Shown: positions 1 through 64,000 of the stretch, piece by piece
Layout of the letters: the number at the start of each line of letters is the position of its first letter
How positions within the stretch are numbered: position 1 is the first letter of the stretch
DNA from: Tubulanus polymorphus
Taxonomy: Eukaryota; Animalia; Nemertea
NCBI RefSeq assembly: GCF_964204645.1
Contig: NC_134028.1
Location: 15,259,653-15,323,652, forward strand
Direction of reading: 5' to 3'
Length of the DNA stretch: 64,000 nucleotides
Translations under genes and position numbers: made by a program
Notes under the pieces: model-generated
Database searches by the model: none
What the model saw: the letters and a program-made list of their open reading frames with translations, nothing else
Told to the model about the DNA's origin: nothing

Positions 1-874
1 ATTTATGCGCAAACAATAGTCAACTTCCATCTGATTACAGAACAGTCAGTTTGAGGTAAGTTGATAGTGTTATAAGGGGTGAAATAGACGCCAAATCCTC
101 GTCCCTCAAAATTAGAGACGTAAATTAACCTTATATGAATCAAGGTGAGTTCTTTCTTGACATGAAAGCTCATTTTATTTCATAGTCACCCAAAGCATTT
201 GACTAGTCGCATCAAAAAAGAGTTGAAGTTAAACAAACTTGGTGGCTTTCAATTTATGTGATGGGAATGCTAAATTATGCATTTCGACAAGCATTGCCAA
301 TGCAGATATTCTTTAATTTTAAAGATATAGGCCTATTGCCTAAATAATAGCCTAAGTTTTTATCAACAACAAATAATATTGAGAATAATTAAGGATAGAT
401 TTAATTTTTATTTTATCAATTTAGTCCAAGTTTAAAAATCCCAATTGTGATGATGAATTGAAATCAAATCAATGAATTCTAGAAGTATAAAACATCAAAC
501 ATATAGGTATCAAATACATTTTCTAAGTCAACAAGTTAACTTTTAAGTTTATTAGAGTACAAAAGTTTTATTTGACGATAAAATCAGTGGTTGCATTGCA
601 AGAAACAGGAGTTAACATCTCTAGGCCCAGTTATATGCCTATAGACTGGTGTCAATTTTGACCCAGAGCAAACTCAATTGAAAAATATAGCTGCAAAGCA
701 CCGATAACGGGTTTTCTGCAAAGTCTTAGAATCCTGTTCAATGGTTAACACAGTTTTATAAGAGGTAGGTTGACAAACAGTCAATTACACCTAGGCCTAC
801 TCGAAACCATGGACAACTGGACCAGATGGCGAAAGGCTAGGCCTATTAGGAAACAGTATCAATGATAGGTCGCT

Positions 875-1165
875 CAAATGGCTCAGCAGTTAGGCTATCT
901 CTGAACGAAAACATGTGGCTGAAATCAACGGAACGCCTCATCTTAAAATAACTCGGTCTAACTAGTGGAGTCACGCAAGGAAGTATCCTAAGTCGTCTTC
1001 TCTTTAATGTCCTGATAAATGACATACGCAGTAATACAAAATTTACCTGACCGAGTAAATTTCCAAAATGACCTTAACACAATGTGTTCCCTACATGGAC
1101 AGAAACATGGAAGATGGGCTTCAACCTAAAAGGCATGATATGGATATTGGATACAAAGAAAATCC
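875..1165 (+). mobile_element. Decayed non-LTR retrotransposon (CR1/L2-like) reverse transcriptase fragment
   Basis: Translation near 962 gives TSGVTQGSILSRLLFNVLINDI, resembling the LINE RT motif SGVPQGSILGPLLF..INDL. WTETWKMGFN follows. No intact ORF. Confidence 0.7.
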
Positions 1166-1184
1166 GTGTTCAGATTATACCTTT

Positions 1185-1605
1185 GTGTTCGAATGAGAAG
1201 ATTATTTTGTTCGAATAAAGATTACTCATTAAGATGAACAGACTATTAAGTTCCACCAAAATTTTGCTCTTTGGAACAAAAAATGCTTCGATGAAACAAT
1301 ATGATTGTTCGAACAAGAAAAACTTAATGTTCTGAAATCTTGTTCGAATAAAAACAATTCTGTTTGATTGAATAATACCGTTTTTGTTCGAACAAAAACT
1401 TTTCTTCATTCTGACAAAAAAATTTGTTCGGATAAAAAGCTATGTTATGTTGAAATGAAAAACTTTTTGTCTTGACAAAAACATTTGGTTGAGCGAAAAC
1501 TATTTTTTTCGAACAAATGTTTGAATGAAAACAATTATGTTCGATTGAACGAAATACTTAACACTTTTGGTTCGGACAAAAATGTTTTACAATGTACTTG
1601 TTCGA
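1185..1605. repeat. Degenerate tandem repeat built on GTTCGAAYAA
   Basis: Many recurrences of gttcgaataa/gttcgaacaa/gttcggacaa separated by A/T tracts. Confidence 0.6.
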
Positions 1606-4600
1606 ATTAAAGTCTCCTTGTGAGTGGCGTTGCTGACAGTCGCAACCCCTCGCAAGGGGGTATAGGTCAATGAGTTGTTGCGACGCAATCGTCGCTGGCG
1701 GTCGCAGTGAATGGCGTCGCAGTGAGCCACATGCCATCGCAAGGCTGACCTACGCCTGGCTTAAGTCATTAGGAATTAATGAAATACCAGTTTCATTTAT
1801 GATGAAAAAACTCAAATAAAAAGTCTGGCTTATAAAGCTGTCTGCTCAGACAAAATTTTCAAAAAAATCATCATTTTTGCCAATAAAATTGATAATTGTG
1901 ATTGATCGTTGCAAGTCAGAACCAGTTTATCACTAATTAACATGCATTTTAATAAATCTGATTCCTCATTTACAGTGAACTTAGCTTTAACCTAGTATAG
2001 GCTACTAGCCTATGTAGGCCTATGTATATGCGTAGGCCCAAAATCCGGACGGATTGGTCGTAGGCCAATTGAATAACAACCCTCCTGAATATCGTAAATC
2101 TTGTTTTGAAGTTCAATCCAATGAGTCCGTTAATAAACGCAACAATTATGCTGTATTTGTTTGAGACAGTAAAGCTCAGTACCGGTAGGCCTAATGTCAA
2201 GTGTGAGTCCAGCATACGGATAGGAGTGTGTTATATACTTGTTTTTAGTAAATACCTTGTGCATTTGACAATGATCGGTATGTACTGTAGGAAATATAGA
2301 GTATTGATGGTATTGATGATATAGAGGTTGAAGCCTGCGGCCGAATAAAGTAATATATTCTTTTATTTTGATACCTCGTCGACATAACAGCTTTTCTCCG
2401 CTATATCTCTTCGGCGTGTACACTAAAGATTTATCTTAGTAAATACACGGTTAATTCGGTAAAGAAAAATAGGTAATGTTAAACTAACTCCTTGAAACCC
2501 GCAGCCAAATCACTGGTAGTAATAAATTAATTTGTACTCGATTTGATTCTCATGATGAGGAGAAACTAGCAGCTGATCCCCGGAACGACGATGTAGTAAC
2601 ACACGTCGATTCGTCGATGTTTACGGCTCGACAGTGCTTTTAAAATCTAAAGTAGTAAATTTCCAGTGTATCGGTAATATGATTTGACGAGGAAAATGGG
2701 CTATTGTTAAAATCACTGTTTGAAGACTGCGGCTGAATGCGAAGTCTGCGGCAATAAATTAGTTCATTTATACTTGAATTGATAATCGAAGTGACAATCG
2801 GCCTGCGGGTTGATTTCGGGATGACGACTCGAAAAACATGTCGCCCCATTGAATGGGGCTAAATTTTCGATGTTTACGGCCCAACAGTGCTTTTGTAACG
2901 ATGATTCGTGAAAAAACACGCGGAGTATTTGTAGATCTCAGTGAGCTGAACGATATCATACGGATTGTATCGACAACAGCGGCATGGTAACAAAGCTTTA
3001 GTTCTTTTAGTGAAAATAGTGTGACATAAAATAATAATAAGAAGAAACACGCGAATCTCAATAGGGTTTTCTGTGATGTAACAGAAAACCCTAATAATCA
3101 CGCGAATCTCAATAGGGTTTTCTGTGAAGAAACAGAACACCCTAAATATAGCTGCAAAGCAGCGATAATGGGTTTTCTGCAAATCCGTACCATGCCATTC
3201 AGGTTGATAGGAATTATTGAAAATTTAAATGCCGATACATGAAATATAATGTATTGACATTCGAACCTAATAAACAACCACTGTGTAAACGTCCAACTTT
3301 GAAACCAAACTAACGTGGACGTAAAATCAATAAATATGAATTGATTAGACCAAGCATTTATTTTGTATCACCACGCTTTAAAAATGGATCTGTTCTATAA
3401 AGAAACAGAAACTCATCTTAAGAATCTGCTGAGTCAATAGATTTTGAATACATTTACATATATTAGAACGTATTAGGACTTAGAATAGATTTCAAGGAAT
3501 TAATCTTTTTATTGAAATATTTGAATATATAAATATATTGTATTGTAGATTCAATCGATAGATTATGAATTCCTTTGGTCTGGGTATCGGGCCGATGTTG
3601 ACTTTGGCGTTCATGGATTACTAATTCTGTACTGATAAACAATTTAAACCTTGCAACACGTGCGTAAATATCAATCCTATTCCACTAGTTAATAAACTGT
3701 TAGTCACTGCAAACTATTCCGGTGTTATGTCGATCGTGTTAATCGCTTTGCTTGAGTTGAAAGAATCAGACCGTATATGGTATGATGCAACATCGGTCGA
3801 AGAGAGTTGGTGTTGACTGACTGCCATTGACCATTTATCTTCATGTGTTTAACATCAGCATATACCCATGAACTGCAAAATATTCATTGAACATGAAAAC
3901 CTATATACATGTATACAGTATGCAAACTTTAACCGATTTTGGATAGGCTATTTGAATGAACATTGGCTTATTTCAATATTCTAAAGCAGGAAATAATAAG
4001 CCCAATCAATAGGCCCTATTCCCATGGTATAATGCGTTCAGCTGTACCGTACACTCATCTGTCGAGATTGGAGAAATCGGTATACCAAACCTATGTACAG
4101 CAAAATGTACAGGCCTACATAATGATTTCTTGTTTTCTTGTAAACAAGCCGTGATCACATGAACGTTTTGGATCTAGGTTTGAGTATAAATGTCAGGTCA
4201 GCAGACAAGGCCTGAGCAAAATTTAATGACATGGCTCAATTAGCCTTTCTGTGTGCAAATACTTTACACACGAGCGTATTTTTTCGCCCGATCGCGACGA
4301 TTAAATTCGCCAGTGAATTCGCCGCCGAATTTATACGCCCGATACGAGTGGGCACACGTAGCGATGAAACCGAAATTCGGTCAGCGACCGGTACTTAGTG
4401 GACGAGAGTTAACAACTCACATAATGTCAACAATGCATCCTATTGGTTGATAAAAATGGATCGCTCGGCGGAATTCGCTGAGTGCGGGCAGACGAGCGAA
4501 TTTGTGGGCGATCCGATCGCCGGCGTAAATAATCGGCCGAAAATATTAAACATGTATGATACGGGTGATCAAGTCGGCCGACGAAATCGTCGTCGCCGTG

Positions 4601-6239
4601 AGTGGCCACATGAGTGAATTTTTCGGGCGATTTATAAATTCGCCGCGATTGGGCAAAAACTAGGCGTGCCCCTACCTTTAGGCATACTGCATTGTTTTGA
4701 TAATATCGAGTGAAAAGTGAATATACTGAATTTAGATTTTAGGCTAATACTGACCTAATCCTATCCGTATTATAATGACACCAGTATATTAACATTAGTG
4801 TAGGGCCAACGAGAGCGAAAAAGTTGTGTTTGTAGTACATGGTAGCTGACTCAATACTTAAATTCTGTTGTTACCCCTACATGAATGTACAGTTATTTTC
4901 ATAGATTAGCCTATATAAGTGTTGACGCATGCGCAATGCAGTAGAATTCTGACTTGTAATATTGGGATTTGAAACCAAATGAAAAAAAATCTGACGGTAG
5001 TCCTTTGATTTACCCGCTGAGCCACATTTATCAACTGCACCCTTCCCTATCCCTATTCTTTGATGCATGCGCGTACACGTAGATTATTGATGCATGCGCA
5101 GAGGGAAGTCACGTACGGCTAACCTGTGGAGATCACCGTACAATTATGTATGGGTAACATCTTCGTACTTAGAATGGTATTGGCTACTATGATAGGCCTA
5201 TAGACAAATAAATACCGGTAGGTTTTTTAGTTTCCACACTTCTCACAACTGAACCAACTCTGACCAGCCAGTATATTTTAGTCCCAGTACGCACCAATCG
5301 ACACAGGCCTAACACTGTTTGTCAACTGTCTGTGTGTTCGGTAGTAGTAGGCTATCGATAATCACCTGATACTTTTCTGTTGTTTCTATTCTCTCTGAAT
5401 GTAGTCGAAAGGAGCTCAGACCACTATTCCAAAATCTTCTACATCCTATAGTAAAAACAAGAAATTCAAGAGTTTAGTTCATATATAAGCGTGTAAATTC
5501 AGGGGAAATCCTGCTTATGGCTCATAGGCCAGCATCTTAGCTACGCATTGAAGTGGTTTTCGCCCCACATACCCAACCTAACTTTTTAAATCTTTAGAAA
5601 GGAGGGGTATCCCAGTACAGGTATGCCAGTACATCCGAGCCCAATATCTAAGGGAATCCCCCATCGTGTTTGGTACCCTTACTCCAAGCAAAAAAAGTCC
5701 AGGGAGTCCCTTATTTCATCATCAATCTGTCTCTCAGGATCAATGGATTTCATACATATAACCCAAATTCGTTACCTAGCCCATTTGCAGAAATTATGGC
5801 AACATTTATGGGGGACCTCTTCACTCTAGGTACTATTTTTGGGGACCGGCCCTACGCATCTTCGAGCTACTAACCTAATTGTGGTCTGATGCCAACGTAA
5901 TTTTAGTAACCACCTGCGACTCAACGACCTTGATTTAAACTTGATCAATTCAAAATGTATTTACTGGCGCTTTTGTTTACATGAACAGATCAGCAATATA
6001 TTTAGATAAAATAACCGGAATAACGGAAATCAATACTATAAAAGAGGTAACAACAAACAAATGCCTGTAAACCTGTCGAATTTGTGAATTCCTTGCATTC
6101 CGGAGCATTCCTTGGACGTATTATCGTTTCATCGGCGCATTCAGGTATACCGTTATGCAGGAGTATGGAACACCTGAAGGGACATACCGATAGCTGATCA
6201 CCGACGTAGTATGTTTCCGCCGGTGTTAGCTGTCTGAAA

Positions 6240-6420
6240 GTAATTTTAAGTTTAAAATAGGATGGAGAGTGCATTGATAGAATCTATGCGGAGAGAAGGT
6301 CTGTTATATTTCTATCAGAATTCAACATTCCGTTTAGTAGCTGTTAGTTGTCGAATCCGAGAGATGAATTTTATGTGATGAAAAAAAGTGGATTCTGTGA
6401 AGAAACAGAAAACCCTAATG
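6240..6420. repeat. Dispersed interspersed repeat, second copy at ~52072-52320
   Basis: gtaattttaagtttaaaataggatg...gtgatgaaaaaaagtgga is near-identical at both loci, and both are followed by gaaaaccctaa. Confidence 0.75.
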
Positions 6421-8035
6421 AATTAACCCTGGTTTAAAGTAAATACCAGTCTATAAAACTGACACATGGTTAACAGTTTCGTTTCAGACTTTCGGGGACC
6501 ATAAAAACATCCAGTATTGAGACTAGGCTATATTCCACTGTTAGGCCAACCAATGTCTAAGTTACTAACAATAAGCAGCAAATTTTTGTCCACGAATGCA
6601 TATCAAATTTGATGAAATTACTTCAATGCGTTTGAACCTATTAGGCTAATTATTGACTAATTCTGTTTTCTCTTTTATAGGTAGAATAGAATTAGGCCTA
6701 TTCAATACCACTCAAGTCCACTATACAGGTGAACTCAACTATCAACAAGGACTCAATTAGTGTCAACAAGCTCGGACAAACATCTACTTTTTTAAATGAT
6801 AACTGTGCAGTAGTCTGGGCATACTGCAGTTTAACCATTTTATTACAACAACCAGTTAATGCTGATTTGGAGATAATCAACAGCTATCTACGGAATTGTT
6901 GAGAGGAGGTACGTAGGTTAGTGTTGGTAATGTTGAACAAAAATCTAGCCTAGACTGGCCTAGGCCTCATTGTTCAAACCTCCTTTAAGCCAAGCTAGTT
7001 TGTAAAGCTGAGTTACATATCAAAGTGCAATGCAACAAATACAGTGGCAACTTGGGGTATTGAGAAATGAGACTTGTTGAACTCTGAATGAATTGACTTT
7101 TTGGCTCTTGTTAGCCAATGTCAACGGTCTGGCCGATCAATAATCATTCGTATGCTGAATACACTACGCTCAAAGCTATTTTTAGCACTCTCAAACGCAA
7201 TTTCAGTAGCTTGTAATTTCACTACCAATAGGCGAATTGAACGGATTAAGCAAAAATTATTTCGTAATTGGTTTTTCTTTATGGTGTGCATAGTTTTTGA
7301 GAAATTAACCAAAAAATGTCAAAAAGTCGATTTATTTGAGCACGTTTTTTTATGCAGCATCTTTAACTGTCCAAAATTACACATGTGAAAATTCAATGCT
7401 ATTTGCGTCGGAAGAACCTTATATCGCCAAGATTCAACGCTTTGTTCGGTAGTTATGGGCTTTCAAAGACAAAACCCCTCGAAATCTTGGTTAAATTTGT
7501 GTTGACCCGGTTTTGACTTCCATCATGACGTCGAAGGAGGTGGATCAGCTGGTGTGCATTATTTCACAAACAAAATAGTGGCAACATTGAATAGGTTGAT
7601 ATTCATCATTTCTAGCGCGAATACTGATACTCAAGGTGTATGATATAATGATTTAATGTGTGCGATGTGTTCAATGATTCATCTAGTTTTGATATCCCGT
7701 GCGTAAGGTAACGTTGCATCAAGATATCTGACAAAAATTTGGTTTCAAAATGCGGAAATTTACTTCCATGTTCGCCACACGGCTGATTTACTGATAGCAT
7801 GAAATTTTTAGAGATGAGTCTGATATATACACGACTGGAATACTTGATTTATCACCATTAATTGAAGCATTAGCGATCCGTTTTGTAGCCTGATTATTAG
7901 TATTAGTTTGTTAACTGCGGCACAGTGATGAACGTTTGCGTTGAAAACAGTCGTGTACAGTCTTTAGGCAAAATCGCATTCTACTCTCGTGTTCACTGCG
8001 TGTATGTATCAATTATAGAGTATGCGCGCCTCACA

Positions 8036-9015
8036 CACACCTGCCAACCGTTACGTTTTTGCCATATTCCGTTCCGGTGCTACCCGCAGTAATACGGCGT
8101 TACTGGCACAGGCAATGGAATACGCTTTTTTCCGATATCGTTCCGATGTTACGCGAATGAGCAAATAAATACGGCCTCAATAAAATCTCCTTATATTATG
8201 TCAATAAAGGTAATTTTGCAGTACATAATCGGTATTTTGATGGTTTATTAACATTTATTACGGGGAAATTTGGTTTTTATTTGAGTAATTGTCACGAAGT
8301 TTCCATACAGCCGGGAACCAGTGTAGCGAATTTTCGGTTACAACGAGTAATACCGGGAACCAGTCTAGCGAATTTTCGGTTACAACGAGTAATTTTCATC
8401 GCTCAAATTGTCATGAATGTTGCAAATGGCGGACGAAGTTCACGACGTTTTGTCAAATCTGGAAAATTCGGAGGGTTCTCCGTCTTCTTCGGAGTCGGAA
8501 TCTCAAACTGATACTGCGGTAACAGGCAGTAGAAAACGTATGATTAAGAAATATCGGAAACAGAAGTATAAAAAATCGTACAGCGCACAATATCCATGTT
8601 TCATAGCATCGAAATTAAGTAAATATCATGCAAGATGTACGATATGTCAAATCGTTATTTTGTTTTCTAGTTGAGTTAACTGGTAATTATAATCTTTAAT
8701 TGATGGTAGATTAAGTTTACCTGTGATAGTGCGAGTAGGTGATGGGGTGTGTCTGATGTCTCAAAATTGTTTATATTTTATGGAAACTGCAGTTTCAAGT
8801 TTAATTTCATAATAAATGCATTTTTTAAAATTAATTTCTTTAGTAGTTTTAATATTCTATATTCTGATTTTAATCCGAAAATTCGTTACTGGCCATATTG
8901 AAAATGTTACTGGCAAAGGTCACATCAAGTCTAGTGGGTCACTGGCAAAATCTAAAAAATACTGGCAAATTTGAAAAATGTTACTCTCTTGAAAAATTCA
9001 ATGTTGGCAGGTCTG
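8036..9015 (+). mobile_element. Non-autonomous hAT-like DNA transposon (internal deletion derivative)
   Basis: TIRs CACACCTGCCAAC / GTTGGCAGGTCTG flanked by CTCACA on both sides. Internal truncated ORF (8426-8674) ends in ...KYHARCTIC, like the N-terminal Zn finger of hAT transposases. Subterminal gttactggc repeats. Confidence 0.7.
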
Positions 9016-10455
9016 CTCACAACGATTTGTCTGAGTGAAGGTGTAAGCTACTTAAAGCAATCCGATCGTGAAATTATTAAAAACCATGTCAGTCGATAAA
9101 CTTAGTTTGTCAGTAACCAGCACTGGCCTCAAATTTAAAGAACTAGGTAGCTTCTGTCCTGATTGGTGCGTGTATGATAATGAAAAACCTCTGATGAAAC
9201 CCAGGCTCTCACCAAGTTTGTACTGTACCTTAACGGATCACTCGTGGTTTTAGTTGTTTTACGTCATTCAAGGGATGTATTAATATTATGAACATTTGTT
9301 CAGACAAAAGGCCCATAATCAATTTTTTGAATATTTCATTCTTGTAAAGTCATTTATCATAAAAGTTCACACTGACCAAAATTGAGTCCTTTTCATATAT
9401 TTTTGGTTTACCTTGAAATGAAACAGTACATTGAATATATGCAGGTTTTTACGTTACCAGCTTAAATGTAGTCACTAAGAATGAGTGGCAGCTTATTGGA
9501 ACACTGCCAGTATCCTGAAACCTTAAACGTTTTCACACTTCAAACATACGTAGCTCATACATCGGCAGTTGGTTGGCCGTTTTTATAAAAAATAGAATCT
9601 ATTTCAATGAATCCGAGAAAAATGTTTTCACTCTGCACCTTTGAAGTCGGGTCGGTCGGTTTACGGCAATCAGACCATTATTTTGGGATGGCCTTATAAA
9701 TAATCATTTAACCTTTTATAGCAGAAGATGAGCACTGTGTTTCCTGTTTGATAGAATTTGTAATAAATTGTAATTTCTTGTGACCTGAAAATACTAAGCA
9801 GCAAAGTAATGCCCTTGCTCAAAACAACCTCTAGCCTTTTCAAGTTAAACCACACTTTGCCCATGGGCAATTTATTTTCTTGTTTAATTTTCAATGAAAT
9901 GAATTTTTGCGTACCAGTAGGCTATGTGACATATTTTACTTCCTCACACCAATTTGGCGAGCCACTGGACCATTGGTCCTTTATTTAAATTCAAATCAAT
10001 GAGACGATCAAATTTGATCAAGTAAATTTGTTCCTGCCTCTTCCTATTTGTGTTACTTAAGAAAAAAGTGATTGAACTAAGTAAATTACATGGAAGCAGA
10101 AAGTGTACTTCGACACATTGAACCATTCACGATAAGCGAATATTATAGGCTGGCCATAGTGCGCGCTTGGGCCTATTTCATAAGTTGATTATTTTTATTG
10201 GTGACCACGTATATTTTTATCCACAATCAATTGCAAAATTGTAGCTCATGACATGCTCTATGATTGGTGAATTTTAAAGGATATCCATGAAAGCTCTGCA
10301 TCTACTTACTTATGGATAACGTATGAAAAGTGAAAACAATGACCCAAACTTAACTGCATTTCACCTTTTCAAAAAAGAAAAATTTTTCTGTTCAAAAAAT
10401 TATACCATAAGAATATTAATTTTTGTTATTTTCAGAACAGAGAAACCGCGAGAAA

Positions 10456-10914
10456 ATGCCAATTCTTGCTCGTGATCATTTGGCAGTTAAGCTGAGACAG
10501 AATTGGCTTGCCAGAACTCCTGCTGAAAGTAATAGCATAGCTGGAAACCTTGATGATAGCTTGACAAGCCTCAACTGGCTTCATAATCTAAACATTATGA
10601 AGATCGCAGTTCCTACTCCCCCCTCCAGTCCAATACCAAAAATCGAAGGTGCGCAGGATTACAATGTGAAAGTGAACCCTAACTCAATATTGAATATTGG
10701 AGTTCCTCTGTCTCAGGACACTGCTCCCTGTATGCCAATGTATGATAAGATAGATTACAAAACTAATCCCTATGTTAAGCCACCATATTCCTATGCTACT
10801 TTAATCTGTATGGCAATGAAGGAAACAAATAAGATGAAAATCACCTTGTCTGATATATATCACTGGATTACAGAGAACTACATGTACTATAGAATGGCTG
10901 ATCCAAGCTGGCAG
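10456..10914 (+). CDS. FOXJ1: Forkhead box protein J1, coding exon 1
   Basis: LDDSLTSLNWL motif and DYKTNPYVKPPYSYATLICMAM...ITLSDIYHWITENYMYYRMADPSWQ forkhead N-half. Upstream acceptor ttttcag; phase-0 donor CAG|gtaaga at 10914/10915. Confidence 0.93.
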
Positions 10915-12099
10915 GTAAGATATTGACAATTACCATGATACAACGTCTATGCTACCATTTACCTAATAAATTTTTTCTGACAGGCAATATCTTAGGTGAG
11001 GTTTCCTCTTGAGGTGAGGTATTCGGACACAAACTGAAGGTGCATTCTTCTCAAAATAGCCGTTTTCTTGATTATGCGAAACAGAATCATAGGCTGTGAT
11101 GAGGATTCCATCGCTGAGATTTCATCTATTAATTATTTTAATGTACATTATCAATCCAACTGAAAAATTTGTAGTCTTGAAACCCTGTTGTTCCCACAGG
11201 GTTTTTGCTAGTAAAATTAGATGTCAATATGAAAATATATAAGGAAGTTTTGCCAAAATAATTTATTATCGGACTTCTCCAAAATGGTGTATTAATGTAC
11301 CACTCGTGAAAGACTACAACGATAGGCCCCTTGTTTTGGGATTGGACCCATTAGTTTATATGAAGAATAATTAAGCTTACAAAACACCACAGAGCATGTG
11401 TCATCTCCTCGCATGGTCATTGAGGTGACCCAGTTTTTGTTGTCGCCACCAGAGGAAGTGGAGTGTTCACTATATGTACTTTGTCTATTTATATTGGTAC
11501 CTATGCATATTTTGTAATCACAATCAATTGCACATTAGTAGCTAATGACATTTTTAGTTTCGCTGTGACGGAAGGTTTAGTGGGTGGCCTACTTAGGCCT
11601 ACGTGACTGACCTTGCTTGAGCGTTCGTTGCTGGCGCACCGCTTCAAATGTTATAACTGATTGCTAATGACATACAACAAATAAACCTTTAAAGAAAGGT
11701 ACCTAGTGTCTTATATTCTACTGACTAATTCTGGATTGATTCACCGCATAGTTTTTTCATAGTGAGCATCTTAGTAGCCCTATGTGAATCAATTTAAATG
11801 ATTGATAGGCGCGGGTGCGGTTGTATCAGCTGTTGAAGACGTTCGATGTAAACAATAATATTAACCACATGCGTGATACAAACAGAGACATCAAACTGAG
11901 AAGCACTGAATTTCTGAATTACATGTGCTGGTTTTTCAAAAGTATAATCTTAATTGGCTTCTATTGCATAGACCTAAGCCAGGCCCTCTGGAACTGAATT
12001 GAATTTGACACAGTAATTCGCCTGGAATTTGCAATGAATCTTTTTGAAAATAAGCTTGAAGATTGGTTGTGAGGAGATGTCCACCCCTATCGTAAAAGA

Positions 12100-13150
12100 A
12101 GGTCATTGGTGATCAAATATGGCTGCCATTGGGGTAGCCATCTTGAATATCTTGTTTGCACGATGCAGCCCTCAATTTTTGATGGATTTTCGCAAAGTTG
12201 TAGCTCATGACATGTTGTATGATTGGGGTGAGTTTCAAGGTCATTGGGTTTTGCATATGGTGACCAGGGGGCGTTGAATAGTAGATTAACTGCATTTCCG
12301 TATCAAATTGGTAACTAGGCATTTTTTGTTATCACAATTAATTACAAAATTGTAGCTGTTGACATGTTCTATAATTGTGCTGAGTTTTAAGGTCATTGGT
12401 TATTGTATATGGTCACCAGGGGGCATTGAATAGTGAAATTGTTAGATTGTTGAGCATTTGAAACCACTTCACAGGTGGGCATGGTGTCCCTGGACCCCTA
12501 GTTAGATTCGTCCCCAGGGGAAGCTACAGAGCCATTTTTACATTTTTCATCTTGGGGGCGCCCCTAGGGTTGTAGCTTCTATTTGTTCACATTGCTACTA
12601 GTCCTAGTTTTAATCAGATCAATTCCAAGTTTGGAATGAATATTTTTTGGACCCAACCTACGAAGTGCAAAGCCCTTTTATGGATTTGGTCTCAAGGGGG
12701 CACCTCCCTAGTATGCAGCTTCTATTTCTTGAAATCACACAGCGGAGCCATATAAGCCGATAGGCTCCTTGTCTATGATTATGGTGAGTTTCATGGTAAT
12801 TTGTCTCTTTGTACTCATACAGAAGCATTGAACAGCCCAAAAACATGGTCGTATTTTCATATACATTGGTACCTTTGTTTATTCAGTAACCACAATGAAT
12901 TGCACAAATGTGGCTCATGATGTGTTCTTTGATTTTGCTGAGTTTCAAGGTCATTGGTTCCTGCATTTATATGTTTACGGGGGTCGATGAATGCAGAATT
13001 ACTGGGTTTCTATATGTTGTAACCACTATCACTTGCAAATAATAGTTGACTAGTTCCTGTGATTGTGGTCAGTTTCAAGATTTCATTGACTACTACATTT
13101 GTTCACCAGGAGGCGTTGAATATCAAAATGCCAATTTTTCAAGCTTTTCA
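12100..13150. repeat. Intronic copies of a Helentron/HINE-like repeat family (ggtcaccagggggcgttgaa units)
   Basis: Same ~126-bp unit and gggcatggtgtccctggacccctagtt terminus as 21100-21679. Confidence 0.6.
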
Positions 13151-14315
13151 CTAAGGGAGCATCTCAAAATTTCGAGTTGCTTCAATTTGAAAGACTCGCG
13201 GAAGTGAGTGGGGTGTTGAAGACGCCCGTGGATTGATCATGACTGATCATTGCTATAGGATCCAATCCCGGTCTCAAGTAGTTGGCACAGTTTTGACAGA
13301 AGCTGGAAATAATCGCAATTCAGATATAAATATTTTTATCTTATTTCATTTTGTTTATAAAGTCTATGGAACAGCCTAGATAAAACTTCCCATGTTGATG
13401 TGATTAAAAGCTGACTAATTATTTTGGTGCATCAACAATGCAAAAAAAAAACCGCGCTGAATGCGCGTCTCTCGCTGCAAAAATTGTCTTCTGCTCAGAC
13501 GCGTTTGTAGTTTTGATTGTGGTTTTGTGCATTTCATTGTGGGATGTATCTGGCCAACACAAATTGTTAATGCAAAAATAATTTATATGTAGTTGCGACT
13601 TTTAACACCCGTGTCTTGTACGTGCATTTAACCACGCCTGAAACTAAGTGCGCAACAAAGCTGCTTCTATGTGTAAAATAATCCTGAACCACGATTGACA
13701 TACGTTTTATGGGATGTTTTATCTAGGCTGTACTATATTAGAGTCTAATAGATTTTTCATGTAATTTTTCTATTTCATTTTCAATTAAAAGTTGTGATTA
13801 AAATACACTAGTGAGAACTTATCTTTATCTATGGTCTCTCATTAGAAAATCAAAAGTTCCTACTTGGGGACGTGTCTGATCAAAGGGTGGTCAGGGGGTA
13901 AGAAAGAATTAGACAGTTATACTGATTGACACAACTATTGAAATTTAGGATTTTGGGCATGGTGTCCCTAGACCCATTGTTTTAAGATCCTAACTTCATA
14001 ATACTTATGGAGCCTGTTGTTGGTGACCTTCCTTAGGTACAGTAAAACCCGCTTAATCCGGATAAGCTTAATCCAGATTTCTGTCCATTTGTAAATTGAT
14101 ATACAAGAAAATGACGTTTATTCTGAATATCCCATAAACCTCAAAATATCTCAATTTAGCGGGTTCTACTGCACATGCAATATTTCATTATCTAGGCAAA
14201 GTTAAAGTCCTAAACAAACACCTGTGTGAAGGTCTTTTTAGGGACCATCCATTTAGTACATACACAAAAATCTGCTGATGTATGAATTAATGAGGATTGT
14301 TTATTTCATTTTTAG

Positions 14316-15137
<822 letters not shown>

Positions 15138-18100
15138 ATAATAGATAGATTGTACATGTAAGATAGAAAGAAATATGTCATCGTAACAGCTGGTCTGATC
15201 CAAGAAATTATTTATTTACAATCATAGAAAAGATATATTTATTTTGAGATTACATAAATTAATTTAGTGTAACTGTTGTCAATTCTTGAAAAATCTTTAC
15301 TGTGCAACCTGAATGTAATCACCTCAAAACTTAAGGACTACTTGCATAGGCCTGAATATTGAATTTACAATTGGTATATTTGTATTGGTATAGCTATGCA
15401 TATAATATTATCCATGAGTTTTATGGTAATTGTTTTCTCTTTGATTTCACCGGGGCGTTGATAAGTGGAATTACATGATATATACAATTGCAGGAAAAAT
15501 GCCACCATTGATTTTTTCAACAAGTCGGAATGAACAAATGCTTATGATAGAATGCTACATTTCAAACTTCTGCCATCCAGATAATATACACGTTAAAACT
15601 TAAAGTACAGTCATCCTCGCTTAATTTGTCTTTGGTTAATTCGTATAACAACCTAATTTGTATAAAAGTGAAAGGTCCAGATTTTTTCATTCGTTATTTC
15701 CTTTGATTTCCATCGGGTAGTTCGTAGCCAGATCCATGGCCCCTTTTCTTAACTCTTTCAGTGCCCAGTCGGCTTTAGTCGACAGATTATTTCAGGTTGT
15801 ACAGTGCCCTTTCGACTTCCGTCAATAAATCTTATAGCAGTTTTATTTTTAGTTTTTTGTATAGTATTCAGCAGACAAACCTTCCACTAGATGGCTTGAT
15901 TAAATGGCAGGGCCCATAAGTTTGTTTTTATGCTGCATTTTTGTGGTGTTGCAATTCAAAATATTTGAGTTTTTGCGTTAGAAAGTAACGGGTACCTATC
16001 TTGAGGTCATGTGATCTAATTAAAAGCTCATTTTCTAATCAAGATTACCCATTTGATTTATATTTCTGACAGTAGACATGAAATATTCCAATGTCAGCCG
16101 TTAGCTAAGGCTAGATACCCGATTTGTTCATTTTCATACCAGAAATTTAGGGGGTTTTCAAATAAGTAGGTCACCGTCTATAATTTATGCAAATTAGCTC
16201 ATTTCCATAAGACGTCGCTTTCATTAAGAAAAATTATCACCAAAATTTTCGATGGGTTATACCCTACAAACTTTCAACTTTCAATTACCATAAAGCTCTA
16301 TCTCCTATAGTTTTCACTCTATGGAGCACCAAAGTTGCAACTGATTTTCCTACGTTTTAGTTAACGATGATGGGCACTCTGAGAGTTTTTCTCAAATTAC
16401 ACATGGGCACTGAAAGAGATAAAAACAATTGAAAAAGGGATGCCTAATTTCTATCCAAAAATGGCCAAATTAAAGGCATACAGCAAAAGCAGTTACATAG
16501 TTCATATTCAGGTGACCTTGGTTACTCGGGTCACTTTGGTTACAAATAATATCTCTGAGTGACTTTGCGCAGAGCGTCCAAACTTACATTGTCCAAACAT
16601 CAACCTGTATCTAAGCATTATCATATCATTACAAAATTGCTACCAAAGCATAAAAGCAGCCATCTCATTTGGTACCAAAAATTTGGTAACCAAAAGTGTT
16701 GACCGCACCAACCTGTTACAAAGTTTCGGCATTAGTTTCTTATAGTATAGATAGGACATCTGTTGGGTAGTATAGTAGAATCCACCGTACTCGGTACCGG
16801 TTTACTCGGTTAACCAGCTGTGTCTGTGAAATTTTCTGATCGCTCTGTATTCCTATTCTAAATTTATCTCTAACTCAGTACCACTCAACTTGGTTTCCCA
16901 CTTAAACTCTGGAATTTGTGCTCAAATCTGTTCTCTGTTTTGGCTAACTCGATTTTTTTAAGCCGACCTCCAATTTGGCATGTAGTCTAAAAGATTGCCT
17001 GTAAACGTTATGTTAATATAACCTTAGATTAGGCGTTACAAGTATAGTATATGTATCATTATTTTCACTGGGCATATGATATAGCAGAATTTCAGCTGAG
17101 ATTTAACTGGGTGTACAGTAAATGGACCAATTCCCAGATGAGAATGTCTATGAATTCGAATTCTGGCCACAAAACCGACCATAGAACACTAATGTCCATG
17201 TATTAAAATTATCAGATGATTAATTTCATCTGCATACTGCATATGGATTAACCCTTGAGCTCCTCCTGCAGCTGTTCCAATAACAGTAAACTTTTTGATG
17301 AAAATAAGCTACCGGTAGTTATCAATAAACCTATCTAAAAACAAAATGTACGTATAGCGCAATAGCTGTGACGACATAAATTGCAATAACGTTTAAAAAT
17401 ATTTTGACACTACGCCAATTATAGTATGACAATTAATAATGATTGCTGTTTAAATTATATCTATGTATTGGAATAATTTTTAAATTTTGGTGTGACATTT
17501 TTTTCCTAGTGTGCAAGAAGTGGCATTCTTCCTATGTTGCAAAATTTGGTGGCATTTTACTGGTGGGATTATTTTTGTATACTGGTATATCCATACATAA
17601 TCATACCAATGCATATATTGTGACCACAATCAATTGAAAATTCTACCTTATAACGTTCTATGAATGTGGAGTTTCAAGAGCATTATGCCTTTTTACTAAT
17701 TTGGTCATGTGGGGTCTCAAAAATTGTAATTGTTTGTCAGATTTTCAAGCACTTCACTAAGTAGGCATTGTATCCCTGGACACCTAGTTGATATTTCATA
17801 TGTTGATAATCGGTTTTTATCTTATCAGACATAACAAATATATGTTTGTGAAATGCCTTATAATGTTGATGAAATTCAGGTCTGGAAGGACCAATTGTTG
17901 AATGCAAATCGTTCAGTTTAGTGCAAACTTTATTTTCCCCATTGGTCTGCTTATTTGAGGGCAGGGCCACAATTTTTAATGTGATAACTATTAATATGAA
18001 AACTTGTGTGCACACAGCAATAGGTTTTTCTTGGTTATTTGGATACTTGTGATTTAAAACAAGAAACTTCATCAGCAATTATGTAGGGATCAAATGACAG

Positions 18101-20565
18101 ATCAAAATATCTACCATTTTTCTCATCACTTCTGGTGCTGTAGATTTATTTCAGTTGTGTCTTTATATGAGATGGCAGCTGTACGAAACATCAAAACGCA
18201 TGAACAAAGCCATAGGTCTTTAATGTTTCTTGTTTCAAGGTTTATCTTGGTGAGTGCACTAGGAACCTATCAGTTTAATGACAGATGTAGTTTTATTTAG
18301 CTACTCCAAAACCCTAGACTGTGATATCTGATAACTTTTTATCAATTTGATCATGATTGGTTCTTGTTTTGAAATGATAGCATTAGTTTTTTTTAGAATT
18401 AAATATTATTTCAATCATACCTTTGTATTGAATTTTATTCTGTTTGACTGGTACAAAGTACTCTTTTTCAAATGTGATATGTACTATTTTTTGATGTTGT
18501 GTTAACGATTAGCTTGAGTATATTCAATTTTGATGTGGTATCGTGCTGCTGAAGATTATACATTGGTGAGTTGAAGGGCTACTGATGATTCCTCCTGGAA
18601 TGGGATCATTCAATTAGTACATACATTGATAGGGAGGGGTTCAGTGAAAATGCAAGCAAATGCCTATAGGGGAAGGGTCACACCAGGCCTAATACGTTCG
18701 CACCATTTGATGCCTTTTTTGATACAGCATTTAAAAACAATATTGTTCTACAATATGCTATGACTCAATAAAATACTCAATGTTGTTGTTCCAACGATTA
18801 TCGTGATGGCCGCATTGGCAGAATTAAGAAAATAACGCAATGAGAAGTCTGATTGTGTCCAGTTCGACTCCTATTGCATATTTCACTTAGTTTCATACAT
18901 ACAACGGTAGTTACCATTAATTAGTATGTTTACAAAAATCATAAAGCGTACATGCAGGGGGTTGTGGTGGTGTTGCATATGAGGGAAGGAGGGGGTTAAA
19001 AATTCAGCTATTTTTTGCATACATATTGAACGATCCCTTCCTTATGGCTGGCTTATGCCGACCTGCAACTCAACGCCTACTGATGCAACTGGGTTAATCG
19101 GCAAGTTGTAACCTATGGTATCCACTCAATAAAAGATAGCTTACGATTGCAACCCGATGACTACTGATTCATCGCAAGCCGTATCTAGCTAGTTGCCCAT
19201 GTTCTACTCCGGCCTACGGTAGGCTGATATTTGCTTTTGAGAACAAGTGACCTGACCTCAGCTGCAATAGACGAACCTGAGCCAATCAGAGAGAGCATGC
19301 ATAGAACAAATTGTAACCGCTAGTTAGCCACATTTGGATCTTGTCATGAACTTTCAAATTTAGGCTTCCAATAGTGGGATTCGAACCTAATAGCTTATGA
19401 TAAACTTGACATCCAAGTCCTCTAAATAAAGTACAGAATTCAACATCTGCCTATTTGAAATTCTCGAGTATTTGGAGTATGAACATGACAGATCTGAGCA
19501 CTCGCTTCAAATCCAAGTAAGATGAATTTGGGGGGGGGGCCAAAAGGACACGATTTTGCTGACCCACCTCATCAAATCTTATATCATTTGAAAGGCTTGA
19601 CTATTTATAAAAAGTTTGTGTTATTTCGTAATAAATTTGATGCATGAAAAGCAACAGCAAATGAGCTATTCAGTATCGTGATAAATTTGGATTTCCCTTG
19701 AATTTTCATGAGGACTAATAGACGCGACATAGTGATGTTCCTTATTGCTAATGGATTAAAGATGATCCAGTGTTAATAAGAAATGACACAGACAACCTTT
19801 TTGATAATTATATAGCTTAGCATACACATTTTACAGTAAAATGCTTAAAATTAAAGGTGGAACTGATACATGCCTTAACACTTGGCTCCAGTTTGAATGA
19901 GCGCCACGTTGCAGGTCAACATAATCCAGCCTTTAGAGTTACTTTCTAATTTCATGAATTGGTTATGGTAACATTCCTATCCACAGGATGCAATTGTTAC
20001 ATCCAGTATTATTGATATACTAATGCATATAGTTTCTTACCAGGAGCATAAAAAAACAGTAGTGATGTATATGAATGCAGAAATGAATGCTCATGGTATA
20101 CATTGCCAGAGGGAAATTTCTGAGAATAAAATGACCAAGTAAGAAAATATAACTACATTGTAAAGGTATAAAATAGAATGGAACCTTGTTGCAACGATCT
20201 TCAGCGGACCAGAGATTTTGTCCATTATGACCGATAGTTAGTTAATCATTGAAAGTTTGCGAAGCCTATTCTGGATCGAATCCCATTTTGCGATAACCAA
20301 TAAAAAAAAAACAATCAATTTTTATCCAAAATTCTTTATTCTGACATTGTTTATGATTTCTCCTATGATAGTCTCCTATTAGCGCGTATGCTTTCAAGTC
20401 GAATTATTGCTGAACTCAAACATTAATCTAAAGATCAGTGCAACATAATATGAATTGAGTTCCGTTCACTTGCTCAAATCATCAACAAACTTAGAACAAT
20501 AATCACTGCTCTCAATTGATTCAAGTAAGGAGTCTATTGCATCTTACATGATTCTCACTCTGGCA

Positions 20566-21679
20566 TTTTTAGCCCACTTGGGACTTAAGTCCCAGCGGGC
20601 TATTGCGTTCACTTTTTGTTCGTCATTTCATCCGTCCGTAGATGGAATCCAGTTATTTTGGGAAGTTTTGAAGTCGCTTCAAGGTAATGTCTTGATATTT
20701 GGTTTATACATGTATCTACCCGAGGCACATCTTCAGCCCAAAAACTGGCCATGTCAGATTCAAGGTGGCCGACTGGCAGCCATTGTTGTTCGCCCAAAAT
20801 CAGCACTTTTTACACATTTTCGAAGTTTTTGAGGGAAATTTTAGAGACGCTTAGATCAATTACTTTTATTGTTCAAATGTATTTGTATCGACCAAGGGCC
20901 CATCAGCATGAGAAAAATTGGGTCGATCAGACTCAAGATGGCTGACCTGTGACCTTTTTTGTGCCCAAAATTGTCAATTTTGGCCTGAATTCTAAGTCCT
21001 GTAGCTTCCTACTGGTTTGCCATTTTTCATTGCAATTTGTGGTGGGTATTCTTTGGAAAGGGATGTTTTATACCCGAGACAGGTTAGATTAGGCAATTAT
21101 TACACAATTTGCAGCTATCTTGGTGTCGTCAGTACTCATTCGCATGTGGAAAAAAGTTTTTCCACATTATATTGATACTTAAGCATATTTTGTTACCACA
21201 ATCAATTGGAAAGGTGTTGCTCATGACATGGTCTATGACCGTGTTGAGTTTCAAGGTCCTTGGTTTTTATATATGGCCACCAGGGGGCGTTGAACAATAC
21301 AATAACTTAGTATTTCTATATTATATTTGTACCTATGCATATTTTGCTACCACAATCAATTTGAAAGTTGTAGCTCATGACATGTTCTGTGATTATGGTG
21401 AGTTTCAAGGTCAATGGGCTTCGCATATGGTCACCAGGGGGCGTTGAATAGTAGAATAACTTAGTATTTGCATATCATATTGGTAACTAGGCATATTTTG
21501 CTGCCTCAATTGATTACAAAATTGTAGCTGCTGACATGTTCTATGATTGTGGTGAGTTTGATAAGGCCATTTGATTTTTTCAAGGTCATTGGATGGGGCA
21601 TTGAAAATTGAAATTGTTAGATTGTTGAGCATCTGAATCCACTTCCCAAGTGGGCATGGTGTCCCTGGACCCCTAGTTA
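20566..21679 (+). mobile_element. Non-autonomous Helentron-associated element (HINE/DINE-1-like) with internal tandem repeats
   Basis: Starts ttttagcccacttgggacttaagtcccagcgggcta (subterminal hairpin), then a tccgtccgt tract, ~126-bp tandem units, and ends ...ggacccctagtt. Confidence 0.6.
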
Positions 21680-22649
21680 CCAGTGGCATTATATTTTCAA
21701 GTATGTGGAAAAATACCTTTTATGTGTTTATTGAACAAAGCCTAGGCATGTAAATATGTGTGTTATTTATTTAATATTTTATTACGTTAAAGATAAAATG
21801 TGATAATGAACTGCCAGTAGGAATTTTTTTTAATTTTTAAATTCATCACTTGCGTGTTTAACCCCAGTACTTCTTTGATTCCAATACGTTTTTTGGCTGA
21901 GATGTGGGTCACCTATTGTTTTTAACTAATAGGATACTCGGCGCAAAATTCATGCATATAGCTATCAGGATACATACAGTAACCACTGAGTTAGGTCTTG
22001 TTACCGCTATGAATAGGATAGAATGATTGAATTTATTCTACTTTGTATCTTTCAATAAAGAGTGAAACTACATAGTTCCAGCAATCAGTGATTTTTAAGT
22101 CAAGTTAAAATACCCCACAGATTTTCTGCATTCTCTGGGATCCCAGGAACTTGGATAACCTGCCAGGTTTTTTTACAAAGGAGTATTGAGCCCCGGGACT
22201 GATTGCAATATATCATTCAAGTCCATATTTCTTAAGAATTTCCTTAAGTATTTCCATAAGTAAAACTCTAAAACTGAGTGGTATGCAATACAGATCTTAG
22301 GTTAAGAATTTCCTTAATTTATCCATAACTTTTAAGGGACTTCTGACGTACCTTAAGTATACTTTTGGTTAACTGATTCAGAAAGCACTATATAGAAGGC
22401 AGTGGCAGACTGATCTGACTCTGTAATGGTAGACGATAGTTTCAATCCGCGATACCCATGTACCCCCATGCGCATGCACGAATCGAGATTCTAAGAGAAT
22501 ATAAGTGAAAATTTTGGGTTCGATCTCAAAAGCACTTGGCGGATAGCACAACGCTCTACTCACTGAGCATGATGCGGAACTGCCGGAACCGCAACTGTTT
22601 AACCATTTCTAGCCTTACCCTAATAAAACACTATTATAACCCTATCCCC

Positions 22650-24480
22650 CTAACCCCTGGACCCTAAAGACCCTAAATCCGATTGAAAAGCTATTCTCTC
22701 GAAAACATGTATGTACTCACAAAACAATGACTTTAATTCCTCATATTGACAACTTTGAATATTAGAATGATTAATGTTACTTCTGCCATTAGTACTTTTA
22801 CATTGATCTACACGTTTGACAAGATTTAATTCTAAACGACTTTGTAATGATAACACATTAGGGACTTTGCTCTTGACAACTTCACGCTTAAGAGAATACT
22901 TTGTCGTTATACATCATTGGAATATCAACTGAGCCAAATGACTCCAATGGTTGACTACCAAACCCATAAATTCTGATGTTTAAAGGCTCAAGCAACGGTT
23001 TCATTGACTGATAACAACCAAACGAAACAACGTTAGTATCTCACCTGTCTCAATGTTAAAATTTACAAATCCACCTGGTGTCTGAAGCTTAACCTGCCAA
23101 TCCTTATCGACTGGACGATTAGGTCTACATGAAAATATGTAAACACGCTCAAAATGGCTGTACTTTTTTGCAATATCTACACTGTTACAGTGTAGATATT
23201 GCAAAAAAAGTGTTTCCTGTACGCCGGACATCTACCCGGATTATGGGTTGAGCCACAATTGTGACGAGACGATTGTGACACTCTATTACGCTACGAGAGT
23301 GACCACCTCTATTTGCGAATTGCGGAGCCCTTCGCTGTGAACCTCTATTAGTATACGGACTACGACTAAGCGAACGACCACGATTTGTCGGATTATACAC
23401 GCGACCGCGATTGGACGGAAATGATCCTCGTCTCCTACCACGTTGATAATCGACATTTGCAGATGCGGATTTGAGTAAACCTCCCTTGTCTGTTGTTGTT
23501 GTTCATACAGTTGAGCTTTGCTAACGATATCGTCTAGCGACGTGTCTTCTGTCCCCAACTTTTCTCTCAGTCACGTACACCATTCGATAGCTGAACACAA
23601 AGCTGATCGTTCAGGACTGTACCAGTATAATAGCAATGAGCGGCCAGCTCTTTCAAAGCTGTTAAATATTCGGAAAATTTCTCATTTTCTACCCCAGTGA
23701 AGTTCATTACTTGTTCCTTATTCCATTACTTATTGAGAATTCATCTCCCAATAAGGAACAACTAACATGTTACTTGTTCCTTATTCAGATTTTCTTGTTA
23801 CTTATTGAGAATAAGTAACAAGTAACATGTTACTTGTTCCTTATTGGGAAATTAATTCTCAATAAGTAACAAGAAAATCTGAATAAGGAACAAGTAACAT
23901 ATTACTTGTTCCTTATTGGGGGATGAATTCTCAATAAGTAATGGAATAAGTAACAAGTAATGAACTTCACTGGGGTGAACAAGTAACATGTTACTTGTTC
24001 CTTGTTCCTTATTCAGATTTTTTTCGTCTTTACCGGTTCAATTTTCGTAACTTATTGAGAATTCATGTCCCAATAAGGAACAAGTAACTTGTTCCTTGTT
24101 CCTTATTCAGATTTTCGTCTTTACCGGTTCAATTTTCGTTACTTATTGAGAATTCATCGCCCAATAAGGAACAAGTAACTTGTTCCTTGTTCCTTATTCA
24201 GATTTTCGTCTTTACCGGTTCAATTTTCGTTACTTGAGAATTCATCGCCCAATAAGGAACAAGTTAGGCCTACTTGTTCCTTATTGGGCGATGAATTCCG
24301 AATAAGTAATTGAATAAGTAACAAGTAATGAACTTCACTGGGGTCATTTACTTTCTGTTTCCTGTCTTGAAACTGGGTGATGTAACCTTTGCGCAAGCGT
24401 TTTGGTTCAAAGTAATCATCAAATGCCTTGATCACTCAAGTATAGATTTTCTTCTGTTCTTCAGTTAGGCCCAGATTATG
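22650..24480 (-). pseudogene. Ty3/Gypsy gag-protease remnant, 3' part
   Basis: Fragments VIKAFDDYFEPKRLRKGYITQFQDRKQK, SLDDIVSKAQLYE, Zn-knuckle-like HNCGSTHNPGRCPAY and degenerate protease VNFNIETG. Continues the gag broken at 42921. Confidence 0.75.
23691..24344. mobile_element. Foldback/MITE with palindromic internal repeats inserted in gag
   Basis: Ends accccagtgaagttcattac / gtaatgaacttcactggggt. Interior consists of ttacttgttccttatt / aataaggaacaagtaa inverted units. Confidence 0.75.
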
Positions 24481-24590
24481 CGGTGTTGTCATATCGCGGA
24501 ATCGCGGAATTTACAAAAAACAGAATTTCTTCATTTTCACTATATATAGTAACCGCGTTTTATAGCACCCTGAGATTTCCGCATCACAAG

Positions 24591-24680
24591 AGTAATTAGA
24601 AGATGGCGTTTTCAGATCAGAGTACGAGAGTACGAGACACCACTCATCACCACAAGTAATTTTTTTTCCTAATAAATGGG
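24591..24680 (+). repeat. Polinton left terminal inverted repeat
   Basis: agtaattagaagatggcg...cctaataaatggg is the exact reverse complement of 41665-41754. Confidence 0.97.
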
Positions 24681-25002
24681 AGATAGAAAAGCATTCTTAG
24701 CAACAATAAATAACAGAATAAAACCAGCAAAAAAACAATTTGAAATAAAAAAGTTAGTTGATGTTACAAAAGAAATTGAACATAAAATATTGAAATTAGA
24801 AAAGATAAAAACTAAATATGGAGAGAAAGTATCAGCTAATTTAAGCTACTGTAATGTTAGTACATCGCGAGAATTTAAAGTGTTTTTACCCGATAAATGG
24901 GTTTCATTGAGTACGGAGGAATTGAAAGATTTAGTAGGATTTAAAATAATATATCATGGGAAAAATGAAGACGGTCATCATGATTTAGAAATTGTTGATT
25001 AA
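24676..25002 (+). CDS. Polinton small hypothetical protein (108 aa), possibly OB-fold-like
   Basis: Intact ORF starting inside the TIR at TAAATG. Beta-rich pattern KIKTKYGEKVSANL...FKVFLP...IIYHG. Confidence 0.7.
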   Translation: MGDRKAFLATINNRIKPAKKQFEIKKLVDVTKEIEHKILKLEKIKTKYGEKVSANLSYCNVSTSREFKVFLPDKWVSLSTEELKDLVGFKIIYHGKNEDGHHDLEIVD

Positions 25003-25374
25003 ATAAGAAATAAAAATAATGAATATCTAGAATCCAAAATGACCTTAGTCGTTTTATAAACAACTACAATCATACAGTACATCTGTTACATATTATTATA
25101 AGAGAGTGCTTCATTTGAATATTGATCAATCAAACAGGTGTTGCACAACGTTGTTGTTATAATAAGCCCGTAGTACATACAACACACACAAACCAGTTAG
25201 CTGGTATTGAATTACTGCGTTTTCATTAGTTGCTGAAAACGAGGTTTATTTAAATTAGCTCGGCCGTGACGACAGGAGGATAGTCATCATTCTCTCGTGA
25301 TTAAAAGGAATATTTCAATGTTTTTACGGTAAGTTTTAGCAAAATTGCCCTATCCTCGACCTACAGAGTTTTCA

Positions 25375-25559
25375 GGGGATAAGCATCCCATTATTGAAAG
25401 GCGCCACGGGACGCTTATCCCCCGTCATTTCTACTTACACCCCCGGAGACCCACGTCAACCGGGATCTCCTTCAATGATTGGTAGAAATCACATTATATT
25501 AAAGGCGCCTAATGTAATTTCTACCAATCTCGAAATTCGAAACCGAAGGAGAAACCCGG
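25375..25559. ncRNA. Candidate structured non-coding RNA or DNA element of the Polinton
   Basis: 15-bp stem 25375-25389/25408-25422, 20-bp stem 25477-25496/25510-25529 and enclosing stem 25460-25473/25545-25559. Both loops contain AAAGGCGCC. Confidence 0.5.
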
Positions 25560-25974
25560 AGAGTGGACGAAGGTGCATTTTCAAAATGCCTCTGCTGGCC
25601 AGAGCTACTCCAGTGGTTGAATGAATTGCCTTATATACTTAGCTAAAACACCTAAGTAAATGTTGTTGGTGCTAAAAAAATATGTGAAATTTGAAATTAT
25701 AAATTATTCCGAATGAAAAGAATGTAAGAATGAAAACTGATAAGTGAATTATGTATTTTTAACTTAATTATGATATAATTTTTAATCAAATTAGTAATCA
25801 ATTACTATGTTAATTGATTAACAAATTCAAATATTCAAATAAAAACAAAATAAATTAATAAAAATAATGAATATCTAGAATCCGAAATGACTTATCTGGA
25901 CAATTTAATTGCTCCGCATAGATAGACAAAAGTAGTGAGATATTCAATTATTTTTTTGCTTTTTTTCTAAAATA

Positions 25975-26343
25975 TTAATCCATTTTTTTTATTATCAATT
26001 TTGGAATTTCAGAAGTATTTTCATTTTTGATAGCAGTTGTTTCAGAATTACTAATATCATGAATTTTATTTGATTTCTTATACCAATTACACCCAATCAA
26101 AATGAATACAATTACAAATCCAACTGTAAAATATAAATATTTATCAAATATTCTATTATCAGAAGGAGTAGAAATAACAATATTTTCACCATTTTTATTA
26201 ACATTTTTATTACTTATTTTTTCTTTTACAGCTTTTTTATATTCTTGTGATTTAATTCCTAATTGTCGAGACCATTCAATTTGTTTCTGAGTTCTCGGTT
26301 TTTTCTTCACAGTTAATTCCTTCACTTCTTTCACCTCGCTCAT
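25975..26343 (-). CDS. Polinton single-pass membrane protein (122 aa)
   Basis: TAAATG start, basic N-terminus, hydrophobic YLYFTVGFVIVFILIGCNWY. Homolog at 63308-63676. Confidence 0.8.
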   Translation of the reverse strand: MSEVKEVKELTVKKKPRTQKQIEWSRQLGIKSQEYKKAVKEKISNKNVNKNGENIVISTPSDNRIFDKYLYFTVGFVIVFILIGCNWYKKSNKIHDISNSETTAIKNENTSEIPKLIIKKMD

Positions 26344-26881
26344 TTATTATAGAAATATTTTTACTTTCAATATTTGAAAATGTTATAACCCCAGTTGATA
26401 ATAATGTCATAAATCCACCTAATTGAAATGATAAATATCCAATCCATTTATTTAATTCAGTCATAACTAAATAGTCATTTTTTAAATCGGAATATAATCT
26501 ATTTTCATTTTCAATTGGTAGTATATAATTACATAATTTACTATAACCTTTTACTACATTTTCTGATATCGCGTCATTAATTCTAGCTGTTCTCGCGGCT
26601 TCATAAATCTTAAATAATCTAATAATTTCATCTGATTTCATTGTATCTAATTCATTATAAGTTAAATTTTTACCGACAAAATTTTTACATTTTCCAGATG
26701 CTATTAATATTTCTAATTGATGTTTACAGAAAAGATAATATTCATAATTATTATTTGTTGTAACATTATTTAAAGCACCATCATCTGGAGTTAATTTTGT
26801 TTCTGTTATTCCTAAATCATCTAAAGTTTTTTCAATTGAAACATCACCATTTTTAGATTTTATTTTCTTTTCACCTCCCAT
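26276..26881 (-). CDS. Polinton conserved hypothetical protein (201 aa)
   Basis: TAAATG start. Clear homolog at 62710-63315 sharing IEKTLDDLGI, YEYYL.CKH and LYSDLKNDYLVMTEL. Confidence 0.85.
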   Translation of the reverse strand: MGGEKKIKSKNGDVSIEKTLDDLGITETKLTPDDGALNNVTTNNNYEYYLFCKHQLEILIASGKCKNFVGKNLTYNELDTMKSDEIIRLFKIYEAARTARINDAISENVVKGYSKLCNYILPIENENRLYSDLKNDYLVMTELNKWIGYLSFQLGGFMTLLSTGVITFSNIESKNISIINERGERSEGINCEEKTENSETN

Positions 26882-26912
26882 TTATATAACAAAAAAATTA
26901 ATTGTGTGATGT

Positions 26913-27132
26913 TGCAACTAGAATTTAACTAGAATTCAACTAGATTAACAAGCTAGTTGAAATATTGTTAAATCTAGTTGATTTTTGTTTCAACTACTAA
27001 CAACTAGAATTCAACTATAATGTAACTATAATTAAAATAGATTAACAAGCTAGTTAAAATATTGTTAAATCTATTTGATTTTTGTTACAACTACCAATAA
27101 CTAGAATTCAACTAGATTAACAAACTAATTGA
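26913..27132. repeat. Intergenic AACTAG/CTAGTT-rich degenerate repeat
   Basis: About two copies of a ~110-bp unit (agattaacaagctagtt.aaatattgttaaatcta.ttgatttttgtt) plus many caactagaatt motifs. Confidence 0.75.
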
Positions 27133-27150
27133 ATTTAAATAAATTCATAT

Positions 27151-27741
27151 TTAAATGGGTGTTGTAATAAATAGTAATTTTGATCTTTTAATATTTTTCA
27201 ACTCATCCATATATTCATTATGTAAATCATGTGGAATAATATCATTTTCCTCAAGTGCATTTTTCATCGATTTTCTATCTTTATTGTAGAATAAAACTAG
27301 AAATCTAATGTTTTCTCTAAAGTCTTTAACAATTGAATTATATTTTTGATTTAAAACCCAAGTTGTTATCCCAAAATGTCTCCCAGAGAAAGCTAAATAG
27401 CATAATTCACTTTCTCTAACTTTTGAATCATGTAAATTTGCACAATCATCTATGATAAATAATGTATTTGATCCTTTATAAATATCAATTGCTATTTTTA
27501 TACAATTATCTAAATTTTCTTTTACTGTTTTAGGATCTAATATAATAAATTTATTATTTCTAGTAATATTTCTATCATAAGTTTGATTAAATTCATATGT
27601 TGGACAAAATAATACTATATTATCAAAATAGTTTTTGTAAATAGTTTCTAATAAATTTAATATAAAATAAGTTTTTCCACAATTTGTTACACCAGAAATT
27701 AACATATTATGAGGCTCAAATATGAATAATTCCTTATTCAT
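27151..27741 (-). CDS. A32/FtsK-like genome packaging ATPase
   Basis: Walker A ISGVTNCGKT, Walker B LFIIDDC, and A32-type GRHFGITTWVLNQKY...REN. Confidence 0.92.
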   Translation of the reverse strand: MNKELFIFEPHNMLISGVTNCGKTYFILNLLETIYKNYFDNIVLFCPTYEFNQTYDRNITRNNKFIILDPKTVKENLDNCIKIAIDIYKGSNTLFIIDDCANLHDSKVRESELCYLAFSGRHFGITTWVLNQKYNSIVKDFRENIRFLVLFYNKDRKSMKNALEENDIIPHDLHNEYMDELKNIKRSKLLFITTPI

Positions 27742-28869
27742 TTATATATTTTTAATTTTACTTGATAATATCCATTCATTAAATTTATCTGGCCATCCAA
27801 CCCATTTTACTAAAGAATATTTTTTTCTTTTAATAGTTTTTGTTTTTAATACTTTTTCAATTTTATATTCTTGTTCTAGATTTTCAGTAGTTAAACTTAA
27901 TTCTTCTTCGTAAAAGTAACCATCAACTTCTTCACCATCTAAATCTTCTAATTTATAGACATATGGTTTTGTTGTTATTACCTTTTTTATTTTATATATT
28001 TCCCTAGTAAAATTTCGATCGTATCCTTTGTCAAATATCTTTTTATACTTAGATATTCTAACATTTTGACCAACTTTAAATTTAGGTTCACCAAAATCAT
28101 CTACAAGAAATGCTCCATATAAATTATTCCAAACAATTTCAGCATTTTCAGGTTTTCTAGCATCAATAGGTTTCATTCCAATAGAAGAATGATAAGAATT
28201 ATTATATCCTTCTATCAATTTTGGTAAAACATCAATCCATTTAAAAGTATTATTTGCTGTAAAATATTTCCACATTCTTGTTCTTAATGTTCTATTAAAT
28301 CGTTCAACAACTGCTGCTTTTTTATCTGATTTTGTTGAAAAATATTTAATATTATGATTATCTAAGAGTTCATGAACAAGTGAATTATCAAATTCTTTTC
28401 CATCATCAAATTGTATTTTTTCTGGTTTTAGTTTATCATCCGAAAGAAATTTTCTTAAAACATTTGATGTTTGTACAGCATCTTTTCTATAAAGTGGGAA
28501 GCTCCATACATAACGACTAAAAATATCAATTATATTCAATAACCACCAATAATCATCATTATCTTTCTTAACATTTTTCATATCAATTAAATCTCCTTGC
28601 CACTGTTGATCTACATAACTTACCATAGTTTTACGAGTTTTATATTTTCTAACAATTTTTTTATGTGTTGTATATGTTGGTTGTTCTAACATAAATTCAT
28701 TTATATCTTTATATTTAACTAAATTTTGTGGGATTATCTTATCTAATTTATCTTGTTTTACTTTACGCCATATATTTTTAGTAGAAGAATAAGCAACCGA
28801 ACTCTCAGGGTTGTAATATAAATTTCTTAAATATTGTTCTTTAGTATTAGGAGTTTTTTTACCACTCAT
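27742..28869 (-). CDS. Retroviral-like (RVE) integrase with C-terminal chromodomain
   Basis: DDE triad in WQGDLIDM / QFDDGKEF / VVERFNRTL. C-terminal YKIEKVL...LVKWVGWPDKFNEWI chromodomain. Confidence 0.95.
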   Translation of the reverse strand: MSGKKTPNTKEQYLRNLYYNPESSVAYSSTKNIWRKVKQDKLDKIIPQNLVKYKDINEFMLEQPTYTTHKKIVRKYKTRKTMVSYVDQQWQGDLIDMKNVKKDNDDYWWLLNIIDIFSRYVWSFPLYRKDAVQTSNVLRKFLSDDKLKPEKIQFDDGKEFDNSLVHELLDNHNIKYFSTKSDKKAAVVERFNRTLRTRMWKYFTANNTFKWIDVLPKLIEGYNNSYHSSIGMKPIDARKPENAEIVWNNLYGAFLVDDFGEPKFKVGQNVRISKYKKIFDKGYDRNFTREIYKIKKVITTKPYVYKLEDLDGEEVDGYFYEEELSLTTENLEQEYKIEKVLKTKTIKRKKYSLVKWVGWPDKFNEWILSSKIKNI

Positions 28870-28899
28870 TTATATATCCTTAATTTTAACTTTATATTT

Positions 28900-30147
28900 C
28901 TAATATTGAATACTATCTAATTGTGAATTTACAATATTTAATTGTGCGTCAGATATAATATAAATGTGCATTTTAAAATTTTTGATTCCTTTATTCTTTT
29001 TCATGAATAATTGTATTCCATCTTTAGTGTTCTGTAGTTTTTTTCCAGAACCATGTAATGAATTATCTTCTGTTGTTCTAAAATCTAACCATAATGCATA
29101 TTTATTACCGGTATAATAATCAATTTGATTAATATTACAATTTTCAAATGATTTTACTTTTTCATTCATAAAATGTTTTCTAATTTCTGGCCATTGATCA
29201 ATCATTCTCATTCCTTGACAAAATATTTTATTCGCTATTCCTTCAATTGTTATTTCTACTTTTGTTATTTCAGGATTATAATAATTATCAACATTTATTG
29301 CACCATTAGAATATGTTGCAATAGTAAAAAATATTAATATACCTTTAATAGATCTTCTTGGGAAAATAATATTCTCATTAATTATTTCATCATTTGCATT
29401 GATAGTTACAGTTTTAAATTTATCAATATAATCATATAATAATGAAAATCCTTGATTGTATTGAGTTTGAATTGTGCTAGCAATATTTTCATTAGTTACT
29501 GTGTTATATTCTAAACATATATTCGATAATTTATAACCCATATCTTTAACAACGCTAGATAATACAATTTAATTTACAGGAGCAAATGTTATCTCAAATA
29601 TAATATCTTCTTGAATTGCGTATTTATATAAAGGTGCATTATTATTTATCAATTCAAAGTCTAATGGAATTTTATATTTGCTTCCATAAATCTTTTTAAT
29701 CAAATTATCTACACCATTATTTACTACTGCGTTATTGGCTTCAGATCTTAATTTATTTTGGTTTTCTGATTGAATTCCTTGAAATATCATATTATTTCTA
29801 TTTTCTTTAGTTAACCATAAATCTTTATAATGTGAAAATAAATTATAATCATCTAATGAGAAAACTGTTTCTGGACCAATCTTTATTGTTAACTTTTTAA
29901 TCAAATATCTTCCAACATTATCAACAACATAATTATTATTATTACCGATTACTTTTATATCGGCTGATAAATAAATACTGTTTGGAACATAAAAAGTATT
30001 TTGTGTTAATTGAGGGATTCTAACGTATAAAGTTTCATCGGGATTAATATTTGAAGGGTTATGAGTAATTATATGATGTGATCTTTCTGCTTTAATAGCA
30101 TTAGATATTCTATGATTCTTCGAAGGACTTATATAACTCCCACTCAT
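28900..30147 (-). pseudogene. Major capsid protein (double jelly-roll) with one in-frame stop
   Basis: The 192-aa and 213-aa ORFs are in the same frame, separated by TAA (29569-29571) and 9 sense codons. About 415 aa, beta-rich, with the size and position expected for a Polinton MCP. Confidence 0.75.
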
Positions 30148-30187
30148 TTATTTAACAAAAAAATTAATTATTTATTTTTTATCATGT

Positions 30188-31617
30188 TTACTTGATATTT
30201 TTTGATATCATATTCACTAACCCAAAAATAATAGCACTTACAACTGTAATTAAAAATAAAATAATATGTTCAGCAGCAAAGTTAATAATGTTTCAGATTT
30301 CAATATAAAACCAACAATTGAAGCAATAATTCCTGGCAATGCTGCAGCAGATTTTTTAGATAGTTCCCATAAATATTTTGCTAATTTTTTTAAAAAACCA
30401 TCCTTAACTTTATCTTGTATAGAATTATTTCCTGGAGGTTTATCTGGTTTATTTGGAGTAGATTTCAAAGCATTTGATATTGCTAAACCAATTGTTGTAA
30501 ATAACATAGTTACAGCTGTTAGAATTGAAAGAATTGTTATTCCTTCTAATTTAAATAATAACTTCATCCTGTCTTTTAATGATATTTCAGAATTTGGTTT
30601 AATCAACAAATCTTTAAAAATAACTTTTAATCTATTAATATTATAATCATATGATTTTAATAATAATTTAATTTCTTCTTTCTGTACTTCTAAATTATCT
30701 TTTAAATTACTAATTTCTTTTTCTAAACGTAATTCTTTTTGCCTATATTCTATTTCATCAATTACTTGATGATCTAAATCAGACTTTAATTGTTCTATTT
30801 CTTTATTTTTATCAGTTAATTCTTTTTCCAAATACATAATTTTTTGATCTCTTATACTTTTATTATGTGCAATTTTATCAGATGCAAGTCTTATACTAAT
30901 AATTTCTCTAATTGCTTTATCAGAAAATATATCTAAATCTTCTAATTCTTGATCTGTTGCATCAAATAATCCATTCGGTAAAAGTTTTTCAATTGGAACT
31001 TTATTTGATCTAAGTTTACTATTTTTGGAAGTTATATTCTGTTCAGAAGTTGTTTCTGTTTCTGATTTCTTTTTGATTATTTCAAATAATTCATTAATTC
31101 TTTGTTTAAATACATCTATATTATCATCTATTTCTTTTTGTGTAACATCAGTTATTTCATTACTATTACTTATTATTTTAATTCTATCTGGTTTTAATTT
31201 TTCTAAAGTTGATTCTGATAATATTTTATTTTTATTATTTTTATAAGTGATATCAATATAATAATCACCTTTCAAACGATAATAACATTTACCATTATCT
31301 AAAAATTTCAATTGATCTGCTAAAAGTCCAACGTCTTCATCATTTATGTTAAAATTAGATTTTTCAATTAAATCTTCTAATTTAGGTATTTTGTTTAAAT
31401 TATCTAAATCTTGTTTTACTAAATCTGGGTCTAAATTTTCAGGATTTAATTGTGATTCAGCATTTTTAATATAATCAGGCATATTCAAATTATTATTATA
31501 TTCTGGCTCATTACCATCATTAAAACTTGTTTCATCAAAATCAGGTGGTTGTTCATCAGTTATGTTAGGTTCATCAAAAGGATCCATTCCAATATCTTCT
31601 CCACCTTCTACATCCAT
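30188..31617 (-). CDS. Coiled-coil membrane protein (~475 aa, probable frameshift near 30290)
   Basis: Acidic N-terminus, long heptad region, hydrophobic GITILSILTAVTMLFTTIGLAI and AAALPGIIASIVGFIL. An alternative frame continues NIINFAAEHIILFLITVVSAIIFGLV to a stop at 30188. Confidence 0.7.
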
Positions 31618-31633
31618 TTATATAATAAAAAAA

Positions 31634-32962
31634 TTAAAATTTAAAATATAATATTCCTCCTATAACAATTCCTATACAAGTTATAGCTAATTTAGTATTT
31701 TCATGGAATTTATTATCATCATTTAGTTTAATTACATCATGTTGAATTTTATCGGTTTTAATATCACCATGTGGGTGCCGTACGGCATCATTTTCTGATG
31801 TATTGTAATCTTTTATTTTAGAATCATTATTTAATTTAATATTCTTAATTTTAGTTTCAGTTGATTGAATGTGTTTTTTATTTTTTTCACCTTCCATTAA
31901 TTTTGGAGCAGTAATAAACTTTTTATTTATATCATTTAATCCAAATGAATTATTTATTGTTGCAGTTTTAATTAGATTATTATAACCAATTATACTACCC
32001 ATTTTTAATATTAAATCATTAGAAATAATTAATAGATTAGGGCCTATACAATAATTAAGTCTTACATGAGATTTATCTAAATAATTTTGATATCTTATAA
32101 TGTTTTCTGGAATCGATCTATTTTTATCATTATGAATTGAATCTTCAAATAAAACTTTAAACTGTTTCTGCGCATCGAATGAAGTGTTATCATTTCCAAT
32201 TATTTGGGATCTTGTTTCAACTTGAGCGCCTAAAATACATATCAAATAAATTCTAATAGATTGATTTATTCTTTGTATACCTGATTTTGTAAAACCTTCA
32301 CCATTTTCTAAAATGAAATTAACCCAACCATTATTATTATCAATTTTATAATTATGATAAGCTCCAATTCTATGCATATAATCAATTCTTTTTATTTCAT
32401 ACTGTTCACCAACACCTTGCAATTTACCATGCGCTCTGAAATCGGAATTAATATTTATATTAAATTCATTACATATTTTATAAAACTTGGATATATTAAT
32501 ATTATTATCCAATTCTTTAAAATATTTAGACCCGGGTAAAGGACATTCTAATTCATTTAATATTATTCTGATTTGAAAATATGTGTGAAATCTAAATATT
32601 GTGTGAATTAATTTTAAATCAGAATACTTCAAATTTTTATCTAAGTTATTTAAATGATCATTCCAACTTATTTCACATCCTGTTGTTGCACAATAAACAG
32701 CAAAATTTAATTGATTCTGCCAATATTTCATATTAGATTTTACTTTATACATATGATATTCATCTCGAGTAAAAGTAACTTCATATGTATTAAATATATT
32801 TTCCATTTTAGAAATAAAAAACTGTGATTCAGTAACATAAATTTCTAAATTAGTTAATGAATTTAAAACTATATTTTTATATGTAATATTTTTCTTAAAA
32901 TCTATTGCCGGAATATTATATTTAATTGATTTATTATATTGGAAAGCTTTTGGAAACCCCAT
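31634..32962 (-). CDS. Polinton hypothetical protein with C-terminal membrane anchor (442 aa)
   Basis: Long ORF with TAAATG start and C-terminal LAITCIGIVIGGILYFKF. Confidence 0.8.
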   Translation of the reverse strand: MGFPKAFQYNKSIKYNIPAIDFKKNITYKNIVLNSLTNLEIYVTESQFFISKMENIFNTYEVTFTRDEYHMYKVKSNMKYWQNQLNFAVYCATTGCEISWNDHLNNLDKNLKYSDLKLIHTIFRFHTYFQIRIILNELECPLPGSKYFKELDNNINISKFYKICNEFNININSDFRAHGKLQGVGEQYEIKRIDYMHRIGAYHNYKIDNNNGWVNFILENGEGFTKSGIQRINQSIRIYLICILGAQVETRSQIIGNDNTSFDAQKQFKVLFEDSIHNDKNRSIPENIIRYQNYLDKSHVRLNYCIGPNLLIISNDLILKMGSIIGYNNLIKTATINNSFGLNDINKKFITAPKLMEGEKNKKHIQSTETKIKNIKLNNDSKIKDYNTSENDAVRHPHGDIKTDKIQHDVIKLNDDNKFHENTKLAITCIGIVIGGILYFKF

Positions 32963-32978
32963 TTATATAACTAAAAAA

Positions 32979-33413
32979 TTAATAATTTATTAATTCTTTT
33001 AATAATTTATCTTGTTCTTCAACTGTTATATGGCCATTTAAACTTATTATATAATCTAGTGTGTTCTTTAATTTATTAATTTCTTTTATATTAGTTTTAA
33101 TTTTTTCTTTATTACTTTTTATATTTAATTTTGAACTTATACCGGTTAAAACACTTGAACTTAATCCTAATACACCAATTGATATAGCTAAAGGTGTTAA
33201 TGGGCTGAATATTGCTAAAAATGTTATTACAGAACTAATCGTAACCGAACCACTTATAATCAAATAATATATAATTTTACTTTTTAAATATTTTTTCTTT
33301 TTTATCTTTAAGTCACTTTCAAATTCTAATATTTGTTTTTCTAAATATATTTTTAATTTAGTTTTATTTATATCATGAGGAATAATATCAATACTATCAA
33401 CTTTATCTTCCAT
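32979..33413 (-). CDS. Two-TM hairpin membrane protein (144 aa)
   Basis: TAAATG start. Central hydrophobic stretch flanked by basic coiled-coil segments. Confidence 0.78.
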   Translation of the reverse strand: MEDKVDSIDIIPHDINKTKLKIYLEKQILEFESDLKIKKKKYLKSKIIYYLIISGSVTISSVITFLAIFSPLTPLAISIGVLGLSSSVLTGISSKLNIKSNKEKIKTNIKEINKLKNTLDYIISLNGHITVEEQDKLLKELINY

Positions 33414-33432
33414 TTATTTAGAATAAAAATTA

Positions 33433-33855
33433 CTAATTAGTAAACTTATAAGCAACAAATATAACAATAACTGTTCCACCTAAAATCCATATTATTTCAT
33501 ATTTCTGTTGTTCTTTACTTGGGGTATAATAATCTGATAATTTAGGTTTGTATAGATGTAATTTTTCTTTATTTGTTACTGCGTTATATAAACTCATTGC
33601 ATCATCAACTGATTGAAAATCTCTATGTGAAATCTTCTGATCATATAATTCTTTATTGATGTAATCCATATAGTTTTGCCTCTTTTCTCTATATTCTTCT
33701 GCAGCTTTATTGTATTTCTCTAACGCTAAGTTATGTCTTCTTTGTTCTCCTAATGAACTATTTTTATCAATATGTTTAAATAAATAACCACCACCAGTAA
33801 ATGCTAAAGCGTTAACAATTGCTGATCCTATAATAGTTATAATTGCAGAAGCCAT
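33433..33855 (-). CDS. Membrane-associated protein (140 aa)
   Basis: TAAATG start, hydrophobic N-terminus MASAIITIIGSAIVNALAFTGG and C-terminal IIWILGGTVIVIFVAY. Confidence 0.8.
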   Translation of the reverse strand: MASAIITIIGSAIVNALAFTGGGYLFKHIDKNSSLGEQRRHNLALEKYNKAAEEYREKRQNYMDYINKELYDQKISHRDFQSVDDAMSLYNAVTNKEKLHLYKPKLSDYYTPSKEQQKYEIIWILGGTVIVIFVAYKFTN

Positions 33856-33880
33856 TTATTTAGCAAAAAAAATTATGCAT

Positions 33881-34096
33881 TTATATGGGAGGAATATATT
33901 TTTGTTTTTCTAAATAATCAATAGTTAAATTAGATAAAGTAACTGCTAATGTTAATTTTAGAATATCATTGATATCAAATCTATCAACATTTCCCATTTT
34001 GAATACTTTTTTTAATACCATTGAATAACCAACAGTTCCAACTGATAGTAATGCTCCATTATATAATCCAGTTATTATCCACTTATTATCACTCAT
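33881..34096 (-). CDS. Small hydrophobic protein (71 aa)
   Basis: TAAATG start. A related copy at 58354-58500 conserves the frame. Confidence 0.78.
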   Translation of the reverse strand: MSDNKWIITGLYNGALLSVGTVGYSMVLKKVFKMGNVDRFDINDILKLTLAVTLSNLTIDYLEKQKYIPPI

Positions 34097-34456
34097 TTAT
34101 TTATCAAAAAAATTACTATCATCAAAATATTTAGTTATCTTAGTGATTATTAATTCAACATTTATTTTATTACTAGTTTTATGATTATCATATATTTTGG
34201 ATAATATGTTTTTAATATCATCGATGATAAAATCTTCATCTAATTCATAAAATCTTAAAGATTCTCTAATTAAATTAGTAATCTTTTCTACATTTAAAGT
34301 TTCTTTATCAATTGTTGTTTCATACTCAAATGTTGTTTCATAAGAAAATGCAATATTTTTGATATGTGTAATTACATCATTAATATTAAATTTCATTTCT
34401 TTCTCACGTTTAAAATCAAACCCAAAACATATACTCGGTCCAACAGTTATATTCAT
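34097..34456 (-). CDS. Polinton hypothetical protein (119 aa)
   Basis: TAAATG start; its stop abuts the next ATG. Confidence 0.7.
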   Translation of the reverse strand: MNITVGPSICFGFDFKREKEMKFNINDVITHIKNIAFSYETTFEYETTIDKETLNVEKITNLIRESLRFYELDEDFIIDDIKNILSKIYDNHKTSNKINVELIITKITKYFDDSNFFDK

Positions 34457-34472
34457 TTATATAGGTGAAAAA

Positions 34473-35225
34473 TTACTCTTTACATCTTATAACTAATTCA
34501 TAAATTACAGGAAAGTTATTCAAATCAATTAAGTATCCATTATGATTTCTTATTTCTAATTTAAAATTATTAAATTGAGGAATACAAGGTTTGAAATCAC
34601 ATTCAGCTAAATTATAATTTATTTGCGTTCCAAATTCTTTAACATTCTTCAATGGTAAAATGTTTAGTAAACCAGAATTACAAGTTATATCTTTAGTTGC
34701 TTCGAATGTTTTTGTAGGATCAATTAAATTGCAATAAATATAAAAATGTGTAAAAGGCATTAAGTTTGATTTACCTTCTGCGTATGCTGTAACAATATCT
34801 GGGTTAATTCCTAACAGTTTACCTAAAGGTTTTCTTACTGTAAATTTAAATTGTTCGTCTAACCTAATCTTTATTTTATTAGAACTAGCACTTTTTAAAA
34901 TTCTAATATTAAATCCAGAATCACTTCCTAATTTAGCTCGAGCTTTTCTATTAATTTCTTGTGCTAATGTATTTAAATTATATAATCCTGGTTTTAAATA
35001 TATAAAAAACCATTTATTCCTTTTTTTATAAAAGATTGAAAAAATTAAATGTTCAAGACTTTTATCCGTTACATTGTAAAAAGAATTACATAAACTTATA
35101 TTTACTAATTTTAAATCAACGCAATTCTTAAATTCTCTATCTAATTGTACTAATAAATTATGAGATTTATAATTTGTAAGTTTTCTAGAATCAACAAATA
35201 TTCTGTATTCTTTTAATTCTACCAT
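34473..35225 (-). CDS. Minor capsid protein (penton, single jelly-roll)
   Basis: Pattern IFVDSR...NSFYNV...PGLYNL..L...IN...LLGI...YIYCNLI...KLEIRNHNGYLIDLN..PVIYELVI, typical of Polinton/NCLDV pentons. Confidence 0.8.
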   Translation of the reverse strand: MVELKEYRIFVDSRKLTNYKSHNLLVQLDREFKNCVDLKLVNISLCNSFYNVTDKSLEHLIFSIFYKKRNKWFFIYLKPGLYNLNTLAQEINRKARAKLGSDSGFNIRILKSASSNKIKIRLDEQFKFTVRKPLGKLLGINPDIVTAYAEGKSNLMPFTHFYIYCNLIDPTKTFEATKDITCNSGLLNILPLKNVKEFGTQINYNLAECDFKPCIPQFNNFKLEIRNHNGYLIDLNNFPVIYELVIRCKE

Positions 35226-35293
35226 TATTTATAACATAAAAAAATTACCGCTCATCACTAAAAATTAATTTTAATAAAATTTTTCCTTAATAA

Positions 35294-36610
35294 ATGGATG
35301 AGACGATAGCATGCGAAATTTGTGGTGAACTTCTAAGAAAAAGTAATATGGCTCGACATATGAAAAAACATGATGAAAATTATAAACCCCCTAAAATAAA
35401 CTGTCCAAATTGTAATAAAACATTCTCTAGAAATTATTTCAAAAAACATTCAGAGAAGTGTAAAAATAATAACTTAATAGTTAATGTTGACAGTAACGAA
35501 AGTAATAATAATTCTGTTGAAGTTGAACCTGAAATTATTTGGAAAAGACCTTTCTTATTCTATGATAAGGATAATATAAAAGATCATTTCTGTGAGCCTT
35601 GTCGAATAAAATATAACCCTGAAAATATAGAAGATTGGGAGAATCATCAATTTCGTAAAGTACATATAGATAAAATTTCTAATAAATTTGAAACTGAATT
35701 CAATGCAAGAAAAAATAATTTATTAGAAAAAATAAAATATGAGAAAACGTTACCAGATAATGAAGAAACAGTTGAAAAGTTAGAAAAACAATATAATGAA
35801 TTAACAAGAAAAACATATTATTGTAAATATTGTAAATTGATTATTACAACAAGTAATTCAAATCTACATAATAGAACAATAAAACATAAAGAAAACGTAA
35901 GAAAATACCAAGAGCTTAATGAAGATCTATTACCAGTAAATTATAAACAAAAATGCCCACAATGTATTTATGCGACCTTAAGGCAAGAAGGTACTGTGTT
36001 ATTTTGTGTTGATTGTGGATGGCAAAGGAATTTATGGGGTGAAGAAAAAACTAGAAATTTTCTTATAGAACCAAAATTAAATTATCTTGATGAAATTTTT
36101 AAAATATTTTCTATAGAAGATCATACACCAGAATATATGCAATGGCTTGAAAAAATGAAAATAATAGAAAATAAAAATGGTGAAATAACTAAAAAAGATA
36201 TTATAAAAACAATTATTCCACCAACATTTAACACAAAACAAAAGAAAATGTATTTATATTTATTATTTAACGATTATTATGAAAAACCTAAATTAACAGA
36301 AGAAGATATGGAAAATATAAAAAAAATATTTAAACAAATATTAATATATCATTTGGAAAATAGAATAACAGATTCAATAAATTATGAATTCTTTTTAAAT
36401 AAGATTGTAAATTATTTAAACCTAGATATTATAATTCCATTTGATGAATTAACAAACAAAAAGAAACAAAGAGTGCGAGATGAAATGTGGAACAAGATAG
36501 AAATTTATTTAAATGAGAAAAATGGAATGGAAGAAGAACCTGAACAATTAAATGAAAATGAAGAAGCTAATAGTGATTTCGAGTATGATGATATTGATTT
36601 TATGTTTTAA
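35294..36610 (+). CDS. Zinc-finger protein with C-terminal VLTF3-like (poxvirus A2 / NCLDV late transcription factor 3) domain
   Basis: Four N-terminal C2H2/C2HC fingers and a CPQC..CVDC ribbon, then PKLTEEDMENIKKIFKQI...SINYEFFLNKIVNYLNLD...LTNKKKQRVRDEMWNKI, matching the VLTF3 C-terminal pattern as I recall it. Confidence 0.72.
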   Translation: MDETIACEICGELLRKSNMARHMKKHDENYKPPKINCPNCNKTFSRNYFKKHSEKCKNNNLIVNVDSNESNNNSVEVEPEIIWKRPFLFYDKDNIKDHFCEPCRIKYNPENIEDWENHQFRKVHIDKISNKFETEFNARKNNLLEKIKYEKTLPDNEETVEKLEKQYNELTRKTYYCKYCKLIITTSNSNLHNRTIKHKENVRKYQELNEDLLPVNYKQKCPQCIYATLRQEGTVLFCVDCGWQRNLWGEEKTRNFLIEPKLNYLDEIFKIFSIEDHTPEYMQWLEKMKIIENKNGEITKKDIIKTIIPPTFNTKQKKMYLYLLFNDYYEKPKLTEEDMENIKKIFKQILIYHLENRITDSINYEFFLNKIVNYLNLDIIIPFDELTNKKKQRVRDEMWNKIEIYLNEKNGMEEEPEQLNENEEANSDFEYDDIDFMF

Positions 36611-39600
36611 TGGCTATAAGGTAATGTTTTTATACCATCATCTGAAATATGCCTTTTATCATCAAATGGATTTAAACTAGTTTTTTCAACTTCATTAATG
36701 TACATCTCATGATCTTCTGATCTTAAACAATTCATTTTGTGTTTCATTACAATTGATTTATATAAACACTTTATATAATCTTGAAATTCTATATGTTTAT
36801 CAACCACATGTTTTGTTATTCCTTTTAACTTTTTAGCTTCATGATCTTTTGTTCTGTAACTATACATTTTACTTCTTATCCCAACAAATTCAATCATTTC
36901 ATCACCCCCTAATTCATCTTTAAATTTACCAGGAATCTTTTTATTATCATTGCTAAACAATTCATGATCTTTGGGGTAATTGCTAAAATCAAAATAATGT
37001 TTTAATGTTTTTAAGTCTTTTGTTATATTATTTGTCTTGATTTTTAGTATGTAGGCGTCAGTATTGACCGCTATTAATGGAAATCCACAGTTAAATGTAC
37101 CATCTTCAGTTGATAAATCATAAACATAATCTGTTGGGTTATATATTTCAAATAAATCCTTAACTTCTTCTGTTAACTCATTTTCTACATGGCTTAAATT
37201 AAAGCAATTTGGTTTAGATTTAATCAATCCAATATTCATATTAAATCCTAATGAAGTGCATAATATATTCAATCCTGATATAGCAACTTTTCCTTTTTGA
37301 GCTAAAGATATTGTTTTGCGGTTTTGGAAACTTTTTGAACCATCTGCTGCATAGAATCCAATGAAGAACCATTTTCTTAAATTATTTTTTGCATTTAATA
37401 CATAATCTGGAACTATCTTTTCTTTTGTTGAAGTATTACTTTTCACTATTGCATGAATATAGAATTCGTTATTATATTTTATAGCAAAATCTTTAGGATT
37501 ATTCACATGTATTCTATAACATTGTGATGATTTCATAACATCTATGATTTTGAATGTTTTATGTGAATAAACTTCTTCACAGAATTTCTTAATTCTTTCT
37601 AATAATTTTTAAGTCTTGATTGCATAAATACCAACAATATTTAGTTCCACTAACATAATTATACACACCTGCTGAACCATCACCCATGAAAAATCCTTTG
37701 ATAAAATATTCTTTTTCTTCCAATGTTTCGGGTTCTATATTATAAATATTATCAATTATTTCATCAAATGATATATGATTCATTCTTAGGAAAAATCTTT
37801 TATGTAATAATTCATCTCCAATTTTTATATCAGTTGGTTTTATTTCATTACCATTTTGTTTAATCAAACTATGGTCTTCAGTAATATCAACAAATCCTAA
37901 TTTAGTTCTAACTCTATAGATTTTCTTATTCGTTTTATGTCTAATTATATTCTTTAATTTTGTCCATCCATTTCTTGTCCAAACATCCATTAAACCATTT
38001 ATTTGTATTAATTCTTTTTCTCCATATGAAATATAACATTCATTTTGTTTTGGAATTATTTCTGAAATTCTTCTTATCAATATTTTATCATTACATTTTA
38101 ATAATATTGGGGTGTCTGCTGTAACAGAATCAAAGTATAGAATTTCTATATTCTTTTCCCCAAAATGAGGTTGTAATACATTATAATAGAATTCATACAT
38201 TAGTAATTTTGATAATTCTAAAACAGTCGAACCAATAAATATAGGTTTATTGAATTTAATAGACGTTCTTTTTAATTTTACCGCGGTTAAATAATCCTCA
38301 AATCTTTTATTTCCTAAATGTCTAGGACTTGATTGTAGGTGTCTCAATCGTTCAGAATTATTTACTAATTCAATATCATTTCTATTTCTAATATTTTCAC
38401 ATGTTTTACCATAAAAACTATTATTCATTAATTTGAAGAAATCTTTTTCAAAATCTGTTTTTGATATGGTTCTCTGTTGAGTATTGAAATCTATATATTT
38501 TTCTAACCACTTTGATTGATTAAATTCAATATATCTATGTACTTTCTTTAATTTCATTCCTTGTTTTAGATAAAATTTTAACATTCTATAATGAACAATA
38601 TAATTGTATTTATTATTTTGAGTAAGTATTAATTTTTCTGTAAAAACATGATCTTTCGGTTTTATTTTCTTCTGGTATTCACTTAAATAACTATCATCTA
38701 CAGTTAAATGTTCTGGGCAATAAGGTAAGTTTCTTGTTTTAAACTTTATATTTTCAGGATATTCTAAATCAACTACAAAGAAATAACCAATTGGTGCTTC
38801 ATCTTTTAAACTAATAATTGCGCTTTCCCAATCAGTTTTATCACCATTTTCAACTTCTGTTAATATAAAATTTTTATATGGTTGAGGTTGCATCATTGCC
38901 CAACCATATAAATTATTGGCGTCAATATATAATAATTTATATTCATCATTTGCTTTAAAATACCTATCTCCCATAACACCACTAATTCCACCTCTAATTG
39001 ATTTTTCAAATAATAAAACCATATCTGGTTCTTTTAATAAATCTAATTCTACATTTGTATATTTTAAACCACATTGCCAGGTTAAACCAGGACTAGAATA
39101 ACAATAACAAGGATCAACATTAAAATGATTCAAATTAACTTCTCTAAATTTTTCAAATATGTCAGCCAATATCATAACATCTGATTTTAAATATAAATCA
39201 ACTAATTCACCATGATTTTTCATCTTAAAATGGTTCCAAATATTTAATGTTCTATTAAACACTTCATCTTTCACATACTCCTCTTTTAATTGATCATAAA
39301 ATTGATCTTTTAATAATTCTGTTACATTAAAATCATCATGTGTTTTATAAAATGAATAAGGAATTGCGCCTTTATATCTCAATAATTTAAAATCTTGTTC
39401 ATTTGGATAATAATATCGAGTTATAACAAAATCATTATCAACTAAACTTTTTGATAAATTATCTAATGAACTTGCTAGAAATCTATAAGAATCTAAAAAT
39501 CTAATGCAACCAAATTGAAATGAAATATAATTTTCAGATGTTTTAGCTAATAGTTTAAAATCATATTTTCTTACATTTATACCATTCATAGCATTATATT

Positions 39601-41669
39601 CTTCTATTTCTTGATTAATTGCGCCCAATTTTCCCGATAATTGTTTTATAAATAGATGGGTATCATAGCCTGATAAATTATGAAATAATATTGGTACGAA
39701 ATTAACTTTCTTAGCTTGTAAATTGCAATCTTCATGAGCAGCTCCACGATATTTTGAATTCAAATGATCATGATCTCTAACTCTTTTATCAAATGAATAA
39801 AAACGTTTTTCACAATAACAACAATGAGTTGCATAATTAAAATCAATTTCATCTTCTTTTGTCATAACTATTCTTTTATTTTTGTTTAATAATTTTGTAA
39901 AATCACTTTCTAATTCAATCACAACAAAAATCATTAACTACATTTTCACCTCTAAAAGAAATATATTGACTTTCATATAATTCGGGATAATTTGATTTGA
40001 TGTAAATTCCATAAGCAGCAGCTCTTTGATGAACTTTTTTAATTGTATTTATAATTGGTGGGTCTTGTATTGCGTCTTCATTTAATTCATTTCCTTTATC
40101 CATTGATTTTAATAATTGCTTTTTGTTATATATTTCTTTTCTATCTTGATCAGTTAATTCTTTATTCAACGATTCAAAATCCCCATAAATTACAAATGGA
40201 ACAATATTTTTAAATTTATGATTAGTAAATTTCAATTTATAATCTTTTTCTGTTGGCATTATTAATTTACAAAAATCTTTATTATCACATAATTCTTTAT
40301 GTTTTAATAATGTATTCTCAGTTCTAAATTTAGATAAACATTTTCTACATAGATAAATTTTATGGCTGTTAAAATCACTTTCTGTTCTAAAGAATAAATC
40401 AATTTGATTTAACCACATATAATGTTCATTTTCATCTTTTTTGTAATATAACAAATCTATAGCATTTTCATCATCATAATATTCTGTTAAATATAAAGCT
40501 TCCAATGTATAATCTTTAATATTTTCACCTTTTGTCTTTGGTAATTGCATTAATTCGAATACATTTATTTTTAAATTATTAATTTTTTCGATTTTAGGAA
40601 TCATTTTTATAGTTACTGGATATTGATCAATTTTATATAATGTTTCATATTTCCGATAATCTGTTATTCTACAAACATTTTCCTGTGTTGGATGTAAGCA
40701 ACTAATAATTGACCATAGAAAACATTTGTTGTCTTCATTTTGAACATTTATTACTGCTTTTGTTGTAAACGGTAATTTGATATAACTTGATGCTTTCATA
40801 TCTTTTTCTGTTATAAAGTTTGAATCATTTTTAAACATTTTATTACTTTTTGATGTTTTATTTCTTTTTGTATTATAAACATTTAAATCTAAATATATAA
40901 TTTCATTCAATGTTAAGCCAGAACCCTCAAAATATCTTTCTTCAATATGACGTTTAAATTCATTTAATATTTTTTCTAACTTCTCTTTTATTTGTGTTTT
41001 TGAAATTATTTCTTCAGAGTGTGTTTGAATATTATAATTCATTTTTTCTTCTGACTTTATAAAACTTACTTTCCCAGAGATACTAATTTTTGGATATTCA
41101 ACATCTGTTATCAAATCTAGTAATTTTTCTATTATTTCATTAAATTTACTATAATCTTCTATTGTTGTACCTTTAAAGAATCTAAATATAATAGCTGCAG
41201 GACCAATTTTACTATGTAATGTTTCTAAGATTTCAATTGTATCTTTTATTTCTAGTGAATCAATATAATTTCTAACATTTTCCATGTAAGGTTTATTTGA
41301 AATGGATTTAGTTTTTGAAGTTGGTTTTTTTACTTTTTGAGTTTTATCGTCAAAATAATCTTTTCTTAAAACATTATTACTCAAATTTTGGTGGTGTTTT
41401 TGTGATTCGAGATGTCTATTATAATTCCTTTTTACTATAAATTCATTACAAACTTCACATTTTATTTCATCCACATTCATATTTTCTAATCGTTCTTTTC
41501 TTTCATTGGAATTTTCTGGAGTTTCAAAATCTATAACATTTTTTATATGATTTGAAGATTTTTCATGTTTAGATTTATTAGATTTATCGATGTATTTTTT
41601 ACAATATTGACAATAATATTGATTTTTATTGACATTATTGTTTTCTAGTTGGTGTTCATTCTCCCCCAT
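36607..41669 (-). pseudogene. Protein-primed family B DNA polymerase with intein and two frameshifts
   Basis: Exo I YGDFES, Exo II FHNLSGYD, Exo III YLKSDV, Pol A YIDANNLYG, Pol B KLMNNSFYGK, Pol C YFD/TDA, GKFKDE and RSKMY. EndoVII-like CCYC..DHDH..CN insert. Frameshifts at ~39925 and ~37607. Confidence 0.95.
37063..38128 (-). mobile_element. Intein with LAGLIDADG homing endonuclease (~355 aa) in PolB motif C
   Basis: Block A SVTADTPI, block B VDITEDHSL, LAGLIDADG motifs FIKGFFMGDG and FFIGFYAADG, block F YVYDLST, terminal Asn followed by +1 Thr. Removal restores YFDTDA. Confidence 0.92.
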
Positions 41670-41754
41670 TTATTAGGAAAAAAAATTACTTGTGGTGATG
41701 AGTGGTGTCTCGTACTCTCGTACTCTGATCTGAAAACGCCATCTTCTAATTACT
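41665..41754 (-). repeat. Polinton right terminal inverted repeat
   Basis: Exact reverse complement of 24591-24680. Confidence 0.97.
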
Positions 41755-42920
41755 CACAAGCACAGGCTAACTACGTTAAAAATCCTTAAGTCGACGATCA
41801 GGAACCAACGACGAGAAAACGTTCCTAAAACTTCAAACCGTAAATTTCACTTTATTTTCTTCGATATATCGGAGAGACGAGGCTGGACATCCAACCCGCT
41901 CAAAAGCTACAACTCGAATCTTTGATTTCTTTCAACAAATTTTCAACCAGGATACTATTACATAAGACACCAAGGGTGGCAGAGACCAGAAGGCAGTTAT
42001 CGAAACAATACACACTGACTGACACTTCAAGTACATTTCTAAAACAAACAAACAGTCTGACACTCCAAAACTGACTGACACCCTGCCCCCTTAGTAACAT
42101 CAATGAAAATAAGACGATATTTGTAAAATAAGAAATAGAAATCATAAACAAGACATAAAAATGCTCTGTTAATTTAGACTAAATTTAGTTAAATATCTAC
42201 GCTGTGATAGTTTTCCCGTGGGGATACCCACTGCCGGACATGGCACCGGACCGATCGATGCACTGAGTTATGTTCGAATCCCATTATTTGCAGGCTATTT
42301 CATCGGAAATTATGCGATTCCGTTGACTGGCTGCAACCTACAGCAGCAGCCAGAATCAAGTAGGAAGAAGAGATCACCTGGGCGAAGTTCGGTTATCGAA
42401 GTTAGTCGACTTTTTGCGAACTTCAGAACGAATATTATCAGTTGAATTTGAGCACCGTTCGACCTGGCCGTAGTTCGTGGTTCCAAACTTGGGGTCCTAG
42501 GACCAAACAAGTACCGATTTAGTAACAATATGATTTTTATTTGATTCAAATAATCAGCAACAAATATGTAATAGCTGTCATTAAGAAAACCAGCGGCATC
42601 TAAAAAAACGAAACCATTTTATAATCTCTAATATCATTTCATTTCGTAAACTTTCCCAGGTAAACTACTGATTTACCACCGATTTTATTTGATTCGTTCA
42701 GTATAGTACACTGCGATACTGTGCATCACAGATTAAGTTGTTGACTGGCGATATAATGAATTATCACATACTGGTACCCGTTTATGAAAACATCTGTCCG
42801 ATGCCTTGTCCGACAGTAGGTATCCCCACAGGAAAACCCGGTTACGATTTATAGTGAAAATGAAGAAATTCCGTGTTTTTGAAAAATTCCGCGACTCCGT
42901 TCCTCGATATGACAACACTG

Positions 42921-43126
42921 CAGATTATGATTCAATATTTTCTGATATATTCTCGGCCCATGCCGATTAATAACAGGGCGATTTTACGGCTGTTGGGTGC
43001 AGTTCCTTTTTCAGTTGCCACGAGATAATTTTCAAACTCACATTCAAAATCTCTCCATTCCCCGATTAAATTGTTACATGCGAGCCTCTGTGGGCTAAAC
43101 TTCGGCGGGGACAACTTTTCCATCAC
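42921..43126 (-). pseudogene. Ty3/Gypsy gag remnant, 5' part
   Basis: NLIGEWRDFECEFENYLVATE...RKIALLLIGMGRE is a typical gypsy gag N-terminus and joins 24480 across the TSD. Confidence 0.8.
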
Positions 43127-43139
43127 GACAGGCTTGAAA

Positions 43140-43431
43140 CTTCTGACACCATGTTATGTTTGTCCCGATGCATAATGATTTAAACTCAAGCCGACCAAAA
43201 GAATAGAACGGCAACCATTGATATCTTGTATCAATCTACAAAATTTATTTTCGCCAGATGGCGACACCACACAGTACAGAGTATTCATGAGGTGAACAAT
43301 GACCAGTATGTATGGTGACTAAGTAAACTGTAATTTATTTCTCTACTCAAAACAGCATATTCATGCGGGGCTTACATAGGCTGGGTTAGATGTACTGAGG
43401 GGAGTACGTTACTGGCAACTGTCAGACAACA
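43140..43431 (-). mobile_element. Primer-binding site and probable 5' LTR of the Gypsy element
   Basis: Minus strand reads ...CATAACA|TGGTGTCAGAAG (LTR end plus tRNA-complementary PBS). AATAAA lies within. The outer TG boundary near 43431 is tentative. Confidence 0.6.
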
Positions 43432-46400
43432 TTCCCGACAACTATTAAAAGATATCCTATCATGAATGAAACTATTGAAAGCCACATCCAGTGTAGATCA
43501 TTTCAACAGTAACCAGCCTGTTAGGTTCATATACCATTTATTATTAGTCAGTTATTCGTGTTTCACGTGGTTGATATTCATTTGTGTTTTTGAGTCTGTC
43601 ATACAGTTGTTACTGCAATTGTATACTGTTGCGCTCTTTATACACTAATTTAAGTCTCGAAATACCACCTTGGTTTGTGATTTTCAGTGTATTCAAACCT
43701 TTTCTATTCGCTTCATTGGCAGTCAGGTTTAAATTTTATGTCTAATGCATTTTTCGATGCCATTTCTACTACTGGCTGCGAGTGGAGCGAGTCTCTCTTT
43801 GACTCCACAGGAAGATGCCGGTAACGTGTTGTAAGTAAATGAAATTACCCTTATTTTTGTGAAACTATTTGACTTAAAATCTAGTGTATTTTTATATGCT
43901 GATTGAAATATTAATTTGTACTTAGTATCTGTGTTTTTAAATTGCAGAAAACGTATGATTTGATCGTTCAACTAGAATAAAAGAACATACGAATATATGT
44001 ACGATTGATTATCTTAAACGAGTCTTGCTCTTATCTTTGAGGTGCCGATATATCGTTTAACATGACGCATAACGCATTGGATGACGATGATGGTACTATA
44101 TCGGACCCCAGAGCGGCTCGCTCCGAAGCAGTAAAGAAACAAAAAAGAAGTAGAGCTGGATTCAAGTCCGCGCTGACCGCAAAGAGAAATGGCCTGCGAA
44201 TAGAATCTTCTATTGACCAATCTCATAATCTTCTTGCTAAATACTTCATACGACTCTTCCTCCTCATCGAAATAAGTTTCCGCCTCGTCGCATTGTATTC
44301 AACCGTGACATCACTAATAGCGTTACGATTGCGTAACTGAAATCAAACAATGGAGCTGAGCTAAGGAAATTCTCAGTACTTTAATCAGCTGTAAGAACGT
44401 TTTAGAAGAGGTTGGTTATATGGCGAAGATAGTGATACACCGGTCACAATCCTCTCCTTAGTCGTTGATTCATATAAGCGATGATCGGTCCCTGGCGAGA
44501 GAATGTGTCCGTGCACAAACCCAAGTAAAAACTAGAATGCCGAAAATATGAATGAATATAATAATAGTAAAACGAATTTTATTTACCTTGATAAGTAATC
44601 TAAGCTTGCTTACCAGTTAAAACACAATCCAGATCCTAGCTCTTAAAATGATTTCTAGCCTACACTCCTGTTGGTAACCGTCTTCCCAAACAAAACTCTC
44701 TAAACGAGGTCTTGAATATAACCTCCGAATCGTCATGACTGTCATGACTGTTTTGGTCATGTAGAATTTAGCCCTAATGATTCGCTGATCTAAAATTATT
44801 TTCAAAACTGATTTGCTAAAACTAACTTTTTCCTTCCAACCATCCTGTCATGACGCGGAATGATTTACTCACTCCTTGCTTATCATCGTTGAGAGAACAG
44901 CTATTCTTTGCGAACCAACAGACGTATACAACAAGAGAAACTTTGGAGAGCTAGTATCAACATTTAACACGAATTAATCATCCTAAAACTTAGCGATTAT
45001 TAACATTTTGTTCCTAAATACCATCCAGATTACTCAAATTAGATATATTTTCAAAACTTTGTTTTCATCACAAAGTACGGTACGGTACAGCAAGATCCCT
45101 TCACGAGCCACATTATTAATACACTTCATTGTTCCGACCCAACCAAACACGGTTCCGTCTATTCAGAAAAGGAAACTTTAGTATACATATAACGACCTGA
45201 GATGTTACTTATTGAAATAAATTGCCCATGGGCAAAGTGTGGTTTACCTTGAAAGCTAGAGGTTGTTTGGGGTAAGGGCATTGCTTGAAAAATCTTTTTA
45301 ATTCGTGACTTCAAAGTTCTACAAGTTTAATTATTGTATTTTATCTTTCTTAAAGGATTATTTTGTAGTCAAATAAGACCAAAGATATACATTTGTTTAC
45401 GGTCCAAATCCAAAATTTCGCAGGGTACAGGTAGGCGCGGCATGGAAACTATTTTATATTTTCAAAGAAACATTTTTCATAATGTGAAAAAATGTTCAAA
45501 TATAATAGATATGATGTCACATATCAGAGTGTGGCTGAATGTATGGCTGCGGAAGCTAAAATACCGGTGCAGTAAGAAATCGGCGTGTTAGATCGTTTTA
45601 AATCCTGGAATTTACCACTACAATATTCAGACCTCGACCTATACCTATAGTTTGCTGCTTAGTATTTTCAGGTCACAAGAAATTACAATTTATTACAAAT
45701 TCTATCAAACAGAAAACACAGCGCTCATCTTCTGCTGATGTAATGTCAAACGCGCCAGCAAGCAGCGTTACAGTATCACTATAGTAGTGTATACTGTACG
45801 CGCGTGTGTTTGTGTGCGCAACAGTCTAATCTAATGATTTCATCGCGCGCACGTGGAGGCCTTGTGTAAGTGAATGTTCGCTTACACGTACTTCAATGTC
45901 AATCATATCAATCACCGGGTATTAAAATGAAACAATACCTATGGCGGATAATAATTACATTCTCACCAGTAATGAGCATTTGAAATTCGCACGTATACGG
46001 CACCTAGTCCAATGGAACGTTCGTCATTCTATGGCTTTCCCATAATTATTTTAGTAGCGCCGGAATTCCCCGTATATCCCAAAAACAGCCAATCATATTC
46101 GCTCGTAGAGACAACGCCCCCAATCGAGGTCATTGCAATTTTATACGCGAGAGCTAAGAATTTTCCCGCCAAAAACAGTTTCGCCATGTCTTCAGTCGCA
46201 TCGATTATACGTCTTTTAAGCCGAGAAGCAATGAAATAAATGCTCACATAAAAAAACGTACCGCGATTTTACATGAATTGGCTCAATGCCAACTTCATAT
46301 AGCTGACAAAGGTAAACCAAAAAGGAGCACGAATTAGCCATAATAGTTAGCGAATAGTCATCTATTTATCCTTCACTCCGTGCGTATAGTTTGATAATTC

Positions 46401-47265
46401 GTTTCATGTAAGTAAACAGCTATTTGAAGGATTCGAAACCGAAATCTGTATTGTGAATTTTTTAGTTGTACTTTGTTTGATTCTAGGTGTTTATCACGAA
46501 TAGGACATGATTCATTTTGGGAGTTTGTCTGCGAGTTTGTATACTGTCAAATGAAGTTTCTTCGTCAATTTGTCGTATGTAAGTATCCATCTATAGGTTA
46601 TATATTAGAGGTTCGATACAGAAATTTGGTGAATTACTCAGATTTATTTCAATTTATTCCAGGTTGTTATCAGAAAAATATGTATTTCATAGGGTGGTCT
46701 TTGATTGAAAACTAAAAATGGATGATAGTTCTAAATTTGATGTTGATTCACATGACCAATCTAGTAAGTATGGCTCGCTCATCTTTTAAAAAAAGAGACC
46801 TATTGCATTAACCCTTCAATTCAAGTTGCTATACAACCTTTTATACAGATATTTACCTTATCAATATAAACATGTATTTGCCATTAGCCATAAAATTCAG
46901 TAAAACTTTTTCCGTCCAGATTTTGAAACATCATTTGACTCAATTTTTCCTCCTAGAAAATTGCTTTAGCTCATTCCAATGTTCGCAGTAAAAGTGAACC
47001 CATCCATCAATTTTGTCTTGTTTCGTATTTTCAGCGAAAACCATCTCGAAAAAGTCTGACGTCGAGGCAGGTGGTGGCCAGAAAAAGAAATATTCTTGGG
47101 AAAAATTTAAAGAAGCATGGCAAAGACACTTATTGTTCACTTTTTTCCTATCCTTATTTTGAAATTGAAGTTTCGTAATAAACTATTGATTTATTTTTGT
47201 TGATCAACGGAGCTAGTTTTGTTGTTTTCTTTCTTAATTTACATTTGATTTGGATGGTCATCTTG

Positions 47266-48723
47266 TATGGGCGGCCATTCCCGCCAAAAATCAGAGTTTC
47301 GTCCATTTTTCTGTACTTCGACAAAATGTCATAGTACACCGCCAAAATGTGTTAGCGTAACGTCAAATTGTGTAATGCGGCTAAATAACACAGGAGGGCG
47401 ACACTGTACGGACAGTATTTTGCGGTATTTTTCTCGCATTGCGATCATCTCAAGGTCGTTTTATTGAAATAATTTTGCGAGTATCAAATCGACAAATCGT
47501 ATCATATTCCTTAAACCCAATAAAATGATTTTATTGTTACTTTAATTTGTTAATACTATAATATATAGTAATAATGTACGGTAAAATAGCGGAAGTAAAT
47601 ACTTTGCCGTAAACCTATTGAAGCCCTGAGACGACATCTTGAGTTCATGAGTTCCGAGTTCATAACTTCCTGAGTTCTCAAGTTCATGAGTTCGTCTAAT
47701 GAAAAAAGCCTGCGATACCGAAACGTCGAATGTAAACACGATGCTCTATCAAAGACCCGCGTCTCAGGCTCAGACGACACTGAATAACCAGCGATTAATG
47801 GTATGTTGAAGGGCGCCTCCGTTCCTCCTCTGGTAGGTAGCTCGGATTTTCTGTGCGCGGGCTAGAGAGAAGGGTGACTCCGATTAACCGGTGACTCTCG
47901 ATGAATCTGCTCAGGTTTTAATGATGAAAAAGATAACAAACGCTCGTTATGAGAAATTTTTAAACATCTATTTATTTTCTATAAACCATTAAGAAAGCTG
48001 ATGTCTGATGATAGACTGGTTGCCGGTCGACTTCATATGACTGCCAGTGCAGAATTGGGCACAGTCAACCAGTCTTGGTTGATGCTGGACATCATTTTTT
48101 TAGTTAATTCATGACGTAATCGGATTTAGCATCCTGATAATAGGATTCTTTATGTCGCAAAATTTCATAGTGTTGTACATGCCCAAATAAACTCGAAATA
48201 TCTTCACCAAGAATCTTAGTGTCTGATGTACCACAGTTGTACCACAGTTGGTTACACTAGGATCGTAGAGCGACGGAGATCACTGGTGGAGACAACCACT
48301 GCCAGTGCTGGGTGAAGAAATATCATAAACTCTGGAAGTTATGAACTTGGGAACTCATGAACCCAAGGTGTCGTCTCAGGGCTTCCATATAGGGCCTCCA
48401 TACCTGAGACGACATCTTGAGTTTATGAGTTCCGAGTTAACTAATAAAGTAATAATAAATTCATTTTATTGGGTTTAGGGAATATGATACGATTTGTCGA
48501 TTTGATACTCGCAAAATTATTTCAATGAGACGACCTTGAGATGATCGCAAAGCGAGAAAAATACCGCAAAATACTGTCCGTACAGTGTCGCCCCCCTGTG
48601 TTATTTAGCCGCATTACACAATTTGACGTTACGCTTACACATTTTGGCGGTGTACTATGACATTTTGTCAAAGTACAGACAAATAGACGAAACGCTGGTT
48701 TTTAGCGGGAATGGCCGCCCATA
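47266..48723. mobile_element. Foldback DNA element with ~270-bp TIRs and a nested inner inverted repeat
   Basis: TATGGGCGGCCATTCCCGC...GCGGGAATGGCCGCCCATA, flanked by direct repeat ATCTTG. Inner IR gaagccctgagacgaca.../...tgtcgtctcagggcttc. Confidence 0.8.
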
Positions 48724-49911
48724 ATCTTGCGTATGAGTCAGTTTGTCATCGAAGCAATACAGTCTAACTTGTTGACGTCTCAGATGCAGCGGGGCAGGGC
48801 GGTCATTATATTGTGGACTTATCCAAATTACACTTACACAGCCCAACGTGTTTCAGTGTGTAAACTCTGTCGTACTGGGCATTATAACACAGTGAGGAAT
48901 TGAGTTTTAGCCACCTGAGCCCTGATTCGAGCAAAAAGACCTTAACTGACTTCACAGAATTTGATTATGAGTCAAGGATTTTCTAAATTTCTGAATGCTT
49001 TCTCTGGTTTTAAGATCAATTAAAATTCAATCTTCAATACATAAAAATTAGTCAAATAAATTTTTATTTTATTGAAAGAAATTCTACTGAAGACAGATTT
49101 TGAAATGAAGGATATATCCAGGCAAATAATTACAGCAAAATCAACTGATGATCATCAAGGTGAAGTTTTCATTCATCTTCGGCTAATTTGTCTACCCCTG
49201 ATGATTGAAGCATTTTGGTTAGTCGCGCCAATTAGTCAGCCACAGTCGATTTTCATGCCATCTGACCTCTTTCCATCTGTAATTAAGCAATCAAATGTAA
49301 GAATTACTTAGTTAAGGAGCGAAATAAAATATAGATATCTTAGGAGACTAATTTAAATCATGAGTTTGTTGTGAAAATCTATTACTACAGTCTCGTAGAG
49401 CATAGACACCAAGCCACGTGGCATTGGTATTTTAAGGGCTATTCAGTTTACTCCAAAACAAGTCTATGATTAACATTAAAAAAAGCTTCATATCAAGGGT
49501 ATGTCACAGGACTCGTGACGCCCATGAATTATCATCCCATGATAACAATGAATCCAATTCTGCATGTACGTTAGCACGACTGATTACTAATCCAAATATT
49601 GCATTACAAAAAAAACAATTACGCAAAACGTCAAGTACTTACAGCATCTGGGACAGTTGCGCTTCAGTTAGAGTTAAGTTACGTCTTTGGCTATCAATGT
49701 CGAAAAAGCCTAATTTGAAACAAGCATTTGCGCACTGTGGTTTAATATTCCTGCAAGAATCCGCAAAGGAATGGAAGACCGTAGTGACCAGTTCATTCCA
49801 CGAATAATAGCTGGAAAAAAAGTAATCAAAATAAATTGTCGTGCACATTCAGTGTAAACCAGGCCATAAGTAATGTCTATTTCAACCTGACTTGAGAGCA
49901 TTCTGGGTAGC

Positions 49912-50330
49912 CTAGCTCGCAAATCTTTGGTAGTACATACCTGATAAAGGTCTCAATAGGACCAGAAAGGACAGGCAGTCGACCTAAATCATCATTTTTA
50001 ATTTATTTGAAACTGTATTGAAGGATATCCAAAAAGTCTTCATTGAAAGGGGTTAAATGAAGAGAAGTGATTCCATGATTTGAAAGTTTAACAATATGTT
50101 TCCATGCCTACGTACCAAACTTCAGTTGGTAGGCATGGAGACATATTGTTAAACTTTCAAATCATGGAGTCTCTTTTCTCTCAGGAACCCCTCTCAATGC
50201 AGAATTTTTGGATGTCCTTCAATACAGTTTAAAGTGGATTAAAAAACAATTTTTTTAGGTCCACTGCCAATGCATTCTGTTCCTAATAAGACTTCTATCA
50301 GGTATGTACTACCAAAACTGACTGAGCTAG
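49912..50330. repeat. Imperfect ~420-bp palindrome (MITE-like)
   Basis: Arms tttggtagtacatacctgata / tatcaggtatgtactaccaaa and ccatgatttgaaagtttaacaatatg / catattgttaaactttcaaatcatgg. Confidence 0.75.
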
Positions 50331-50878
50331 CTGCTATTAAGGCATTCCACTGACTGGCTTTACCCACTATATTTAGGGCCTAAATCTATTCTAGGCGCTT
50401 CCCCCAAAAAGCTAGGCATTAAGTAAGTAGCCAACAATGATCATTGCTTCACCGAGTACTCATTTGCTACCATACTCATATTATTAAAGAAATCATTTAG
50501 GCCTAATACATTCCCTGGTTAACGGATTCTCACCTTAAAATACATAAACTCCGCTGTCGTTGTCATCGATCCGAGTCGTCAACTGAACGCGGAAGTAAAA
50601 TTCCGTGTGAAAATTCCTACAATTTCTGTCCATATCACGTTGATTTGAGCCCGAAATCTTCAGGAAATGTAGCCAACGTAAATTGATTTACGAATAGAAT
50701 TAATCAATTGACTCATTTTAGAAATCATGGTTTCGTGAAATTCATTAGGCCTAAAGTCCTAAAACTCAACTCCAGAACAGGTAAAAGTAGATCTGCGGGT
50801 TGGTTCCAACATTTTCACTGAGAAAAGTATTAATACGCGCAGATCGATAGAAAGAGGCACGTGAAGTAATTTTCTGAA

Positions 50879-51216
50879 GTCGACAGTCGGCAATCAGCAA
50901 TCAGAAACCTGATATATCACCGACTATCGACTACCGGTATCAGGTTTCTGATTGCCGATTGCCGATTGCCGACCCGACCCGAGAAATGGTCGACTATCAG
51001 GTCTCTGATTGCCGATCTCCGATTGCCGACCCGAAAAATGGTCGACTAGGCCTATATCAGGTTTCTGATTGCTGATTGCCGATTGCCGACCCGAGGAATG
51101 GTCGACTATCAGGTTTCTGATTGCCGATTGCCGATTGCCGACCCGAGAAATGGTCGACAATCAGGTTTCTGATTGCCGATTGCCGACCCGAGAAATGGTC
51201 GACAATCAGGTTTCTG
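50879..51216. repeat. Minisatellite, 36-50 bp unit gtcgactatcaggtttctgattgccgattgccgacccgagaaatg
   Basis: About six direct units plus one inverted unit at the left end. Confidence 0.85.
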
Positions 51217-51413
51217 GCGGCAATTTGAAACCGAACCACTCCCCTCGTTTATGAAAACCCTGCACGATGGACCTATTCTGGAGTTGAACCAAAACTCGCG
51301 ATAAATTTAAGCCGAAAATGATTTCAACCATCCACCATGTTGTTTCATTAATAAAACAATTGTTGCGCGCCGGTACTGTACTGATGTGTGTCCTGCCTGA
51401 TTGCATGGTTTCA

Positions 51414-51464
51414 CTTGGATTTGAACCCTCAACCTCTCAGTTGTGAGTCAAACACCTTATCCAC
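51414..51464 (-). repeat. tRNA-derived SINE head remnant
   Basis: Minus strand gtggataagg...gagggttcaaatcc is A-box/B-box-like, without a full cloverleaf. Confidence 0.45.
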
Positions 51465-51644
51465 CCCTGCCACAGCACAGGACGCGTCGCTTACCGTCAG
51501 TGGGAGTACACGACACGGCGAGTGGCGATTGCTACTATCATCCGGTGTTATCTTACAGTAAGTAATAAGATAAAATCCCACTATTTACAGATTAAAAGAA
51601 ATTAAAAATCAGAATTTATTTATTAAATCTAAAATATATAAAAG

Positions 51645-51684
51645 ACACGACGTTTCGATCTCACCCTAGAGATCATCGTCAGGT
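51645..51684 (-). ncRNA. Hammerhead ribozyme, inverted copy with truncated stem I
   Basis: Reverse complement reads acCUGACGAUGAUCUCUAGGGUGAGAUCGAAACGUCGUGU. Confidence 0.6.
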
Positions 51685-51903
51685 CACGTCGTGTCTTTTA
51701 TATATTTTAGATTTAATAAATAATTCTGATTTTTAATTTCTTTTAATCTGTAAATAGTGGGATTTTATCTTATTATCCGTTCACCACGTTCGAGTATGGT
51801 CATCGTTCTATTTTGTTACCCACGGATTTTAATTTGGCTTTGAAATTCTTATTCATAACCTTTCCTCATTTGATCTTTGCTTTTCGAAAATACGAATCTG
51901 CTC

Positions 51904-51945
51904 ACACCTGACGATGATCTCTAGGGTGAGATCGAAACGTCGTGT
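51904..51945 (+). ncRNA. Minimal type I hammerhead ribozyme
   Basis: ACAC-CUGACGA-U-GAUCUC(uagggu)GAGAUC-GAAAC-GUC-GUGU: core, stem II, palindromic stem III and stem I. Confidence 0.75.
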
Positions 51946-54900
51946 CTTTTATATATTTTAGATTTAATAAATAAATTCTTATTTTTAATTTCTTTTAATC
52001 TGTAAATAGTGGGATTTTATCTTATTATCCGTTCACCACGTTTGAGTGTGGTCATCGTTCTCTTACAATAAGTAATTTTAAGTTTAAAATAGGATGAAGA
52101 GTGCATTAATAGAATCTACGTGGAGAGAAAGTCTGTTATATTTCTATCAGAATTCAAAATTCCGTTTAGTAGCTGTTAGTTGTCAAATCCGAGAGAAGAT
52201 GAATTTTATGTGATGAAAAAAAGTGGAAAATATGTAATAATAATAACAACAATAATAATAATAATAATAATAACAATCAACAGAATTACAAGAGGGTTTC
52301 GACGAAAGTCAGAAAACCCTAATTACGTCACGCTAAAATCCGGCAGCGAAATAACTAAAATAATGTAACTTATGGATCGGGTTATTTCAGAATGTATTTA
52401 TTTCATGAAATTTCGAACAAGATTGGGTCGATGAATAGTTTAACAATGAACCGCGTTGGTCGAACGAGTTGAAAATAGCTGAAATTCCCTTAGCAACCGG
52501 AGCGAATTTAACAAAGAAGCGCTCAGTTCACTGACTCGACTGACTGGTTCAGCAAGCATCGCGCAGGTTAAAATCCCGGAGAATTACTACGCTCCTCGCG
52601 CGGGAGCAGCTGTCAATATTTCCCAGCCGCAACACTGAGATATGCTTGCCGGTATTCTATCAAATTTAATGTTGTCTGTCCTTTAGACTGCGATGAGAGT
52701 CGCGTTAGAGTAGAACGATTTGCTTAAAATTTCACGGCAGCGCTCGGCACTTTACGCGTCACCCGAGCAGCAACATCGCGGTCGGCAAAAATTGGTCACC
52801 GCCCCTTTCGCCAAAGGATCTCTGTACTGTTAGCCACGAACGATGCACTCCGAGGCGCTCTGTATAATTTGAGCGATATGAACGCCAAATGTGAACCGAA
52901 CCGCCCCGAAATCCGAAAGAAAATAAGTTTGGCCAGACGTCCCCGGAAACTTAAAAGATGCAAATTGTCATTCTTACAGGAAAACGGTCGTTGGCTTATA
53001 TCCGTTTGGTTTGCTTTATCTGAGAAAATTAAAATAAATTGAAAAAAAAACAATTTTTCTTGCTTGTGGAAAAAATAATTTCGTCAATTCCCTTTACTCT
53101 GTCATCGAACTGGCCTCCTGCCTGGGATTGGTTCCATGACTTTTTTTATTTCTTTACTGGTCTGGACGTTTGTCTTTTTGGGTGATTCTTAAAAGGAGAA
53201 ACAGATCGAATAGCTTCTCAATTTATTGTTCTATACGACTACGTTAAATTTCAACGGTATATATAATTTTCTAGCGAATTTTCGAAGCTTCCCTACCGAA
53301 AGTCATTTCTATAATTTTCACACCCCAGGGTTAATTTAAGGTTCGACTAGAAAATCGACGGCTTCGATATCATCTAATAATTTTTTACCTTCCGTTTTAG
53401 AGTTTCATTAAAAAAATGAAAGTCGTAGACTTTTGTGTAGGCCTAGTTCAATTCTTTTTAGTGACTTTCTCTGTTATCACGTGATACGATGTTCGCTTGA
53501 TGTCAACAGTCTATACTGACACTTTATTTAGTCCCACAGTCAGACTATGGCTCTAGTGAAATGAAATTTCGGATCGAAACGTCGCGGAGAGCATGTGTAT
53601 ATGATATAATATTTATTCGCCGTGTAGTATAAATAACAGGTAACATACTGATCCGCAGCTGAATTGTACTTTCAAAAAGATCAAACGATTTATATACGTA
53701 GGTTTCTTGGCATGTCCTGGGAGAACACACGCATTGTTCCTTATGTACGATAATACATTATCCGCCTTAATGGTTGTTTATCTGAAACATTTATACTTGT
53801 ATCAGACGAGCATTCTAAATCACTTTAAAGGTAATCACGGCGCTGTAGTCATGAGAAGAATTCGTGGAAATGAGCAATTATGAAATAAACTTATGAAACA
53901 CTCGCTGACCCTTAGTCTGATAAATCGATAATAAGGAGTAATATTAAAGAGTAATATTAAAAAGTAATATTAAAGAGTTTTATTATTTTAATTAATAAGA
54001 GTTTGTGTGTTTAAATTTGAATGTACTAATAATGATAAAGAATGTAAATAAGAAAGTTGATATTTCGGCTTACATTGTATATTACTATTTAGACAAAATT
54101 AAATATCGTTCATTATGGGAATTGTGTTCATTGGATAAGTTAAAATAAATGAGTTCGAGGGTTGGAAAAATAGTATGTAATCTCTTCGGTGCGGTTGAGA
54201 AGGAGAGCAGACCGGCAGGTATCATGACGTCGAGGGTCGGGTTAAAGTTAGCAGCGAATGAAAAGTCTAGGAATCAGGACCCCAGCTCTGCGTCGTGGTG
54301 CTTCGTTGGTTGCTCGTTCCCTTTTACGGCTGGCCGCAAGCAGGGTTCTGGATTTTTCTTGGGTGTGGACGCAGCCGTATAAAAGGGGCCGCACCTCGAG
54401 AGAGAGCGGACTATTTTAGAGAGCATTTTCAGGGGAAGCATTAGAAGACTATAGAACAGATAACTTTCGGCTATCCGGTTGAATTGCATCTTCTTGTGTG
54501 CGGGATTTGTAACAAAATTCTAAATTAAAAGGTAGGGAATTTTTTAAATTGTTGAGACTAAAGTTCAGTTAAAATTGTAGAATAAAAGTTGAGTATTATC
54601 ATATTTAAATCCGGAGTTCCTTTTATTCCTTGGTTTTCGGGTTTCTGTGTTCGTGGTCGACTTTCTCGCCAGGGACCGGAGTTTGTAATAGAGGAAAAAG
54701 ACAATAGAGAAAGGGACCGCGGAACAATACATAGGCCTACACATACGCAGCTGGATGTTAAGAAACTGAAAGCAGAGAGGCCGTGTCCCGTAGTTTAGGG
54801 ATCCATCCAAGTACCGAGATTTGTCAAACGATAATGTTTAATGAGACGAGAAGATACACAATATCCGTGTATGATGACAACGAGAGAAATTCCACAATAA

Positions 54901-55977
54901 TGAAGCCAAAATTGAAAAATCCAGTAAGCCTGATGATGGCTAAATAGTTGTTTTAGCCGAAACGTCGCTCCTAAAGTAAATATAATCATTCTGATATAGA
55001 ATTTTTCAATCTTGGCATCGTTATTGTGGGATTTATCTCGTGATAATGTTTAATTTTTAAATGGATTTAATTTCAGTTAATCTTTTTGAGATACCGGGCC
55101 CTGGAAAATAATAATCCTTCTAAGCTCGACTTGTATTTTCCATACTTCTAGGATTCAGTCACGCTCGAGCGCACATCATAGAAACAATACTACTGATCAC
55201 TTGGCAACGAGTGGAAAAACGAAATCGAGGTCGCTTTTAAGGGACATCGAAAACAAAGACGCGTAATTAAATCGATTCGGTACGACAGCTGATGCACACA
55301 AATCGTCTGCACTACACGTCACCTGTTTCAAGTGTTTACATAACAAACCCGAGATTTACAAACAATTAATTTTAACCGGATTTTACGAATCTAAATTAAT
55401 TATTCTTCGATAAAGATAATCATTCGTTTCGTTCACGATGTAATCACTTTAGTTGATGTTCGCGTATGCTTTGAACACTGATTCATTTGCTTTTCGAGCT
55501 CGAGTCAACTTAAACGAATTCTTCGTTGCATTTGAAAGTAAAATTTCATCTATCTACGCTCCGATTTCCATCTAAAATGTTGTCAAGTAATCTTAAAACT
55601 ATACATGCGCTGTATATGAAGCGCCAAATTAGTATCGAGCACAGCTATCATCGAGGTGAAATGGTACGTCAATTACCAAGGACATCGAGACCAGGTTCAG
55701 GTAATAATGTAGTAGCATCAGATTATCTGTTTGATCACGGATATCGCAAATAATTACCAAGTTCAGGAACCACTCCTGACGACAACCTTCACGAAATCGT
55801 AATAAGGATTCTAATACCACCAAAGCCCCAACTAAAAGAACTTACGCGGAAGTTGTCAGTGGAAGACTCCCCCCCCCGCAGTAGGTCTTGGACTTGAAGC
55901 AAAAGCTGGCTCGGTAGCATTGCCAGTAAAACCAATAACTGAATCTCCCAGTCCTATGATTTCCTTAAATGAGGAAA

Positions 55978-58350
55978 GTTACAGAATTTGTAATATGCCA
56001 GGTGATGGAAATTGTTTTTTTTTTCATTGCCTAAGTATGGCACTTTTTGCTAATATTGAGTTCACGTAAAACTTAAGGCATTTCATATGTCATCATATAT
56101 TAGATAATTTTCCTATCTACAAGTTTGATGTCGTGACAGACCATAACTTTCCTTCTGACTCTAAGGAATCATACACTTCTGGTATGATAAATGCTAATGG
56201 TTGGGCAACAAGCAGTGAGGTCAAAGCAGCTGCACATATTTTAATGTGTGATATAACTACATGGGTATATGGCACTAATGGGAAGCACTTTCCTGTTAAG
56301 TATTTTTCTGGGGAAAATAACAGTCCCCAAATACATCTACTATTGAAGCCATTATTCGCTATTAAAATCAAAAAAGGTGAACACATCTTTTCGACTGAGG
56401 GACAGCAGCTGCCTGATACATATACAAAGTCCACCATCAGAGCACCAAAAAGAAAAACATGTAACCACCAATCCCCTGCTTTTCACAAAAAGTCAAAGGT
56501 GGTTACCATCAAAAAATCAAACAATAGAAAATCTGCGGCTGATAGAAAATCTGCTCCAGCTACAAAACCCTACATATTCAGAGAAGTTGGTGTTTTCAAT
56601 TAAAACCGCGCACAAAATAATATAAAAGCACAACAAAATATTCCTCCAGCCCCTGAAATGCCCATGTCTCAGAACGAAAAAAACAATTTCAATCAGGCAT
56701 TACAAAAAATACATGCCTTTGAATCAAAGGAAATATCATATGAATTCGTAATGTAATATATGCCTGGAACGTCACCTTGAAATGAAACTGGCAAAAATAT
56801 AGGTCCATGTGTCACCGGTGCTTTGTGGACAAAGAGCGAGTAAAATTGTTCTCCCATGATAATCGAATGGACCCATTAGAGGTTCCAAGTGAACTGAGCA
56901 ACTTAACTTTAGTTGAGCAGCAATTGATCTGCAGAATTGCTCCAACTATCAATGTTCACTTGCTCAAACATGGAGGCATCGGTTCAAGTGGACATTGTGT
57001 AACATTTCCACAGGATATTGATGAACCTGCTCAAATCCTCCCAAAACTTCCCCATGAAATAAATATATTGAGAGTAAGAAGAAAAGGCAGCAACGATACC
57101 ACAAAAAAAATTAACGTTCAACGATAAAAAGTAGAAGCAGCACTTAACTGGTTAAAAAAGAATAATCCGGCATATGCTGACATCAAAATCTCTGCAGAGC
57201 GCCTCAATCAGTTACCTAAAAATGGGGAAGTCAATATCCAAACTGTCGAGTACAATGGGGTACCCGCGAAACCAGCTATCCCACCAGATGGCGCAACAAG
57301 CAGTAGGTCGTTCGTTGTCAAAATAAGTTCATTTTCAATGACATTTGAACTGGATTTTTGAACTCCTCAATCCATATACTATCACAGCACCTACCAATAT
57401 ACAATACTTTCATTCTTCTAATCGGATATCGGTAAAGTTTCCAAAAATGATTCATTCATTTAAGAGAAAAGTTAATTTAGGTTTAATTGAAATGTAGACG
57501 AAATCGAACGTGGACGACCAACTATCTACTAGCGACACCTGGCGGATCCTCGCCTGCCATACGTGGAATCCTCGATTGCCACAGTAGCACTGCGGGTACC
57601 CCATTCCGATGTACAACACATCAAAGATCAAGGTCCAGCTCCTGAGCAAATTAATCCAGGTGAAATTACTGATGGCGAAACAACATCCTCTGTAAATCTG
57701 CCGAACTCAGGAGTCGACATCCGCACAGAAGTAGAAAACATAGTTCGGAACATTGTTGGCGATGATCATGGCCCAGTCACCGAAAGCCAACGTGGTGTTA
57801 TAACCATTCCATGGCCCACGCGTGACAGTTCTCCAATTCCAGAATTTACAACAAAATATTTTTTCACACTAGCTTTTCCTGTTTTATTTCCGTATGGCCT
57901 AGCTGATTTTAACATCAATCGTCCAAGAACTATTTCATCACTTTCAGCATGGGCAGATCATCTACTGTGGTATCAAGACGGTTTGTTTAAATTCATAGTG
58001 CACAACATTATATCCCGCAAAAAGCTGGTTACTACAGTTCAAATCTGAGGGGTACATCACAATATTGGGCCCAAAAGCCAAGGAACTGAGAGCCTTGTCA
58101 CAGTACCAAATAAACACTGGAAAAGGTTTGCCATGCTTTTTTACTACAGGCAGCTGTGCAGAATATCATTTTAAGCCACTTCGTCGCTTACTTAAAATGT
58201 ATATTGAACAAACAACTGGACAGGACCTTGACTTTGAAAATCGCAATAATTTATTTAAAGCACTACAAGAGAACTGTCACACTGTTGGACATTATTTTGA
58301 TTTACGGACCCAAAATTAGTTCAAGCAGGTAATGGGACCCATCTTTGGAG
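55978..58350 (+). pseudogene. Decayed Helitron RepHel gene with N-terminal OTU domain
   Basis: OTU-like MPGDGNCFF and GWATSSEVKAAAHIL; ELSNLTLVEQQLI...GHCVTFPQ...KVEAALNWLKKNNPAY; Helitron N-region TLAFPVLFPYG and GLPCFFTTGSCAE. Multiple stops and frameshifts. Confidence 0.8.
57257..57602. mobile_element. MITE inserted in the Helitron ORF
   Basis: TIRs GGGGTACCCGC / GCGGGTACCCC. The Helitron reading frame resumes on either side. Confidence 0.65.
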
Positions 58351-58353
58351 TCG

Positions 58354-58535
58354 ATGGTATTAAAAAAAGTATTTAGAATGGGAAGTATTAATGTTGATAG
58401 ATTTGATATAAATGATATCTTAAAATTAACATTAGCAGTTACTTTTTCTAATTTAACTATTAATTATTTAGAAAAACAAAAATATATTCCTCCTATATAA
58501 ATGCGTAATTTTTTTACTAAATAAATGGCATCTGC
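58354..58535 (+). pseudogene. Isolated Polinton fragment (3' part of the 71-aa gene and start of the 140-aa gene)
   Basis: Encodes MVLKKVFRMGSINVDRFDINDILKLTLAVTFSNLTINYLEKQKYIPPI*, then TAAATG-MAS. Closely matches the reverse complement of ~33845-34021. Confidence 0.9.
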
Positions 58536-59474
58536 GAAACGAATATTTGTTTTTGCGCCCGCGCAAAAACAAAGGCTTAATGAATTTTTTTAATCGATCC
58601 TGATCGCATTACGTACAGGAGTGCCGTGCCCCATGTTCATAGAGGTAGCACGCTCTTGTTGCATGGTCGCTCGAAGAAGATGGCTAATCATCCTCAAGAA
58701 ACAGATGTAAATATAAACTTTTGATTTAATTCCTTGATCGTTATATGGCTATTAATCATTAGTGTAGGCCTACTTTTACAGATCATTAAACAATGGATCG
58801 TTAGACGGGTTTAATCACTTCCCAGTGGATAAAGGTCATCTACCCGGGTCTACAAGCCGATTCACTCATTAATGTTTGTGTAGTATTGGTGATATAATAA
58901 TATTTTCGAATTCGGCCAAACTTATTTTCTGCAACGAGATTTGGGGTGATTGGGGGTCGTCATGCCTCCAATGCGCGCCCGTACTAAAATCAATAAACTT
59001 TTGTTGAATTCAGACGCTGTAAACTATTTTAGCGTGTTTAGGCCTACGTATAATAATACATGTAAGCTTGATAACCCATACGCCATCTGTCTAGTAAGGG
59101 AAAACCTTTCCTGGTCTTTGCCTGAACTCTGGAAAGGGTCGGGTCTATTACATTTAAGATAAACACATTTAGCAGTGAAAGGGTTCGAGTTAAGGGGCAG
59201 GTAACTCAACTTTTTTTCTTCATTTTGATCGAGGCTAATACTTTTCATATGAAAACCCACATCTTAAAATATTTATTTATGAGGTCGTCCCGCTCTCGTA
59301 GTCAGGAGTCAGGAAGCTCACGAGACATTGCCTCAGGCCAGTAACATGGTTAAGCGGCAACCAGTCTTATACAATTCTGACTGAACTGGCCTGAGGCACG
59401 TAAAGTTACTTGCAGCCTCATGCCATTGTAATTATTAGGTGTATTAGATGTTTTTCTTCTTACTTTTTAAATAG

Positions 59475-60399
59475 TCCATCGACCAAGTTCTTCTAGATTT
59501 GGATTTGGGAGACTTCATACAAGTTTTCAAAGATAACAAGGTAGGCTACATATATATATGTTAAATCTTTGATTGCTTTAATTCAAAGCAAATTTTGAGT
59601 AGTCGGACATGCCTTGATTGTAAACAGGTTACAAGATATATATTTCTAATTTGACTTTTCGTACATTTCTAGATAGGTTTACAAAATGTGGTACCATTAA
59701 CCGATGCAGATTTTGAAGCTTTAGGAATTGTAGCTGTAGGCGATCGGAATCGACTGAGACAAAGATGCCGGATTGCATCTAGCACCGGTACAAACTTTTT
59801 TTAAATCCAAAATTTTGAATGGTTTTCAAATGTTTGTGAGGCAGTGCCACTACCCTTTTCCTAGTGAACATGTGGGCCACGTCTGTATCAAATCTTCCCA
59901 TCTGACATGTTATATGTTCATTTTAGGTAATGCATCAGCAGTCATTAGTCGTTTGCGGGGAAAGATTCCTGCATCCAAAAGACCAAGTTTAGAAAAACTG
60001 AAAAAAAACGTAAATGGTTTAAAAAGCACAACGCGAATTAAATTTGGATGGAAGCATAGAAAATCTGGAAAATCAGATTTTGCTCTTATAGGTATCGCGA
60101 ATGGTGGTGGCAACCATTCTTTAGACATTGAAAAATTTGCAGATTATGATTCTTTATGTCAGAAAGCTGTGGAACTTTTCTTCCAGATGGAATTTCAAAA
60201 GCTATGAATTTGAAACTCAGCAATTTGGATGTCTTTATAGCAAATTTTACTGGCAAAATGCTCGAAAGAAAGTTTCCTGATGGCCGAACATTTTGTCTAA
60301 ACGAGTACGTTAAGGATGCGTCGTATCCTGTTAGACTATATATCCATACATCAGGGAGTTCTGAAGAATTTCCAGTAGCACAATTCCTTCAGAATCCAC
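59475..60399 (+). pseudogene. Spliced SAM-domain gene fragment, frameshifted and truncated
   Basis: GT-AG exons 59475-59540, 59673-59787 and 59927- join in frame: SIDQVLLDLDLGDFIQVFKDNK/IGLQNVVPLTDADFEALGIVAVGDRNRLRQRC (SAM pattern). Frameshift at ~60180. Confidence 0.65.
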
Positions 60400-60674
60400 A
60401 AGAGTAATAGGGGTAATGGGCTTTCAGGCCAAAGGTCGAACGGTCGAGCTCGTAAAAATGAAAAACATGAAAATAATTACAATTTCTACTTGAATTACTC
60501 GCGAAACTCATAAAAATGAAAAATAAATTCTCACACGCTCGAATTTATTTTTTTTCATTTTTATGAGTTTCACTCCTAATTCAAGTAGAAATTGTAATTA
60601 TTTTCATGTTTTTCATTTTTACTCACCCGCCCGTTCAACCTTTAACCTGAAAGCCCATTACCCCTATTACTCTT
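60400..60674. mobile_element. Palindromic MITE
   Basis: AAGAGTAATAGGGGTAATGGGCTTTCAGG...CCTGAAAGCCCATTACCCCTATTACTCTT, with ~130-bp arms around a 10-nt centre. Confidence 0.85.
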
Positions 60675-60904
60675 AAAATAATCATGTACATGAATAACAT
60701 TTAAATTGACAGATTATTCAATTTAAAAGTGTAAGCTCTTATAGAATAGATATATAGATATATTTTAAACATTATTTCAATATTCATATTTGTATGAGTT
60801 AGATGTTTAAACATTAAAAGTGTTAGTAAAGTGTGATTGAAATAATGCATGATATAAATCATTGAACTTCTAAAATCAATTTAGTAGAAAAATATGTATA
60901 ATAA

Positions 60905-61562
60905 ATGGAATCAGAACAACCACAAACTATAAATATTACAAATAACACTGGTGGTGTTATAAATATATATTACAAGAAGTGTTCTAAATGTGAATTAGAT
61001 AAATTAGCTTTAACAGAATTTAGTAATCGTAAGATTAGCAAAGATGGTTTTCAATATTGCTGTAAAAACTTGTTTTAAACTATATACCAAACAATACAGA
61101 GAAGATAATAGAGAAGCTTATAATGATTATATGACGGAATATATGAGAGAAAGATATCAAACAGATCTTAATTTTAGATTGAAACAATGCTTAAGATCTA
61201 GATTAACAAAATTATTCAACAAAGAAACGCATTCAGAAACACTATCTAATTTGTTGGGTTGTACAGATGAATTCTTAAAATCATGGATAATATATCAATT
61301 CGATGATAAAATGAATATAGATAATTATGGTGAATACTTTCATATTGATCACGTGTTGCCGATTTCTAAATTTGACGTGAGTGATGAATACAATAAAAAA
61401 CTTATTTGGAGTTGGAAAAATTTAAGGCCTTTAGAAAAGAAGGAAAACATAATTAAATCTAATAAACTAGATATACAGTTATATTTAGATCAACTGGATA
61501 AAGCAAAGACATTTGTTGAATTATGGAACTCAACATGTAATGAAAAATACGTTGAAGCTTAA
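60905..61562 (+). pseudogene. HNH-type endonuclease with N-terminal Zn ribbon, one frameshift
   Basis: Start at TAAATG 60905: KKCSKC...DGFQYCCK. An extra A at ~61066 precedes TCF...LLGCTDEFLKSWIIYQF...FHIDHVLPISKFD...WKNLRPLEKKENIIKSNK. Confidence 0.75.
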
Positions 61563-62709
61563 ACGCTTAGAAAACCGGTTACTCTCGATCTATGTCAAAC
61601 CGCCTATATTTAATTGTATTAGGTTGTTTACAAAAGCATCTGTCGCACGTTATATTCAGTTGAATAGGGTGTATCTCATTTGAATATTGATCAAATGTTC
61701 TATTTCAGTTGAAATAGATTAATCAATAACATTACAAAGGAACATCTGTTGCACAGACGGTGTTTAGCTAGTGAATAACTGGCAGTTATAAACACGCAGC
61801 ACATAAGCATAGGAACGTATAGGATATTCTCTCTATAAACACAATTTTTGGAGTTTACAGTTATAAATGTAAGTACTGTTTTTGTTGTTATTAAGGCGTT
61901 GGGAAACGTTAAACATGTAAAACTTATTTTGGTAAAATGCATCACAAATGGCTATGTTTAAGTGCTGTAATTAATATTTTACAACTACAACTTCAAGTTA
62001 GTTTTATTCTACGTTAGATATTTATCTTTTAGATAACAAAATGAAGGCCATTGAATCAAGAAAGTGAAGATAGATGGATGTGGAATCAGAAATTATGGAT
62101 ATTTCAACTCATGAGACTGTAGCAGTTTAGCCTGTATAGGCTTCCAATGCATTACGTTTGCCGGAATTTCAATTGCGTCATTAAGCTGTTGTTAATGCCA
62201 CACAGTGACAGATGTTGTATTGTACTTTATTGATTCCTGCATTCCACGCATACCTTACCGCTCGGCTGCCGAGCGGCTTGGAATGTGGAAATCGATAATG
62301 ATTGTAGAATAAAATATACGTGTGTTTATGAAATAGTATTTCCACCAGTCGTTTCTTTGAATTTATTTTCAGTTTTTAGGATTTATTTATCGAGAATCCG
62401 AAATGACTTATCTGGACAGTTATAATTACTGCTCCTATAGATAAACAATAGTAGTGAGATAATCTAAATCCTAATTTAAATAAAATATAATAAAAAAACA
62501 ATAACTTCAACTAGCTAGTGAATTCTATTATATTTTTAATACTTTCTTTTCAAAAGAGAATACTTTATATTTTGAATAGATCCGAATAGAAATTCTTTAG
62601 CTTTAACTAGCTAGTATCAGTAGTCAATACTAGAATTCTTTAACTTTAACTATCTAGTATCATTTTATAATACTTATAATATTTTTCTTATTAAATTTCT
62701 CTAATATAA

Positions 62710-63315
62710 ATGTCAAAGATATCTAATAAGAATAGTATTGATATTGAAAAAACATTAGATGATTTGGGCATAAGTGATAATAAAGATACAGTTGTTTCTA
62801 ATTCTATTCAAGTTAATAACAATATTGATTATGAATACTATTTATATTGTAAGCATCATCTTCAATTATTAATTGCTGGCGGGAAATCTAAGGATTTCTT
62901 GGGAAAAATTTTAACTTATCAAGAACTAGATGCTATGAAACCCGATAAAGTAATAAAATATTTTAAGATTTATGAAGAGGCAAGATTAGCCCGAATAAAT
63001 GATTCTATTTCAGATGGTATTGTCAAATGTTATTCTAAGTTATGTAACCAGTTAATACCAATTGATGATGAAAATAAATTATATAGTGATTTGAAAAATG
63101 ACTACTTAGTTATGACTGAATTACAAAAATGGGTTGGTTATGCTTCATTTCAATTAGGATCGGTTATGACATTAATTTCTACTGGTGTCATAACATTTTC
63201 GAACATAGAGCCGCCTATGGAATATAAATCAGGCAAGAACGAAACAGATGTACTACAACCAAACGTCGAAACAGAAAATAAATCAGAACAAAAATTAACT
63301 AAAATAAATCAGTGA
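62710..63315 (+). CDS. Polinton conserved hypothetical protein, homolog of 26276-26881
   Basis: Intact 201-aa ORF with TAAATG start and extensive identity to the first element's gene. Confidence 0.85.
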   Translation: MSKISNKNSIDIEKTLDDLGISDNKDTVVSNSIQVNNNIDYEYYLYCKHHLQLLIAGGKSKDFLGKILTYQELDAMKPDKVIKYFKIYEEARLARINDSISDGIVKCYSKLCNQLIPIDDENKLYSDLKNDYLVMTELQKWVGYASFQLGSVMTLISTGVITFSNIEPPMEYKSGKNETDVLQPNVETENKSEQKLTKINQ

Positions 63316-63676
63316 TGGAGTTAAGAAAAAGGCTAGATCCGAGAAACAAATTAAATGGGCAAGAGAATTAGGTAAAAGATCTTCAGAATTAAAAAAAGCT
63401 AAGAAAAAGAAATTAACTGATATAAATGAATCACAGACTTTATCTGATATTGATTCAAATAATAATCCATCTGATTCTTCTAATGCTGGAAGTAATTTTA
63501 AATTATATATTACAATTGGATTAGTAACAGTTACTATATTATCCGGTGTAATATATTAATCAAAATTCAAATCTAATGATAAATATGATTCCAATGACAA
63601 TAAACCTATTATACCAGAAAATAAATCAAATGATAAAGTCATTGAAAATAAACCAAGATTATTATTAATGGATTAA
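63308..63676 (+). pseudogene. Homolog of the 122-aa membrane protein, start lost and internal stop
   Basis: TAAATC replaces TAAATG. KKKARSEKQIKWARELG aligns with KKKPRTQKQIEWSRQLG. TM segment, TAA at 63557, ends LMD*. Confidence 0.75.
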
Positions 63677-63682
63677 AATAAG

Positions 63683-64000
63683 ATGAAAAAAGAACAATAT
63701 TTAAGAGATTAATATTATAACCCAGAAAGTGAAGTATCATATTCTAACGTTACAGAATTATGGGGTAAAATTAAATCTGATAAGGAAAATGGCAATGTAA
63801 AATATAGTGAATTGAAATCATGGTTACAAAATCAACCAACATATCAAATCCACAAGAAAATGGATAAAACTTATTTAACAAGAAAAGTTATGGTTTCATA
63901 TATCGATCAACAATGGCAAGCAGATTTAATTGACATGAAGAACTTAGAAGAATACAACAAAGGATATTTCCGGATATTAAATGTTATAGACATATTCAGT
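63683..64000 (+). pseudogene. RVE integrase N-terminal part with internal stop
   Basis: MKKEQYLRD*YYNPES...QPTYQIHKK...VSYIDQQWQADLIDM...LNVIDIFS aligns with 27742-28869. Confidence 0.88.

Follow-up and report, generated by a model that had tools for sequence, protein, structure and literature searches.

An integrated element with exact ends occupies positions 24591-41754 of the window, the 64,000-nucleotide stretch of Tubulanus polymorphus DNA analyzed here (Table 1). Its 93-bp terminal inverted repeats differ by one mismatch and the hexamer CACAAG is duplicated on both sides. The extreme AT richness reported in an earlier note on this DNA was borne out, with the element at 24.0% GC and its flanks in the window at 36.9% and 38.1%. 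In another WGS run the element was covered at about 30-fold single-copy depth, in a mapping that omitted the non-coding left part, and the related copies, about 30 in number, lie at many different sites. The description of the element as complete stands for its ends only, as the capsid gene carries an in-frame stop and the polymerase frame is broken. Some genes are also shortened against their closest relatives, the ATPase to 196 aa from 204 and the product of the 30250-31617 gene to 455 aa from 485. What is integrated here is one copy, with broken genes, from a Polinton/Maverick family that exists in many copies.

Table 1. Features of the element and its target site, in window coordinates.
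Feature	Position	Strand	Remarks
Left target-site duplication	24585..24590		CACAAG
Left terminal inverted repeat, 93 bp	24591..24683	+	Contains T8-N5-TAAATG promoter-like motif opening the 108-aa gene
108-aa conserved gene	24676..25002	+	74% to L003
122-aa conserved gene	25975..26343	-	Hydrophobic segment; starts at TAAATG without T-run
201-aa core gene	26276..26881	-	No assigned function; family of 27 ORFs in loci and window
Two ~97-bp tandem copies	26915..27114		In non-coding spacer
A32-like packaging ATPase, 196 aa	27151..27741	-	Pox_A32 E 1.6e-13; TAAATG overlaps integrase stop codon
rve integrase	27742..28869	-	rve E 2.5e-10; C-terminal chromodomain (Chromo E 8e-4)
Major capsid protein gene	28900..30147	-	Predicted double jelly-roll; in-frame stop at 29569-29571
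455-aa conserved coiled-coil/hydrophobic protein	30250..31617	-	~30 aa shorter than L003 homologue
442-aa conserved core gene	31634..32962	-	Invariant Cys/His residues; no assigned function
SLATT-like two-helix membrane protein	32979..33413	-	SLATT_4 E 3.4e-5, below cut-off
140-aa core gene	33433..33855	-	Amphipathic N-terminus; family of 27 ORFs
71-aa hydrophobic protein gene	33881..34096	-
119-aa ORF	34097..34456	-	No homologue among loci
250-aa conserved gene	34473..35225	-	Start TAAATA-ATG; DUF5901 E 4e-4; PDB 8h2i P1v1 E 0.16
Zinc fingers fused to C-terminal VLTF3 (poxvirus A2L-like) domain	35294..36610	+	Domain 35930-36529
Protein-primed family B DNA polymerase	36607..41669	-	DNA_pol_B_2 E 1.9e-19; N-terminal zinc fingers; endonuclease VII-like insertion
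Intein, LAGLIDADG-like endonuclease	37063..38128	-	Inside polymerase; one frame break crosses intein
Right terminal inverted repeat	41662..41754	-	Promoter-like motif inside opens polymerase gene
Right target-site duplication	41755..41760		CACAAG

A set of 18 ORFs of the window was searched against Pfam. The major capsid protein has 104 homologues, most of them 414-430 aa long; 12 of 26 family members gave a weak Capsid_N match, and its neighbors in the Atlas bear Capsid_N or DJR-like domains, which points to a double jelly-roll fold. The 250-aa gene probably encodes a minor capsid protein, to judge from the faint matches listed in Table 1, and the 108-aa gene may, by resemblance, encode a single-stranded-DNA-binding protein. 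PDB profile and fold searches returned nothing significant for the VLTF3 protein, the capsid, the 442-aa family, or the probable minor capsid protein. An adenain-type cysteine protease was not matched in the 18 window ORFs, in 43 further ORFs, or in the 442-aa family, which leaves room for a very divergent protease, and a 26-sequence capsid profile found no match to the solved mavirus and Sputnik capsids. Membership in the virophages (Virophaviricetes) was rejected, as neither a virophage-type capsid nor a protease was detected. Searches of viral_contigs with the element's proteins and alignments found no relative. As the earlier note had stated, no RNA polymerase gene was matched among the 18 ORFs.

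The polymerase is spread over three frames, with breaks near 39920-39937 and 37590-37608. The intein that had been proposed within it was substantiated on two counts: its N-terminal splicing block scores 29 against the TIGR01445 cut-off of 24.5, and it forms a 1,066-nt insertion missing from both aligned relatives. It sits between the Y-F-D and T-D of the polymerase and ends in Asn followed by Thr. Its LAGLIDADG match is weak (E 0.002), and no intein homologue was found among 81 loci.

The element shares with Mavericks/Polintons (Polintoviricetes; adintoviruses, PMC8502044; groups 1 and 2, bioRxiv 10.64898/2026.06.19.733378) a protein-primed polymerase, broken here, an rve integrase, an A32 ATPase, and a major capsid protein, predicted here to be a double jelly-roll, together with terminal inverted repeats, a 6-bp duplication, a length of 17 kb, and an animal host. 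The swapping of replication modules described for group 2 (bioRxiv 10.64898/2026.06.19.733378) is also seen among the relatives of this element, one of which, L039, has a helicase-type module. Unlike Mavericks/Polintons, the element has no detected cysteine protease of the adenain type that marks group 1 Mavericks and adintoviruses, and its capsid lacks a direct Polinton DJR Pfam match; it also differs in its intein with homing endonuclease and in a poxvirus-late-like motif at nearly all genes.

TAAATG stands at 14 of 15 gene starts, much as had been claimed, and the fifteenth reads TAAATA-ATG. TAA precedes only 35 of the 649 other ATGs in the element (5.4%; binomial P ~1e-17). In 11 of the 15 genes a T-run of at least four lies 5-8 bp upstream of TAAATG, while the integrase, ATPase, and 122-aa genes have an A-rich core where the T-run would be expected. 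The full pattern of T-run, spacer, and TAAATG was counted 12 times within the 17 kb of the element, against a single occurrence in the 43 kb of flank. This layout matches the vaccinia late promoter, in which a T-containing core is followed after 5-7 bp by TAAAT(G/A) overlapping the start site (PMC5294985), but in the element it stands at all gene classes, and three genes have the A-rich core. We infer that TAAATG and its T-run form a promoter; no paper on such promoters in Polintons was found in the literature.

To follow the motif beyond this copy, we used relatives from metagenomic loci, arranged by a quick capsid tree built from these loci alone. TAAATG starts were found in 43/51 and 19/21 cases in two clades (62/72 together) versus 0/87 in the sister clade, counts in which the starts of one clade are not independent events. 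When loci were matched for GC, the figures were 37/42 versus 0/29 in AT-rich sister loci. A TATA-type start motif marks loci of sister clades (L019, L024, and L025). The motif is thus lineage-specific and follows the capsid tree rather than GC. In the only entomopoxvirus stretch examined (L081), TAAATG was present at 8 of 19 starts with no T-run core, and this virus therefore does not match the helper type considered below.

The VLTF3-like gene reported earlier was confirmed at the level of the domain. Pfam and homologue searches with the whole 438-aa protein gave no VLTF3 match, but residues 213-412 alone passed the Pox_VLTF3 cut-off (PF04947, 27.2 against 25 bits, E 3.6e-6). A fold model (pLDDT 82), built on an alignment containing entomopoxvirus rows, agreed with cowpox VLTF3 (TM 0.65, E 2e-5), whereas the fold from the single sequence was uninformative (pLDDT 45). 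Only four matches to the domain were found among 1.84 billion representatives. Three are relatives, two of them with zinc fingers at the N-terminus like the element's protein. The remaining match, an A2L-type protein of 226 aa, has 60-63% identity to betaentomopoxvirus VLTF-3. The closest identifiable homologue thus appears to be of entomopoxvirus type, a ranking confounded by the entomopoxvirus rows of the alignment and by composition, as K, N, I, Y, and F make up a large share of both proteins (44% versus 51-54%). Gene and motif do not coincide among relatives: L019 has VLTF3 with the motif at 0 of 12 starts, while in L033 and L043, both 12-kb partial contigs, VLTF3 was not found, yet the motif stands at 10 of 11 conserved starts. 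We propose that VLTF3 is an accessory and not the origin of the motif.

The presence of TAAATG at 14 of 15 starts together with a VLTF3 gene suggests that the lineage relies on a poxvirus-type helper for its RNA polymerase, and the occurrence of the motif before genes of every class, those for the polymerase and integrase among them, is what a satellite running on a late programme should show. We therefore lean, by a modest measure, toward a lineage of Polintons that has adapted to late transcription of the poxvirus type and probably lives as a satellite. The earlier note had placed transcription in the factory of a co-infecting virus. The lineage-specific, bipartite late-promoter layout agrees with that proposal; no helper virus was found, the literature on poxvirus-like viruses of marine invertebrates gave nothing relevant, and the other traits, presented in the note as independent and pointing the same way, carry little weight. 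Lack of an RNA polymerase was rejected as a hallmark, as the Polinton gene lists consulted include none and no Polinton is known to have such a gene. AT richness was rejected likewise, as the motif does not track GC among relatives. VLTF3 occurs in a relative without the motif and in mriyaviruses. The inducible antiviral defence that the note had raised as a possibility found no sign of a benefit in its favor.

Under such a satellite life cycle, transcription would start within the AAA of the motif, leaving no templated 5' UTR. Poxvirus late mRNAs carry a poly(A) leader produced by polymerase slippage, and slippage would add such a leader to the element's mRNAs in the same fashion. Late factors of the helper would activate the provirus or an incoming element genome, as proposed for mavirus. 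The element would then rely on its own polymerase, ATPase, and capsid proteins for replication and packaging inside the helper factory, and on its integrase to put copies back into the chromosome. The VLTF3 protein of the element may bias or compete for the late machinery of the helper. The gene-broken copy at 24591-41754 could participate only when complemented in trans.

Earlier publications describe both PLVs associated with poxviruses and VLTF3 genes in polintons. The entomopoxvirus-associated PLVs (Barth et al. 2024, PMC11296320), compared here by description only, are proposed hyperparasites of poxviruses in animals, are present in entomopoxvirus occlusion bodies, and have one relative integrated in a beetle genome. 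They differ from the element in their size of ~12 kb, in encoding a protease, in lacking an rve integrase, and in having been found physically with a poxvirus, and the main text of that paper does not mention "promoter", "TAAAT", "VLTF", or "intein". Coral polintoviruses (Stephens et al. 2024, PMC11131425) are, like the element, endogenous animal polintoviruses with VLTF3; "promoter" and "helper" are not mentioned in the main text. The mavirus provirophage of Cafeteria (bioRxiv 10.1101/068312) resembles the element in having a protein-primed polymerase and rve integrase, in integrating, and in carrying a single helper-type late motif before its genes. It shares the late promoter of CroV and is silent until CroV infection. 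Unlike the element it has a virophage capsid and protease, a protist host, and the CroV TCTA motif, and its helper dependence and protective effect are established experimentally.

At stake is whether animal Polintons sustain themselves in the nucleus or parasitize larger viruses; replication has been observed for almost none of them. A sharp, clade-specific motif of poxvirus type makes the helper question testable. If the satellite reading is true, the provirophage way of life extends to animal germ lines, and unsampled poxvirus-like viruses of invertebrates are to be expected. A bolder version, which we consider unlikely, is that this clade of animal and sediment Polintons consists of germ-line provirophages whose helper, a poxvirus-type virus infecting aquatic invertebrates, is still to be discovered; these would stay silent until the late machinery of the helper acts, divert that machinery through a captured poxvirus VLTF3, and limit the spread of the helper, with the TATA-type sister clades tuned to other helpers, for example asfarvirus-like ones. 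If so, Polinton start motifs would predict unseen large animal viruses.

The element may instead be autonomous and nuclear, its compact, lineage-specific core promoter, convergent on or inherited from poxvirus-like sequence, being read by host RNA polymerase II with host factors and its own VLTF3. Mriyaviruses, which are inferred to be nuclear, retain VLTF3 although they lack an RNA polymerase; a chromodomain integrase fits nuclear life, and about 30 germ-line copies at many sites are explained more simply by an element mobile in the nucleus unaided. Three observations make this possibility doubtful: the uncoupling of VLTF3 from the motif in L019 and in the partial contigs L033 and L043, a spacing identical to the vaccinia late layout, and a motif lying on the start codon itself, which, if it is the initiator, leaves no space for a templated leader.

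It seems improbable to us that the element is a satellite of some other cytoplasmic large DNA virus (asfarvirus-, egovirus-, or mimivirus-like) that by coincidence uses TAAATG with a T-run as its late promoter. The fold search did return VLTF3 proteins from Megaviridae, Tetraselmis virus, and pandoraviruses (E 2e-4 to 2e-3), the late promoters of many lineages are undescribed, and no pox-like virus is known from the host, but the late motifs that have been described are unlike TAAATG (TATA-type in ASFV, TCTA in CroV) and no giant-virus VLTF3 was recognized among the four sequence matches. That TAAATG serves translation only, whether as an A-rich start context with an in-frame stop or through coupling of stop and start codons, as a compact, AT-rich genome might favor, is very improbable: TAA doubles as the upstream gene's stop in 2 of 14 window genes and AT-rich sister-clade relatives have A-rich starts, but coupling accounts for only 3 of 62 motif starts in the relatives, those AT-rich sister loci lack the motif altogether, a T at -12 (57 of 62) with a freer spacer is unlike a start-codon context, and the motif also stands in the terminal repeat with no gene upstream.

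TTTTTNT, the early terminator of poxviruses, was set aside as a poxvirus-like signal; it is depleted in coding regions (10 versus 21.5 expected), but A-runs and T-runs are depleted likewise, so the effect is non-specific. In several relatives, back-to-back CATTTA...TAAATG pairs place divergent start codons ~20-40 bp apart; divergent starts are close in relatives without the motif too, at 42-46 bp.

The element is a real Polinton with broken genes in this copy, and its lineage carries a promoter grammar resembling that of poxvirus late genes. GC content is 24.0% in the element versus 36.9% and 38.1% in its flanks, and its 18 ORFs amount to 15 genes. Neither a protease nor an RNA polymerase was detected among these ORFs by family searches; the 442-aa core gene is a candidate stand-in for the missing protease. 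The non-coding stretch within the element was possibly inserted later. Spliced genes, such as the two-exon forkhead gene, mark the host as a eukaryote.

Features of the element and its surroundings (window positions)
Feature	Position	Observations
Element	24591-41754	93-bp inverted ends with one mismatch; CACAAG flanking both sides
Protein-primed family B DNA polymerase (pPolB) gene		Family search match
rve-chromodomain integrase gene		Family search match
A32 ATPase gene		Family search match
Major capsid protein gene		104 homologues; weak Capsid_N in 12/26 aligned members; Atlas neighbours
Probable minor capsid protein gene		Weak evidence
SLATT-like gene		
Zinc-finger/VLTF3 gene		
Remaining element genes		Conserved, without assigned function
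442-aa core gene	31634-32962	Kept across whole lineage; invariant Cys and His residues; no family match
Non-coding stretch in element	about 25.0-25.9 kb	Higher GC; 35-bp direct repeat at its bounds
Forkhead gene	10420-15137	Two exons; taken to be FoxJ1 and read as an animal gene
OTU and DUF6570 fragments	56070-58048	Presumably Helitron-derived
Element fragment	58351-58535	90% identical to 33845-34024 of the element; two TAAATG motifs
Decayed relative	60403-64000	Opposite orientation; extends beyond window end; starts with inverted repeat of 127-nt arms, CACAAG just before; homologues of 201-aa gene (66%), 122-aa gene and integrase; TAAATG at 60903 and 62707

The earlier note had called the element complete, which in this copy is true of its ends but not of its genes: a stop at 29569-29571 interrupts the capsid frame, and the polymerase sequence is spread over three frames. 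Copy number was estimated from raw reads of another WGS run of the same species label (X7), at 90% likeness over window 36600-44600. Depth was about 200-350 over most of the polymerase versus about 7-11 in the three flank bins of least depth, a roughly 30-fold difference, and 258 reads ran past the right end of the element into low-agreement sequence, indicating many insertion sites. At the polymerase frame breaks the majority of X7 reads disagree with this copy, so the breaks are specific to it or to its assembly. The presence of CACAAG before both the element and its decayed relative may hint at a target preference.

The proposed PolB intein was borne out: a 1,066-nt insertion interrupts the Y-F-D / T-D motif of the polymerase, and its N-terminal block passes TIGR01445. 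Inteins occur at the same motif in giant-virus polymerases. X7 depth across the intein (115-260) is below that of the rest of the polymerase yet well in excess of the single-copy level, which makes the intein a common feature of the element family. Homing-endonuclease insertions in Polinton polymerases have been noted before and ascribed to intein invasions (PMC11071308).

TAAATG had been reported at nearly every start, and we found it overlapping the start codon in 14 of the 15 genes, the remaining one having TAAATA-ATG; the background is 35 of the 649 other ATGs of the element. In 11/15 genes, four or more consecutive T lie 5-8 bp upstream of the motif, and the full pattern of T-run, spacer and TAAATG occurs 12 times in the element versus once in 43 kb of flank. 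Vaccinia late promoters are described as a T-containing core, 5-7 bp, and TAAAT(G/A) placed across the start site (PMC5294985). Each terminal repeat has a copy of the motif; the right-hand copy serves the polymerase and the left-hand copy a 108-aa gene. At the starts of the integrase (28869), the ATPase (27741) and the 122-aa gene (26343), an A-rich core precedes TAAATG instead of the T-run, possibly a second promoter class.

Relatives were recovered with a capsid profile as 80 metagenomic loci, of which 40 were placed with 9 database proteins and the window in a capsid tree (quick IQ-TREE, SH-aLRT only, midpoint root). Starts were counted in 38 loci as the first ATG of each ORF that was 90 aa or longer and had a homologue in another locus, omitting four near-duplicates and any locus that lacked a long capsid ORF. 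TAAATG was found at 43/51 starts in the window's capsid clade (12 loci, GC 20-44%), 19/21 in a second capsid clade (4 loci, GC 34-39%), 8/26 in six loci of mixed placement and 0/87 in the sister clade (16 loci, GC 26-55%), these being counts of related genes and hence non-independent events. In a GC-matched comparison the figures were 37/42 versus 0/29 in the sister clade. T stands at -12 in 57 of 62 motif starts of relatives, and the TAA is the stop of an upstream ORF in 3/62. The clade counts, the GC-matched counts and the T at -12 indicate that the motif has two parts, is passed on by descent and does not depend on base composition. Since motif-bearing loci carry different polymerase families (L043 and L060 versus the window), the motif follows the capsid module.

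The VLTF3-like gene also stood up. Residues 213-412 clear the Pfam cut-off for this family of A2L-type poxvirus late transcription factors, and the fold predicted from a 16-row alignment that included poxvirus rows (pLDDT 82) matches VLTF3 proteins. The six BFVD matches with E up to 0.001 comprised one unnamed protein, cowpox, two entomopoxviruses, a Megaviridae VLTF3 and a moumouvirus protein. Among 1.84 billion proteins scanned, four matched the domain, the fourth being an A2L-like protein that shares 60-63% identity with betaentomopoxvirus VLTF-3. When all 81 loci were searched with a profile, VLTF3 turned up in L019/L020 and the entomopoxvirus stretch L081 alone, sequences that belong to the profile or lie close to it; in L003 the contig end truncates the homologue. 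L019 (49% GC) has a different, short VLTF3 at 6543-7049. Against pox-type proteins, with which it shares a K/N/I/Y/F bias that confounds the ranking, the element's domain reaches 17-37 bits, versus under 4 against short VLTF3s of the L019 type, a contrast that suggests two separate captures within the capsid lineage. Having VLTF3 does not prove that there is a helper, as mriyaviruses retain it without an RNA polymerase (PMC11253617) and coral polintoviruses carry it (PMC11131425).

The earlier note viewed the element as a virophage-like satellite transcribed in its helper's factory, and we lean towards a poxvirus-type virus as the helper of the lineage. With a single helper-type late motif before all gene classes, the element resembles mavirus, whose promoter is the same as its helper's and which is silent until infection (10.1101/068312); the same pattern would be the simplest account here. 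Against a helper, none was found for the lineage, L081, the only entomopoxvirus stretch examined, has TAAATG at 8/19 starts and no T-run, and spreading through the germ line to about 30 copies is simpler for an element that needs no helper. Transcription by host polymerase II is rather unlikely. That the helper was another large virus, not of poxvirus type, is improbable, and a translation-only role for the motif very much so. The antiviral defence raised by the earlier note is speculative. Poxvirus-associated Polinton-like viruses are already published, in a paper whose main text contains no promoter analysis (PMC11296320). A literature search covering mainly open-access main texts gave no earlier description of poxvirus-type promoters in Polintons; a paper matched on TAAAT and poxvirus was on yeast cytoplasmic elements.

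The closest syntenic relative, L003, encodes a deoxynucleoside kinase at 10343-10981 (dNK E 1.7e-31), to our knowledge unusual for a Polinton. In relatives lacking TAAATG, TATA occurs at most 16 bp from the start in 7/12 (L019), 3/3 (L024) and 4/4 (L025) cases, over a background of 4-17%. It resembles the ASFV late initiator, and the three loci are possibly a second helper-tuned class.

Follow-up and report, generated by a model that had tools for sequence, protein, structure and literature searches.

The late promoters of vaccinia virus, as described in PMC11980589 and PMC5294985, have a TAAAT initiator, usually followed by G, that overlaps the start codon, together with a T-rich core 5–7 bp upstream; a T is also conserved 10 nt before TAAAT. 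The same two sources give poxvirus intermediate promoters an A-rich upstream half. The late promoter of African swine fever virus, in the account of PMC5294985, is bipartite and AT-rich, with TATTT at -15 to -11 and TATATA at the start site. Yeast cytoplasmic linear plasmids (pGKL) are described as using a TAAAN initiator and as producing 5' poly(A) leaders by polymerase slippage; these elements have protein-primed polymerases, and an evolutionary link to Polintons and poxviruses has been proposed for them (PMC6211774). Virophages and a polinton-like virus are reported to carry promoter motifs of their giant virus (bioRxiv 10.1101/2022.07.28.501842).

Here we describe a T-run/TAAATG signal that precedes the genes of a Polinton one by one, for which our literature searches found no published precedent. 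It bears on how animal Polintons/Mavericks express their genes and on whether they are ever infectious.

A Polinton/Maverick in a nemertean chromosome

The window that we analysed, a stretch of 64,000 nt from the marine ribbon worm (nemertean) Tubulanus polymorphus, contains an integrated Polinton/Maverick of 17.2 kb with 15 true gene starts. The element, which belongs to a multi-copy germline family, has a GC content of 24% (76% A+T) compared with about 37% in its host, and is bounded by terminal inverted repeats (TIRs) of 93 nt that are 99% complementary, with a 6-bp target-site duplication directly outside them:

24585–24590, unstranded: left target-site duplication CACAAG; identical hexamer at 41755–41760
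24591–24683, forward strand: left TIR; begins AG and holds a predicted promoter module and the first codons of the 108-aa gene
41662–41754, reverse strand: right TIR; holds a predicted promoter module and the first codons of the polymerase gene
41755–41760, unstranded: right target-site duplication CACAAG; matches the left hexamer

The element encodes a protein-primed family B DNA polymerase (PF03175, E = 1.9e-19; 5725 homologues), whose gene (36607–41669) lies in three pieces with two frame breaks and one intein, an rve integrase (PF00665, E = 2.5e-10) with a weak chromodomain match, and a packaging ATPase that matches Pox_A32 (E = 1.6e-13). The capsid matches are weak and fall under the Pfam cut-offs (Capsid_N, 0.0024; DUF5901, 0.0004), the major capsid gene (28900–30147) is interrupted by an in-frame stop at 29569–29571, and none of the 18 ORF pieces of the element gave a Pfam match to an adenovirus-type maturation protease. 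Thirteen of the 15 genes lie on one strand, intergenic spacers are very short (16–30 nt), and a 438-aa zinc-finger gene runs divergently from the main gene block. An unrelated insertion occupies 25003–25975. Pfam searches found no genes for RNA polymerase, capping enzyme or late transcription factor in the element, and an Atlas search also detected no element-encoded polymerase for transcription.

A composite motif marks the gene starts

The initial annotation had reported ATAAATG at 14 start codons, and the heptamer is present at all of them (24676, 26343, 26881, 27741, 28869, 30147, 31617, 32962, 33413, 33855, 34096, 34456, 35294 and 41669), its ATG being the first of the ORF in each case. 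The penton gene (35225) bears TAAATAATG, as described there, so that TAAATG stands at 14 of the 15 starts and TAAATA at the remaining one. The T-run said to lie upstream of most starts takes the form of at least five T at 12 of the 15. Further occurrences listed at 58521, 60901 and 62706 were found again, in a second, fragmentary element, and the motif is indeed missing from the internal ATGs of broken ORFs (29541, 37536 and 39934). The predicted promoter modules are as follows:

24655–24678, forward: T8 run and TAAATG; 108-aa gene 24676–25002
26341–26364, reverse: A-rich type (AGTAAAAAT..ATAAATG); 122-aa gene 25975–26343; lies within the 3' end of the 201-aa gene
26879–26902, reverse: T7; 201-aa gene 26276–26881
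27739–27762, reverse: A-rich type; A32-like packaging ATPase 27151–27741; the module's TAA is the integrase stop codon
28867–28890, reverse: A-rich type; rve and chromodomain integrase 27742–28869
30145–30168, reverse: T7; major capsid gene 28900–30147
31615–31638, reverse: T7; 455-aa gene 30250–31617; the 442-aa gene ends with the TAA of TAAT7
32960–32983, reverse: T6; 442-aa gene 31634–32962
33411–33434, reverse: T5; 144-aa gene 32979–33413
33853–33876, reverse: T8; 140-aa gene 33433–33855; T-run length differs between family copies
34094–34117, reverse: T7; 71-aa gene 33881–34096; lies within the 3' end of the 119-aa gene
34454–34477, reverse: T5; 119-aa gene 34097–34456
35223–35246, reverse: T7, variant TAAATAATG; penton-like gene 34473–35225
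35273–35296, forward: T5; divergent 438-aa zinc-finger gene 35294–36610
41667–41690, reverse: T8; protein-primed DNA polymerase B gene 36607–41669
58504–58527, forward: T7; homologue of the 140-aa gene, second fragmentary element
60884–60907, forward: A-rich type; ORF 60905–61078, second fragmentary element
62689–62712, forward: ATAAATG start; homologue of the 201-aa gene (62710–63315), second fragmentary element

Read in order, the module consists of AGTAA at -21 to -17, a T-run at -16 to -10, a variable 6-nt spacer and TAAATG. T occupies -14 at all 15 starts, -13 (10 nt upstream of TAAAT) at 14 and -3 at 14, and at three genes (integrase, ATPase and 122-aa) the upstream half is A-rich instead. 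No conservation was seen upstream of -21 or downstream of +7 at these starts, which therefore lack a TATA box at -30 and a downstream promoter element.

The heptamer is strongly enriched over background ATGs, occurring at 14 of 15 true starts compared with 27 of the 664 ATGs counted over both strands of the element (Fisher p = 9e-21), and the association survives a control for stop/start coupling, as only 2 of the 14 sites (27741 and 34096) have a TAA before the ATG that doubles as the stop codon of the upstream gene. There is a negligible probability that AT-richness, with the stop codons that precede ORFs, produced the pattern as a by-product. Such a by-product might be expected in an element of 76% A+T, where 13 further copies of ATAAATG lie elsewhere than at gene starts, but the Fisher p, the information content and the counts of the composite motif together refute it. 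Information summed over -30 to -1 reaches 13.9 bits at the 15 true starts, far above all of 2000 random sets of 15 other element ATGs (mean 4.18, sd 0.62, maximum 7.37 bits). Of the 12 distinct sites of the composite T5+-N3-8-TAAATG in the element, 11 are gene starts, the sole exception (24883–24899) opening a frame of only 15 codons; elsewhere, the 47 kb of host flank and the second element contain one further site each. The by-product explanation is also at odds with the retention of the motif at 6 of 7 starts in a relative of 38% GC (L003).

The ATG inside the module is the real start codon. Stops occur off-frame at a density of 0.125 per codon, yet each frame begins precisely at the motif; only 4 of the 15 genes have the first ATG from +18 onwards in frame, and in two genes a second in-frame ATG does not exist at all.

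The module in related Polintons

In the sister contigs L006–L009, the closest metagenomic relatives, whose PolB is 68–73% identical (best tblastn segment), TAAATG stands at 11 of 12 starts of ORFs of at least 100 aa. In L003, where the background is 3.4% of ATGs, the motif is found as given above, and L052 has it at 6 of 11 starts, while the nearest tree neighbours of these two have it at between 0/4 and 0/8. The module thus recurs in relatives that differ in base composition, and its patchy spread among distant Polintons is the pattern that would be expected from the matching of a promoter to a partner. The upstream half in L007–L009 is mostly an A-run, and PolB itself has a T-type start in some relatives and an A-type start in others, so that a given gene does not keep to one of the two 'classes'. 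Polintons further removed have TATAAA(A) 0–4 nt from the ATG, at variable spacing.

The module is tied to where genes begin

The module is tied to where genes begin, not to gene ends. It is present where no same-strand gene lies upstream, at 24676 and 41669 in the TIRs and at the divergent pair 35225/35294 (the penton-like gene has no same-strand gene end within 1.3 kb upstream), and at genes that start 105 and 272 nt beyond the previous stop (30147 and 26881, respectively). Conversely, a T-run right after the stop is absent at the seven gene ends without a close next gene (108, 122, 438, PolB, ATPase, MCP and 455).

It is thus very improbable that the module serves the upstream gene, be it as a terminator of the poxvirus early T5NT or asfarvirus poly-T type or as an [A/T]ATAAA poly(A) signal. 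Three observations could be read in this way: in three cases the stop codon of the upstream gene forms the beginning of TAATTTTTTT, AATAAA or TATAAA is found in all 14 sites, and sense-strand T5NT is rare in coding sequence (9 occurrences versus 24.8 ± 5.9 in codon shuffles, with 0 of 500 shuffles as low). They are set against the seven gene ends that lack the T-run, the four modules with no same-strand gene upstream and the two that lie 105 and 272 nt past a stop, and in sister contigs the T-run is often swapped for an A-run. On this anatomy, a terminator or poly(A) signal is disfavoured.

A further explanation would have long polycistronic RNAs running from the ends of the element, with the module acting as an RNA processing site or as a signal for translation re-initiation. 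The strand bias of the genes and their very short spacers would suit such transcripts, and the TAA that immediately precedes each ATG in frame is reminiscent of stop/restart, as is the stop codon found at -19 in three cases. We nevertheless consider it unlikely, as the module also precedes the genes that open each transcription direction, namely those in the TIRs and the divergent pair, which have nothing upstream to process or terminate, and no splice-acceptor AG is conserved at the starts. We know of no spliced-leader operons in nemerteans. In addition, the T at -3 in 14 of 15 starts is, by the Kozak rule, a poor context for scanning ribosomes, which also led us to reject a reading of the motif as a Kozak sequence.

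A candidate promoter for giant-virus-type machinery

Taken together, the data lead us to favour, with a probability of roughly 0.4, the reading that this start-codon-anchored module (14 of 15 starts) is a compact per-gene promoter that is likely read by poxvirus-type (giant-virus) machinery and not by TATA-directed RNA polymerase II. In this model, transcription would begin within the AAA of TAAATG, by a polymerase complex bound to the T-rich core, and the templated leader of the resulting mRNAs would be close to nil, like that of poxvirus late mRNAs; the integrase, ATPase and 122-aa genes, with their A-rich upstream half, would form a second, intermediate-like class. Since the element has no recognisable polymerase or transcription factor and the geometry is unfit for host Pol II, the machinery would come from a large DNA virus, supplied on co-infection as for virophages. 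The low GC, the 16–30 nt spacers and the depletion of T5NT in coding sequence are hints of a lifestyle that fits such a virus-like reading. Several points weigh on the other side. To our knowledge, no giant virus has been found in this host and no poxvirus in any nemertean, and all known virophage-type systems are confined to protists with mimivirus-like helpers, none being from animals. The chromodomain integrase and the multi-copy germline family fit nuclear life equally well, the T and A types are not fixed per gene among relatives, and the TATAAA(A) of distant Polintons could reflect a Polinton-wide mechanism unrelated to poxviruses. The T-rich core is also short, at about 7 nt compared with the roughly 20 bp given for vaccinia in the sources cited above.

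It is possible, though doubtful, that host Pol II instead reads the module by a non-canonical, initiator-only route, perhaps with assistance from a DNA-binding protein of the element, for instance the 438-aa zinc-finger protein, and that the likeness to poxviruses is convergent. Integration in an animal chromosome, the chromodomain integrase and the multi-copy family suggest nuclear residence; no polymerase is detectable in the element by Pfam or Atlas, and the zinc-finger gene is transcribed divergently from the main block. However, conservation is lacking both at -30 and downstream of +7, TAAATG misfits the metazoan initiator consensus, YYANWYY, and spacers of 16–19 nt are too small to hold a separate poly(A) site and promoter. 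If TATAAATG acted as a TATA box, transcription would start inside the ORF, and only 4 of 15 genes have their next ATG in frame. Were host Pol II the reader, the module would be an unusually small animal promoter of about 24 nt.

Under the giant-virus-type reading, the poxvirus-late layout predicts that transcripts start at TAAATG, that they might carry poly(A) leaders and that expression might need a giant-virus-type polymerase. More tentatively, the nemertean Maverick family may live as a virophage-like satellite of a poxvirus-like giant virus of marine invertebrates that awaits discovery, or may carry an ancestral TAAAT initiator. As a satellite, its genes would stay silent in the chromosome until the late machinery of the helper recognised the T-run/TAAATG promoters; in the ancestral case, the TAAAT initiator would be common to Polintons, poxviruses and cytoplasmic linear plasmids. 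Should the predictions of the giant-virus-type reading hold, the virophage lifestyle would reach beyond protists into animals, unknown large DNA viruses of marine invertebrates would be indicated, and the evolutionary link proposed among Polintons, poxvirus-like viruses and cytoplasmic linear plasmids would gain a regulatory trait.

Comparison with known promoter systems

Although TATAAATG fits the eukaryotic TATA consensus TATAAAT as given in PMC5294985, we rejected a TATA-box reading, because it abuts the start codon, whereas a TATA box sits 25–30 bp upstream of the start site, and because the start site that it set would fall inside the ORF. Like the late promoter of African swine fever virus, the modules are bipartite and AT-rich, and 6 of 15 read TATATAAATG, but their invariant core is ATAAATG, not TATATA, and eight read AATAAATG.

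The initial annotation had also drawn a parallel with yeast linear plasmids. The TAAAN initiator described for them (PMC6211774) supports this in part, but the UCS that defines their promoters (ATNTGA, expected 20–40 nt before the ATG) occurs within 60 nt of 0 of the 15 starts, which excludes a promoter of that type; unlike these plasmids, which encode their own RNA polymerase and capping enzyme, the element encodes neither.

In the case of poxvirus late promoters, whose architecture the annotation had invoked, the likeness of layout stands (T-run at -16 to -10, 6-nt spacer, T at -13). The TAAAT initiator is followed by G or A, as in poxvirus late promoters, and overlaps the start codon as it does there, which predicts no templated 5' UTR; the 6-nt spacer below the T-rich core falls within the 5–7 bp range given for vaccinia, and the minority class (3 of 15) shares the A-rich upstream half described for intermediate promoters. 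The differences are a core of about seven T plus a conserved AGTAA, in place of the roughly 20 bp core described for vaccinia, and the carrier, a 17-kb Polinton without genes for RNA polymerase, capping enzyme or late transcription factor.

A mimivirus/CroV-type motif was rejected, as none of the 15 starts has the PgVV early motif AAAATTGA and three have TCTA, about what chance would give. The host, unlike those of PgVV and of Sputnik and mavirus, whose promoters copy late motifs of their giant virus, is an animal and not a protist; in other respects the element resembles virophages and polinton-like viruses, as far as the cited preprint describes them, in being small, Polinton-related and AT-rich, with tiny spacers and one motif before most genes.

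An AT-rich block carries a complete Polinton

The GC content of the window is about 35-39%, but it falls to 24% over 24.6-41.8 kb and to about 28% from 60 kb to the window end. The AT-rich block at 24.6-41.8 kb is a complete Polinton/Maverick insertion, the "element" in what follows, and has the following features.

Features of the element and its host setting (positions within the window)
24591-24683 and 41662-41754: terminal inverted repeats (TIRs), 93 nt, beginning AG, 99% complementary
Outside both TIRs, on each side of the element: hexamer CACAAG
Within the element: protein-primed DNA polymerase B (PolB; PF03175, 1.9e-19)
Within the element: rve integrase, with a weak chromodomain match
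Within the element: Pox_A32-type ATPase (Pfam match)
29569-30147: capsid, weak Capsid_N match
34473-35225: penton-like, weak DUF5901 match
10423-10926 (+): forkhead exon of the host, FoxJ1 type, ~14 kb away from the insertion

No protease was found among the element's genes using Pfam. The forkhead exon is 100% identical to a protein of the nemertean Tubulanus polymorphus, listed at NCBI as forkhead box protein J1-A-like. Raw reads labelled with that species are 2-8x deeper over the element than over its right flank, and most of those over the element are just 90-99% alike, implying that this copy is a member of a multi-copy, diverged family. The copy is damaged: an in-frame stop interrupts the capsid gene, and its polymerase lies in three pieces as the result of two frame breaks, which look private to this copy because most reads differ in length beside both of them. 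Reading the capsid gene's in-frame TAA by an alternative genetic code was ruled out, as most genes end with TAA. Short contigs of 185-300 nt matching the element (region 25900-42800), some with just 2-3 differences, were also present at low depth in two runs, one a marine metagenome and the other labelled as another organism.

The polymerase gene is interrupted by an intein of ~350 codons (~37066-38125, -; weak Intein_splicing and LAGLIDADG matches), which sits within the catalytic YxDTD motif, at a point that is uninterrupted in the closest relative, metagenomic locus L006 (..MYFDTDSYILK..); one of the two frame breaks falls inside it. The convergent genes for the 108-aa and 122-aa proteins are separated by ~870 bp of host-like, higher GC (25003-25975) in which no ORF reaches 50 aa. 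A ~30-nt direct repeat on both sides suggests that another mobile element inserted here at a later time. The sole long intergenic region (26882-27150, -; 272 nt) precedes the 201-aa gene. Inside a larger duplication of ~120 nt it contains an 11-nt repeat (AATTCTAGTTG, gene strand) arrayed twice, at 26915-26944 and 27001-27041, and may serve in regulation or replication. The TIR includes a tandem 9-nt duplication at 24630-24650 (GAGTACGAGAGTACGAGA); the same pattern with other central bases, near the polymerase-side ends of L006 and L007 (upstream of PolB), suggests a conserved terminal element. Dense nested, MITE-like inverted repeats of up to 122 nt, 97% complementary, occupy 23691-24344, ~250 bp left of the insertion site.

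Gene starts share a compact sequence module

The initial annotation had reported ATAAATG at the gene starts, at coordinates that all proved correct when rechecked in the sequence. This heptamer is found at 14 of the 15 true starts, compared with 27 of 664 ATGs overall in the element (Fisher 9e-21), the fifteenth being the penton gene, with TAAATAATG; it is missing, as claimed, at three internal ATGs of broken genes. The T-run said to lie upstream was confirmed at 12 of 15 starts and is lacking at three (integrase, ATPase and 122-aa gene), which are A-rich between the parts they retain, namely AGTAA, the T's at -14/-13 and ATAAATG. The element holds the composite T5+-N3-8-TAAATG at 12 places: 11 gene starts and one further site that opens a 15-codon frame.

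When the starts were aligned on the ATG, the module read A (at -21), G/T, T, A, A, a T-run from -16 to -10, two variable bases, T, W, W and ATAAATG, followed by G or A at +4, with T at -14 in every start and at -13 in all but one of the 15. Over -30 to -1 the alignment holds 13.9 bits of information, against 4.18±0.62 (maximum 7.37) in 2000 control sets of other ATGs, and the probability that the module is there by chance is negligible. There is no conservation upstream of -21 or downstream of +7 among the aligned starts, so the module comes without a -30 element and without a downstream promoter element.

A second relative of the element, fragmentary and rearranged, lies at 58354-64000 (+). 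The integrase and the 71-aa, 140-aa and 201-aa genes all have homologues in it, arranged in an order unlike that of the complete copy, and host-like sequence breaks it up at ~58.6-60.7 kb; its ORF at 61044-61562 matched no Pfam family. Conserved in both elements is a decoy, ATATAAATG (33876-33884, -; 58497-58503, +), 26 nt ahead of the start of the 140-aa gene. This decoy consists of the stop codon of the 71-aa gene and then ATG; there is no T-run, and the frame that it opens has 6 codons. Host-like GC immediately to the left of the second element holds an ORF (56133-56603, +) with a weak OTU cysteine-protease match (E = 0.0011).

The module marks gene starts, and its ATG is the start codon

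Stop/start coupling, the control proposed in the initial annotation, accounts for just two of the 14 ATAAATG sites (27741 and 34096). At another three sites, the upstream gene's stop codon supplies the TAA of TAATTTTT. The same TAATTTTT is present with no gene end upstream at the two TIR genes and the divergent pair 35225/35294, as well as before two genes that begin 105 and 272 nt past the previous stop, and no T-run follows the stop at seven gene ends lacking a closely following gene. The module therefore belongs to gene starts. Since it tracks starts and not ends, the T-run as a terminator and ATAAA as a poly(A) signal were rejected, and a role of either kind is very improbable. Within coding sequence, sense-strand T5NT is depleted (9 versus 24.8±5.9 in codon shuffles, with 0 of 500 as low), with no such depletion of A-runs of at least five, as would fit a T-run that acts as a signal.

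Although off-frame stops occur at a density of 0.125 per codon, 14 frames open exactly at the motif, and the ATG inside it is the start codon. A TATA box (TATAAATG) would place the start site ~25-30 nt downstream. Only 4 of the 15 genes have an in-frame ATG as their first from +18 onwards, and two lack any in-frame ATG besides that of the motif. Because later ATGs are so seldom in frame, this reading was ruled out, and mRNAs must begin at or upstream of the motif ATG. At position -3, 14 of 15 starts have T, which under the Kozak rule suits scanning ribosomes poorly, indicating that the motif is not a translation optimum; a signal acting at the RNA level on polycistronic transcripts is improbable. 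Taken together, the anatomy of the module and these controls best support a per-gene promoter of ~24 nt, with an initiator that overlaps the ATG.

Related elements carry the motif patchily

PolB homologues number in the thousands, the best (83% identity) being on a 16.9-kb ENA contig. We compared 78 PolB-related loci, 75 from a metagenome scan and three from IMG/VR. A quick maximum-likelihood tree, not finished, places the window with L006-L009 at 100% SH-aLRT support. Of the 12 starts of ORFs of 100 aa or more in these four loci (21-23% GC), 11 have TAAATG, often preceded by an A-run and then TT (TAATAAAAAAATT-N-ATAAATG). In the case of L003, at 38% GC, TAAATG is found at 6 of 7 starts versus 3.4% of ATGs, in L052 at 6 of 11, and in the family of L040, L056, L064 and L077 at about one start in four to one in three; it is at 0/4 to 0/8 in the loci next to L003 and L052 in the tree. 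Other lineages have shifted, related forms, TATAAAA(A)ATG, a T-run with AAAAAATG, or TATATATATG, and some have no motif. Across all 78 loci, TAAATG is present at 46 of 334 starts (ORFs of at least 120 aa) versus 616 of 20994 other ATGs, and ATAAA lies within 10 nt of 82 of the 334 versus 778 of the 20994. This comparison implies that the signal is selected, is independent of base composition and is patchy in distribution.

IMG/VR scans returned one weak relative with the ATPase protein and none with the penton protein. Searches of the ESM Atlas yielded nothing usable for the 442-aa and 438-aa proteins, or only generic zinc-finger leads under 0.8, and cluster look-ups there gave no names.

Comparison with known promoter systems

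Several viral signals do not fit: mimivirus early AAAATTGA (0 of 15 starts), CroV/mavirus TCTA (3 of 15, about chance) and baculovirus TAAG (3 of 15) were all ruled out. Yeast linear plasmids have a TAAAN initiator and slippage-derived poly(A) leaders (PMC6211774); the parallel drawn in the initial annotation holds for this initiator, and the plasmids' UCS ATNTGA is seen at 0 of 15 starts.

Poxvirus late promoters are described in one account as TAAAT, typically then G, overlapping the start codon, with a conserved T 10 nt upstream among other T's, and intermediate promoters as TAAA with an A-rich upstream region (PMC11980589); a second gives the late layout as a T-containing core, a 5-7 bp spacer and TAAAT(G/A) (PMC5294985). 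The proposed likeness to the late class was borne out, as the aligned starts show each sequence feature described in these accounts, with a core shorter than that of poxviruses. Also similar is the bipartite late promoter of ASFV, outlined in the same review with TATTT at -15 to -11 and TATATA at the start site (PMC5294985).

Given this match and the misfit with Pol II geometry, transcription would start within the AAA of TAAATG, poly(A) leaders would be made on the element's mRNAs, and the module would be read by a giant-virus-type polymerase. This proposal also draws on the low GC, the tiny spacers, the lack of an RNA polymerase gene in the element (none by Pfam, nor in the ESM Atlas for the 442-aa and 438-aa proteins) and the precedent of virophages and a polinton-like virus that, according to a preprint, bear their helper's promoter motif (bioRxiv 10.1101/2022.07.28.501842). 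We put the probability of a giant-virus-type promoter at roughly 0.4: the host is an animal, a helper virus is neither known nor found, and the element looks adapted to chromosomal life. A non-canonical promoter of host Pol II is unlikely, if worth weighing. In an IMG/VR scan, exact TAATTTTT-N7-ATAAATG matched at least 120 stretches; each of the 80 loci listed had a single match, as by chance, and among the matches listed there was no contig with several and no giant-virus partner.

No TAAATG-type start motif in Polintons, Mavericks or adintoviruses was described in the literature searched, subscription papers and preprint supplements excepted. What appears to be new here, judging from sequence, is the occurrence on an animal Polinton of a promoter architecture, itself known, of the poxvirus-late or virophage-mimicry type.

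Follow-up and report, generated by a model that had tools for sequence, protein, structure and literature searches.

A twin-hairpin island with a shared GGCGCC loop in a Polinton of Tubulanus polymorphus: a candidate minus-strand kissing-loop RNA

In the 64,000-nucleotide stretch of Tubulanus polymorphus DNA analyzed here (the window), a GC-rich island inside an endogenous Polinton/Maverick element forms two long hairpins that carry nearly the same loop on unrelated stems. The structure is real and improbable, and it is apparently undescribed; the internal argument for a function of the loop is good, and the data across copies are weak. Here, we tentatively propose, with less than even confidence, that the island specifies a minus-strand non-coding RNA with two copies of one loop, which kisses through GGCGCC so that copies of the RNA chain together. 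This confidence is the product of those in three component claims: that the island structure is under selection, which is highly probable; that the active molecule is RNA rather than ssDNA, which is probable; and that the loops serve for kissing rather than for another purpose, which is moderately favored.

The island is carried by element 1, a Polinton at positions 24591 to 41754 (17.2 kb, both ends complete) that is defined by its terminal inverted repeats (TIRs), target site duplication (TSD), pPolB, integrase, and ATPase. The TIRs are 94 nt long and 99% complementary, and a 6-bp TSD, CACAAG, is present at both flanks. Polintons are described as 13 to 25 kb long with TIRs of 100 to 1500 bp and TSDs of 5 to 8 bp (10.1101/2023.08.22.554363); the size and TSD of element 1 fall within these ranges, and its 94-nt TIR is just below. 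A Pfam scan of the 18 element ORFs identified pPolB (PF03175, E 1.9e-19), an rve-chromo integrase (PF00665, E 2.5e-10), an A32-type packaging ATPase (PF04665, E 1.6e-13), and a weak Capsid_N match (E 0.0024) in a gene split into two ORFs; neither a maturation protease family nor an HUH nuclease or recombinase family was found among them. Both the polymerase gene and the capsid gene are fragmented, with pPolB split across three ORFs. The 26 to 42 kb part of the window has a GC content of 0.21 to 0.29 and dense ORFs; the viral genes of element 1 have a GC content of 0.23, and the host 0.37 to 0.38. In keeping with an animal host, the surrounding DNA contains a Forkhead ORF at 10423, and the eukaryote-named relatives of the integrase are from a ribbon worm (48%) and a fish (42%). 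A second Polinton fragment (element 2) begins near 60.7 kb, and no tRNA was found in the 64-kb window. An initial reading of the sequence alone had described a compact AT-rich genome; this "genome" proved to be a Polinton that has integrated into a eukaryotic chromosome.

Between ORF108 (plus strand) and ORF122 (minus strand) lies a non-coding module of host-like GC content (25044 to 25820), in a 972-nt gap with a GC content of 0.355. This gap is the sole spacer of element 1 longer than 269 nt and corresponds to the gene-free part of about 1 kb that had been noted around the island. The longest ATG-initiated ORF of the module encodes 49 amino acids. A direct repeat of ~33 nt bounds the module, and its second copy runs into a conserved motif, designated motif M and described below. 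Element 2 has an 830-nt non-coding module before its own motif M. The two modules share a start segment of 57 to 66 nt (25073 to 25129 and 61628 to 61694) with a 19-nt exact match, and only 1 of 200 local shuffles reached its alignment score. Their centers could not be aligned in either orientation (56 to 64 of 200 shuffles were as good), and the module of element 2 contains a different long imperfect hairpin at 62214 to 62310, with a fold of −49.1 on the plus strand versus −36.2 on the minus strand. The outline of this hairpin is pre-miRNA-like; the second module gave no Rfam match. We infer that the module is an accessory cassette exchanged between the Polintons of this host, with its structured content turning over.

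On the minus strand, hairpin 1 (25373 to 25424) has a 19-bp stem with three G–U pairs and a 14-nt loop, GGCGCCUUUCAAUA (25405 to 25392), and hairpin 2 (25477 to 25529) has a 20-bp A/U-rich stem with one G–U pair and a 13-nt loop, GGCGCCUUUAAUA (25509 to 25497). The predicted minus-strand fold places hairpin 2 on a long lower stem with a three-way junction (25436 to 25577), whose small side hairpin occupies 25530 to 25540. The two hairpins and the further stem under the second were thus found where the sequence-only reading had placed them. The GC content of the island is 0.48, within a module of 0.355. Folding of both strands against shuffled sequences, a check proposed in that reading, confirmed a structured island and the suspected strand preference: the minus strand folded at −106 kcal/mol (z −10.16) and the plus strand at −79.9 kcal/mol (z −6.44), with 0 of 200 shuffles as low in either case. 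The same preference is seen for hairpin 1 (−33.8 minus, −24.3 plus), hairpin 2 (−25.0 and −19.9), and the predicted lower stem and junction (−72.2 and −54.1). Because the minus strand is also better with DNA energies (−56.2 versus −47.8), the strand bias cannot tell RNA from ssDNA. Near-perfect stems of at least 16 bp gave 10 entries, at nine places, in the whole window; of these, hairpins 1 and 2 alone fall between 24590 and 41755. Watson–Crick pairs occupy 15 of the 18 positions examined in hairpin 1 and 19 of 20 in hairpin 2. All four non-Watson–Crick pairs of the two stems are A–C on the plus strand and G–U on the minus strand (p 0.06), as had been suggested, although the single mismatch ascribed to each stem holds for hairpin 2 and not for hairpin 1, which has three (two internal and one terminal).

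Aligned with one indel, the loops of the two hairpins have the same letter at 13 of 13 positions, and both open with GGCGCC; none of 200,000 random loop pairs scored as well. The string AAAGGCGCC occurs exactly twice in the 64 kb, both times in the island. When the stems were anchored at the loop, only 6 of 18 pairs were alike, which is about the expectation from composition (match probability 0.27). The description of the hairpins as unrelated stems with nearly the same loop therefore stands: what the two hairpins have in common is the loop, and the helices that carry it can be exchanged. We rejected as covariation the 12 of 18 pairs in which both partners differ from one hairpin to the other, since any two unrelated hairpins give the same result. 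Both self-complementary palindromes are predicted to be exposed, with unpaired probabilities of 0.91 to 1.0 for their bases. A GGCGCC loop–loop duplex is calculated at −14.1 kcal/mol in any combination, a value that ignores loop geometry, and the chance of a GC-only 6-nt palindrome in a random 13-nt loop is 0.2 to 1.1%. A sequence resembling the plus-strand loop of hairpin 2, TATTAAGGCGTT, is present in the second module at 61886 to 61897; no hairpin was seen there by eye, and the resemblance is probably due to chance.

In the proposed mechanism, an RNA of ~230 to 380 nt would start from the TATA at 25637 and end either at the T run (25341) or at the AATAAA (25245); alternatively, it might originate as a read-through 3′ UTR of ORF122. 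The minus-strand RNA would fold and display two GGCGCC loops, each of which could pair with the loops of other copies as kissing loops, and the two sticky ends per RNA would then give dimers, rings, or chains. Pairing between molecules would probably be favored because the predicted long arm makes it unlikely that the two loops meet in one molecule. Selection would act on the loop sequence and on the pairing of the stems, not on the stem sequence, and the RNA might act as a scaffold or a double-stranded decoy that is accessory and specific to its lineage. The candidate transcription signals, all on the minus strand, are a TATATAA that may be a TATA box (25631 to 25637, ~60 nt before the structure), the first T4 run after hairpin 1 as a possible Pol III end (25341 to 25344), and the first AATAAA after the island as a possible Pol II end (25245 to 25250); such matches are too short to be evidence of use. 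The T4 run is kept in the loose-end letters of a diverged copy of the region, and contig depth is higher over 25622 to 25715 in all three aligned runs with the region, which is a weak hint. As to the surroundings of the island, it is bracketed by palindromic T4/A4 units (25333 to 25345 and 25576 to 25590) and flanked by an inverted pair of GTTTTAGC at 25333 and 25642 to 25649.

Six loci of related Polintons were found in metagenomes (L010 to L015), none of which is a whole element. The island, whose homologs the sequence-only reading had suggested collecting from such relatives, is absent from all six, which have GC contents of 0.20 to 0.24 and contain neither GGCGCC nor a GC island; the module was not found in them either. 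In L010, the homologue of the gene preceding the island is followed by a 95-nt spacer. The island is therefore likely to be accessory, and an essential role as a packaging RNA, one of the functions suggested earlier, is doubtful given its absence from six of six related, partial loci. The region itself was present in four sequencing runs of one study, possibly including the source of the window, and three of them were aligned over 24400 to 25800. Across the island, the contigs of these runs comprise near-identical ones and at least one type that has diverged. Over 25291 to 25527, the diverged type differs from the window by 35 other letters and 5 gaps. Among the 40 of 96 differences that were listed, 24 lie in 25409 to 25489; 11 of these 24 fall in the two stems and none in the loops; the partner arms and the second loop are near contig ends, and changes there may be among the other 56. 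If the partners are taken as unchanged, the 11 listed stem changes leave a pair on the minus strand only in six cases, on both strands in one, on the plus strand only in two, and on neither in two, so that 4 of 11 would cost the minus-strand pair if there was no matching change in the partner. Stem transitions that disrupt a Watson–Crick pair left G–U on the minus strand in 6 of 8 cases, but 6 of 8 listed transitions outside the island have the same direction, and the direction of change thus gives no strand support. The arms of each hairpin carry five to six listed changes. The lower stem is poorly kept in the diverged copy, with many substitutions and indels at 25444 to 25465, and 25528 to 25606 is skipped or replaced. 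Contigs are about as deep over the island as over the flanks of the module, at roughly a tenth of the depth over ORF108; this hints, at most, that island and module move together and are missing from many related elements.

Searches for further copies gave no convincing candidates. Rfam returned five matches at E up to 10 over 24400 to 27200, all far below the gathering threshold and none over the hairpins, and the module had no match in phage and plasmid DNA. The twin-loop pattern hit nine loci in viral contigs, all of which were tandem or coding repeats or chance. Single-loop patterns hit 25 and 23 loci; together with earlier ones, 0 of 55 lay in a stem with at least 14 of 17 pairs. Six exact 18-nt matches to the arm of hairpin 2 in viral contigs lie in coding-like DNA, extend by at most 2 nt, and were taken as chance. 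ORF201 and the integrase had no relatives in the viral contigs.

Among known systems, the island most plausibly works like the loops of retroviral dimerization initiation signals (DIS) or of oskar and would be a member of neither family. The oskar SL2b/OES of Drosophila has a long A/U-rich stem and a GC-only six-base loop palindrome (CCGCGG; GGCGCC here), and it dimerizes by kissing (PMC11567897). The combination of an A/U-rich stem with a GC palindrome is the build of SL2b and was counted in favor of kissing, whereas oskar has one hairpin in the 3′ UTR of a host mRNA and the island has two predicted copies on unrelated stems in viral DNA. A GC-rich six-base palindrome is likewise found in HIV-1 DIS and in pal II and PBS pal of MMTV, and GGCGCC itself can act as a contact in MMTV (PMC4264320). 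However, the retroviral signals pair RNA genomes and a Polinton packages DNA. The loops of the island are 13 to 14 nt long, and their palindrome begins with the very first base of the loop and lacks the purines that flank it in HIV-1 (AAGCGCGCA), which counts against kissing. Also against the proposal, another seven or eight loop letters are shared, more than kissing alone demands, and the predicted hairpin of the second Polinton module is of another kind and favors the opposite strand. Rings or chains built from two loop contacts per molecule are known from the phi29 prohead RNA and the bicoid 3′ UTR (PMC7357161), in which the two loops are different and complementary; in the island, the same palindrome would be used twice. 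The phi29 RNA is part of the packaging motor, whereas the island is missing from related loci and has no Rfam match. Like Polintons, phi29 uses a protein-primed polymerase.

The sharing of the additional loop letters is accommodated by a rather unlikely alternative, in which the same RNA presents its loop as an aptamer for a host or viral RNA-binding protein, acting as a decoy or in export or localization, with a palindrome that has arisen by accident. The two hairpins agree as closely in the U/A-rich half of the loop as in GGCGCC, and two loop copies on free helices would suit a two-site decoy; the low chance of a GC-only palindrome in such a loop, given above, argues against it, and we know of no protein motif that matches the loop. 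The next alternative, which we consider unlikely, dispenses with RNA: hairpins on the strand displaced in protein-primed replication, or cruciforms, would present the loop to a protein or keep copies of the genome joined. Strand displacement is general for the pPolB family, the minus strand is preferred with DNA energies as well, and motif M follows the same plan in related elements, with a fixed core closed by different stems. This ssDNA signal is opposed by the lack of HUH nuclease and recombinase families among the element ORFs and by L010, in which a matching gene junction has its 95-nt spacer and no island. Quite improbable is a double microRNA/shRNA cassette whose arms give 20- to 22-nt guides, resembling the Pol III dumbbell pri-miRNA of foamy viruses, in which two stem-loops likewise lie close together in a non-coding part of the virus (PMC7693620). 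The two near-perfect 19- to 20-bp hairpins suit it, as do the lack of an internal T4 on either strand over 25373 to 25577 and, among the 40 of 96 differences listed, the lack of changes at nucleotides 2 to 7 of the 5′ arm of hairpin 1 or the 3′ arm of hairpin 2. In the foamy virus dumbbell, however, the function resides in the arms, and microRNAs usually have arms that are better kept than loops. Here, the arms vary, both between the hairpins and through the listed changes in each, and the loop is the shared part, so the microRNA precursors suggested earlier fit poorly. In addition, no Rfam microRNA matched the island, no target with fewer than four mismatches was found in the window, and the T run is ~30 nt away from hairpin 1.

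A comparably low probability is given to a passenger origin, in which this Polinton lineage captured host DNA or a small non-autonomous transposon whose hairpins either had a function in the donor or were produced by template switching. The host-like GC content of the module, the ~33-nt direct repeat at its bounds, the inverted GTTTTAGC flanking the island, and the richness of the host in long palindromes are consistent with this origin. Identical loops on unrelated stems are nevertheless not expected from neutral decay, there is no depth spike over the island (a weak point), and the host MITE named earlier as a refuting find gave no sign: the window has no second copy, and contigs cross from the island into the module flanks (25315 to 25584 and 25291 to 25527). 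Finally, a Pol III transcript that diverts dsRNA sensors in the manner of VA RNA, also suggested from the sequence, is very improbable. Polintons are kin to adenoviruses, and the island has a similar size, long helices, and T4 runs at both ends. VA RNA is a short, GC-rich helical unit from a related virus lineage, as here, and its hallmarks are box A, box B, and a central GGGU–ACCC pair (PMC7589676). With consensus patterns for the boxes, 25250 to 25750 gives only one-mismatch matches, and neither strand of the island contains an exact box A or box B; GGGT is found at the island on the minus strand only and ACCC on the plus strand only, so the pair is never on one strand, and Rfam gave no VA match. 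Judged by these sequence hallmarks, the island does not belong to the VA RNAs.

Polintons have been characterized through their proteins, and searches of the openly accessible literature (titles and abstract openings) showed no report of a Polinton non-coding RNA. The minus-strand kissing-loop RNA, if true, would add a function at the RNA level, place it in the likely ancestors of adenoviruses, and provide a natural two-valent kissing-loop RNA. A more far-reaching version, which we regard as speculative and improbable, is a two-armed Polinton RNA that polymerizes into rings or networks, as a eukaryotic counterpart of phi29 pRNA or a viral mimic of the oskar signal for germ-line clustering, encoded in an exchangeable non-coding cassette whose structured RNA would differ among the Polintons of a single host.

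Motif M, which follows the module at 25877 to 25945 and recurs at 62393 to 62465 and in L010 at 2451 to 2519, has a 69-nt non-coding core with ~83 to 86% identity among three Polintons, in each of which the neighboring genes differ. Long A/U-rich stems of differing sequence close the core in element 2 and L010, and by eye its inner helices could form a pseudoknot. It had no Rfam match, and a profile of the motif found no loci in viral contigs; a bacterial locus agreeing at 25 of 69 profile positions was taken as chance. Motif M is a candidate novel structured RNA, possibly a 3′-end signal or ribozyme, and the support across elements is better for it than for the island. In L010, the place of motif M and the module of element 1 is taken by an extra 213-aa ORF (10340 to 10981), which comes after the ORF122 homologue and has a P-loop kinase-like start by eye.

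The polymerase gene of element 1 (36607 to 39934, minus strand) contains an intein-like insert with a LAGLIDADG-like domain at the YFD/TD motif (weak Pfam matches). The insert is broken between two ORFs, and the related polymerase in L013 reads across the motif without it; homing endonuclease inserts have been mentioned for Polinton polymerases (PMC11161782). A T-rich TATAAATG/TAAATG motif, likely a common promoter, lies directly 5′ of the start codons of most element 1 genes (26879, 30145, 31615, 32960, 33853, 34094, and others). Short TAACTAG/GCTAG tandem repeats are found 5′ of ORF201 in three elements (26915 to 27143, 62500 to 62660, and L013 5000 to 5090). The host DNA contains a lone 200-nt fragment of the element 1 type (58342 to 58540, 94% to 33866 to 33991) and many long inverted repeats of the MITE or foldback type (23691 to 24344, 47266 to 48723, 49912 to 50330, 51563 to 52027, and 60400 to 60674).

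Follow-up and report, generated by a model that had tools for sequence, protein, structure and literature searches.

A zinc-finger-extended VLTF3 homologue and TAAATG gene starts in an integrated Polinton of the nemertean Tubulanus polymorphus

Little is known about gene expression in Polintons, or about whether those of animals are autonomous viruses or depend on other viruses. In the window analysed here (the whole stretch of 64,000 nucleotides of Tubulanus polymorphus DNA, contig NC_134028.1), an open reading frame (ORF) had been described from its letters as a VLTF3-like late transcription factor fused to four zinc fingers, which raises the question of what such a gene does in a Polinton and which RNA polymerase its product could serve. 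Our analysis confirmed this description of 35294-36610 and brought together, in one element, one poxvirus-type factor and one uniform promoter-like layout of late geometry on almost every gene.

The ORF listing gives a product of 438 aa, in which four fingers are followed by a C4 ribbon, a VLTF3 helical domain and an acidic tail. The parts of the gene are as follows:

35294..36610, + strand: the four-finger plus VLTF3-like gene, stop codon included (ORF list and VLTF3 homology)
35312..35371, + strand: zinc finger 1, C7-X2-C10-X11-H22-X3-H26 (C2H2), read from the translation, with a CTCF finger match
35402..35461, + strand: zinc finger 2, C37-X2-C40-X11-H52-X3-C56 (C2HC), read from the translation, with a weak Pfam row
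35591..35665, + strand: zinc finger 3, C100-X2-C103-X14-H118-X5-H124, long-spaced, with U1/matrin-like spacing
35822..35887, + strand: zinc finger 4, C177-X2-C180-X11-H192-X5-H198 (zf-U1 type, Pfam PF06220)
35954..36016, + strand: C4 zinc ribbon, C221/C224/C238/C241 (CPQC...CVDC), with strands in the AlphaFold models
36044..36520, + strand: helical VLTF3 domain, residues 251-409 (Pfam, profile, model and Foldseek)
36524..36607, + strand: acidic tail, residues 411-438, predicted to be disordered (pLDDT <50 in the models)

The four C2H2/U1-type fingers span residues 7-198, residues 330-407 (36281-36514) make up the Pfam Pox_VLTF3 match, and the helical pattern quoted in the preliminary description is present in the translation as SINYEFFLNKIVNYLNLD...RDEMWNKIEIY. 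The frame stays open over 438 codons in DNA of ~23% G+C, and since the protein also has relatives and two other protein clusters show the same finger plus VLTF3 architecture, the gene is more than a chance ORF.

The C-terminal half is almost certainly a VLTF3 homologue. Submitted alone, residues 207-438 matched PF04947 with 27.0 bits (cut-off 25, E 4.4e-6), that is, 2 bits over the cut-off and only across profile positions 83-165 of 168; with E <= 10 allowed, PF04947 was still absent from a scan of the whole protein. The model matched two of the five proteins scanned, namely residues 207-438 and P0005, and gave no match to P0002, P0003 and P0004. A phmmer search of 1.84 billion representatives retrieved four proteins at E <= 0.001, one of which (P0005) is a plain VLTF-3 (PF04947 87.2 bits, A2L ribbon 24.7 bits) with 63% identity to the VLTF-3 of Amsacta moorei entomopoxvirus. 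A test profile built only from the 438-aa protein, P0004 and the corresponding segments of P0002 and P0003, and thus containing no accepted VLTF-3, scored 32.2-46.3 bits on six of six VLTF-3 proteins (E 3.8e-7 to 7.6e-3, with the database size set to 1.84 billion). In five of them the ribbon and everything after it were aligned, from profile positions 11-14 to 212-215, while the sixth (P0010), which is shorter and has no ribbon, aligned from position 78. The aligned half is no more than 21-23% identical to entomopox VLTF-3, and BLASTP against P0007 gave 37% identity over 78 aa.

The fold points the same way. A Foldseek comparison of the AlphaFold model (pLDDT 76.9) with viral models (BFVD) placed cowpox VLTF-3 on top (E 1.5e-7, TM 0.55/0.57), a match that cannot count as wholly separate from the sequence evidence because the input alignment of the model contained entomopox VLTF-3s. 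Thirteen BFVD matches reached E <= 0.001, seven of them named VLTF3 or late transcription factor, four unnamed and two with other names; the best were the VLTF-3 models of cowpox, Melanoplus and Diachasmimorpha poxviruses, and the ninth was the phaeovirus protein FirrV-1-B20. By sequence and by fold, the closest relatives are poxviral. The Pfam and the AlphaFold plus Foldseek comparisons proposed in the preliminary description thus both came out in favour of its VLTF3 assignment, as did the end-to-end profile match to entomopox proteins. The factor had no match in a PHROGs search, nor had the whole 438-aa protein in a word-indexed search; IMG/VR scans returned nothing with the family alignment or with P0004, and with P0006 only a record of Amsacta moorei entomopoxvirus, which we used as a control (L002).

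The added fingers, likewise claimed beforehand, are borne out by Cys2-His2-type units in the translation and by their conservation: all 16 finger metal ligands are kept in each of the four fused relatives (P0002, P0011, P0012 and P0003). Fingers 1-2 resemble CTCF-type C2H2 fingers in a PDB sequence search (1x6h_A, E 4.3e-5), which also gave a ZFa match at E 0.036. Finger 2 has a zf-C2HC_2 row in Pfam that lies below the cut-off (E 0.014), the P0003 finger aligned to finger 3 matches zf-C2H2_jaz at 6.6e-6, and finger 4 scores 28.8 bits against PF06220 (cut-off 22) over residues 174-205. A full-length AlphaFold model (pLDDT 71.5, pTM 0.39) predicts a strand-strand-helix unit at every finger. The PF08792 ribbon model gave no row for the C-terminal half in the Pfam scan; the ribbon cysteines align with those of the A2L-type ribbon in VLTF-3 of entomopoxviruses and are invariant or nearly so in 10 sequences. 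Identity to the other clusters is 33-46%, with the architecture and all metal ligands conserved. The invariant alignment positions fall within the VLTF3 part, which is found without fingers in P0004 and P0005.

The element that harbours the gene is a Polinton, complete, integrated and present in multiple copies. Two hallmarks of Polintons, terminal inverted repeats and the duplication of a 6-bp target site, are both found here:

24585..24590, no strand: left target-site duplication, CACAAG, 6 bp
24591..41754, no strand: the whole integrated Polinton, 17,164 bp, G+C about 0.23
24591..24683, + strand: left terminal inverted repeat, beginning AG and holding T8-N5-TAAATG at 24660-24678
27151..27741, - strand: A32-type packaging ATPase (Pox_A32 51.2 bits, cut-off 22.8)
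27742..28869, - strand: rve integrase with a chromodomain-like end (rve 41 bits against 32.6; Chromo below cut-off)
28900..30147, - strand: probable gene of the major capsid protein (Capsid_N below cut-off, E 0.0024)
34473..35225, - strand: penton-like gene, the first of the structural block (weak DUF5901 match, E 4e-4, below cut-off)
36607..41669, - strand: gene of the protein-primed DNA polymerase B, split in this copy into three ORF pieces
41662..41754, - strand: right terminal inverted repeat, holding the promoter-like site of the polymerase gene at 41667-41685
41755..41760, no strand: right target-site duplication, CACAAG, 6 bp

The repeats measure 93 nt within the element and are 99% alike; the repeat search gave arms of 94 nt, the outermost base of which belongs to the target duplication. 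The DNA polymerase (DNA_pol_B_2 70.4 bits, Pfam cut-off 25.8) has U1-type fingers at its N terminus and, at about 37063-38128, an intein that includes a LAGLIDADG domain, and its gene converges on that of the factor with a 4-base overlap. On the other side, 68 bp (35226-35293) separate the factor gene from the penton-like gene on the opposite strand, so that the divergent transcription from the structural block noted earlier is upheld. An in-frame stop at 29569-29571 interrupts the capsid gene in this copy. Read depth over the factor gene is ~7-11 times that of the flank. In the read comparison, from which the Polinton left end and left flank were excluded, reads from other copies differ from this copy at all three breaks (the capsid stop and the polymerase frames) and show, among the rows listed, no length differences in 35294-36610. 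Pfam scans of the other ORFs of the element found no RNA polymerase and no VLTF2/A1-like or other late-transcription protein; no ORF, several of which are without assignment, matched an adenovirus-type cysteine protease at E <= 0.5.

The promoter-like sites of the factor and penton-like genes stand back to back, and eight further T-run/TAAATG sites at gene starts lie within 26879..34472:

35280..35296, + strand: promoter-like site of the factor gene, T5, a 6-bp spacer and TAAATG over the start codon
35223..35249, - strand: promoter-like site of the penton-like gene, T7, 6 bp, TAAAT, then AATG
26879-26897, 30145-30163, 31615-31633 and 32960-32978, - strand: T-run/TAAATG sites at gene starts
33411-33429, 33853-33872, 34094-34112 and 34454-34472, - strand: T-run/TAAATG sites at gene starts

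The link between the element and TAAATG proved real. The motif stands at 14 of the 15 promoter-bearing gene starts, and at 12 of the 15 a run of T5-8 and a spacer of 5-8 bp precede TAAAT. The combination T5+/N4-8/TAAATG occurs at 12 sites in the element against 1.3 expected (300 Markov simulations, maximum 5), and 11 of these 12 sites coincide with gene starts. A T-rich core followed by 5-7 bp and TAAAT(G/A) is the poxvirus late promoter as described in the literature (PMC5294985), and the geometry of the putative Polinton promoters, judged by their sequence, is the same as this published layout. We also considered the T-runs as splice acceptors; this reading was rejected because an AG lies between T-run and ATG in only 1 of the 12 sites. 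Of the 19 ORFs in the control stretch from an entomopoxvirus (L002), 7 begin with TAAATG and none has the T-run form; the promoters of the element are therefore not a copy of those of that virus.

A metagenome scan with alignment A4 returned one locus, L001, which keeps the same factor-polymerase gene pair in the same order. Identity to the proteins described here is 80% for its polymerase and 46-47% for its factor, both genes have a T-run/TAAATG start, and the sequence upstream of its factor gene is nearly identical to the 35280..35296 region. The factor and the T-run/TAAATG promoter thus occur together in both elements seen (2/2).

We tentatively propose that the protein is a finger-extended member of the VLTF3 family that starts transcription at the late-type promoters of its own element, possibly by way of the polymerase of a co-infecting pox-like virus. 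That the factor acts on the element's own promoters is probable, while the supply of the polymerase by a helper virus, suggested because the element encodes none, falls somewhat short of that. Ribbon and helical domain would make contact with polymerase and promoter in the manner of late initiation in poxviruses, and the fingers would add affinity for the T-run/TAAATG DNA of the element or for the nascent RNA-DNA duplex. Poxvirus late transcripts start within TAAAT and carry a 5' poly(A) head that is not templated. Poxvirus VLTF-3 works jointly with other late factors, and that no match to such a factor turned up here counts against the proposal. Because TAAATG overlaps the start codon, the Polinton transcripts would have no templated leader, which would imply poxvirus-like initiation and a 5' poly(A) head made by slippage. 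That leaderless initiation points to a pox-type polymerase is the weakest step of this mechanism, and we know of no helper virus for this organism. The earlier supposition that the factor redirects, or competes for, a helper virus polymerase is no more than a possibility.

Taken further, the same proposal would make the element a virophage-like parasite of a poxvirus-type virus, its own finger-armed VLTF3 pulling the helper polymerase to genes with poxvirus-late promoters. We regard this as rather unlikely; if true, the poxvirus lineage would gain its first known virophage-like partner, and the element would stand as a living link from Polintons to the late transcription system of poxviruses. 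Like virophages, the Polinton is a small capsid-encoding element without a polymerase that carries one uniform virus-type promoter on its genes. Sputnik and mavirus use the late promoter of their giant virus and PgVV the early one, as stated in 10.1101/2022.07.28.501842. Unlike these, the Polinton has a promoter of poxvirus late type, no known helper, its own copy of a late factor and, probably, an animal host. A need for a helper virus would extend virophage-like biology to animals and to the poxvirus lineage.

Possible rather than probable is a reading that keeps the factor and the promoters and places them in the nucleus with host RNA polymerase II, VLTF3 being a private TFIIB-like initiation factor with which an autonomous, adenovirus-like Polinton runs its late programme without a helper. 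The element integrates into chromatin (rve integrase, chromodomain-like end, 6-bp target duplication) and its family has multiplied in the genome, as the read depth indicates; the nuclear phase shown by integrase, duplication and many germline copies fits host polymerase II equally well. Phaeoviruses and chloroviruses are among those nucleocytoplasmic large DNA viruses (NCLDVs) without a polymerase of their own. VLTF3 is counted in PMC5294986 as a core gene of all NCLDVs. Because this core gene extends to the polymerase-less families, host RNA polymerase II has to be taken seriously as an alternative, and the phaeovirus protein among the fold matches is in keeping with it.

The solved structures bear on the same reading. 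In TFIIB, Brf and vaccinia Rap94, too, a zinc ribbon at the N terminus precedes a helical domain of cyclin-like type, a resemblance that we use as a working analogy only. TFIIB, Brf and cyclins were the commonest rows among solved structures, with Z of 5-6.3, possibly reflecting a common arrangement; in VIA-align the best Z was 6.3 (cyclin F) and TFIIB/Brf rows had Z 4.9-5.8, below the level at which the tool is reliable. Foldseek against PDB gave weak rows led by Rap94 and TFIIB chains (best E 0.023) and nothing at E <= 0.001, and the TFIIB-like factors are without sequence similarity to the VLTF3-like protein. A TFIIB-like layout is only a lead. Against host polymerase II stand the TAAATG over the start codon, which leaves no templated 5' leader, the T-run/spacer/TAAAT layout described for poxvirus late promoters, and the poxviral identity of the nearest relatives by sequence and fold. 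Should host polymerase suffice, VLTF3 would be a portable initiation factor, an outcome that would bear on a universally conserved and mechanistically obscure core gene of giant viruses.

It is improbable that the protein is mainly a DNA- or RNA-binding regulator of some other step (repression or latency, recognition of genome ends in protein-primed replication, packaging) in which the VLTF3 part is a mere scaffold. The N-terminal piece of the DNA polymerase matches fingers 4 and 1 in BLASTP (5e-5 and 1e-4), and because the polymerase carries fingers of the same kind, their target might be some shared feature of replication; for U1/JAZ-type fingers, moreover, binding to RNA or double-stranded RNA is described. 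The VLTF3 part is, however, the conserved core and occurs finger-less, and a near-universal, uniform promoter calls for a matching factor, this protein being the sole transcription-type protein found. That the gene is a decaying, non-functional passenger in a dead transposon copy, as the capsid stop and the two polymerase frame breaks might suggest, is highly improbable given its intact ORF, the near-identical terminal repeats, the differing reads of other copies at each of the three breaks, and an architecture and metal ligands conserved at 33-46% identity.

Returning to the proposal of a finger-extended VLTF3 acting at the element's own late-type promoters, the closest known system is poxvirus VLTF-3 (vaccinia A2L, entomopoxvirus; PF04947 plus PF08792), in which a C4 ribbon precedes the same helical domain; the Polinton genes also begin with TAAATG, like poxvirus late genes. 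In contrast to poxvirus VLTF-3, the Polinton protein has ~206 extra N-terminal residues with four fingers, as well as an acidic tail, and its gene resides in an integrating Polinton of 17 kb, where the scans found neither an RNA polymerase nor another late factor.

The preliminary description had set the gene outside the canonical Polinton gene set. This is true of the core set, but VLTF3 in a subgroup of polintoviruses has already been published: a homologue is reported there, with stony-coral polintoviruses as the subject (PMC11131425, citing Krupovic & Koonin 2016), and VLTF3 is listed for MELD viruses (PMC8502044, legend of Fig. 6) and for Zephyrvirus clusters (10.64898/2026.06.19.733378, in a legend). 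A VLTF3 homologue as an accessory gene is therefore shared with published polintoviruses and Polinton-like viruses. We found neither the zinc-finger fusion of VLTF3 in the polintovirus literature nor the TAAATG promoter set in the literature on Polintons, Mavericks, adintoviruses, polintoviruses and virophages, whose figures and supplements could show them. In the coral polintoviruses, an entomopoxvirus-like gene (a homologue of AMEV120) is present in >40% of elements (PMC11131425).

As minor observations, long ORFs are sparse in the flanks of the Polinton, and a Forkhead exon has animal FoxO/FoxK as its nearest protein clusters.

The factor gene lies within a low-G+C island of 16 kb (22–25% G+C) inside DNA of 33–42% G+C, and this island is a complete Polinton. 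Its terminal inverted repeats are 99% alike (94-nt arms computed, 93 nt inside the element) and start with AG; together with the matching CACAAG hexamers on both sides (24585–24590 and 41755–41760), they define an element of 17,164 bp at 24591–41754, bounded by a target-site duplication of 6 bp. Pfam scans of its ORFs identified a family B polymerase of the protein-primed type (70.4 bits), an integrase of the rve family (41 bits) that shows a weak chromodomain match, and an ATPase of the A32 packaging type (51.2 bits); matches below the cut-off point to the N-terminal domain of a capsid protein and to a penton-like protein (DUF5901). No RNA polymerase or further transcription protein was found in these scans. 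Long ORFs are scarce in the flanks, where a Forkhead exon has animal FoxO/FoxK as its closest protein clusters; an animal host is therefore probable, and the Polinton is handled here as a provirus of an animal.

The preliminary description had proposed a VLTF3-like late transcription factor fused to four zinc fingers, and the ORF listing returned the gene at exactly the coordinates it gave. The translation does contain four Cys2-His2-type units, ahead of a ribbon, a helical domain and a tail.

Features of the 438-aa factor protein (gene 35294–36610, + strand; residue numbering)
C7/C10/H22/H26: finger 1
C37/C40/H52/C56: finger 2
C100/C103/H118/H124: finger 3, with long U1/matrin-like spacing
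C177/C180/H192/H198: finger 4, passing Pfam zf-U1 (28.8 bits, cut-off 22)
C221/C224/C238/C241: C4 ribbon, C-terminal to the fingers
251–409: helical domain, after the ribbon
411–438: acidic tail, predicted to be disordered (AlphaFold models)

Fingers 1 and 2 resemble CTCF fingers (E 4.3e-5), the counterpart of finger 3 in a fused relative (P0003) matches zf-C2H2_jaz (6.6e-6), and the finger ligands are all kept in four fused relatives at 33–46% identity.

Homology of the C-terminal half to VLTF3 can be regarded as settled, the proposed likeness being borne out by Pfam, HMMER, two profiles and the fold. In a Pfam scan of the whole protein PF04947 (Pox_VLTF3) was absent even at E ≤ 10 (19 weak rows), and a word-indexed homology search gave no match for the protein. 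Scanned alone, residues 207–438 matched PF04947 above the cut-off (27.0 bits, cut-off 25, E 4.4e-6; profile positions 83–165 of 168); this family was matched in two of the five proteins scanned, with no row for whole P0002, P0003 or P0004. An exhaustive HMMER search of 1.84 billion representatives with the C-terminal half retrieved four proteins at E ≤ 0.001, namely the fused forms P0002 (697 aa, 2e-45) and P0003 (446 aa, 1.7e-22) and the stand-alone forms P0004 (281 aa) and P0005 (226 aa). The last is a plain VLTF-3: it scores 87.2 bits with PF04947 and 24.7 bits with the A2L zinc ribbon, and is 63% identical to an Amsacta moorei entomopoxvirus protein. A profile of all five proteins drew seven proteins, six with PF04947 and three named entomopoxvirus VLTF-3. 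Since the presence of P0005 could drive these VLTF-3 matches, the profile was remade without it, and thus without any accepted VLTF-3; it still scored 32.2–46.3 bits on all six VLTF-3 proteins, with an alignment that takes in the ribbon and the entire helical domain in five and begins at profile position 78 in the shorter one (P0010, which lacks the ribbon). A profile from the three fused proteins only gave 23.6–45.9 bits on VLTF-3 proteins.

The AlphaFold model of the C-terminal half (pLDDT 76.9, pTM 0.63) had cowpox VLTF-3 as its top match among viral models (Foldseek E 1.5e-7, TM 0.55/0.57), followed by VLTF-3 from the Melanoplus and Diachasmimorpha entomopoxviruses and by many VLTF3-like proteins of giant viruses (13 at E ≤ 0.001). 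Because the predictor’s input alignment held VLTF-3 sequences, this match is supporting rather than independent. No solved structure in the PDB matched the model at E ≤ 0.001 in Foldseek; the weak rows were headed by vaccinia Rap94 and TFIIB chains, and exhaustive structural alignment gave cyclins, TFIIB and Brf at Z 4.9–6.3, a level that, by the tool’s rating, may reflect no more than a common arrangement of helices. A zinc ribbon with a cyclin-like domain, hence a TFIIB-like fold, is therefore suggested by the model as a lead and not a result.

Start contexts were inspected for 18 ORFs and counted for 15, omitting 28900–29541, 36607–37536 and 37589–39934, which are downstream pieces of broken genes. 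TAAATG overlaps the start codon in 14 of the 15 gene starts (the penton-like gene reads TAAATAATG), and a run of 5–8 T lies 5–8 bp upstream in 12, most commonly in the form TAATTTTTTT. An A-rich upstream element replaces the T-run in 3/15 (ATPase, integrase and ORF 25975–26343). This A-rich class, at gene starts 27741, 28869 and 26343 (−), reads AGT(T)AAAAT..A-rich..ATAAATG and may represent a separate temporal class. Within the element there are 12 T5/N4-8/TAAATG sites, 11 of them at gene starts, against an expectation of 1.3 and a maximum of 5 in 300 first-order Markov simulations; the 46.8 kb of the window outside it holds three, one within a fragment of a related element. Splice acceptors were ruled out as an account of the T-runs, an AG standing between T-run and ATG in only 1/12.

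At most intergenic sites within 26879–34472 the T-run comes straight after the preceding gene’s TAA stop (TAATTTTTTT), giving T5NT. T5NT is the poxvirus early termination signal, and the same motif might serve both to terminate a transcript and to initiate the one that follows. Passages of PMC5294985 describe poxvirus late promoters as a T-rich core, 5–7 bp, and, where initiation takes place, TAAAT with G or A as the next base; judged by sequence, the T-run/TAAATG geometry of the element is the one described there. In a 20.7-kb control stretch of Amsacta moorei entomopoxvirus, TAAATG starts 7/19 ORFs and the T-run form 0/19, so that the promoters resemble the general poxvirus late design and not that entomopoxvirus.

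A related metagenome contig (L001; 6,508 bp, 21% G+C) carries the same convergent factor/polymerase pair, with a T-run/TAAATG start on both genes and nearly the same sequence upstream of the factor. Its fused factor (P0002) is 46–47% identical to that of the window in the VLTF3 half and its polymerase, which has no intein, 80% over the aligned 615 aa; on these identities the factor evolves much faster than the polymerase. VLTF3 and TAAATG co-occur in both elements seen, the window Polinton and L001, and in both (2/2) factor, promoter and gene order occur together.

The Polinton combines a VLTF3 homologue bearing extra fingers with a uniform promoter of poxvirus late type on nearly all its genes, the factor gene among them, and no RNA polymerase was found among its ORFs. 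We infer that the protein would be the initiation factor for the T-run/TAAATG promoters, its fingers adding sequence- or structure-specific binding to this DNA or, because they are of the U1/JAZ type, possibly to an RNA–DNA duplex. A pox-like helper virus could supply the polymerase, with a probability somewhat short of even: the closest relatives of the factor are poxviral, the base composition of the element is poxvirus-like, and the start codon lies inside the initiator, so no templated leader is left. To our knowledge, such a leaderless arrangement functions in poxviruses only via slipped 5′ poly(A) heads. Host polymerase II, a possible source that we rate rather short of an even chance, would suit a chromatin-integrating element whose copies have multiplied in the germline. 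The NCLDVs include families without a polymerase of their own. Passages of PMC5294986 place VLTF3 among the core genes shared by all NCLDVs, which also speaks for polymerase II.

VLTF3 had initially been placed outside the canonical Polinton gene set, which stands only in part. Its presence in Polinton-type elements is not new: excerpts report it in stony-coral polintoviruses, citing an earlier report (PMC11131425), an adintovirus figure legend includes ‘VLTF’ (PMC8502044), and a 2026 preprint gives VLTF3 in ~30% of two PLV clusters (10.64898/2026.06.19.733378). Neither the four-finger fusion nor a poxvirus-late promoter set in Polintons was found in the literature searched, whose figures and supplements could still show one, and searches for TAAATG in connection with Polintons, including a wider one, gave no relevant report. 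With these features, Polinton transcription and its possible tie to poxvirus-type viruses become directly testable.

Illumina reads labelled as the same species (run X6), aligned to 28800–43500, reached a depth per strand of 20–283 inside the element versus 7–10 in the right flank, with 56–92 over the factor gene (~7–11x flank). Among 19,851 aligned reads, 17,445 were 95–99% alike and 2,406 at least 99%; the Polinton family is multi-copy and moderately diverged. In the window copy the probable capsid gene is interrupted by an in-frame stop at 29569–29571, and the reading frame of the polymerase gene is broken twice, near 39915–39934 and, inside an intein, at 37536–37606. Reads of other copies depart from the window at all three; among the differences listed for them, none alters the length of the factor gene. 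At 35226, immediately before the start of the penton-like gene, 184 reads depart from the window sequence; many copies carry other DNA there, so the factor-side junction is variable among family members.

Several further observations concern the element and its surroundings. An outer inverted repeat pair (24472–24561/42833–42929, 83–87% complementary, low read depth) brackets the insertion, with a short palindromic repeat cluster (24050–24309) immediately to its left; a further repeat structure may enclose the Polinton. Fragment 58351–58535 is ~90% identical to 33845–34024, and another related element, low in G+C, begins at ~62388 and runs past the window end at 64000; it is 75–88% identical to 25872–28842, and its ORF 62710–63315 starts with TAAATG. 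A 108-aa ORF at 24676–25002 (+), with no family match, begins within the left terminal repeat and shares its promoter and first codons with the polymerase gene at the opposite end. ORF 32979–33413 (−) encodes a small, two-transmembrane protein with a weak SLATT_fungal match below the cut-off (E 0.0038); SLATT genes are named in map legends of MELD viruses (PMC8502044) and PLVs (10.64898/2026.06.19.733378). The polymerase intein (~355 aa, 37063–38128 (−), with a LAGLIDADG-like domain and Ser as first residue) is inserted in a YFD|TD(S/A) motif, the preceding extein ending ...ILYFD and the following one starting TDAYIL, where the L001 polymerase reads straight through. The N-terminal polymerase piece (39915–41669 (−)) has fingers of the factor’s type (zf-U1 21.5 bits, just below cut-off), similar to factor fingers 4 and 1 (BLASTP 5e-5 and 1e-4), and the L001 polymerase also carries such N-terminal fingers.

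Follow-up and report, generated by a model that had tools for sequence, protein, structure and literature searches.

The window (the whole stretch of 64,000 nucleotides of Tubulanus polymorphus DNA that was analysed, to which all positions refer) contains a Polinton of 17,164 bp, bounded by terminal repeats and flanked by a target duplication of 6 bp. The left terminal inverted repeat (24591-24683, forward strand) starts with AGT and is preceded by the duplication CACAAG at 24585-24590; the right one (41662-41754, reverse strand) is 99% complementary to it and is followed by CACAAG at 41755-41760. Between the repeats, the reverse strand encodes a retroviral-type integrase with a chromodomain (27742-28869; PF00665, E 2.5e-10 and PF00385, E 8e-4), an A32-type packaging ATPase (27151-27741; PF04665, E 1.6e-13), a probable major capsid protein (28900-30147; PF16903, E 0.002, below the cut-off) whose gene has an in-frame stop at 29569-29571, and the protein-primed DNA polymerase (pPolB) described below. 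No Pfam match to an adenain-type cysteine protease was obtained among the 17 ORFs at E 0.01. The ORF 34473-35228 displays a weak DUF5901 match and may code for a minor capsid protein. Fragments of another Polinton-like element, related to this one, are found at 58350-64000, where the G+C content goes down to 27-30%; they match the capsid gene and the ORFs 26276-26881 and 33881-34096 of the first element. Between 56070 and 58048, short ORFs match DUF6570 clearly and OTU weakly; they are perhaps the remains of another mobile element.

The G+C content is 24% in the element and about 36% in its flanks. One flank carries a forkhead gene (10420-15137), which we take to be FoxJ1-like, split by a GT-AG intron of 3.4 kb (10915-14315) that falls inside the domain. 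The look-alikes of the forkhead exon in the Atlas belong mostly to arthropod and chordate clusters. The target duplication, the terminal repeats and the forkhead flank indicate a defective Polinton that was recently inserted into a chromosome that is very likely animal. The preliminary description, made from the letters of the window, had spoken of an animal genome; the gene, its intron and its mostly animal look-alikes support this.

The pPolB gene is read in several pieces, all on the reverse strand. Its N-terminal part (39915-41669) lies in a different frame and displays 33% identity over 582 aa to the N-terminus of the intact P0001 (labels of this kind designate protein relatives, and L001 and following designate viral or metagenome loci). 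The N-extein (38129-39937) comprises the exonuclease and the motifs A and B (PF03175, E 1.9e-19; 55% to P0001), and its frame (...QPHFGEKNIEILYFD, also given as ending in ...IEILYFD) reaches 38129. There it is interrupted by an insert of 1066 nt (37063-38128), whose first residues are SVTADTP at 38128 and whose last ones are NCGFPLIAVN at 37063. The C-extein (36607-37062; 57% to the C-extein of P0001) resumes from the +1 Thr with TDAYILKIK at 37062. The insert is thus situated in the polymerase motif C (YFD|TDA), between Y-x-D and T-D.

The first Ser, the last Asn and the +1 Thr of a class 1 intein are present. The N-terminal splicing (Hint) region (37865-38128) contains the block A (SVTADTP) and the block B (TEDH) and is matched by TIGR01445 over residues 2-88. 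The N half of the insert matches this intein_Nterm model with 31.6 bits (E 2.5e-7), for a curated cut-off of 24.5, and in the PDB it matches PI-PkoII (2cw7, E 2.3e-5). The C-terminal splicing region (37063-37131) contains the block F (VYDL, with its Asp) and the terminal Asn. Two LAGLIDADG motifs, each with an acidic residue, are found in between: FIKGFFMGDG (37676-37705), conserved in the intact relatives, and FFIGFYAADG (37339-37368; LAGLIDADG_3, E 0.006). The Pfam families Intein_splicing and LAGLIDADG_3 match the two halves, both below their cut-offs. The coordinates and motifs of the preliminary description (Ser start, Val-Asn end, +1 Thr and two LAGLIDADG motifs at YFD|TDA) are therefore reproduced and, with a Hint-domain match above the curated threshold, the insert is confirmed as an intein, predicted to excise itself from the polymerase.

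As the 1066 nt are not divisible by three and two reading frames overlap at 37589-37608, the intein is broken in this copy. It is out of frame with the host protein here and in frame in the relatives P0001, P0003, P0239, P0248 and P0249. A further break of the polymerase gene lies upstream of the intein, at 39915-39937, and with two frameshifts an intact precursor cannot be made from this copy as written. The acidic residues of both LAGLIDADG motifs are retained in the six aligned Polinton inteins (6/6). The intein and the element have the same G+C content (25% versus 24%), which gives no sign of a recent import. Among 268 inteins of the motif-C site, near-copies included, the penultimate residue is Lys in 156, His in 91 and Val in one (this copy); a residue other than His being ordinary at this site, the idea of a special mechanism linked to the missing penultimate His was dropped.

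Relatives of the intein were searched among proteins of 1370-3910 aa with its N half as query. This search gave 81 matches, of which 79 are RNA-primed PolBs; the first and third ranks are occupied by intact pPolBs with an intein at the same site (P0001, 65% and P0003, 52%), and the archaeal inteins come last (rows 80-81). The whole intein of P0001 used as query matches 1302 proteins, the best 120 of which comprise 114 RNA-primed PolBs, five pPolBs (P0001, P0003, P0239, P0248 and P0249) and one topoisomerase-type protein. A search of short proteins gave seven matches, four of them with a pPolB-type N-extein; in P0229-P0233 and P0140 the inteins are broken or the fragments are short. A search of 1.84 billion representatives recovered 1942 matches; with hardly any exception, the best 150 of them are RNA-primed PolBs or fragments. 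From IMG/VR, 37 loci were obtained, many labelled GVMAG, with at most 45-47% identity over long matches; 35 of them were inspected and, where the start of the intein is visible, the site is YGD|S (VGD|S in three). The IMG/VR scans with P0001 and P0013 as queries found no loci. Over 117 viral and metagenome loci, an RNA-primed N-extein match was found in 103 and a pPolB in none. The protein P0244 (1897 aa), which has topoisomerase II-type domains, carries inteins related to the motif-C PolB inteins.

The viral PolB inteins known so far reside in RNA-primed enzymes. The preliminary description had equated the insertion site with that of archaeal and giant-virus PolB inteins, and indeed, outside Polintons, the relatives at this site all belong to RNA-primed PolBs. 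It had also noted a close resemblance of the N-terminal part to giant-virus PolB inteins, but the nearest ones lie elsewhere: the identity to this copy is of 63%, 52%, 49% and 43% for the inteins of Polinton-type pPolBs and of about 40% for the best one of an RNA-primed PolB. The closest relatives are thus predicted inteins, intact and at the same site, of other Polinton-type pPolBs, rather than those of giant viruses, and such putative inteins are present in at least four other Polinton-type families. Among the lineages with Polinton inteins, the link to an animal covers the lineage of this window only.

A structural model of the P0001 intein (residues 1184-1537, 42-row alignment, pLDDT 91.9) was compared with known structures. 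Its best PDB matches are full-length LAGLIDADG inteins (7qsu, E 5.7e-18, TM 0.67), and it also matches the inteins TliVMA, PI-PkoII, PI-PfuI and PI-SceI, as well as I-DmoI. In the BFVD, it matches the PolB inteins of a phycodnavirus, Pandoravirus, Marseillevirus and Megavirus. Through this model, with its two dodecapeptide motifs and their acidic residues, a DOD endonuclease fold of the I-DmoI/PI-PfuI type is supported.

The stretch is present in four Logan runs of one organism. Sister copies were studied in the raw reads of a WGS run from a different study, filed under the same species label; about 12% of that run was used. At 80% likeness, 3728 reads were recruited to the positions 36850-38350; only 64 of them (run X5) are at least 99% alike to this exact copy, so that the recruited reads come mostly from other copies. 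Over the break of the intein, 174 of 215 reads from sister copies differ from the sequence of this copy. The preliminary description had called for alleles devoid of intein, and these were found: in 22 reads, with 17 start points, 37062 is followed directly by 38129, so that exactly the 1066 nt of the intein are skipped, and 36 further reads join 37053 to 38129 via nine letters that read T-D-S. Filled and empty states therefore coexist in this species. The read depth at 80% likeness is of 145-270 within the intein versus 550-740 in the adjacent extein bins. At 85% likeness, it is of 169-243 in the intein, 233-287 in a neighbouring family-specific gene and 340-510 in the exteins. The depth of the intein being near that of the family-specific gene, the close subfamily may consist mostly of filled copies, and the empty-site reads may in many cases derive from more distant subfamilies. 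Loose read ends near 36862 and 38224 were considered as borders of a conversion tract and dropped, as they translate as ordinary diverged polymerase.

An intact copy would produce a precursor of 1500-1700 aa, inactive until the intein is removed. Splicing would follow the standard route, with an acyl shift at Ser1, attack by the +1 Thr and cyclisation of the last Asn; it would rejoin Y-x-D to T-D and restore the catalytic motif, so that the polymerase would depend on it. The freed LAGLIDADG nuclease would then cut the empty site coding for Y-x-D-T-D-S in a sister Polinton, integrated or replicating, and repair from the filled copy would bring the intein and some flanking sequence into the cut one. 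Because Polintons are many-copy elements, empty targets would be available in the same nucleus without mating.

The marks that such homing would leave were found in a second lineage, the P0239 family. The cluster contains 136 proteins, of which 40 were read and 15 are listed, from ENA contigs whose length ranges from 57 kb to 1 Mb. Among the 15, 13 span the site, seven with an intein (346-348 aa) and six without it. The filled and empty alleles present 10 fixed differences over 1191 extein columns, and all of them are situated from -7 to +43; the probability of this clustering (p 4e-12) is overstated, since the columns were treated as independent. In the tract, the identity between filled and empty alleles is of 74.8%, against 98.5% upstream and 96.3% downstream. 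After removal of the tract, the two kinds of allele are mixed in the tree, on few sites. The divergent tract of about 50 residues fits homing with co-conversion from a related donor, as homing would leave it. The empty alleles themselves vary at the site (residues -8 to +4), with 73.9% identity versus 97.7% elsewhere, and this variability is possibly an escape from the nuclease. The empty alleles P0338, P0340-P0342, P0344 and P0345 include C-D-S and T-D-A in place of T-D-S.

The same data can be read as a single entry of the intein into each Polinton family, by recombination or by one homing event with another Polinton as donor, followed by passive transposition with a nuclease that no longer drives the spread. 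All seven filled P0239 alleles carry one common flanking tract, so that a single event and many events are indistinguishable from it, and one conversion followed by transposition could equally yield it. The broken intein of this copy and the broken or short fragments P0229-P0233 and P0140 also agree with passive carriage. On the other side, the acidic LAGLIDADG residues are intact in all the aligned Polinton inteins, the filled and empty P0239 alleles intermix once the tract is removed, and the empty alleles are variable precisely at the site, as escape from cutting would make them. We hold passive carriage to be unlikely and favour a spread by homing, which would account for the divergent tract and for the variable empty sites.

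Movement of the intein between polymerases can be examined with the two classes of Polinton polymerases. Starrett et al. 2021 (PMC8502044), writing on Polinton/Maverick elements, divide the adintovirus PolBs into an Alpha and a Beta class; from the Pfam scores and the sequence, P0003 would be a member of the Alpha class and the polymerase of this window one of the divergent Beta class. The inteins of this copy and of P0003 are 49% identical, whereas their exteins are 24% and 26% identical. In pairs of the same class, the inteins display 63, 52 and 43% identity, for 59/57, 48/42 and 48/50% in the exteins. The five Polinton inteins form one clade with a support of 99 in a tree of 109 non-redundant full-length rows, of 100/100 in a careful tree built from 63 of these rows and 9 outgroup rows, and of 99 under a mixture model. 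P0003 is included in this clade (100/92), and a topology in which the inteins of the same-class polymerases form a clade without P0003 is not rejected (AU p 0.34). One predicted intein lineage appears to span both Polinton polymerase classes, which indicates lateral movement. The preliminary description had considered, against its own view, that the closest relatives might be widespread and vertically inherited in Polintons. They do reside in Polintons; their distribution is patchy and their inheritance not vertical, since filled and empty alleles stand side by side and one clade occurs in two classes. The comparison of intein and extein which it proposed points to lateral movement.

In the best tree, the Polinton inteins are nested among the inteins of RNA-primed viral PolBs. 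The nearest rows are those of the RNA-primed PolBs P0013, P0110 and P0174 (95/96; 81 under the mixture model). The polymerases P0013 and P0110 match the enzyme of African swine fever virus far better than the cellular Pol delta (E 1e-114 and 5e-98), a class assignment based on similarity to PDB entries, which were identified through listings of PMC11417396 and PMC12721172. Both carry a full-length motif-C intein. This asfarvirus-like trio is a lead, and only that, to a possible source of the Polinton inteins. A descent from the GVMAG group L001-L003, proposed on the C-terminal 'GFPL' (37 of 268 inteins), was dropped because the trees do not join them. Apart from the motif-C site, inteins occupy the motif B of the viral PolBs P0002, P0083, P0085, P0086, P0238, P0245 and P0246; they form one clade (100/100) nested among the motif-C inteins, which suggests a jump between two sites of one gene.

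The Polinton inteins may also have another origin than giant viruses, as sister lineages that go back to an older pool, in archaea, in phages or in an unsampled virus, or as donors in a flow from Polintons to giant viruses. A Polinton clade outside all the viral rows is not rejected (AU p 0.48, the root being made of two short archaeal inteins), the stem beneath the clade is long (0.39-0.54), and the putative phage-like PolBs L023 and L033, so labelled from their sequence, have the same intein site. Against this, RNA-primed viral PolBs are rich in diverse site-C inteins (114 of the best 120 of 1302 matches) and pPolB inteins are rare (5 of the same 120); in addition, the Polinton inteins are about 40% identical to the viral ones, and the archaeal ones rank last of the 81 matches. 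We judge a non-giant-virus origin improbable and retain as likely the direction from giant virus to Polinton, which is deduced from the abundance and diversity of inteins in viral PolBs and not from the root. The long stem argues for an old entry and not for a transfer into this element. The preliminary description had derived the intein from a transfer out of an NCLDV polymerase: the viral origin is likely, and the one-off jump into this element is set aside by the existence of a lineage resident in Polintons. At the first capture, viral and Polinton genomes would have been in one cell, presumably through co-infection, with a target made common by the conserved motif. The DNA flanking the insertion was compared between this copy and eight viral loci: 4-8 of 12 letters are alike on each side, and this likeness gives no support beyond the shared codons for Y-x-D-T-D. 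With such a low identity at the site, the first capture from a virus is the weakest step of the proposal.

Contamination or an assembly error, which would place the element outside an animal chromosome, is very improbable: the small number of reads closely alike to this copy (64 of 3728) is in its favour, and it is opposed by the perfect 6-bp duplication and the 99% terminal repeats joined to flanks of 36% G+C with an intron-split forkhead gene, and by the abundance of intein reads in the WGS run of another study with the same species label. The explanation that we consider probable is a broken copy of a full-length motif-C intein of Polinton pPolBs, predicted to be self-splicing, likely to be homing, and probably acquired in a single transfer out of an RNA-primed polymerase, that of a large DNA virus. 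A bolder reading, in which a homing gene drive is now active among animal Polintons, with an intein that came from an asfarvirus-like large DNA virus, converts empty copies, has crossed polymerase classes and selects escape variants, seems doubtful to us. If it were true, the intein would be a footprint of animal Polintons replicating in cells co-infected by large DNA viruses.

Animal genomes are regarded in reviews as devoid of inteins; this locus presents a complete endonuclease intein in a protein-primed polymerase on a chromosome that is very likely animal. In the openly accessible articles covered, no account was found of an intein that lies in a protein-primed polymerase or in the nuclear genome of an animal. 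What appears to be new is a site-III PolB intein resident in Polinton pPolBs, with filled and empty alleles inside families and members in both polymerase classes; its host gene is viral and not a cellular animal gene. Such an intein could serve as a marker for two questions: do Polintons of animals share cells with large DNA viruses, and does break-induced conversion pass DNA from one Polinton copy to another? In a host element with many copies, a homing endonuclease would have a way to persist that needs no mating between carriers of the filled and of the empty allele. As alleles of both kinds occur naturally at 98% identity, splicing and cleavage are open to direct test.

The element resembles Polinton/Maverick elements, as outlined by Starrett et al., by its pPolB, integrase, A32 ATPase, capsid gene, terminal repeats and 6-bp duplication. 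It differs from the usual ones by the motif-C intein, by short terminal repeats of 93 bp and by the lack of an adenain match among its 17 ORFs in Pfam. Nuclease domains of the HNH and VSR types inserted in Polinton pPolB2 were reported by Jeong et al. 2023 (10.1101/2023.08.22.554363), in whose accessible text the words 'intein' and 'LAGLIDADG' have no occurrence, and the part of Krupovic et al. 2024 (PMC11071308) available to us suggests that such polymerase inserts result from intein invasions. The insert described here is likewise a nuclease domain within a Polinton polymerase. The pPolB2 inserts, as far as these texts describe them, are HNH, VSR and GIY-YIG domains without a splicing (Hint) domain or LAGLIDADG motifs, whereas here a complete intein splits the catalytic motif and exact empty alleles exist. 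Nuclear inteins are described in fungi (Green et al. 2018, PMC5784728) and in Anaeramoeba (Gallot-Lavallee et al. 2023, PMC10710043); according to the consulted parts of these papers, they are also nucleus-encoded, with viruses proposed as vectors, but their host genes are cellular, while the host gene here is that of a many-copy virus-like transposon. The Mimivirus R322 PolB intein occupies the site III (YGD|TDS), of the kind found in Nucleocytoviricota and archaea (Ogata et al. 2005, PMC549080); the comparison with it rests on the description in the accessible part of that paper and on metagenomic giant-virus loci. The Polinton intein shares with R322 and the other site-III inteins the class of site, a size of about 350 aa, the first Ser, the last Asn, the +1 Thr, the Thr and His of block B and the LAGLIDADG domain. 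In contrast to them, its host is a protein-primed PolB (PF03175) in an integrated 17-kb element and not an RNA-primed one (PF00136), and the Polinton inteins form a clade of their own.
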